A stretch of 54,421 nucleotides of DNA, counting the filler, from Basidioascus undulatus (Eukaryota): assembly GCA_000826855.1 (NCBI GenBank). It is 3 parts of 3 records of this genome, joined end to end, with 100 filler letters (N's around TTAATTAATTAA, not from the genome) between each part and the next. Parts side by side here need not be neighbours in the genome. Positions count along the whole stretch, not along the records: positions 1 to 18,093 come from JTLS01000487.1; 2 more parts are not named here. One strand, given 5' to 3'. The notes beneath the pieces were generated by a model. That model was not told where the DNA came from. It saw nothing but the letters and a program-made list of their open reading frames with translations, and did not search any database. Position numbers and translations under genes: made by a program. Positions 1 to 54,421 of this stretch are shown here, in pieces. Each line of letters starts with the position of its first letter. The first letter of the stretch is position 1.

Positions 1-19
1 GGGGGGGGGGGGGGGGGGG

Positions 20-3000
20 CAGCGTTCTTCATGCGCAAAGGCGCGGACTGCCTCTCCAAGTGGGTCGGCGAGGCCGAGCGCCAGCTGCGACTGCTGTTCG
101 AGGAGGCCAAGGCCGTCCAGCCTAGCATTATATTCTTTGATGAGATCGACGGTGAGTCACCGCGCCGTCTATGTTTGTTGGGGGTGTGGGCGATAGAGCT
201 GATGAGGGGGAAAATTTGGGGCGCAGGTCTCGCCCCCGTACGCAGCTCGAAGCAGGAGCAGATCCACGCGAGCATCGTCTCAACGCTGCTGGCGCTGATG
301 GACGGTATGGATGGGCGAGGTGCGTTTCCTCCTTACCCTAAAGAAAGGAGTGAAGATCCTGACGAACAATCCCGACTTGCAGGCCAAATCATCGTGATCG
401 GCGCAACAAACCGGCCCGACGCGGTCGACCCGGCGCTGCGCCGTCCGGGGCGCTTTGATCGCGAGCTCTACTTCCCCCTCCCCAACAAGGCCGCGCGCAG
501 CAAGATCATCGAGATCAACACGCGCGGGTGGAACCCCCCACTCAAGCCGGCGTTCGTCCAGGAGCTGGCCGGGCTGACGAAGGGGTATGGGGGTGCGGAT
601 TTGAGGGTATGTGCGATGTTCCTGTTTTCGGGTTCCGAGGAAATGAGGATAGTGGATGGGAGGAAGAGGAGGGAGGAAGGGGAGGATGGAGACGGGAGCT
701 GATGTGTGAGGGGAGGATGGGACAGGCGCTATGCACGGAGGCGGCGTTGAACGCCGTTCAGAGGAGGTACCCCCAGATCTACAAGACCAACGATCGCTTG
801 TTGCTTGAACCCGAGTCGATCGACGTTCAGGCTAAGGACTTTATGGTTTCCATCAAGAGTGCGTCTCAGTTCCCCTGCCTTGTCCTTCTTCCCTCCATCT
901 CCTCTCCCTCGCGTCTCCCCTCTCTCGTCTCGAGGTCTCGCTCCTTCTCGTCAACTACTGACATTCCGGCGTTCCGCAGCCATCGTCCCCTCCTCCCAGC
1001 GCTCGACCGCCTCCGTTGCCGCGCCGCTCCCAGCGCAGCTCGTCCCACTCCTCCAGCCCGCGCTCGACCGCGCCAAGCTCGCGCTCGACAAGGTCCTCCC
1101 CTCCGTCAAGAAGCGGAGCGTGCTCGAGGAGGCCGAGTTCGAGGACGAGGAGGGCGTTGGGGAGGATGGGGGCTTTGGGAAGGAGATGATGCTGCAGAGT
1201 GAGTGGGCGTTCTCTACTAGGCGGAGGGCGGCAAATTGGGAGAAGATGCAGAGTGGGAATGAGGCAACGGTGCTGATGATTTGGGACGGGCGCGGCAGGC
1301 CTTGAGCAACTACGCATTTTCCGACCTCGTGTCCTTATCTACGGCGAGCCCGGCATGGGCCAGAGCTACATCGGCGCGGCGATCATGCACCACCTCGAGG
1401 GGTACAACGTGCAGAGCCTCGACATCGCCTCCCTGCTGAGCGACTCTACCCGAGTGCGTTCCCTTCATTTCCGCTCTTCCCACCCCAAGCCTTCCTTCCT
1501 GCTCATCCCTCACCCCGCACACAGACCGTCGAAGCCGCCTGCGTGCAGCTCTTCGTCGAGGCCAAGCGCAACAAGCCCTCGATCGTCTATATCCCCTCCC
1601 TCATCCAGTGGTCGCACACCGTCTCCGAGGCCGCGCGCTCCACCGTCAAGGCCATGCTCGACAACCTGGCGCCCTCCGACCCAATCCTCCTCCTCGCCGT
1701 CGTCGACGGGCACATCGACGAGATCCCGCGCGACGTCCGCGCGTGGTTCGGGTTCGCGAAGGACAACCGGATCCAGCTTCAGAAGCCAGGGGCGGTGCGT
1801 CTTTCGCTTTCTCGCATGAGGGCGGGCCGAGCTGATGCTGGGGTATGGGTGCGATCACAGGACGAGCGCGACGCGTTCTTCTCCGACCTGCTCATCAACG
1901 TGAGCCGCAAGCCGAGTGAGTTCCCCGACGCCGTGCCGCGCAAGAAGCGCGTTCTCGAGGAGCTTCCCAAGGCGCCGCCGCGCGCGCCGCGCCAGCCCAC
2001 GGCCGCGGAGCTCCAGCAGCAGGCCGAGAACGACGCGCGCGTGCGCGAGCACCTCAAGTGGCGCCTCGGGCCGGTGCTCGATCAACTCAAGCGCAAATTC
2101 AAGAAGTTTATGAAGAGCTTTGCGGTGCGTCTTCTTTCCGTGTGGCAATTCGTGGGGCGTGGAACGACTCGGGCTGATATTGGGATGATGAACAGGACGA
2201 GATCATTCTCGAGCTCCCCGAGATTCCGCTCCCGAACGGCGTTCACACGCCCGTCGAGCCGGAGGGCGACGTGCTCATCATCAACGGCGAGGGCGACAGT
2301 GCGGCTCCCGCGGACGCAGGGCCGAGCCAGGTCAATGGCGTTCCCGCCGGAGACGTCGAGATGGCTGCGCCGCCTGCCGAGGGCGCTGCGCTCGCCGCCG
2401 CCGAGTCGGCGCCCGAGAAGCCTACCGAGCCGTCCGCAGTCCACTTCCACGCGTCCGCCGCGCCGCCCGCGCTCCCGACCATCTACGACATCGACCTCGA
2501 GAAGATGCACCACAACCTGTACTACGACGGATACCTCACGCCGCAAGACTTCCTCGACGACATCGCCAAGATGGTGCACAACGCCGAGCTCGACCCGTCC
2601 GACCAGGACCGCCTCTGGAAGGCGCACCAGATGCTCAACCAGGCGCGCCTCCTCATTGACCAGTCGTTCGACGCACCGTTCCGCGTCGAGTGCGAGCGCG
2701 CAGCGCAGCGGGAGCGGGAGCGCGAACGCGAGCGCAAGGCGAAGCGCCGCGCGGAGAGAGCAGCCAAGAACCCGCAGCCTACGCGGCATTCTGCGCGCGC
2801 GGATGGACGCCCGCCCGAGCTCGCCATAACGGACGTCGGCGCGCTCGAACGCCAGCTCAAGCGCCAGCGCAGCCAGGCGGACTCGCCGGCGGTCGGGGAG
2901 GGCGAGAGCCAGCCGATGGCGAAGCGGGCGCGCTCGACGGAGGGGACGTCTGTCGGGAATGGGACGCCCGAGCAGGTGGACGTATTTGGCGTCGTGGCGC

Positions 3001-3598
3001 CTGCTGGGGCGCCCGGCGTGACGGACGTGGAGATGCTCGAGGCGGGGACATCGTCAACTGCACCGCCCGCGGACCCCTCGTTCGGTTCGAACGTCATCCC
3101 TACCCCGCAGGCATCCTCCCTCGGGCCAGTGCGTCTTGCTCGTTCTCCGTCACATACCCGCCGGAGCTGACTGAGCGTCGCATCTATCCTACGCAGACAC
3201 CTTCGCTTACAACCGGCGCTGTCCCCGGCACGCCCGGCCAAGACCACTCCCACCCGCTCTACGGCCTGGCCCCCTCCCGCCCCGCCGTCTCCTCCCTCCT
3301 CGCCCCCGAACCGACGCTCGTCGAGGCCGCCGTCGCTCTGCGTGAGCCCACCCCTCCTCCGCCGCCACCCCCCTTCATCCTCGACCCATCAGCATTCGCG
3401 CGCCTGCGGCAAACGCTCCGGAACGAGACTGCGCCGCTCGACGTAGAGCAGCTCGAGCAGCTGCGCGCGATGTGCTTGAGCGCCGTGTGGAGAAGGAGAA
3501 GCGAGTGGGACCGCTTGGGCCTCATGCAGGAGATGGAAGGGATCGTGCGAGAGTTTATCGGGGAGGTGCTAGAGGTCAGGGGCGAGGAAGGCGATTGA
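20..3598 (+). CDS. YTA7: AAA+ ATPase with bromodomain-like region (Yta7/ATAD2 family), multi-exon, 5'-partial
   Basis: Spliced segments read FFMRKGADCLSKWVGEAERQLRLLFEEAK...IIFFDEIDG|LAPVRSSKQEQIHASIVSTLLALMDGMDGRG|QIIVIGATNRPDAVDPALRRPGRFDRE. A degenerate second AAA domain and a bromodomain-like stretch (DIDLEKMHHNLYYDGYLTPQDFLDDIAKMVHNA) follow. Stop at 3598. Confidence 0.93.
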
Positions 3599-5198
3599 GT
3601 TGATTTGGGACTTGCTGGAGGGGGACTCGCATTGTTGATTGATACATTATCTGTTAGCTTGCTTGATGGTGTGTTGCTGCTGTCGAGTCAAGCACTCCGC
3701 GAGATGATCGCCGCTTGCTTGTGAGGCGCCCATGCGATGCTCGCGTGGGCCTGCCGCGTTGTAAAATGTCGAGCTCCTGGGGGCTGTTGTTCAACACGCA
3801 GATGTGCATGTTTGCTCCAACTTCATCACCGCACTAAGGTGGAGTATCGGCGGAGGAGGGTTCGGAGTCCCAACCTGCCGTGGTGTTGGCCTCGACTTCC
3901 CGGAGCAAGCTGCTGAGTGCGGACTGGCGTGTCTCTCTTGTTCAGACCACTTCACAACCATGGCTTGTCCAGCACATTTTCATTTTGCACTGTCGGTTGC
4001 AAGCACAACGAGGAGAGCGCGAGGTGTCGCCTCGTCCTGAAGCCAAAGACACACTAGACGGCATTCATCAAGCCGTTTGAGTTTGAGAAACGTAGACTTT
4101 AAAGATACTTGACAGACCTTACGCTGGGGCAACGATGGGACTGCGGAGTAGCAACGCGCCGTGCTGGTGTGTGGAAAGTCAGTATGCTGCTTCTGGCAGT
4201 TCTTTGGCGAGAGGGATTGCTATAGGTCTGTCCGTTTGAGGGACACCATATAACCTTATGGCCAATCGGAACAACCAGCCCAGCCCCCAGCGTGTCCATT
4301 TTCCGTGTTGTGCTCCCGATTCGCAGAAACGATGGGCAGCATTCAGAACCCACACATCGCTTCCCCCATTCTTCATGGTTAGATAAAGTCCTGGATTCTG
4401 TATTCCTATGCATTTTGGGCGGGTCGCTTGTGAGACGGGAGATCAGGATGGGGCGAAGAAGCTAGTTGAGGCTGGACACCCGCCATGTGGTGAGCGTGGC
4501 TTTGGAGATCTCCCGGCGGGCCTTGAGATGTATCGTGGTGTTCAGCAACCTTTGTCGGTAGTGCACAAGCGATTGAGGGATACAATGACAGAGGTGGGCA
4601 CGCTCATCGCTCCAAGGACGGCGAGTCACGCACGCTACGGTCGGACACAAGACCAACCCAGAGGAAAGGGCCGCGAGAGTGAGTGACCCAAACAATTTAG
4701 AAGCAATATCCTTTCATTCCGCAATCATCCTCGTGTTACAGTATGACCTATTCCCCGAAGCAGGTAGAAACAGTAGGCAGCGGCTGTCAGGCCCGTATGC
4801 TGTAAGGGGAATGCGGTTCTTGTAGACCAGCTGTAGTCAAATGATACTCCCCCTGTTTCCATGCTCCGTCAGTGCGGCGCTCATTAAATTAGACATGTCT
4901 GTGCAACATCTGCTCTCAGCCCTGGCGTTTGTCCGCACACTCGAGTCCGCAGAACGAGGACTGAAGGTTGGTCGATGCAGAGTAGCACCAGGGTCCAAGT
5001 TACAATAGGTTTATCATAAATCTGCAAGGAAGTGGGGTCATGAGCTTCAATAGCTGAGAATTGCATGGTATAACGCAAGCAGTTACAGGGGGTGCAGTGG
5101 CAGTCAACAGGCTGCCGGCCCGACGCTCGCGGTCGGGCTTCGTGTACCGAGCAAGCAATTGGCAGGGTACCTGGTGAGAGACATCAAGAGAGCAAAAA

Positions 5199-5271
5199 TG
5201 GACATTCCCGGAATTGAACCGGGGACCCCCTCAATGCGAATGAGATGTGATAGCCCCTACACCAAATGCCC
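5199..5271 (-). tRNA. tRNA-Ala(CGC), intronless
   Basis: Reverse complement GGGCATT...TCTCA TT CGC AT TGAGG...CCGG TTCAATT CCGGG AATGTCC A folds as a cloverleaf. It has the G3:U70 Ala identity pair and a downstream T-run terminator. Confidence 0.92.
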
Positions 5272-6970
5272 GTCGCACAAAGTTTTCTTTTGCGCTCCAA
5301 AATACATGCGTAACACCTTAGATTGAGCTAAACCGTTCAAACTATACCAGGCAAGATCACTGTAGGGTATTCGAGTTTGTTCACTTAGTGGCAGGAAGCA
5401 CGAAGGCTCAGTGTCGTTGCTGATGATCGGGAGACGGCATGAACTTCCTGAGGTGAGCGGCGTCCAAATTCAGGCCCGGCCAGTAAAAAGAAACACGGTC
5501 TAAAGAAGCCCATCATAAATCTTTAGATTTGCCTTGTCAGCAGCCTGTTAAAGCAGTTACTTGAGTGCAGCCGGCTTCACCAGAAACGAGACCGAAAGGA
5601 TCCTGCTCGCTGGCTTCACATTATTATAATGCAAAATGACATTATATCAACTGAAGAGTATGGGGCCCGTCAAAGCCTCATGATTTGTCTTCAAGGAGGG
5701 TGCAATCGACATGCTGCTTGCGAAGCACCGCAGTAACGACTGTATACCCGCCTGAGTAAAGAAGACTGCTGGAGGCGATGGAGCGTTGGACAACCCAAAT
5801 AGGACAGAATACACCCTTCATATCACATCCCCGTGCTGCAAAGTATCAGCATCGCACCAGAGCGCACAAGGCGACCTGCTTCTGTCGAGGACAGCCGGTC
5901 TGTGTTCGAGTGAAGAACACTGGAACCGTCATCTGCGGATTCTGTGTTTCTACATCATAGAGATTTAAATGATCTTGTGCAGAACCGTGTCTGCATTGAC
6001 TGTTCTCCGGCTTCATGACAATCTTCATCCTCTCACTTGAGTTGAACTGAGACCCCAGGGTGTTATTTGGGGGGGAGGGCGCTCCAAGTATATCCTTGAA
6101 GGGGAGATTGGGATGCGGCCGAGAACTGAGTCGACGCAGAACTCCAGCAGAAGACGCCCGTTATCTGCCAGCGAGCGTGGCATTGAAGTCCCTCTCAGCT
6201 CTCTGTAATCTGTCATGGTTTTCCGCAGTTCCCTTTCTTTATTCTCTTTAGAAACTTCGGATACTCAGTCAGTCAAACGAGGCGGGAGGCCGTTCGGCAG
6301 CACTGGGCGCAGTCTACCGCCACGACGAGGCCGCCGCTGCGCTGCTTCTCAACGACTTCGACCCCAAAACTTTTATTCTAACTGATAAATTTTAGCAATA
6401 TCAAAGATCTTTAGCCGTGCAATGTAGTGGTCTCCTGTGCAGAGCTGCAAGATACTGTGCAGTTCGCCACGCATTTACGAACCAACTTGATGACGGTGCG
6501 AGTCTTCGCTCTTTGCACTTTCCATCCACACTGTGTATTCAAGGAATTGATTCACTCCAAGTCCTTGCAATCGTACTCGCACTCACGCACCTTAATCTCT
6601 CGCCAACATGCCAGCACCGACTGGCGGAGATACCAGCATTGTCGTCCGCTTGCTGTCCTGGTTTGTTGGATCCACCAATTCTGAAGACAGCCTTGCATAT
6701 TGTGACAAAAGAGGAAACAGAAGGTTGAACGCATATTGTGCTGCCATGGTGAAGGAAACTGCTACTGCTGGCGGCACAGCGAGAGTGGCTGCTGTTGCAG
6801 GGGTGGCCTCTTTCTACTGCGGTGGTGACGTCTTCGGTTACCCACTCCTTACTTACGGTTATAGGTCTGCCGTGTATATAACATACTTAGCGTACGCGGT
6901 TTGGCGTGGTCGGACTCTCTGCCTTGCTCCGCCACACTCAAGACCCGCCTGCTCAGTGTTTGTGATCCGC

Positions 6971-7010
6971 CCTTCACCAACTTTCACCAACTTTCACCAA
7001 CCTTCACCAA
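6971..7010. repeat. 10-bp tandem repeat (CYTTCACCAA)x4
   Basis: ccttcaccaa ctttcaccaa ctttcaccaa ccttcaccaa, read directly. Confidence 0.9.
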
Positions 7011-7240
7011 TTGCCGCTGCGAGCTGCTGCCCAATGCTGCCTCATCTTAGCCGGTGTGGGGCGGTATCTCCTCCTCGCCTCGGCAACAGGCGGCGATGCT
7101 TAGATCTTGGGCGTGCGTGCCGAAATTATGGCACGCCAAGCCTTCCCCTCGAGCTCTCCCCTCAACGACTCCGATCTTTTGATACCCTTTACACCTCTCA
7201 ACTCTTCTTACCGACATCCACAGTTACTGGTTAACCTGCC

Positions 7241-10200
7241 ATGGCATACCATTCCTTGAAATCTCCAAACCCCAGCAGGCGGTCAAGCGCTGTCCCCCGC
7301 ACCGACTCGTCGCTTCTGACCCTCACGCCCTCTGAACGCTTCTGCGTTTGCTTGTCCATCCGTAACGGTGCTTGTTCGCTGAGCATCCACAACAGGCCCA
7401 ACCATCAGATTGGGGTGCAACTTATTTCGGTCCGGAGGCAGACGACGCTCTGCAGTACGTGTATGCGCCCTGGTCTCCGCTTTTGCGGTCGACTCACCTC
7501 AGAGCGACGTCCTCAGCAACCCGGATCCTCCCCAGGATCGGTACGATCGGCCATCAACATATTTGAAGATGTTTCTTACCCAGGTTACCTCACAGGAACA
7601 CTGATCAATCAGGCTCTATATTCACGTGGCGGGTTTTTGTGAATTACTTGGGCTTTTTGGTGTTGTTATCGCTGGTGATTGCAATGCTCCGGTATGTTCT
7701 GCCTGAGTTCCCCGTTTAAAAATTGAGCTGACGGTTGCCTTATCTGACTCTTTCTTTCAGTTCTGGGTACCCCATCCTCGACGACGTCCGGAACACACAG
7801 TAGTCAAACTTTGGCGGTTACAACCTCGGATTCATATGTTCATCAACGCGTCTGGGCAGGTTCCCGCATGCACTGGAATGAACAGGGTGAGCTCTCAAAA
7901 CCTACACCTAGACCGGGATGCTGGCACCCTCTTACAGGGCCACATCGGACTCCGACACGCCCGAAGAAGCAAAGACCAGGGCTGGTTTCGACGGGACTAA
8001 GTAGTACGTACTCGTCTTGAGCCTCCGAGCCTTGCGTGCATCGCTCACCAGTCTCTCGCTATACAACGAGCTTGTATTCGACGAGTCTTACGGCCGGACA
8101 TTCTGTCCGTGTGACGATTCGTACGGGAGGCGGTTGACTTGCATTACTGGTGCGTGTTGTCGTCCATCGCCTTGCAGCGTGGAACTGAGTGGAGTGGTGT
8201 AGGGGTAACAATGATCTCGAAGTGAGCCGCTTCGATTCATAGGGTTCTGAAACGGTTCTAAATGCGATATTGTAGTGGTACTCCCCCCGGCAAATCACAA
8301 CCCAAGGCGGTGCCTTGCGTCTCACCCTCGACGCGGTCTCTTCTCAAAACCTTGATTTCCAGGTAGTAACCCCTGTCTCCTCTCTTTCCTGAAAATCGAT
8401 CTCAGCGGTGTTTTTCCAGGGCGGATGATGACCACCTGGAACAAGTTCTGCTTCATTGGCGGTTACGTCAGCGCCAGCATCTCCATACCGGGCTCCTCGG
8501 ACGTCTATGGGGTAGGTCTCTCTGTAAGGACCCAATGGACTTGCCGCTTGATGGTCTGATGGTCTGGTTCCCATCACAGCTGTGGCCGGCGTTCTCTGAG
8601 TTTCCTTCGGCCCTGATCTTCCTTCGCTTTCCCGGAAACTCACATCTATGCATCCCCAAATAGGGACTATGTAAACGACTGTGCTCATCATCGAAAAGGT
8701 GTTTCGGTCTGACCTCCAGGGTGATTGCTTAGGGGCAACCTCGGACGTGCATGCTACGGTGCCACTCTGGAAGGTATGCTTGTCTCGTTTAGAACACTCA
8801 AAGGTTTCCTGCATAGTACTGACTGCGGCTACAGGAATATGGCAGTATTATTGTGTCAGTATTACAGAAGAACCGGGCACTGGCTGGTCCTGACCAACTT
8901 CGGGCCTAGGCTCCTGCGATGTCCGTGTACGTTGATGGCTTGCCTGATAATGTGCGCATTGTGCTCAAGCGTTTCTGGCCTATGTTACAGACCTTGAAGA
9001 ACCACTCCCTCGCTGGCCAGTACGCTCAATCATTGACCAGTTATTGACCAGCGTGGCACACGTAGCTCACCAGCGCTCGTTCTGCAGGCTATCCTGGCCT
9101 CTGAGTTTCCTTTCCGGACAACGGCTGTGTGTAATTTCTTTCTCAACCTCCCCGCATTGTTTCGAAGCTGATGGCATGTTGCGATCTTCGGTGGCCGCTG
9201 CACTTGCGAGGGCGAGCTGCAATCCGGCCTCAAGCACTCTGATGGGACTTACGTGGGCCGCAGTGTCCGGAGATTGACGTGTAAGTTGCCCTGGAACACT
9301 ACCCCGTTGTTCGGTCAACGTATTGACAAATACAACTGTACCTGTGCAGAATCGAGGCTCATGTAAGCCGGTTTGACCGCGTCGCTGAACGAGACGTACT
9401 GACGCAGCACACGTTGCCTTAGGTTGAAGTTGACAAGCGTGAAGACAAGTCGGCAACTTCTGTCTGTACCGATGTCTTGCTGACTGTTGGGGGAACAGGC
9501 TTTGGTTCTATGTCTGGTAAGCAAATCTGGTTTGCATCTGATAGCGTCGACGCCCTCACACACCGCCGTCCTGTAGGGCAATTTGCTCCTTTCAGTAGGG
9601 TTTGATAGAGATACTGCACGCTGCTCATTGCTAACCGCGAGCTCGATACACAGATGCGGAGTACAAGTGGTATAACAGCACGATCACCATGAGTAAGTGA
9701 ACGAAAGTGTTCTACAAAGCTAGTCGCTGATCAGAGCTCAACGTGCCCCGCCAACAGCCAACCCGTAAGTGGATGTCTCACCTATTCCGTTTGGTTGAGA
9801 GAATTGAAACTGGAGTCGTACACGGAGGATGACTGGTTCAACGTGAGTGACTCGTGGTCAAGGGATGCTCACTCCTGCTGATGTCGCTGTCATAACGCAG
9901 ACGTACCAAGGCAAGTGGCGCATCGCACAAGCTTCCCAATCTGTTGCTAATTGTATGCCATTGGCCCTACAAGTGGACAGCAGCAAATGTGTGTCACTGG
10001 CCTATTCACGGCTTTCGCATGTTGACGAGTGTGGCGGTCAAGACCGATCAGACGGCGTAACAGTACAGCGGTGGCGGCTTTTCCTCGTACGTCCGAGAAA
10101 ATTCCGTCCATTTTTCGAGCTCTGGTCTTACCCGTCCGTACCGTTTCACAGGTACGGGTAAGTTATTACACGCACTTGCAAAAGTAGGACGGTGTGGGTT

Positions 10201-11200
10201 AACTCTGGCGCTGCCAAGGATGGAATACGTCCCCAGCACCTCCGATGACTCCTACATTGAGTGGCATGTCAACGAGAATATGCGGTGGTTGGTGTGTGCG
10301 TTCGCATTGCTCGACGTAAAAGTGCAGTGCTGATTGGCCTGACATCCGATGTTCTGAAGGTGCCGGGACTGTCACTCTCCTTTCTACTCTCTGTGTCCGG
10401 ACTCCCCCGCTTGAACAACATAATCTTATGCGATGATTCAGGTTTGCGTTTACAGCCATGGCCATTGGCCCAGACGAAGAGGTCCTCATCAGTGCTCGCC
10501 CCATTCCGTACGAGCCTATGTACATGCTCCTGAGTGCTCAGTCTCCACTTTGCTTTCGCTGACACTGAAGTTCACGTATAGACCAAGCAATTGTTACAAG
10601 TACGTCCTGCGTCCGCACCAGATTGTCTGTGGACATACTCACGCTCGGTCACCCTCTCGTTCGCTTGCAGCTTCGGTACGTCTACCTGCTCCTCCATCCT
10701 CAAAAAACCTGCGGGGAGCACTGGATCACGTTTACCTTGCAGCTCAAATCTACTGGGACGGTCTGGCCGACTTCTGGCCGACCGTGATAAGCATCATCTG
10801 GGTCCGCGTGGTAAGTATTTCCTGCTACACCTGCGGCTTCTGAGGTTTACCTACACTGCCATGCTGATCGTGCTTCGTACCACACTACCAGCCCGTCGGC
10901 AAGCGCAACAACGGCTGCAGCCCGCCGGGCTACTGCACTGCGGACTAGTGCGTTGTCTCTTCACGCCATGGCGGTAGGCGTACATGCTGACCTCTCTCAT
11001 GCACCGCCCTGTAGCATCGAGCAGTTGAAGGAAAGATACCTGGTAAGCATTGCGGTGCTGCTCTTCAGGGATGCCGTGCTGACCTTGGTGGATGTACAGA
11101 ACCCGCACTTGACAACGTGAGCAGCGGTTGCAGACTGCGCCCGGATACTCTACTAACTGCATTGCCGAACACTGTAAGGCTTAATTCTCTCATTCTCCCA
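7241..11200 (+). pseudogene. KRE6: KRE6/SKN1-family beta-glucan synthesis-associated GH16 protein, pseudogene
   Basis: Family motifs occur in the expected order across many exons: GYPIL..GGYNLG/INASGQVP (~7765-7870), ELVF-DE..GRTFCPCDD/EAVDLHYW (~8070-8150), NNDLE|WYSPRQITT, MMTTWNKFCFIGGY (~8425-8465), GNLGRACYGATLEG (~8735), LSFLSGQRL, EIDV|IEA (~9270-9360), ISARPIPYEPMY (~10490), IWVRV, NNGCSPPGYCTAD. There is an in-frame TAG at 7801 and several frameshifts. Both ends are approximate. Confidence 0.85.
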
Positions 11201-12445
11201 CCGCGAATGTACTGAATTTCTTTCTGAAACCGCAGCGGGCAGCAGCCAGTCAAGGTGCGCACTGCTCAGTACACGACCACAAGCAGACTATTGACTCAAC
11301 CGCTTTAACCTGCCTAGAACGCCCTCCTGAACCAGGACGACTCGAAGTGCCAGACCGCGCTCAAGACTTCCCCTTCCGACTTGCTTGGCCGGACGGGTCC
11401 CGACGGCGCGTCCGACACGATCCAGTGAGGGGGCGATTGGTCCTCTTCAGCGGTGTGGAATCTCCCATTTTGGGACAGCATTACAGAGCTACGGACTCTA
11501 GAAAATTTTCGGTCTTTTTCTGTAAACAACGCGCCTCGCATGTTAAGCTATTTTCGCTGTTCGAAAGCGCAATCAACCTCGCTTGAGCTTTGCCGGCAGC
11601 TTAACGTCCAAGACTCTGAGAATCGGTACCGTGCCTGATATATTACTTCCAGGAATCTGTTCAACCTGTTGCCTCCCAAGATTCCCGAAGAAGCTCGAGC
11701 ATGCCTTCAGGGAGGGCTGTATCGACGCGGTGGGTCCCAAGGACATGCGGGAGCTGGGGTGTACCGCAAGGGCATAGTCATTCAACGCGACGCTGAGCTT
11801 GGATTCATTTTGGCCCGTGGTTTGGAAAGGAACCGGTTGAGGTATAGTGGGCTTGCGCAGAAATCTGCAGCATGCGGGTCCTGCCCGCGTTGAGTCCCAA
11901 GTATCGGGAGGACTGCCGGAGCGTCGATGCTTTCGAATCCCGGCTCTATATGCCCTTGGCTTCTCGAAAATTTAGTGTTGCGATATTCTTAGTTCTTATC
12001 TGCTTGATAGTAACTCTCGCTAAACTTGTCGTGCAATGGCACAGAAAGACGGTCTTCCAAGTTTTTCTTTCCGCCAGTCACGAGGAGCTCAATACCGGGT
12101 CCCTGTTTCTTGTCACGAAATTGTTGATTTTTATACAGCCGTTAACTGACTTCGTGATTGATCTATCGATCTAACGAGGGCAAGTTGCGGCAAGTTGATC
12201 TTTACTGAATGGGAGCGGGCCGCTGAAGCCCGCCTGTCCATTTGACCTCTACCTTCTTTAGGCAATGAGCGCCGCTTGTCCCGTTAACTCCCTTACAACC
12301 TCTTCGGAGCCTGTGGCTCGGGTTACTAGGAAGCCGCCGTCGCGCCGCCTTAGCGCCATTCCAGGAGACTTTTCTTCCTCCTCCCTAACCTCTTCGTCGA
12401 AAGCAACCCACTCATAATCAGAAACGGCCTACACAGTACGCGGGG

Positions 12446-13045
12446 ATGAATTCAGACTTCGACTATACTTCTGCGCTGGCGCAGAACATCTATGTGGGTG
12501 TTATTTGTTCTCGTGTTGAGGGCGAGCTACCCCTCCGACCTTTCCGTGGGACACAGACGTCTCGGCCCCGCGACGATTTCAACTCTTCCTCCTCGTTCGA
12601 GCCTTGCGATACTGCACAGGGCGCAGACCTTTCTTACGGCTTTGATGCGGAACTTGGATTCGATCACCCCTGCGCTCCGTGGCAGACAGCCCATGTTCGC
12701 CTTTCGCATCGATCGTTCGCCGTCGAGGAGCTGACCGCTCCACAATAATGAAACCAGATGTACCTTCCCAAAAATATATTCCCTTTCAGTCCAGAATCCC
12801 ATTCGCCATATGCTTACTGCACTGGCACCCTCCCGTCCGACTTCGGCGCGATACCAGCGGACGGCAGTCTTCGCGCCTACGGCTACCCATCCCCAAACGA
12901 TCCTCTTCCAGATTTCCACGACACGTACCCAGCCGAGCCCCATCCTGCCAATCTCAGCGCCGAGCCGTACTCGCCTTCGACCTCCAGCACGCCTACTCCG
13001 GCGCACGCCTCCTACGCTCTCGACTCCTCCGCGCAGCGGGCGGCG
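12446..13045 (+). CDS. hypothetical protein, 5' portion (Pro/Ser/Tyr-rich); 3' end unresolved
   Basis: ATG at 12446, GT-AG intron ~12494-12556, and a second probable intron ending at 12757. The protein-like frame YLPKNIFPFSPESHSPYAYC...YALDSSAQR then runs into antisense UPF3 sequence. Confidence 0.45.
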
Positions 13046-14692
13046 CACACTCCGCGCTCCCTCCCCCTCCCCCGCCTCTTTCTCCGCCGCCACCTCCTTG
13101 CGCCTGACCAGGTGCCGCACCGTCGTTCGCTTTCACACCCCGCCCGCCGCCCTTCCCTCCGCGACCTCCACCGCGTCCGCCGCGCCCGCCTTGGGGCTTC
13201 GGGCCAGTCGGCGGCGCCCTCGGACCGGCAGGTGGTTGCGCGGACGAGGCCGCCTTGGGCCCGGAGGGGGGAGCGGAAGGTATAGAAGGTGGAACGGGGG
13301 CAGCTCCGGGGCCGGCTGGAGCAGCGGCCGGCGTGGAAGGGCGAGCGAGGATCGTGAGCGGGCTGGTGGGAAGGGCAGGAGTCGTCGATGTCGTGAGCTT
13401 CTTCGTCTTGCACTTCTTGCCTGCAGTCGGACCGGACGGCGGGCCCTTTTTGTCGGCCATCGGCGCAGGCACCTCGCCATTCGCGGCAGCAGCGGCCGCG
13501 GCGGCCGCCTCGCGTGCCTTCTTCGCCGCGCGCTTCTCGCCTTTCCCAAACACATCTCGTCAGTCCGACCACAGTATTCGAAGAGCATGCCGAGACGCAC
13601 CTCTCGTCTTGCCCTTCTTCACCGGCGCACCGTCGCCAGTCGCGGCGCCCACAGTCTTAGCAAGCGCGTCCGCGGCTGGATCAACAGCCTTCTTCTTGTC
13701 CTTCTTCGAGCGCGAGCCGCTGCCGGACGCCGCACGCAGCGCCTTGTTCTTCGCCTTGGACGCCTCCTTCTTCGCCAGGAGGTGCTCGAGCAGCGGCGTC
13801 ATCTTGGGCTTCTCCATGGGGCCTGCAGTGGAACTTCGGCATGAGAATAGTTTCAAAAGGTCGGGTAGGAAAATGAAGCGCACCTGCTCTTTCGGCTTCG
13901 AAGTCCGGCTTCGTCGGGAGCGCTTCGAGCAGCGTCAGGAACGACTTGTAGTCCTCATCTGCGGAAGACAGCGCATTCAATATCAGGTTTCCCATTGGAA
14001 AGACAACAGGAAACACACCTTCGTCGATCGTTCCCTGTCTGTAGTCCTTCTTTTTGCTTGCACTGGGCGTCTTTTGGAAAGGGGCGAACTCGACCGAAGC
14101 ACGACTCTCGCGGCCTGACCGAACCAGCATGAGCTAATGGAAATTTAGAAAAGAAGCTGATTCACACACCTTGCTTGTCCCGGAACAGGTGTCCGTCGAA
14201 GGCTTGGTGGAACGCGACGATGTGCTCGGGCTCCTTGAACAGGACGTACGCCCGCGAAGCGATGTTCTCCTTGTTCGAGTTGCTAGCCCACCATCGCGGT
14301 CAGCCCGAGACCGGCCTGATACATACACATGGTCGTGCTCACCTTGCTCTCAGCTTCCCAGGCCAATACGCCTTCCAGCTCGCTGTCCCATCATTGACCC
14401 ACTGCGCCGCGCTCTCCCAGAACACGGCCTCCGGCAGATTCGGCGGGAGGGACCCAATGACGACCTTCGTCCGCAGCTGCTCGGGTTGCGGCTGCGAGCG
14501 GTTGTTCGTCTTCTTTGGGCCGGTCGGCGGTGCCGCTGCAGGCTTGGGCTGCTGCTGCTGCTTAGAGGGAGTCGGGGCTGCAGGCGGAGCGGGGGAAGCG
14601 AGAGCCTTGGGACCCGTGGGGATGGCTGTCGGCGCGATAGTCGGTGGAGAAGAGTCTAGTGCGTGGCCGTTCGGCGGTACGGTGCTCGACAT
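12993..14692 (-). CDS. UPF3: nonsense-mediated decay factor Upf3 (Smg4/UPF3 RRM), multi-exon
   Basis: LRTKVVIGSLPPNLPEAVFW...YWPGK|SRAYVLFKEPEHIVAFHQAFDGHLFRDKQG|RESRASVEFAPFQKTP...DYRQGTIDE|DEDYKSFL...TPLLEHL is the Smg4_UPF3 pattern. ATG at 14692. The true 3' end is uncertain. Confidence 0.88.
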
Positions 14693-14921
14693 TCTGAGCG
14701 GGCGTGCCTGTGCCCGATGGGGCGGCGAGGAGGAGATATCGGAAGGGCAAGGAGCGTGGCGCGTGCGCGCCGAAGTCCCGGTTGAATCGATTTCTAATGA
14801 GGGTAGTAACAAAGATTAGTCTGGCTAGTATTGCCGGCACTTCGCGCGCGCGCTCCTCAGCCTCAATCATCCATCATCTCCCATCTCACGCTCGCACACC
14901 CACCCACTCTTTACGCCCAGC
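14693..14921. promoter_or_regulatory. probable bidirectional promoter between UPF3 and SYF2
   Basis: Only 229 bp separate the divergent start codons at 14692 (-) and 14922 (+). Confidence 0.55.
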
Positions 14922-16052
14922 ATGCCCCGCAAGTCGACTCGTTCACAGAAGCAGGATGAGCTTGAACAGGCTCCTGCCGCGGAGCCGGAGGTCGCCGAGC
15001 CTGCGCATGCGAAGGCGGAGGAGGCAGGCAGTGAGCCGCCCGACGCCCCCGACCCCGAGCCCAGCCCCGTCGTGATGGACAAGGGCAAGGGCAAGGGCAA
15101 GGGCAAGGCCGTCGAGGAGCCAGCGGTGGAAGCGGAAGAGGACGAGGAGGAGCGGGAGGATGGGGATGGGGAGGAAGCGGACCAGTCGGACAGCTCGGGC
15201 GTAGCGTCGAGTTCGGGCTCGGGGTCGATGGCGCAGCGGATGGCGAAGCTGAAGGAGTTGCGCATACGCATGGTACGCACCATTTCCGCACTCCATATAG
15301 GCCGTCGAGGACGCTCACGTTTGCTTCCCCCGCACACAGCAAAAGTCCACGGCCGAGAACCGCACGGCGCTGCACGTCGAACACAACACGACGCGCAACC
15401 AGGTCCGCGCGGCGCAGAAGGCCGAGAAGGCCGCCAAGCTCGCAGCGGTCATCATGGAGAAGCGCGAGGCGGCGGAGGAAGGATCGGACGTGGAGCGCAG
15501 GAAGGCGTGGGAGTACAGCATCGAGGACAGCGAGAGGTGGGACAAGAAGCAGGCGAAGAAGGAGCGGAGGGCCCAGTTCGAGTTTACCGGTGCGCCGCAT
15601 CTCCGCATACTCCTGGGTTGTGCACGTTCCCGAAGACTGAAGAGAGTGTTGGGCGCACGCAGACTACGACGATGTCGCTCGCCGCAAGTACAAGAAGGAC
15701 ATTGACCAGATCAAGCCCGACCTCGCTGCGTACAACCGGCAGAAGGAAATCACGCTCGGCCTCGCACCCGGTACACTGACCGGCAACTCAGTCACGGCGC
15801 ACTCGGACAAGGCCAAGGCGAGCGAGATGGACCTCTACCGCGACTCGAACAGCCTCGTCTACGCCGACCACAAGCCGTCGCAGGACGACATTGACCGCGT
15901 CGTCGGCAAGCTCAACCAGGAGTACGTGTTGCTCGCTTCTGACACCGTGGAGGATGATGGCTTACGTTGGTTCGTTGCGTTGCGCTGCAGCATCGACAAG
16001 AAGACAAAGCGGTCGCGGAAGCGCAACGAGGACGAGGGCGATGTTACGTACA
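14922..16052 (+). CDS. SYF2: pre-mRNA splicing factor Syf2; final exon not found
   Basis: MAQRMAKLKELRIRM|...ERRKAWEYSIEDSERWDKK...EFT|DYDDVARRKYKKDIDQIKPDLAAY...LYRDSNSLVYADHKPSQDDIDRVVGKL|...DEGDVTY matches the SYF2 family. The expected continuation (INERN...) is absent. Confidence 0.88.
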
Positions 16053-18023
16053 GTGCGTTCCGGTAGACTTCGCTTCTTATGGGAGATGATTGTTTTGGTA
16101 CGGATTGCGGATGCAGCATGTAGTATTTATACCTTTGCGCGTGGCTGACGGCTGCCTCGTCGCCTGAATCCTTGGGGGGGGCTTTCTCTATAGATGTTCC
16201 TTTACCTCGGTGTTACCCGGTACTGGTGTTCGTAAAGCAAGATTCAAGGAGCGCACCTCTGGCGGAAGCGTGAAAGTAAGCATAAAAGATTGCAGGGAGC
16301 GTTGTCGAGTGTGAGGTCGGGAGGAATGGCAAGGGTGAACGTTGCAGCACTGAGAATCATCATCGTTCCAGCTCTGCCCGATATCCAGAGTTTCTGAACC
16401 CAGAATAACTACAATGCGCTTACGGAGTACCAATCCCATCGCTTCGCAAGACGGTGCGCTCCAGGACTTCGTTGCGGTACGGCACCAGTCGAGTCGGGTA
16501 GTCCACGCTCATCCCGTCAAACCCTCTGTAGGTGTGCACCATACCGGGGAAGGCGTCATCCAGCTCAATGCGCCGCTCCGCCGGCTCCCCCTCCGCGTCC
16601 AGCAGCGTGAGCCTCTTGGTTCACGGCCCGCATTTGCGGGGCTCGATCGTTCCGATCAGCCGCCCGTGTACGAAGACCTGAACTTTGTCTGTACTTTCGG
16701 AGCGGTATTCGGCGAGACTGTCCACCATGAGAGGATGCACCGTGATCTTAGGCACTGGGAGGGTCACTGTGTTCAACGGTTACAGTATGAAAACAGGGTG
16801 GACGAGCAGGCTCACCGGCTGTAGACTGTGCAGAGTCGTCGGAAACACGCTTGTGCTTCTTCTCGGTAAGACATGAAAGCATCTCGACTTGAGCGATGGT
16901 GAGGGTAGAGGTGAACCGCAGCTCGGTGCTGGAAAGGCGGATCAGATGCGAGTTGTCAATGATTCTGGACGAAGATAATCAAATAACATTATCATGTAGG
17001 AAACATCCGCCGTGAACATCAGGGAATCATGACCCATGACTCTTCTGGCATGAGCGTTTCAGGTGTATCCGCTTTCCGCGTGGGCGCGCCTCATATCGCT
17101 CGATGTGGGTAGCTGCTTTTACAGCTGGCAGGGTGATACGCTCATCGATCTCCCGCCTCACCTTCCTCTGCGCCACTTGACTCTTTACTTCCGCTATGAG
17201 GACGTATTCCCCTGCCGACCCAACGGCAGGATGTTTTCCGCAACTGTCTGCGTCCTTGGAGCAGCCTGGACTCCCTCAAGTTGGTGCTGGGCTCAAAGCG
17301 GGGGGAGGTGGACGTGTACCTTGCCAATGGGATCCTGATTTCGGTCAGCCAGGAAGAGGGGTATGCGGGAATCAGGGACGTTGTTGAGATACTCTAGGGG
17401 ATCCGGTGCCGGTATGGGTCTCTTAGCTCTTGAGATATCTGATGTAACCGGAGCCTCTGCTGTGCTAAAGCCTCGAAAATGACACTGTTAAATGACCTCT
17501 CAACTTGACTGTTGAACGTTGATTTCGGAAGCCCTTGTGCCCTTTCATGCATCCGTTTGCCAGGGAACGCCGTTTGCCAATCCCTGCATTTTCTTCGCGC
17601 CCCCTTACGCCGATGAATAATAGCTTTCAATGGTTGAACGGGGCTCTTTCCCGCCCAACCAGGCCGGGAAACGATCGAGTCTGTTACCGTGTGTGTTCAG
17701 ATGATTTCGCCAGCTGCTTGACATGCTTACTTGCCGGCACCGCCACTGCACCGATATTGGAATTTTATTGAATATGATAGTAGTGTCGATAAATGTATAT
17801 AGAGAACTGATTCATATTATTTTCAAGCAAGCGAATGGGCTGGACTGTCGGACATGCACGAACCATCCTTGAGCACACTCAAAGAGCCTCTCAGCTCAAA
17901 AAGTACTCTCTTGAGTCTTTTCTTGATTTCCTTAATGATTACAGAATTCGTTCGAGACCCATTACGCACTCCTAGCAAAAGGAGCCTCGGTTATCATCAC
18001 CCAGCGTAAGCGAGTGGTAGTCG

Positions 18024-18093
18024 AGATCAGGGGGTTGCAGGTTCGATCCCTGCGTCGGTCACGGCCGGCTGGCTCAATGGTAGAGTATCTGAC
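18024..18093 (+). tRNA. tRNA halves in permuted order (3' half then 5' half), Trp-like, truncated by contig end
   Basis: 18026-18061 = A TCAGG GGGTT GCAGG TTCGATC CCTGC GTCGGTC A. 18063-18093 = GGCCGGC TG GCTC AATGGTA GAGT A TCTGA C. The acceptor stem (GGCCGGC/GTCGGTC) and anticodon stem (TCTGA/TCAGG) pair between the halves. The anticodon falls in the gap, so Trp is inferred from the D-arm and A73. Confidence 0.7.
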
Positions 18094-18193
18094 NNNNNNN
18101 NNNNNNNNNNNNNNNNNNNNNNNNNNNNNNNNNNNNNTTAATTAATTAANNNNNNNNNNNNNNNNNNNNNNNNNNNNNNNNNNNNNNNNNNNN
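18094..18193. other. artificial contig-joining linker (N44-TTAATTAATTAA-N44)
   Basis: An exactly 100-nt block with a six-frame stop palindrome at 18138-18149. Confidence 0.97.
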
Positions 18194-18271
18194 CCCCCTT
18201 TCCCCCCGGCATTTTCCCTTCTTCCCCCTACATACCATTCGAACACGCCCCTGAACCAGTCCGACCTCACC

Positions 18272-21200
18272 ATGGAGTCTCTGTGAGTCTGACGTTTGCA
18301 CTGATAGTTCGTACTCTCCCTGTTTCTTGGAAGTTCTCCATCGGCTATTTGGCGGGAGCTGGGGAATGGTTGTGCCGCTCTCTGGAAGCCCTGCTGACCC
18401 TCCCGCTCGTCCTTCAGCCGTCAACTCGGACTCGACTCCCCGCAGTCCTCGCCCCGCTTCTACGCACCCCCTCGCCGCGTCAAGAAACCCATCGAGATAC
18501 TTTCCTCTTCCCAGCCCGAGTCCGAGTCGGACGCCGAGTCGAACGTCCCGATTCGTCGCACCGCCGCCGCCGCGAAGGGGCGCAAGCTCCGCGTGCCCGA
18601 TAGCGACGAGGAGGAAGACGAGCAGGACGAGCAGGACGAGCAGGACGAGCAGGAGGACAAGCAGGAGTCTGGCGCGGAGGAGGGCGACGAGTCGTTCGTC
18701 ACTGCGGCGCCTTCGCGCACGCCCGGTCGGCCGGTCGCTCGGTGGGCCGCGGTGGTCGATAGCGAGGAGGAGGGGGACGAGGAAGAAGAGGAGCAGGAGC
18801 AGGAGGTGGCCGAGCAAAGGAAGAGCAGCGAGGACGAGGGCGAGGACGAGGGCAGTCTTGCGGCGGAGGATGACGAGGCCCCGCGCGAGAGCCGCGCCGT
18901 GTCGGTTGACCCGCTCGACGAGGTCGTCAAGACCATGCAGCGGGTCGAGCTGAAGAGCGATGACGAGGAGGTGGAAGTGGTTGAGAAAGCGTGCGTAACC
19001 TCCCTCTATCTCCTTCCAAGCTATCTCCCTTCATACTCATCCGCCTGTTTCCATTACCCTCAGCGCTCCCAAGGCCGCCCAGCCCCCATCGCAACCGCGG
19101 GCGAACAAGTCCTTTGATGGCAGCAATTTGGCCTCGCACTCCATCGACCTGACCGACTCGTAAGCCCTCTGTCTCGAGCCTTTCCCAATTTGCGCAATCT
19201 CATGACCGGAATGCAGGCCCATCTCCGTGTCGAGCCGAGCCTCACCCGCGCCCAAGGCTGTCTTCGGACGCCCAAGCGCTCTCGAGTCGCCCATCAGGCC
19301 GCTACCCTCCTTCCGCAAGAACACCGCGCTTCAGCCTTCCGCTTCAATCAACGTCCCCTCCGCCTCTACCGCGAACCCCTTCCTCCCTCCCCTTCCTCCC
19401 CCAACCAACGCCCACCTGTGGGACCCGTCCTTTAACCGCCAGCCCTCGAAGAGCTACTACCGCCCGCCCGTCCCCATCGCGAAGCCGCAAAGGCCGAACC
19501 TCATTGACGCCTGCGACGACTTTGTCGCGCGTGGGACGCGCCCGGGCGACCTTCTCAACTGGCGCGAGCCGCGCCCCGCGGCGGACCTGCCGGACGCGGA
19601 CGAGTACGCAGAGCGCGTGAGCCCGGACGAGGCGCAGCGCCACCTCCAGGAGATGCTCGGCGGCGCGATGGCGGACATGGAGGAAGTCGACTTGAGCACC
19701 GTGAGCAACACGGTCGAGGGCATGAGCGCCATCACCCTCATGCCCCACCAGATCCGCGGCGTCGCATGGATGAAGGACCGAGAGAAGGGAAAGCAGAACA
19801 AGAATGGCGGGATCTTGGCGGACGATGCGAGTGACGCTTTCTCATTTCGCTATGGTCTATGATCCGACAGCTGAAGAGGGGTGGGAGAATAGATGGGTCT
19901 CGGAAAGACCGTCCAGACGCTCGCAACGATCGTCGGTCATACGCCCGACGTGGACCAGAAAGAGAGATACGGCAAGAGCTCGCTGTGCGTTCCTCATCGC
20001 CCGTCTGCGCAACGCGCAAATTGCTGATGCCGTCGTGGTACACAGCATCGTCACGCCCGTCTCGGTCATGAAGCAGTGGGAGGACGAGGTCAAGAAGAAA
20101 TGCGATAATCTGCGCGTTCTCGTCCACCACGGGCCCTCGCGTTCCAAGGGTACGTCGCTATTCACCTCCATGCCTGTGCCGGTAGATGCTATCGCTTACA
20201 TCCCCAATGCAGACGCTTGCAAGTTCAAGAACTATGATGTTGTCGTACGTCGCTCATGAGGGTGTAGCGACCTTGCCGAGGGCGCGGAGTGACAGGACCT
20301 TCCCTTCGCAGATCACCTCGTACAACACCATTGTTTCCGAGCACACGGTGTTCACCGAGCAGTCGTCCCAGTACAGGGGCTCGGACTCGGACTCGGACTC
20401 GGACTCGGACTCGGTCAGCTTCGGCAAGAGCGTCATGGGCAAGAAGAAGGCAAAGAAGGGCGGGTGCGCGTTGTTCGAGGCGACGTGGTGGCGCATCGTG
20501 CTGGGTACGTTCGCTTCCTTGCGGCAGGCGCACTGCATGAGAGCTAATGAGCGCGCATCACAGACGAGGCGCAGAACATCAAGAACAGGACGGCCAAGAT
20601 GTCGATCGGGTGCGCGGCGCTTGACGGCAAGTTCCGGTGGTGCCTTACCGGTGCGTTGGCCGTATGCGTGAATGTTGATTGAGCAGGACAAGCTGATGTG
20701 AGTTATAAATGCGCGATAGGCACGCCAATCCAGAACTCGGTCGACGAGCTGTACCCGCTTCTTCGCTTCCTTCGCTTCAAGCCGTTCAACGATTGGGACG
20801 ATTTCAAGACGCGCATCTCGCAGCCGATGAAGCAGGGCCGGGTCAAGATCGCCATGAAGCGCCTGCAGGTTCGTCTTTTCCCGAGCCGACCATGCCGTTT
20901 CCTTGCTGCGACACTCACCCGTATCAACGCAGGTCATCCTGAAGGCGATCCACATCCGGCGCCTCAAGACGGACCTCAACGACGACGGCTCGCCACTCGT
21001 CAAGCTCCCCGGGCGCCACGTCGACATCGTCCACTGCGAGTTCGACGAGGACGAGCAGGCGTTCTACGACGCGATTCGCGAGAAGGCGGACCTGACGCTC
21101 AGCAAGTTCATCAAGGACGGCACGCTCAACAACAACTACACCAGCGTCCTCACGATGCTGCTGCGGCTGCGTCAAGGTTGGTTGTGATGGTTCTGCAGCA

Positions 21201-22574
21201 TCTCGTGACGTGGACTGATGCTTTGAGATTATGCAGCTTGCGATCATCCGGGCCTCGTCACCAAGGTGTGTCGGAGAGCCGCGTCTTTCTGCTTGCTATC
21301 AGGCTGTTGCTGACTCTTGGGTTCTGCTACTGTAGAGCTTCACCGCGGACGAGGTCGCGGGCCACCAGCCGGCTGCCAAGAACGGCGCCGAAGCGTCCAA
21401 GGACGCGGACGAGCTCGCCGACATGCTCTCCGGCATGGGCTTCAAGAACAAGAACCAGGACTTGGTTGTGGACAAGCAAGTGTGGGTAACTTCCCATCTC
21501 TCGCTGCATTCCCCTGGTTCAGTCCCTCTGAAAGATGCGCCCCATTTGACGAACAGCAAGGACATGGCGAACCGGTACACGCGCCGCAAGTCGGGCGGGC
21601 ACGCCAACACGATGCCCGACAGCGCGAAGGTCCGCAAGACGCTCGAGATCCTGGCCGAGATCCGGGAGGCGGAGGACGAGGAGGGCGAGCGCATGAACGA
21701 GAAGACCATCATCTTCTCGCAATTCGTCAGTCTCGTGCTTGCGTTGAACGTGCCCTTGGCTGACTCCGCGTCGCTGTGCCGTCCAGACCTCGATGCTCGA
21801 TATCCTCGAGCCGTTCGTCAAGCAGGCCGGGTACAAGTCTGTTCGCTGTGAGTCGGTTCCATGGTTGGCTGAACTCGCCGAGTTGCTTACGCGCGCGTGG
21901 CTTTCGTAGACGATGGCTCGATGAACACTGTCGAGCGCCAGTACGTCTTGGACAAGATCAAGAGCGACTCGAGGACTACCGGTGCGCATCTTCTCCCAGT
22001 TCTCGTGCATTCCACGCAGACTCGTTGACGAGTGTCGGTGGGCGCAGTCATCTTCATCTCGTTCAAGGCTGGCTCGACGGGCCTCAACCTGACCTGCTGC
22101 TCGCGGGTCATCCTCGTCGACTGCTGGTGGAAGTGAGTGTATTGTTTCTAGGGATGAAAGGAAAGGTTCCTGCCGCTGACGTTGGCGACGTGCGCAGCCC
22201 GGCGCTCGAGGACCAGGCGTTCGACCGCGCGCATCGGTCAGTCTAGCATCGGACTTGTGATGCTCTCCCGCAGGTGCTGATACCCCTTTTCGGTTTCCCC
22301 AGATACGGCCAGACGCGGGATGTCGAGATCTATAAGCTTGCCGTGCCATACACGGTGGAGGACCGCATCCTCGAGGTTCGTCTGTCTCGCATCCCTAACC
22401 ATGAGAACCCCGACTAACCCTCCATGCGCCGCCCCCAAACAGCTCCAGGACAACAAGCGCAAGATCGCCGAGGCCGCGCTCAGCGGCAAAGCGATCAACA
22501 ACAAGCTCGGCATGGCCGAGATGGTCAACCTGTTCAAGCACACCGCGCGCGACGACGACGAGGATGACGACTGA
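18272..22574 (+). CDS. SNF2-family ATPase, RAD5/RAD16/ULS1-like clade, multi-exon, no RING evident
   Basis: Acidic N-terminus, then LMPHQIRGVAWM..GGILADD|MGLGKTVQTL, WWRIVL|DEAQNIKN, WCLT|GTPIQN, LLRLRQ|ACDHP, KTIIFSQF, ISFKAGSTGLNLT, PALEDQAFDRAHR|YGQTRDV. ATG at 18272, stop at 22574. Confidence 0.9.
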
Positions 22575-25191
22575 GCGGTTCGCAATACGGGATTCTTCTC
22601 TGCATTCGATTTCCTCTTCATTCTCTTTTGGCTGCGCATTTTGGCTGCGCATTTTGAACAATAACCGCTCATACGTCGACTGGATACTCTGCCCACACTG
22701 CTTACATATGATACCCCCGCGCTCTCGCTGCATTTCATTGCTGTTACTTTGCTCGCTTTTGACCGTCTGTTATCGAGGCTTGGGTGTCGATCAACGATCG
22801 AGCCGGGGCGTCATTCCGCATGGCGAGTAATACAGCTCGCATGGGCAAAGTGCTGCAGCGGTGCAGTGGGGAGTGACCCTCGGCCAGGACCTTTCCATAT
22901 TTTCACTCGCAGTTGACGGCAGAACGGTTCAACGTGCATTTATGCAGAGGCAAAAGGCACACGTATGAAAGGATGAAGAAGTGACTGAAACAAGAATTAC
23001 TACATGGCCATAGTCTTCAACTTCACACAGCACATACTACACTATTCTCAAATTGCCACATAACTGAAAGCATCGGCAAGCTCAGCAAGGGCGTCGTCCT
23101 CGGTGTAATCCCCGCCATAGCGAACAAGCTGAACTCGCTCATCTCGGTGGATGTCATGCACACCCCTCGCAGAATCTAGATTTCGCCCTCCTTCACGAGC
23201 CTGGTATGGGGTGTATTTATTAGAGTATGTGTTTGATGACTGAAGAGACTTACAGGTGCCGGCTCGGAAGGAGGGTACCCCTCAGATGGGCGGCGTCCAG
23301 TTGGATAACATTCGTAGGATTGGAGTCGTCGTCGTCTAGAAAACGGGCCACCTTCGGTCAGCCGTTTCCGATCAAGAACAAGCACTTTGAAATATCAGAC
23401 CTCCGTGTGCAGCAATGAGATAACGATAGAAAGGCCCAGCGATCACCCTGTACGTATCCGTCTTGAGTCGGTCTCGGAAAGACTTGCCAAGGAGCGTGTC
23501 GCCAATGCGTTCGAGTATTTGTCACTATCGGGAGAGTCGCTACAATGCGTTATTTGGGTATGGGCTTGATGGCGATGACTTCAGCCGACGTCCCACGAAA
23601 TGGAGGCCCTCTGAAGTTGTATTAAATTCAGCAGGCCTGTGAAGGCTTCGCATTCAATGAAAACGTACTGGGAACGCCACCCAAGCTCCGTTGCTTTGGG
23701 TCTCGCCGTGGTGCACGCTCCGCTGCCTTCTCCAGCTTGACGGCCTCAGGCCCTGCGTAAATGCAAAAGAATCCAGCGGTGCGAGAATCCGACCCGTCGA
23801 CGATAGACACGTAAAGGTGGGCCCAGGTCTAGTGCTTGTGCCAGAGCACTGCGGCTGTGTCAGCCCAGTTGGCATCATAGGAAAGAGACATAAACCCATG
23901 GCTCGTGTCCGAGCCGCTGACATGGCCGTAATACGCGTCATATCGCTCGTCTTCTCCTTTCGGGAGATGACGAAGCCACCAGCCACATGGCTAGAGCGCA
24001 GACCGTCTGGGCTTGGGCCCTCCTCGTGCAACCGGAAGAGCCAGCGGGCATGACCGGTGGACTCAGAAAGGTATTCGAAAAGGGCAGTGTTGTCGAGAAA
24101 ACAAACACGTCAGCTCCAGTAGAAAGACGCCCTGCTAATTTCAAATTACTTACCTTTTTGAGCTCAACGGAACTTGCGCATATTTCCTTCCCGCAACGCG
24201 GACTCAGAATTGTGTGCAACCGGTTGCCAGCGATAGTTCGGTTCCGTACAAGGACGGATGCTGCCGCGCGCCTGGCTGCAGACAGAGGGCTCAGATGTGC
24301 CCACCCATCGTCCATAAGATTTTGTTTGTTAATGACAAGGAAAGCATGTACCATCTTGCGAGGTGAACAACAAGACAACTGCCTTGCCTGAGTGTATTGG
24401 CGGCACGCGTTCGCAGTGCAGGCCTGAGAAGAATCGATACAGTCATTCACGAAGATGACATGAGGAGTACCTTGGTACAGAATGGTTAAAATGCATACAC
24501 TTTTGCTCTTTCTTCACTCCAACAGGGGCCGTGAACTCAAGCTCTCGACCAGTGAACGCCTCGTTCGACCCCAATAGTGTGCTCACCATGTCTCCATGCA
24601 CCTTCTTCCCAGCTGCTTCAAGGTGTTCTAAGACCCTCCCCTCCGTTATATTACATAGGCTTATCAATATAAGTTTGTTGCCCATATTAAAAAATTTACA
24701 CCAAAACACAGTCGGAGATTCATTAGGGACCTCTTCACCCCCGCCGCTTTCTCCCGTGTCCCAAGCTCACGACAAGCATGTCTGGGAAACACAGCATCTT
24801 CTCTTCAGTTACAGAAGAAGGTTAAACAAATCCAATTACTTTTATGGTGCTGAAAACTTCAACCCATTCATTCTATGGGTTGGATGGGCATGTGTTTCGA
24901 ACAAGGTTCTCTCAGCGGTGGGATTCGGTCTAGGTTGGAGCTGCATGGGAATTATGAAACCTCAAGTGTTTACAAGAGCCAGATTGTTTTTATCGCACGA
25001 GTCCCTCCTAATGGCATGCTTGATTGAGTGTAGTGCTGTGGTGCACCGCAGAAGTGTAGCGCCAGGCTGGCGTGACCGGGACGGGGACCCACGGTCGCGT
25101 TTCTCGAAATTGCCCTTCGACGCGCGCGAACGCGTCTTCCTTCCTGCCACCACCGATCCCTCGCCGCTCTGCTCTTCCTCCCCAATCATCC

Positions 25192-39460: not shown

Positions 39461-41494
39461 CTAAGCGCCCGACAACCAAATCAAATGGCTAGCCATCGCC
39501 CCCTCGGCCAACTGCGTCCTCGCAATCTCCTCAAACCGTTCTCCATCCCAGCCCAAAATCAGGATCAAGCCCTGCTCGTCGTCCGTCAGACTGTCCCGCC
39601 CCCCACACTCCCCATCAGCCCCCAGGAAAGAAAGAAGGACAGGAGGAAGGGACGGAGATAGCGGACCTGATGTATTCAATCTTCTGAACCTCCCCCGCAA
39701 AAGGCGCCACCTCAATAGCGTTCGCCTTCCCCCCGCTCGTAGGGGTCTCGTACGTCGCGGTCGGGTGATAGCTCTCCAGGTACCCCTCCGAGTCGAGTTT
39801 CCACGCGCTGACGAACCCGCGCGTCGAGGGCGAGCCCCCGCGGGTGGAGGCGAAGAGGTGGGTTCCGGACAGGGAGAGCTTGAGGGTGTCACCGCGGAAG
39901 GAGTGCGGGTCACGGCCTGCGGGAGGGGGGTGTGAGGAGGGAGAATAGGGAGGAGGAGGGAGAGGGGAAGGGAAAAGGGAGGGAGAGGGGAGATGGGAGA
40001 GGCTGAGAGGACAGGGGGGAGAGGTTGGGCAGGAACACGCACCGATGGGGATGATAGAGGCGGATTGGCGCCATTTCAGAGAGGTGGGGAGGACTTCGTA
40101 GACGTCGACGAAAGAAGCTTCGGGTGGAGCAAGGGCAAGTGCGTCAGTTACTTCCCTCGGGCATGCCTCCCACTCGAAGGACAGCGAGACGCACTGTGCT
40201 CAGTCACCTGTCTCCCGCGGCCGTTGTCAGTTTCTATCAAAGTGACAAGGAGAAGCGCCTGTCGACCCACTGCATAAACAAGCTTCCCGTCCTTGCTCGG
40301 CACGTTGTGCCGCGGCGCGTCATGCGGGCGGGGCGACTTGTTCTCGGACAGGAACTTGAGCGTGCCCTCCGGCTCGTTGACAGAGTACATCCAGATCGAG
40401 TTGCCGCCGCTACCCAATGCATCCTCGGATCAGCTGTCTTTTCCATGGCCGAGGGGAGAGGGCATGGCTGGTGCATGGGTGAAGAGAGTGGATGGGGGAA
40501 GGGGAAGGGGAGGACGCACAGGTCAGGAACGAACGCTTGCCCTTGGGAGGAAAGGTCCACGCCGTGGGAGCCGTAGCGCTGGACGGGGTGGAAAGAGGGG
40601 ATGGAGGGGTTGAGTACGGGGAGTGGGATGGAGAGATGGGAGGGGAGGAAAGAACGATGGACGACCCACGAGCGCTTTGCGGGTCTTGTCGGCCTGCTCG
40701 AGCTGGTCCTCGGGCACGTAGATGAGCTCTTGGAGCTTCTTCCCGAAGCCGCCCGTGGTTTCGTCGATGGCGTGCACCTCTGCACCGGGTGTGAAGAATG
40801 AGCGGGTGTTCGAGGTGGAGAGTAAGGGGGCGCGGGGGTCTAAGACGAAAAAGGGTAAAGGCGACGCACCGCCTGTCGGCCCCCCAGCGGAGTAGATCGC
40901 CCTATCCGTCGCGAAGACATAGCTGCTCGTCGCCGCTACCCTGCCCACCCCTCAGCCTCTCTCCCACTCCCTCCCCTCCACGGCAGCACGTACTGATGTT
41001 CGCGTTGTTCACCAAGCGCAGGACCGGCGCCGCGTCGGGCGCAGCCTGCTCGACGGCCCAGCTCGAGAGCGTCGGCGGCCACGCCCACGTCGTCGCGTAC
41101 ACGCGATCGCGCGCGGCGTTGGAACACAGGTACTGGTGCGGGCCTTGCGCGTCCGTCTTGCCCGCTACGGTGAGCGTGCGCGCGAGCGGGTCGAAAGCGA
41201 GCGTGTAGAGCGCGATGGTGTTGAACGTGCCTGGGGGGCGGTCCTCTTCAGACTATTTCCTCTCCTCATGCTCGCTTCTAGGGTGTGAAGGCGCACCGGT
41301 GAGAAGGAACTTCACGGCGCTGCCGAAGGAAGGCACAGCGCCGAGCGGGAACTGGCCCGCAACGCCCACAGCGGCTGCGGCGCCGGCCTAGTGACAACAC
41401 CTAAGCTCAGTCCTACACATTCCACCATCGATACGCTGGGAACTCGTACGAGAGTTGCGTTAGCTGCCATGATGAATGTGAGGGTTGTGAACAT
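39461..41494 (-). CDS. beta-propeller lactonase / carboxy-cis,cis-muconate cyclase-like protein, multi-exon
   Basis: KFLLT|GTFNTIALYTLAFDP, RVYATTWAWPPTLSSW, ATSSYV...YSAGGPTG, L|RYGSHGVD, VPDL|GGNSIWMY, DAPRH, VTEH, FRGDTLK...LFASTRG, TPTSGGKANAIE, LTDDEQG, ASHLIWL. The first exon (start 41494 or 41470) is inferred. Confidence 0.8.
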
Positions 41495-44093
41495 CGAAGG
41501 GGATCAACGACGAAGGGAGGGGATTCCCACGAACTGAGAAGGGGCGGGGCGGGTCTTCGATGATCCGGGCCGGTCGGTGCCTGAAGATGAACGCAGTCTG
41601 CTGTTTCCACGTCTTTCGTCTGGGACATCCACGCGCTCATAGCGTGGTTTGACTGTATTCCATGGCATGCGAAACCATGGGCAAGAGCCTTCGAAGCTCT
41701 GCTAGCCGCGAGGAGGAAGAAGACGCATCAAGTGCCGGGCAGCATCATCCGACCATATGCATGCAGTCTGCTGTTTTCTTGCGAGGGTGTCGTGACTTGT
41801 TGAAAATGGTCCCACTGCACCTACCAGAATGTTTGGTTACCGCAAAGCCAAAGGTAGAGTGGGTTCTGGTCCAGCTCTATCGGATCTTCTACAGCCTGCG
41901 ATATCTATGCATTGGCAACGCCGATGGCATGGTTTGGTTCGTCCGTGCCACCTAGACACGACAGAATACGTACAAAAAGCTCCCTGCATTGTCCTAGGGT
42001 GTCAAGGGTCTCCTGGTGTCCGGCAGAAGAGTGTGCATGCCCGACAACCATGGACAGTGCAGCCCACGAAACACTTAGCTCGGTTACTCTCAGGAGTGCA
42101 CACCGCGTTCCCTTTGGTATTGGCCTGTTATTGATACATGAATTAAGGGCTGTGTTCTTAATGTTACCAGCAGCTTCGGTTACATAGATCCCTTGAGATG
42201 AAGTGGGACATGCAGCCGTGTTGAAGTTGATGACAGCTCGCTCTCCTATAGCGTGAAGCCCTAACGCGGACTCACGAGAACGGGTAGAGCCCCCTGGATT
42301 TTCTTTCAAGGCTGAGAGGTTCAAGCCCCCAAACTTCGTTCAAGGCAGGCAACTCGCCGCTCACGAACCTCGCTGTCGTCTCGCAAAACGATTGACAGAC
42401 CCGGGGCTACTGCTTTCACACTACCGCAGCTTGCCATTCGCGAGGTTCAAATGCAACGGTTCGTCTCACGGTAAGCTACATTTTAGCACAGTGTGAGGGT
42501 CATTGCCACGTTGAACCCAATAGGCAAACTACACGGGAAAAAGGGTGATTTGCAACTGCAGACGCTCAAAGTGCATCTGTGGTTCAAGGAGCATCAATTA
42601 AAAGGACTAATTAAACATTCTAAATTATTCGGTTCAAGATATAGATACTTCTATAAGGCGATCTTTCGGACCAACGACCAGTTGCTTACACAAGAGCCAG
42701 AGCGCAACCCTCCGAAAGTCTGTCAGTGCTTGCCGCCTGTGCTAATCACCACTATTGGCTTTAGGAAAGTTAAGGGTCTGGAATTGTCTAGATCATAACA
42801 ATGGATTGTAGGTGTCAAGGGGAACACCAGGATCCCGTCTGAGCTGCCGGCGACGCTTGCCATTTTCCGGTGAGCCTCATCCGGTCTCCCAGAGGGTGAA
42901 TGAAAGTCCACCTCACATTGGTTTCTTTGGAAAAATAGAATTGAGATATGAACGTTGTAACCTCAGCAGAAGTATGGCCAAGCTTCCAGTTCTGGGTCGC
43001 ATGGGCAACAAGCCTTAACAGCACCCGCAACTCCACGTGTCATACATGTGGCCCTCATACCTTGACTCTGAAGCACTCACATATGTCTCTAAATCATTTC
43101 TAAATCTCTAAGGCAGAAATGCCACAGATTTGACTCCGTCCGACCGCAGCACAAGTTGTGCGAAGCCAAGTCGCCTCCTGTGCGCTGGCGCTCGCGCCTT
43201 GCCAGCGATCTTCTTTGAATAATTAACCGTCTGCATGGAAATTCGTGTCAGATTACTTCTCAAGTACCACGATGCTGACGTTGAGAGAGCGGTCTTTCTT
43301 GCCGTTATAGCTTCGACAGTATCAGAAACATCCAGGTGCTGCCCGCTTCTGCACTGTAGGGGACCACCCTTGGGGATGCTCATGGGCTCCCTCGCATCGC
43401 TGCTAAGACGTTTGTGAACGATGTGCGGTCGGCGCAGGTTGCGACGCTGGTTGAGCTTGGCTGAGCACTTGTGGGACGGCGATGGGGTGCATGGCTGATG
43501 ATTTTGATGAGATTGAGAGCGGTGTGACTGATTTGGTACCCGAAAATCATTGATGCATTTGACAGAACGGTTCCTCTGGCGTGCAACGTTGTGCGGTATT
43601 GGCAAATTGAATTACTGAAGTTGGAAAGCGCTCATGGGCTGCGGGTGCCCTTTGGCTTCACATACTAGATCACTGGTTTCACCATAAAAAAACAGGCAAA
43701 TAGTTCCTGTAAACTTTACATAGGCCTTTTGCCCTGTCCACCCCCTTGAAGCGACAAGCTTCTTCACGCTGCTACGCAACATTCAGGCGACTGTTTCCAA
43801 CCCTCGCCTTCGCTGCATACAACACTTTCGGGAGAGTAGTCAACGGAGCGCCTTTAAATGCTTCAGATCCACACGAGAACCTCCCCTCGGCTTTCGGTCC
43901 GCCGTCCTAGCTTTCCGCAAGGCGCTCACAGGCCGCAGTCCGCATCTGGGGATGCGAGCCGCAGCCCGAAAGCTTGTATTCACCATGCAGTGAATTCGAT
44001 GAATCCGAAAGATCCAGTATCATCTCCGTTGTTGGTATAGGGTGTTTCGAGCTCCTCGACAACCTCTCGGCGCCATAACAGCGAATGTTCAGC

Positions 44094-45462
44094 TCAGGCC
44101 AGGCCCAATCCCGCGTTGACCACCACATTCTCTCCCTGTAGAAGTCATTCCGAGTCAGCTGGTTCTTCAAAACTCTTCCTCTAACTAGCCTCATTCAAGC
44201 GCACCGTCATGCTCTCGTTGCGGAGAATCATCACTGATGTCGGACCGACACATCAGCTTCGGGACGCCCTCTCTAAGGTGGAGACAAACACGTACCAGCC
44301 ATCTCCGCCAAGTCATCCAGGTCCGAGGCCTTTTTGAGGGCCGCGCCGCTAATGAAGCGCTCAATTTGCTCGGGCGTGAAGCCTTCGTTGGCCCAGTCCT
44401 ACAGCGAGCGCGGGTCAGCAGGTTAGCTGGCGGGCGGAGCGAAAGGACGACAAGACGAACCGTGAGGATGAGGCCTGGCGACAAGATGTTGACCCGAATG
44501 TTCTTCGGTCCACAAGCTCGAGCGAGAGACTTCCCAAGGTGGATCGTCGCGGCCTTGCTAACAGCTACAGGCGAAAAGAAAAGGTGTGTGCATGGCATGT
44601 GGTGTCGAGGAGCGGGTGCGGCGTACAGTATGGCTTTTGCAGTGTGATGAAAACGGTTGAAGTGAGCTTGTAAGGCATACGGGAAAGTGGCGTAGCGAGG
44701 AGGATCAACGGACCATGCTGCTTCCTGCCGGGTTCAGGCCTGCGATGCTTGCGGTGAGCAGGAAGCTGCCTGTGCTCGGGCGCGTCAGCAACAATTTGAG
44801 AAATGCGGTATCGTTATGCAATGTGTTGGAGACCTTTGTTAGCAGACAACTCGTCTTGCAGCGCTTGCATGATCCACAGGTGGCTCTTCACGTTCGCAGC
44901 GTAGGTCCTGTCCCAGGTAGCGTCGTCGAGAGCGTCTAAATGTATATATTATGCCAGTAGGCTGTTGTCAGTGATGCCAGTAAGCTGTTGTCAGTGATGC
45001 CAGAAAGCAAGATCAAGCGCACTGATATCCTGCGGGTGCGAACAAGCGTTAGCGGCTCCGGAGGCGTCGATGACCTGCGCAGTTCAAAAGAAACGCACAT
45101 AGAAGTCTGCGAAAGCTGTCCAGCCCGCATTGCTTCAACAGAGATAAAAAGTTCAGCAAGTTATACACGGTCCACTTCAGTTAGAGCGTGGCGCACGATG
45201 CCACAAGGTCGATGCCGCCCAGAGCCTCCTTCGCCGCCTTGCACACGCCTACCGCGCCATCGCGCGAGAACACGTCTCCCTGTACAAGCACATGTCCCTC
45301 GCCCTCCAGCGATCGAAGCGTGTCCTCGGCGGCGGCCTTGTTATTTGCGTAGTTGATAGCGCAGCGCACGCCGTGGGACGAGAGCAGGAGCGCGATCGAG
45401 CGGCCGAGACCGCGAGAAGAGGCGGTGATGAGTGCGCGTTTGCCAGTGAGCGAAGCAGGCAT
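44094..45462 (-). CDS. short-chain dehydrogenase/reductase (FabG-like), multi-exon
   Basis: LTGKRALITASSRGLGRSIA, GGIDLVASNAGW, TASIAG, catalytic YSVSK, IRVNILSPGLILT, MT|GENVVVNAGLGLA*. Confidence 0.9.
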
Positions 45463-46059
45463 GATGCTGTAAAGCGTGAGTGTGATAGAAAGGAGGAGAT
45501 CCGGCGAGGGAAAGATGATGGTTGGAGACAAGTGAGACGCATCGAGAGCCAGGACCGCCGGCTCGGTAGCGTGCCGGGGCGGGACGCCGGTGCAACCCCG
45601 ACAGTCGACGCGCAGACTAGCATGCTGCGAGCACTGAATGTTAGCACATTTGTTGACCTCCAATAAACCTGTTGAAGAGTGCGGCATTTGTAAGACATAA
45701 ATGAAAGTGCCCAGTTTTGATATATCAAAGCTTAAGTGGAACTGCTTAGGAGTACCTTCCGGGAAACAACTGCCATCTTCTTTGGTTACTTCCGTACCTG
45801 TATGTTCCAAATGACATAGTAGCTTAGCGTAATTTGTACAAGGCGGACCAAGATTCACTTCGGCGCGGTCAGATGCCTATAGCAATCGGCAGCGGCTAGT
45901 ATGTAGGAGCTGCTAAGGTGACGGTGTTCTGTGATCCTGCTTGCCAGCGCAGAGGTTGCATACTGATGGAGAAGTTACCACCGATATGTTGTAGTTTCCC
46001 AAAAGTTCAAGCCACGGTACCGAGGCTCCGCAGTGACCTCACAGAGCAGCAAAAAGGCA

Positions 46060-46144
46060 AGGTTCATCTGGGGTTCGAACCCAGGTTGTCGGAAATTTGC
46101 ACGAAATCAAAATCCGAAGTACTAAACCGCTATACTAATGAACC
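46060..46144 (-). tRNA. tRNA-Gln(TTG) with 12-nt intron, copy 1
   Basis: Reverse complement GGTTCAT TA GTAT AGCGGTTTA GTAC T TCGGA TT TTG A [tttcgtgcaaat] T TCCGA CAAC CTGGG TTCGAAC CCCAG ATGAACC T. Confidence 0.92.
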
Positions 46145-46454
46145 TTCTCTATATTGAAGATTATAGTTATATATGTCGGTTCCTCGCTTCGCCGTCGATG
46201 CAAGCTGAGTGAACCGTGCAGGGGAGTGACTTCGATATAGATGCAGCAGTGCCAGCTCCCACCATTTTATACACGAGAGTATGAAAGGGACTATTCGAGT
46301 GAAGGGGGGAGTGTTCATGAAAGGATGGCATGAAAGGACTGCGAGCCACTAAGCGATGAAAGGGTTCAGCGGGTGTCAACCGTCAAAGTGGTGTCAAAGA
46401 CTAGATCGGCCTCTCAATCTCCAACACTCTATGGGTATTAGCCGGGAGTACTTT

Positions 46455-46637
46455 GTGATACCGGAAACATCTGAGCTTTGGCCTTGACTTAAAATGTAGA
46501 ACAATCCAAAAATAGTGGGGAGTGGCTTAAGGTCCCAGGAATGTGTGGGCGGGTGAGGCAAGGTGATGTGGGCAGGAAAGCTTAAAGTGAGGCCCAATCA
46601 ATGAGCTCTGGGAGCGCTCATGGCATTATAGAGTGAA
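46455..46637. repeat. diverged direct repeat, copy 1 (partner 48399-48571)
   Basis: Shared anchors in the same order: gtgataccg-aaacatctgag, aaaaa-agtgg, cccaggaatgtgt, ggtgatg-gggcagga-agct-aaagtgaggc, atagagtgaa. Confidence 0.8.
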
Positions 46638-46735
46638 AGCCTCCTGCAGATTGAAAGGCATACCAGAGGCTCCATGTACTCCCAAAGTTACCTTCTTCTC
46701 TGCCCGTCATCTTCTCATCCTCCTTCGATTGCATC

Positions 46736-47195
46736 ATGGCGGGCAGCTACTCATCTTCGAGATACGGGCTGTAGAGCCCAATTGAATCTCTATCGAATAA
46801 AAGGACGACCCCGGTCACCCTCGGGCTGAACGTCTACGAGGCACTCAACGGGGACAGGCTCGCTGTGTCCTACAATCCTAATCAGGTCGTTTGGGAGTGG
46901 ATGTGGGGAGGCCGCTGTGGCGCAGTGAGTCCCTTCACCTTTTCCTTTCTACCCTGCGCACCTGAACGCCCAGTATCTCGCGATTTCGGAACAAGTGGAC
47001 ACAGACGAGAAGGGCAAGACGCAGGTGCAAACGGGGGCGTTCGAGGCGAGCGTATCAATCTGCCCGGGGCGGTACAAGGGTCCAATTGACGTTGCACTCT
47101 GGGGTGGGCGGCACTCAGTGCTTTTGTGTCGGCCATTGCGTCTGAGGGGCTGCAGCGCGTGAACCCAGACGAAATCGTGAGTGCAGGCCCCGTAG
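46736..47195 (+). pseudogene. internally deleted, inverted paralogue of the carrier-like gene at 51375-52431
   Basis: Collinear nucleotide matches: gacaggctcgc-gtgt-ctacaatcctaa, gtcgtttgggagtg, ggcgttcgaggcgagcgt, gggtgggcggcact-ag, gtgcaggc-ccgtaggagaggag. Roughly 0.5 kb of the middle is missing. Confidence 0.8.
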
Positions 47196-47653
47196 GAGAG
47201 GAGCTACGAGCTGCATCGGACTCGTATAGCATGTTCGTTTCCCTTCGGAGCGCAGAGGGTCCTACAGTCGACGTTCCGAGCACCAGAACACGTGCATTGA
47301 CAACAACGCTGTCCGACTTTTCAATTCACACAATCAGCGTGCGCACAAGACGCGCTTCCTCTCTCGCCATAGGTAGCGGTATCGGGGCTTCACGCGACTT
47401 ATGTATTCCACGCTGCACAACCTGGGTGGTGTGACTGGGAGTTGCAGGTATTTATTGTCGGAAGTTAATGGGACTGGGAAATCAGGGTATCGGAAGCGCT
47501 ATGTCCTTGCAGTTTCCCTTTTGAGCGGGCCTGTTAGTCGAGTCGCTGGCTTTCGATTCAAAGGGCAGGTGGCGAGGTAAAGGAGACTGCGCTCAAACAA
47601 GCCCTGCCCAGTGAAAATTTGTGCCTCTTGCACCTACCAGAGCAGCAAAAGCA

Positions 47654-47738
47654 AGGTTCATCTGGGGTTCGAACCCAGGTTGTCGGAAATTTTTATGAAA
47701 TCAAAATCCGAAGTACTAAACCTCTATACTAATGAACC
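47654..47738 (-). tRNA. tRNA-Gln(TTG) with 12-nt intron, copy 2
   Basis: Same 85-nt gene as 46060-46144, apart from one D-loop base and three intron bases. Confidence 0.92.
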
Positions 47739-48398
47739 TATAGCAAGGCTGAAAATATCGTCACTTACGAAAGAGCGTTCCAAACCGAGGCCGAGAGCCA
47801 GGAAGGCGAGCGAAAGAGCGAGGAGTAGGGCGGCGAGGGAGCTGCGCGCATGTCGTATGAGGCTTGTGGTTGATGTTGTTGGCGGTAGAAAACAGGGTTA
47901 CAGGGTGAATCAGATTATGCTACCTCCGAAAGAGCGAAGGGGAGCGAGGCGGAGGACAAGGGTTGGGTTCTGAGATGGAGACTGACGCGGTGTTTCTTTC
48001 GGTTGGAAAATGCATGCGGTGGAGAAACAGTCCATGGATGGTAGTCAACCTGCGGAGATAAGGAACATGAGATTGCAGTGAAAGTGTGAGCGAAAGAGCA
48101 GGGAGCACCCTGGTGGTGAGAGAGTAGAGGAGATATTTAGTATTTGTGAAGACCGGACGTAGTTGTACAGGCAGTGAGTCAGAGGGTTGGAGGATGAGCA
48201 GCAGGGGGTGACCGGTGAGAGGGGAGGTTGGCCCCTGCGCTTGGCGCTTGGGTGTGCTGTATGCTGTGTACCATGGAGTTTCTTGGACCTTCTTTCAAAA
48301 TGCAAGTAGACGATTGAAGATTCCACGGGGGAGCAGCACACAGGCTGAATGCGTGTTGAATGTAGGTTGACGCACGCTGCAGCCTGGGTCACTCTGCA

Positions 48399-48571
48399 GT
48401 GATACCGAAAACATCTGAGGTTCAATCTTGACCTAAGTGCTAAGATATTCTAAAAACAGTGGCGCAGGGCTTGAGGGCCCAGGAATGTGTTGGCGAGCAA
48501 GGCGAGGTGATGCGGGCAGGATAGCTCAAAGTGAGGCGGGTGCCGTTGGTGCTGGGAGCCGATAGAGTGAA
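48399..48571. repeat. diverged direct repeat, copy 2 (partner 46455-46637)
   Basis: Same anchors as copy 1. Confidence 0.8.
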
Positions 48572-51374
48572 CTATAGAGTCTTTTTAAACCCTCTTACAC
48601 GAATCTTTTCCAGGACGGCCAGGGTTCCAGCTTTGACTGGGATCTTCGGTGTGAGAAGACGCGCCGTATTAGTCAAGACTTTCTCGTTGGTTATGAACCT
48701 TCCATGATCCCGAGTGAAATTAGGGCAGGGACGTCCAAAATAATAACGATACCTGAGGAAGAGAAAGTACAGGTGCTCTGCGCTTTGCGATAGCTTGGAC
48801 CGAAAGCACTCAGCCGTTCGCCCGCTGGGACCCCCGAACTGAACTGTTAGAGTTTTCGTGTAGATGTGTCCTTGTTGCTCCGAGGCAGGGAAGAACAGCT
48901 TCTTAATCGTCACGTCCTAATATGGAGAAGCTGGAGCACTTACCCAAGTGCGACAAATTGGCTATCTGACATCACCAGCACTCCTTACAGACGATATGAG
49001 GTAGACTCCGCTGAGGGACCCCAATCCAGTTTCAGAGCGTGAAAAATAGTATGATAGGTAACCCGGCCGTCATTTAATACACCGGAGCAAAATCGAAATG
49101 CTCCACGGCAGTTGCAGACTTTTCAGCCCTGTGTCCTCTGACGGAGTGTTTATTCACGTCCTGTACATAATTGGCAGCCTTTCACAGCAAACTTCACACA
49201 AATGGGTGCACTAGAGGTCTCATAAAACATTTTCAAGGTGGAGGAGCACCGACGGGCGAGGTAAAGCAGGTCGTCGGCATCGATGAGCTCCTGCGACAGG
49301 GCGCCGATGTCGGTCATGCGGCTGAGCGACCGACTCGCGCTGCGACGAAGGAAGAATAGTTGGACAGGACGATCACGCACTCTCCGCCACTGATATCGGC
49401 GACGGACTGGCGTGAGTAGCCAACCTCGGCCTGGTTGACTTGCTTAAACGCGAGCGTCGCAAGGATGATAATCGCACACAGAGCCTCGTTACACAGACAC
49501 CAGCAAAATCCATGCAAAAGGGAGTGGTGCGCGATACTTCCCAACAGAGTCGTCTCATACAAGCTCGATACCTTTGGCGGTGAGCTGTACGGCGAGCTCA
49601 TGAGGCAGAATTTTGAACGGCTCCAGCAAGGCCTCCGATAAAGGATGCAAGCGAATACGCTTCAGTAAGGGAAAGCCAGCGCCATGTTTCAGTACAATCC
49701 GTATAGCCAGAACATTTAGCTCTTTTTTGCCAAAGAGCCTCAGTTCAGACAGTAAGGAGGGGAGGGCTTTCTCGAGAGGCTGGATAGGTCTTGTCGGGCC
49801 TTTCTTCTACAGACAAGAAAAGACGTATGGGCCTTGAAGGAGAGCGCAGAAGAGCTAGCCGTGCGCATGCCGGTTCTGGCAGTTTGCATCCGGGAATCAG
49901 TTCAAGCGACTATGTCGAGCCAGAACGTTCTTGATGACCCTGTTGACGCTGTGTAGTCTTGGAATACCTAAATGTGTTTGCAATTGCCTGACAGCGGGTG
50001 TCCAGGGCAAAACACATCCTCCCATTTATACCCCTGCAACTGGACGGCCGGCACCCTCGCCATGCACCCCTGCCAATACCGCCGCCCGTCACAACTCTCT
50101 ATCGTCGCCATGCATCTCGTGTGAGCATCCAAGTCGCTAGACCTCTACAGCTAAGCTCCCTCCTCACCAAGACATCTACAGATCACGGCTCGCCCCCCCA
50201 TCTTTTTCCCGCTATGGTACTCAACGAGCTAAGTTCCCCATCTTCCGCCTGGCGCCTCGTACTGGAAGTTCGCGGGCCGCAAACATTCTTGGCGAGGAAG
50301 AATCACTAGTTACACTGTCTTTAACTCAAGGGAAGGATAAGGAGGTCCCAGAGCTCTTTTGGAGGGCCCCCGCACTTGAAATGCGTACGGCGGCTTCCAG
50401 CAGACGAGGCGTCACCCCTCTTCGAGCATGTCGCTGGCTGATCGTTCTATCACCTACAGAGCTGGGATTGCGACAAGACAGCAAGATGTGGCAACGTCGT
50501 CCGGATTTACTTGCATTCCCCGCATGAGCTGCGGTGCCACGTTGAGGTGCGTTGGGGGCCTATACTTCTGGTTGCCGCTGATGGGAGGAACTGGTACGTG
50601 AAGCTTCCCCCAGGCAATCCCCCACATGAGCTGTAGAGTCGAGGTTGAAGGAGTTTCTGGAGGTGTGTCCTACGGTGCTATTCTCCGGGCCTAGACTGAG
50701 GAGCTGATGGCCACCCTCGTTCCCAGGCGACGTATGCGGCGGAGGGGTGTGAGACGTAGGGATTGGGACTTTCGCTTCACGCAGAGGAAAATCATAGAGC
50801 TATAGGAAACCGCCGCGGAATGTTTGAGCTCGTTGAGAACCGCCTCCAGTCTGATGTGGAGTCGTCGTCCGCTCTGGAAAGCATGCACACACAATCAAAG
50901 CGCTGATAGCGTGTGGCCCAATCGCTCTCTTTGCCTTTTGAATCTTGTTTTACACAAGCTATTGTGTATGTCCCTAGACGGTGCTAAGAGCTGAACGCAT
51001 CGAGCTGTGCTGCTGCACAAAACACCAATGTGCAGATCGGCTCAGGCTGCTAACCGGAAACTGCTCCATGTGCTCGTTGTTCCACTGTCAATTTGTCCCC
51101 GTTGCGCTCTCTATGAGCCAATACTGCTTTCAATGTGATGGAAATGGGTCAAACCACAGCGAAGTAGACTTGGGAGACATTTCCGATGAATCGGTCCCTG
51201 CACCATGCAGTCGAGCTTCAAGTCGCACGCTCTTCCCACCACCCTGTATATTCCAAACGCTTTTTTACCAGTTACTGGCTCGGCCCATCCCCTTGACTTT
51301 CAAACGATGCAGGAACAGGTGAAAAACAAGGGATTCATCTAGTTCGTTTCCCTCAGCGTCCATACCCTCCTCTC

Positions 51375-52431
51375 CTACGGCGCCTGCACCCCTTTGGCCC
51401 ATCCGACTGCCAGCTGCATTCCCTCCGACCAAACCGCCAGCCCAACAGCGCTTAGTGCCGCCCACCCAAAGACGGCCCACCCCGCCTCCCTGATTACAGA
51501 GCGCGCAACGTCCACCGCCCCCTCATACCGCCGCGGGCGCAGCGGCACGCTCGCCTCGAACGCCTCCGTCCGCGTCTGGGTCTGGCCCTTCTCGTCCTGT
51601 TCCGCCTCCTCCGCGGCCGCGAGGTAATGCGCGTTCAGGCGGGCGGCGATGACTGAAAGGGGGCTCCCAGCGACGGAGACAAGGGTGGTGCATAGAGGGT
51701 TGGGCGGGAAAGGCAGCAGCGCGCGGCCGAGAAAAGCGGCAAGCAGCTCGGTGAAAAGCTTGAAGGGCAGGTGCCTTTATAGGGTGATTGGGCGCGCGCG
51801 CTCGGCGGAGGAGAGGAGCGTTCGGCGCGGGGTGTGCGAGGGGAGGAGCATGTATCTGTGTAGGGGTGGAGGAGGTTCAGCTTTCCGGTTGCATATGGAT
51901 GCTTCGAGCGATGAGAATTAAGAACCTTACCGGAACGCGAGCACTTTCAGAGGCTCCAGAAGCGCACCGAGCCCCGTGTTCAAAACGAGCTCGAGCGCCC
52001 ACGCCCGCCAGGACTCGTCGAACCCGTCTGGCGGCCAGCGCCCGGTGATCTGCGCGATGTATATTGTGATGGTTGTGTATAGCGGAATGACGAGGACGGT
52101 ACCGGCGGCGACTTTGGGGTCGATGAGTAGGGAGTCAGGAAGTGTATGTGCCAATGCGGTACGGTAGAAAGTAAAGCTGAAGGTACGCACTGCGCCACAT
52201 CGGCCTCCCCACGTCCCGGGTTGCACACTCCCAAACGACTCGAAGCGGCGAGCGGCAATTCTCTCCCTTAGGATTGTAGAACACCGCGAGCCTGTCCGAA
52301 ATGATCGTCTAGTAGGCGCTCAGCCCCAGCCCCACAGTGACCGCGATCGCCCCTGCCGTTCGAAGAGACTGAATTGCTGCTCTGCAGGCGGGGCGAACTC
52401 AGCGATGGGGAGCGAGTAGCCGTTCCGCCAT
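51375..52431 (-). pseudogene. divergent mitochondrial-carrier-like membrane protein, pseudogene
   Basis: Carrier-like motifs EPLKVLAFR, SPLSVIAARL and RYEGAVDVARSVIREAGW, with an intron at 51856-51930. In-frame stops occur at 52309-52311 (TAG) and 51777-51779 (TAA in ITL*RHLP), and there is a frameshift just after the ATG. Confidence 0.65.
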
Positions 52432-53832
52432 GATGTCGGTATAGGAAGGAGGAAGAGCCAAAAGTCGATGTTGAGGGCAGAAGCAGATCGTGAAAATGAG
52501 ACTGACAAGCCGTCCGCTTCGATGCAGGAGGCTTCGCCAAGCCACGCACGCCATGTCAGTGCACAGAGGACACGGTGGTGCGGCAAGGCATGAATCCAGG
52601 CAAGTACATGAGGCGATCATCGGCAAGGTTTTGGTGTAAAGATCTGACTGTTAAAAGCCCATCGCCGCAATGTCAGCGATCCGGTTCTCCTTCACGCCAG
52701 TGCACGGTGTGTTCAAATAGACGGAGGGAAGGAGGGTTCAGAAAAGCGACCCAAAGGGCCTATAACATTAAGCACGGACGCGAGCGTCTCTTCCGGCACT
52801 TCCTAAGCTGTTATAAAGTTCATCCTACGCCTGCTGCTGCACACGGCTCCCATCCACCGCCATCCTTCTCTTTTCTTTGGGGGAAGGGACTCACGGAAAG
52901 GGGTGGTGGTGGGACAGCAGGTCGGGTGAGGGCGAGAGAGAGGAGGAACGGAGGAGAGATGGGGGCGAGACGAGAGTGTGAGGAAAGGGGAGGGGATGGA
53001 TGGGAGAGAAGGATGGATAAAGGACGACGCTCAAGGCGGAAGGAAGCTGCGACGGTGGGGCCGGCCCTGAAGTGCGATGGGTGGGGCGGAAAAGAATTTT
53101 TGGGCTGGCAGGCGTTCCTGCACAAGAGAATCCGAAAGAATACGCTTCGGAAGACGCAGGATTGCGCACGGTTATGGAAGTCTTTTGAAGCAAGGTGATC
53201 GGGAAAGGAACGCGAATGCGACCCGAGCTGAGCTGAACACACCGAGTAGTGGCAAAGCAACGGGAGAGGCACAGACCGCCGACAACGGTACCTATGCCAG
53301 GCAGTCAAACAGTGACGATGGCCAACAGACCAGCTTGCACGGCGAGACAGAGCCTTAAGCACACCAGTCAAACAGGCGACGACAAGATTAAACGAGCAAT
53401 GCAATGCAACCCCTGCTCCAACACAACAATTACAGCAATGATTCCCCTCCTACCCATCGCAAACCTGCCCGAACCAACGAAACAAGACCAGTCAGCGCAC
53501 ATTCCCAACCACTCCACAACAGATGCGCGCGCGGTCCAAAGATCCTCAGACATCCAAGGAAGGATGGGGCCCTCACCGACCCTCACGGGAGCCGCGCCCC
53601 TCTTCCCTATTTTACACTTTACAAAGCAAAGCGCCGTCGACCCCCAGCCCGCGCATCCCCCTTGAGGGGGAGGTTCGGCGCGCGGGCGAGCGGGGGGAGG
53701 AGCGGGGTGCAGGGGGAGCTCGACCGCGTGAACCCGGCGTGCGAGGCCGGGCGGGCCTAGGGTGGAAACTGCGATGGGTGAAACGATGTTCGTTTCATCA
53801 TTGGAGCGGGGACCGCGCGCGCCCGAAAAGCT

Positions 53833-54421
53833 TTACCACCACACAGTAAGGAACGGAGAATCACCTGCAGGCGCCGACGGGAGGGGAGTCAGTGATCCTG
53901 CGACGAGGGAAGTGGGGGAGGTAGCCGCGGCAGAGCGCTCGGGGCGTAGTGAACTGTCCGTCCAAACCGTCCAAACCCAACCAGCATCAGCGAACCAGCT
54001 CTCCCACCTTACCCCCAAACCACAGCGCGACGCGATGCCACCGTACCTGTTCTCCAGCATCGCCCCCCCCAGCAGCCCCTCCGCGCCCCTGGCCCGGGGC
54101 GCACTCATCTCCGCAAAGCTCCTACTCCTCGGCCTTCCGCCCACGCCTGCCCCTAACCCTCTCCTAGAAGGCGTATCCCCCGCACCCGTGCCAGGCGGGA
54201 AGTGCGCCTGCGTCCACCCCAACGGCGCCCTGACAGGCCCAACAGCAGCGGGGGTGGAAGGCGTGGACGGCTGCATCAGCCCGTTCGCGCCGAGGACGAA
54301 GGAGATGGGGATGGGGCCGGGGGAGGAGAGGAGGTCGGCGCCGGTGAGGACGGCGCGGATGGTCGACCCTGCGCCGGGGACGGGAGCTGTGGTAGACGAG
54401 GTGGGGAAGGGGGAGAGGAGG
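53833..54421 (-). CDS. 3' end of a hypothetical Pro/Gly/Ser-rich protein (5'-partial)
   Basis: Open frame from the window edge to the stop at 53833, with a probable in-frame intron (~53955-54046) and GC-rich coding-like composition. Confidence 0.5.
   Translation of the reverse strand, partial: LLSPFPTSSTTAPVPGAGSTIRAVLTGADLLSSPGPIPISFVLGANGLMQPSTPSTPAAVGPVRAPLGWTQAHFPPGTGAGDTPSRRGLGAGVGGRPRSRSFAEMSAPRARGAEGLLGGAMLENRYGGIASRCGLGVRWESWFADAGWVWTVWTDSSLRPERSAAATSPTSLVAGSLTPLPSAPAGDSPFLTVWW

Follow-up and report, generated by a model that had tools for sequence, protein, structure and literature searches.

The end of the first piece of the Basidioascus undulatus window (the whole stretch of 54,421 nucleotides analyzed here) raises the question of whether a host of fungal type can carry a tRNA gene whose 3′ half stands before its 5′ half. 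The window consists of three pieces of 18093, 18058, and 18070 bases. The first of them ends at position 18093, inside the feature itself, and is followed by an artificial joint (18094–18193: N44, TTAATTAATTAA, N44) between two assembly pieces, which is not biological. Our analysis leaves it close to an even call, on the lower side, that this locus is one of about 25 dispersed circularly permuted tRNA genes with the break at position 37/38, where introns canonically lie. This reading builds on observed features: how the halves are ordered, the integrity of the stems and tertiary positions, the number of copies, the diversity of their flanks, and the loop with its T6 in a sister copy.

Arrangement and integrity of the unit

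The plus strand at 18026–18061 carries a tRNA 3′ half (positions 38–73): A38, the anticodon-stem 3′ strand TCAGG (39–43), a GGGTT variable loop, a T arm (GCAGG/TTCGATC/CCTGC), the acceptor 3′ strand GTCGGTC (66–72), and the discriminator A73. A single C (18062, same strand) is the whole intervening sequence between A73 and G1. It is followed by a tRNA 5′ half (positions 1–32, 18063–18093, same strand) consisting of the acceptor 5′ strand GGCCGGC (1–7), TG, a D arm (GCTC/AATGGTA/GAGT), A26, the anticodon-stem 5′ strand TCTGA (27–31), and C32. The window copy ends at C32, cut by the piece end, and positions 33–37 lie beyond it. This layout, obtained by reading and by script, is the one given in the sequence-only reading that preceded our work. 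In this layout the 3′ half comes first, the 5′ half follows on the same strand, and the acceptor ends are joined, which is the gene order of a circularly permuted tRNA gene.

Both stems formed across the halves were complete when recomputed, in agreement with the earlier pairing counts: 7/7 for the acceptor stem (two G:U) and 5/5 for the anticodon stem (one U:G). Within the halves, the D stem paired in 4/4 positions (one G:U) and the T stem in 5/5. The conserved U8, G18G19, the T-loop TTC, and the A15:T48 pair were present. The 19-mer of the T arm and acceptor occurred once in the window, against 0.01 occurrences expected. When the halves were re-ordered with NNNNN at positions 33–37, ARAGORN called one tRNA cloverleaf; in the native order it found three genes in the window, none of them at 18026–18093. 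The tRNA model RF00005 matched the 5′ half only (15.9 bits, E 2.3) and stayed below its gathering score of 29, so the locus does not qualify as an ordinary colinear tRNA gene by this model; the four real tRNA genes of the window scored 47.7–54.5 bits. A 5′ half upstream, which had been reported as absent, was not found within 4 kb: ARAGORN, run with introns of up to 3000 nt, gave no genes in 14094–18093, and none of the six heptamers in this interval that are able to pair 7/7 with GTCGGTC was followed by a D arm.

The B-box word GGTTCGATCCC at 18040–18050 had no mismatches and the A-box word at 18070–18080 had one; the B box lies ahead of the A box in the visible part. Folding of the spacer region counted against a permuted gene: RNAfold opened the G1:C72 pair, the 1-nt spacer amounting to a 2-nt acceptor loop. 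The fold energy was no better than that of shuffled sequences (z of 0.50 and −0.13), which nominally counts on the same side and is uninformative.

Four Rfam matches were obtained at the E-value threshold in 17500–18093. The best of them was to YrlA (RF02553) at 18007–18093 (35.8 bits, E 3.7e-6), with the T arm, the closed acceptor hairpin, and the D arm in the same order and an RNA that ends at the anticodon side. On this basis, the locus might specify a tRNA mimic of approximately 100–110 nt made by Pol III, with a capped acceptor stem and paired ends, which would never be opened and would bind tRNA-handling proteins as the bacterial YrlA does. Consistent with paired ends, RNAfold pairs the leader GUC-G-AGAU with AUCUGAC, and the trailer of the sister copy described below can be paired by hand with the leader at 18014–18027 in 10 positions. 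However, the YrlA score is well under the gathering score of 69, only model positions 1–88 of 114 were matched, and generic tRNA arms account for the match. The host is eukaryote-like, unlike that of YrlA; a long terminal stem for Ro binding is not seen, and the sister copy keeps the C32-U33-NNN-A37 half of an anticodon-type loop and stops at once. The exact 37/38 break and the purine at −3 are needed by splicing and not by a mimic. We consider a mimic improbable.

Junction, copy number, and dispersal

The contigs of runs X1 and X2, belonging to two studies dated 2014 and 2025, and those of a third run, X3, were compared with the window. None of the listed runs is on record as RNA; X3 looks like a transcriptome in size, and we base no statement about expression on it. 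The sampled words of 16500–18093 were recovered at 1.00 in X1 and X2 each. Fifty-one contigs per run were placed on the window, from 24453 (X1) and 16194 (X2) records. Per-bin depth sums were excluded from the copy number estimates, since they count overlapping unitigs repeatedly.

Exact 31-mers crossing the junction (3′ end/C/5′ end) had depths of 175–650 in the contigs of X1 and X2. In X1, record 8 covered 18032–18084 without mismatches at a depth of 298, and record 7 covered 18032–18087 with one mismatch at a depth of 175; relative to the flank contig of the window (depth 18.3, the single-copy reference), these correspond to approximately 16 and 10 copies. In X2, records 16 and 15 had depths of 650 and 473 versus 32–47 in long contigs, giving approximately 15 and 11 copies. 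In each run, a long sister contig bridges the junction internally, with 39 and 31 letters on either side (X1 record 5, 4220 nt; X2 record 12, 18542 nt). The sequence-only reading had left room for an assembly artefact and had proposed looking for reads over the junction. An artefact of assembly or of chimeric reads at the contig end would suit a piece that ends within a repetitive feature, and X1 and X2, both possibly sources of this DNA, are not fully independent. Nevertheless, the junction is present in the contigs of two runs from two studies, its 31-mers reach 10–16 times the single-copy depth, and records 5 and 12 carry the sister junction internally; an artefact is thereby reduced to a very slight probability.

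Contigs with parts that did not fit the window amounted to 18/51 in X1 and 13/51 in X2. Loose ends were listed before 18002–18016 from nine contigs of X1 and seven of X2. At least nine contigs had differing upstream flanks, and where two or three contigs shared a boundary, the agreement of their flanks was merely 0.61–0.68. The unitig depths of approximately 16 and 10 times the single copy, together with the varied flanks, show that the layout is a dispersed family of about 25 copies, and not the one gene originally described. The exactly common block starts at position 44, crosses the junction, and reaches position 23–26, i.e., all but the anticodon arm, and the leaders diverge upstream of approximately 18015 (records 1–4, 7, 8, 15, and 16).

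A family of this kind may also be a non-decoding tRNA-derived repeat (SINE-like, segmentally copied, or made of dead copies), any RNA of which would not be matured to tRNA. Such a repeat would have originated from a tandem or circular tRNA template before spreading, and its permuted order would be a historical accident. About 25 copies with varied flanks agree with this explanation, such a number being typical of a small fungal repeat family, and the tRNA-derived SINEs of fungi are likewise dispersed tRNA-related families of Pol III type with tens of copies. The upstream flanks of the sister copies can be aligned by eye for approximately 30 nt further (shared TTGTCACC), which suggests that the duplicated unit exceeds the RNA in length and counts against a permuted gene. 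The same is true of a cyclic 63-nt unitig in X3, in which the D-loop TGGTAG is joined to TCGAG-A38 and which points to tandem-repeat behaviour; TGGTAG also occurs as direct repeats at 18015 and 18078, 63 nt apart. The A73-C-G1 junction could have arisen by template switching to the end of a tRNA that bore a single C, and reverse-transcription origins are among the published models for permuted tRNA genes outlined in excerpts of PMC3978253. Finally, no fungal precedent for a working permuted gene was found in literature searches.

Other properties of the family do not fit such a repeat. Its sole visible 3′ end is a T6 located right after an anticodon-type loop, without a body or an A-rich tail. 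The common block is letter-perfect in approximately 16 copies while the leaders differ a few nucleotides away, although neutral dead copies should decay evenly, and all the tertiary positions are intact. Upstream homology fades gradually (boundaries from 17993 to 18016), with no sharp element boundary. A tRNA-derived SINE is defined by an A box that precedes the B box and by a body with an A-rich or LINE-related tail, and these features were absent from the visible part; in contrast to fungal SINEs, the box order is inverted, the terminator directly follows the tRNA part in one copy, and a letter-perfect core stands beside variable leaders. A tRNA-derived repeat is thus a possible but, in our judgment, doubtful explanation.

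Searches elsewhere gave no further copies of the junction. The exact 29-nt junction had no matches in metagenomes, genome contigs, or viral contigs. A relaxed pattern of T arm, gap, and D arm retrieved two loci from metagenomes, which proved to be tRNA arrays of prokaryote or phage type (11 and 7 genes) with a Ser gene followed by a Thr gene, and these are irrelevant here. Three strings of the window, searched in the literature, matched only an unrelated aptamer scaffold. An rRNA piece was sought with Rfam in 36352–38400, where no matches were obtained, and three long ORFs gave no Pfam families.

Leader, sister copy, and proposed maturation

The leader (plus strand) comprises a variable part at 17993–18014, with CACC at 17998–18001 as a possible Pol III start region, and an 11-nt part at 18015–18025, TGGTAGTCGAG, which resembles the 3′ end of an intron and has G18023 at −3. 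Sister contigs start matching the window between 17993 and 18016; the flank and three sister contigs lose locus specificity between 18009 and 18025. CACC and GTAAGC are found by eye both in the window and, with indels, in the loose ends of sister contigs. An A-box-like word at 18007–18017 had two mismatches to the consensus. We failed to find a clear TATA-like stretch within 50 nt upstream in the window copy, which counts against a permuted gene; the sister flanks are AT-rich approximately 25 nt before CACC and in this resemble the AT-rich sequences preceding the four normal tRNA genes of the window. The possibility that the leader is a decayed 5′ half was rejected on the window alone: the local alignment gave only TGGTAG, and 938/2000 shuffles and 211/390 upstream windows scored as high.

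G18023 lies 3 nt ahead of A38 and could pair with C32 (by hand). The earlier comparison with the introns of the window holds, since the real introns of the Gln (12 nt) and Asp (11 nt) genes also have a purine at −3, as well as an A at −2. In the standard register of the splice motif at 37/38, positions 32–35 of the sister copy pair with 18023–18020 in 3/4 positions, the values for the real introns being 3/4 (Gln) and 2/4 (Asp), and both cut sites fall inside 3-nt bulges (all by hand). The outer helix of the motif in the sister copy consists of just U:A, U:G, and U:G beside this 3/4 central helix. In the same register, the leader pairs better with ACG than with CCA (by hand); the pairing of TGG at 18015–18017 with a CCA anticodon, suggested previously, is out of register and was abandoned. 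The locus resembles fungal tRNA genes with introns at 37/38, such as the Gln and Asp genes, in the cut positions, the purine at −3, and the A at −2 before position 38. It differs from them in that the "intron" is open, its 3′ part being the leader and its 5′ part the trailer, and in that the acceptor ends are joined.

The missing part of the anticodon loop was visible in a sister copy. Past 18090, one contig each in X1 and X2 reads A-A-C-T-ACG-A-C-TTTTTT (read by hand), which can be assigned to the stem end, C32, U33, ACG, A37, a 1-nt trailer, and a T6 terminator. Joined to A38, it forms the canonical loop CU-ACG-AA (by hand). The contig with the T-run is known here by its sequence past 18090; the part of the window that it covers is not among the 19 contig pieces listed (of 105), so that a 3′ half and C on this contig are presumed, which counts against a permuted gene. 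A unitig of X3 (record 18) stops 5 nt past 18093, which corresponds to position 37. The sister copy has A30, a mismatch to C40 if its 3′ half is not altered as well, and this counts against a permuted gene.

The sequence-only reading had predicted that a permuted gene would continue with an anticodon, a short trailer, and a T-run. All three were present in the sister copy, but the anticodon was ACG (Arg) instead of the CCA (Trp) that had been proposed. From this copy, the anticodon of the window copy is expected to be ACG (Arg) too. The body at 18026–18093 presumably resembles tRNA-Trp; about 25 copies would be many for Trp, which counts against the permuted-gene reading.

The T6 of the sister copy also bears on the possibility that a complete, normally ordered tRNA gene starts at 18063, with a partial duplicate (an intron end and a 3′ half) 1 nt upstream, the family consisting of ordinary genes with such a remnant. 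Head-to-tail tRNA genes with spacers of a few nucleotides, co-transcribed by Pol III, exist in yeasts as the dimeric Arg-Asp genes of Saccharomyces cerevisiae and Ser-Met genes of Schizosaccharomyces pombe, and the locus is similar to them in having two tRNA units head to tail with a short spacer. Unlike in the yeast genes, the upstream unit lacks a 5′ half, the spacer is 1 nt long, and the downstream unit of the sister copy stops after the anticodon loop. Since the window stops at C32, a normal continuation is possible for the 18063 locus. Parallels are known from green algae, where intron-containing tRNA genes repeated in tandem and a supernumerary 5′ half by one permuted gene are considered possible evolutionary intermediates in excerpts of PMC3978253. 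However, the T6 stands two nucleotides past the anticodon-type triplet, and Pol III could hardly read through it into a 3′ half; a remnant 1 nt upstream would, moreover, deprive the real gene of its own upstream promoter region. Among the joints listed, none returned from the 5′ half to a 3′ half, which is a weak argument, as the two-piece record of X3 was missed by the same listing. Thus, the head-to-tail tandem considered earlier has become unlikely given the sister copy, keeping its foothold at the 18063 locus itself, and a normal gene with a partial duplicate is unlikely overall.

Under the permuted-gene reading, we infer transcription, each processing step, and decoding from the sequence as follows. 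Pol III would start approximately 25–35 nt upstream of 18026 and produce a transcript with the order leader, 3′ half (38–73), C, and 5′ half (1–37), stopping in the T-run 1–2 nt after position 37. Folded together, the halves would form a normal cloverleaf in which the single C links the acceptor ends. The 11 nt of the leader next to A38 would take the place of the intron 3′ end, with the G(−3):C32 pair and a 3-nt bulge at the cut site; because of this likeness, the tRNA-splicing endonuclease could remove both the leader and the trailer, and tRNA ligase would join A37 to A38. The enzymes expected for fungal tRNA introns are the Sen endonuclease and a Trl1-type ligase. RNase P would cleave before G1 and leave ...A73-C, so that just C and A would have to be added; the spacer C18062 could in this way serve as C74. 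If RNase P acted before splicing, a two-piece intermediate with normal ends would result; if after, a 74-nt circle would be opened. That the approximately 25 permuted genes are matured in this manner, via RNase P and fungal splicing with the spacer C becoming C74, and read the Arg CGN codon family with ACG/ICG (probably; otherwise Trp) is a tentative proposal, to which we give a rather lower probability than to its opposite.

Relation to known permuted tRNA genes

Algal permuted tRNA genes are mostly single, fungi depend on TFIIIC for tRNA transcription, and no precedent for a permuted tRNA gene in a fungus or another opisthokont was found in literature searches. Permuted tRNA genes are known from Cyanidioschyzon merolae, prasinophyte green algae, the Bigelowiella natans nucleomorph, and Thermofilum pendens (excerpts of the reviews Soma 2014, PMC3978253, and EMBO J 2026, PMC13578239). 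Their parts, as described in excerpts of PMC3978253, are a leader, a 3′ half, an intervening sequence of 1–74 bp, a 5′ half, and a trailer, with a TATA-like sequence upstream and a T-stretch; the commonest break in the green-algal and nucleomorph genes is at 37/38. The present unit is like them in having the 3′ half first on the same strand, joined acceptor ends, the 37/38 break, a leader similar to an intron end, and no encoded CCA; a T-stretch after the 5′ half is found here in the sister copy.

The differences concern the fungus-like host, the approximately 25 near-identical copies, and the fact that the unit is known from DNA alone. In this host, A and B boxes inside the gene would also be expected to serve, and, as a point against a permuted gene, the B-before-A order is unsuited to TFIIIC according to the portions of PMC3978253 at hand, where permuted tRNA genes are linked with TATA-dependent, TFIIIC-free transcription. 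The two permuted genes of Thermofilum are single-copy, and the processing of a 1-nt spacer is an open question even there (PMC3978253, in excerpt). The Thermofilum gene with a 1-nt spacer has CCA encoded, unlike the present unit, in which the 1-nt spacer comes without CCA and leaves a 2-nt acceptor loop.

So far, permuted tRNA genes have been an oddity of a few algae, a single nucleomorph, and a single archaeon. If the permuted-gene reading is true, the family would represent the first case of permuted tRNA genes among opisthokonts and, in any organism, the first such family with multiple copies. Sen, Trl1, RNase P, and the CCA enzyme, the ordinary machinery of opisthokonts, would then be able to run the permuted-tRNA pathway, Pol III could use the B-then-A box order, and a major tRNA family could exist wholly in permuted form, in a genetically tractable kind of host for studying the origin of permuted genes. 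If the family is a repeat instead, it would still be of an uncommon type, a permuted tRNA module that ends in a terminator and is letter-perfect in many copies. Regarding origin, the leader and the 63-nt repeat signal give a hint of tandem duplication.

Order and pairing of the two halves

At the extreme 3′ end of the first piece of the window, a tRNA 3′ half (positions 38–73; 18026–18061), a lone spacer C (18062) and a tRNA 5′ half (positions 1–32; 18063–18093) lay in this order on the plus strand; direct reading and a script bore out the sequence-only reading of both halves letter for letter. The 3′ half consisted of A38, TCAGG (3′ strand of the anticodon stem), a GGGTT variable loop, the T arm (GCAGG/TTCGATC/CCTGC), GTCGGTC (acceptor 3′ strand) and A73. 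The 5′ half consisted of GGCCGGC, TG, the D arm (GCTC/AATGGTA/GAGT), A26, TCTGA and C32. With G:U counted, the acceptor (7/7), D (4/4), anticodon (5/5) and T (5/5) stems were fully paired; U8, G18G19, the T-loop TTC and the A15:T48 pair were retained.

ARAGORN called three genes in the window in native order and none at the candidate; a cloverleaf was called when the halves were re-ordered by script with NNNNN at 33–37. The claim that no 5′ half lies upstream held within 4 kb, where ARAGORN found no gene when introns of 3000 nt or less were allowed, and none of six candidate heptamers was followed by a D arm. The top Rfam match at the candidate was YrlA, a permuted-tRNA-like model (35.8 bits, E 3.7e-6), below the gathering score of 69, and the Rfam tRNA model matched the 5′ half only (15.9 bits). 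A tRNA mimic, the explanation on which the YrlA match and its low score bear, seems to us distinctly improbable.

Copies of the junction in sequencing runs

Three runs were found: X1 (2014) and X2 (2025), from two studies, and X3, from the same sample as X2. Sampled words of 16500–18093 were present at fractions of 1.00, 1.00 and 0.08, respectively. The window DNA may itself come from X1 and X2, which are thus not independent of it but are nonetheless two data sets. Contigs and unitigs (24453 records in X1, 16194 in X2) were compared against 17400–18093. The flank of the candidate was single-copy (X1 record 1, depth 18.3, reaching 18038). From about 18000 onward, 51 contigs in each run stacked. 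The A73-C-G1 junction was crossed in X1 by unitigs at 18032–18084 (no mismatches, depth 298) and 18032–18087 (one mismatch, depth 175), and in X2 by unitigs at 18032–18073 (depth 650) and 18032–18087 (depth 473), the long contigs there having depths of 32–47. Set against single-copy depth, these values gave about 16 + 10 copies in X1 and 15 + 11 in X2, and therefore a total of about 25 for the exact junction. The unitigs concerned are too short for a bridging criterion of 31 letters on each side, although all of their 31-mers derive from reads; one sister locus, a family member of the same layout, was bridged at that length (X1 record 5, 4220 nt; X2 record 12, 18542 nt; span 18023–18093, five mismatches).

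Parts unlike the window were present in 18/51 contigs (X1) and 13/51 (X2), and loose ends before 18002–18016 in at least nine and at least seven, respectively, among the rows listed. Where two or three contigs had a common boundary, their flanks agreed at only 0.61–0.68. The junction copies are dispersed in the genome. An assembly artefact, which the sequence-only reading had allowed for, is nearly excluded by the multi-copy junction in X1 and X2 and by the bridged sister locus; the layout of the candidate is real and not single-copy, and we find an artefact barely credible.

Both abundant unitigs start at 18032 (position 44), one stopping at 18084 (position 23) and the other at 18087 (position 26); therefore, the letter-perfect block takes in the T arm, the D arm and the two acceptor strands with the C, leaving out the anticodon arm only. 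In another sister (X1 record 6, X2 record 13), the match started only at 18031; the sequence before it, 2.5 kb in X1 and 50 kb in X2, was unlike the window. Locus-specificity ended between 18009 and 18025 in the window's own contig and in three sisters (records 1–4), so the 11-nt leader TGGTAGTCGAG before A38 is common and the sequence upstream of it variable. Some words were still common, by eye, to the loose ends and the window as well as among the loose ends: CACC, GTAAGC and, in two X2 flanks, TTGTCACC. Homology thus fades with indels and has no sharp edge. A perfect core with decaying leaders is expected of an RNA gene under selection or gene conversion, and dead repeat copies would not show it. 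We regard a non-decoding tRNA-derived repeat as rather unlikely. Two points nevertheless count against a permuted gene, namely that about 25 copies are many for a tRNA family and that alignment of the flanks may extend further upstream than an RNA gene would require.

One sister contig in X1, and the same in X2, departs from the window after 18090 and continues A-A-C-T-A-C-G-A-C-T-T-T-T-T-T. Against the window's G-A-C (18091–18093), it differs only at position 30, beyond which it runs through C32, U33, the triplet ACG, A37, a lone C and T6; joined to A38, its loop reads CU-ACG-AA, the textbook form. We infer that the 3′ half and the C precede this stretch in the same contig. The anticodon, short trailer and T-run that had been predicted are all present in this sister copy; the window copy itself ends at C32. 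An X3 unitig (record 18) over 18054–18093 ends 5 nt beyond 18093, at position 37, which hints at the same end. An ordinary tRNA gene behind a remnant, a reading that the end of the window copy at C32 would accommodate and the sister's T-run one base after A37 would not favor, is improbable.

A 93-nt X3 unitig (record 17) reads 18054–18077 and then 18015–18083, a closed 63-nt cycle (63 + 30) in which the D-loop TGGTAG is joined to TCGAG-A38. TGGTAG occurs on the plus strand at 18015–18020 and 18078–18083, 63 nt apart, and the cycle closes exactly between them; it could reflect a tandem duplication by slippage in certain copies, or else an artefact of copying.

Splice-site fit, tentative identity and proposed maturation

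Splicing of an intron at 37/38 places the 3′ cut within a bulge of 3 nt, which is closed by pairing of position 32 with intron position −3. A helix of four pairs involving 32–35 comes next, and beyond it another bulge of 3 nt (36, 37 | +1) contains the 5′ cut. Fit was counted by hand in this register. In the real introns of the window, −3 is a purine and −2 is A (12-nt Gln intron, 3′ end ...AAT; 11-nt Asp intron, 3′ end ...GAC), and the candidate leader ends G-A-G. Sister positions 32–35 (C, U, A, C) opposite 18023–18020 (G, C, T, G) gave 3/4 pairs, the real Gln intron 3/4, the real Asp intron 2/4 and a CCA anticodon 2/4. The sister trailer consists of C and Us only, which makes for a weak outer helix (U:A, U:G, U:G). 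The geometry of leader and loop may fit the splicing machinery.

The earlier assignment to tRNA-Trp stood in part: the D arm, variable loop and T stem presumably resemble those of yeast tRNA-Trp, but the sole visible anticodon, in the sister copy, is ACG. ACG (Arg) is expected over Trp because of this anticodon, the better leader fit and a copy number suiting a major Arg family; we loosely assume ACG in the window copy.

Real support for a permuted gene comes from the sister copy together with the pattern of conservation, short of proof for this locus. Judged from sequence, the candidate may well belong to a permuted tRNA gene family, a reading we hold tentatively and a little short of even confidence. 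A Pol III transcript would comprise the leader, 3′ half, C, 5′ half, C and U-run, and the two halves would fold into a tRNA shape. RNase P would cleave before G1, leaving ...A73-C for completion by the CCA enzyme; splicing endonuclease would remove leader and trailer, and ligase would join A37 to A38. If RNase P acted first, the intermediate would be a two-piece tRNA with normal ends; if splicing came first, a 74-nt circle, in algal fashion. Saccharomyces cerevisiae splices end-matured precursors in the cytoplasm, so the RNase P-first order would suit fungi. The circular route in algae is described in an excerpt of a 2014 review (PMC3978253).

Several features stand against a permuted gene: with a spacer of 1 nt the acceptor loop is 2 nt long, and RNAfold leaves G1:C72 unpaired; the B box (18040–18050) lies upstream of the A box (18070–18080); no clear TATA-like stretch was seen near the window copy; and sister A30 faces C40. 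Literature searches on permuted tRNA with fungi, and on permuted tRNA from 2015 on, gave no fungal case by title among the matches listed. Excerpted text of the 2014 review mentions fungi only regarding TATA boxes (PMC3978253), and in that of a 2026 review permuted genes are named only for red algae, green algae and nucleomorphs (PMC13578239). Relaxed-pattern metagenome matches (L001 1–1307, L002 1–1248) were dense arrays of 11 and 7 tRNA genes with 3–8 nt spacers between most neighbors; they are of prokaryote or phage type and unrelated to the candidate.

Other features of the window

The three pieces (1–18093, 18194–36251 and 36352–54421) are nearly equal in length (18093, 18058 and 18070 bases). 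Features cannot be read across the joints at 18094–18193 and 36252–36351, each N44-TTAATTAATTAA-N44. A run of 19 G opening the first piece (1–19) is probably an end artefact of sequencing or assembly. Open frames on the plus strand at 1–3600, including …IIFFDEIDG… at the piece start and a long acidic or low-complexity tail, are what we take to be an intron-split AAA-type ATPase gene; three ORFs outside these frames matched no Pfam family. The first ~75 bases of the third piece (36352–36430, plus strand) presumably resemble a large-subunit rRNA fragment, and no such fragment was confirmed by Rfam at E up to 0.01 over 36352–38400.

A tRNA-Asp(GTC) whose 37/38 intron is 11 nt long (33259–33341, plus strand; Rfam 47.7 bits) was called by ARAGORN with introns allowed and not by its default run. 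Two tRNA-Gln(TTG) genes were called on the minus strand, at 46059–46145 (no intron reported) and 47653–47739 (12-nt intron); they lie 1.6 kb apart, with near-identical exons differing by a single D-loop base and with unlike mid-intron regions.
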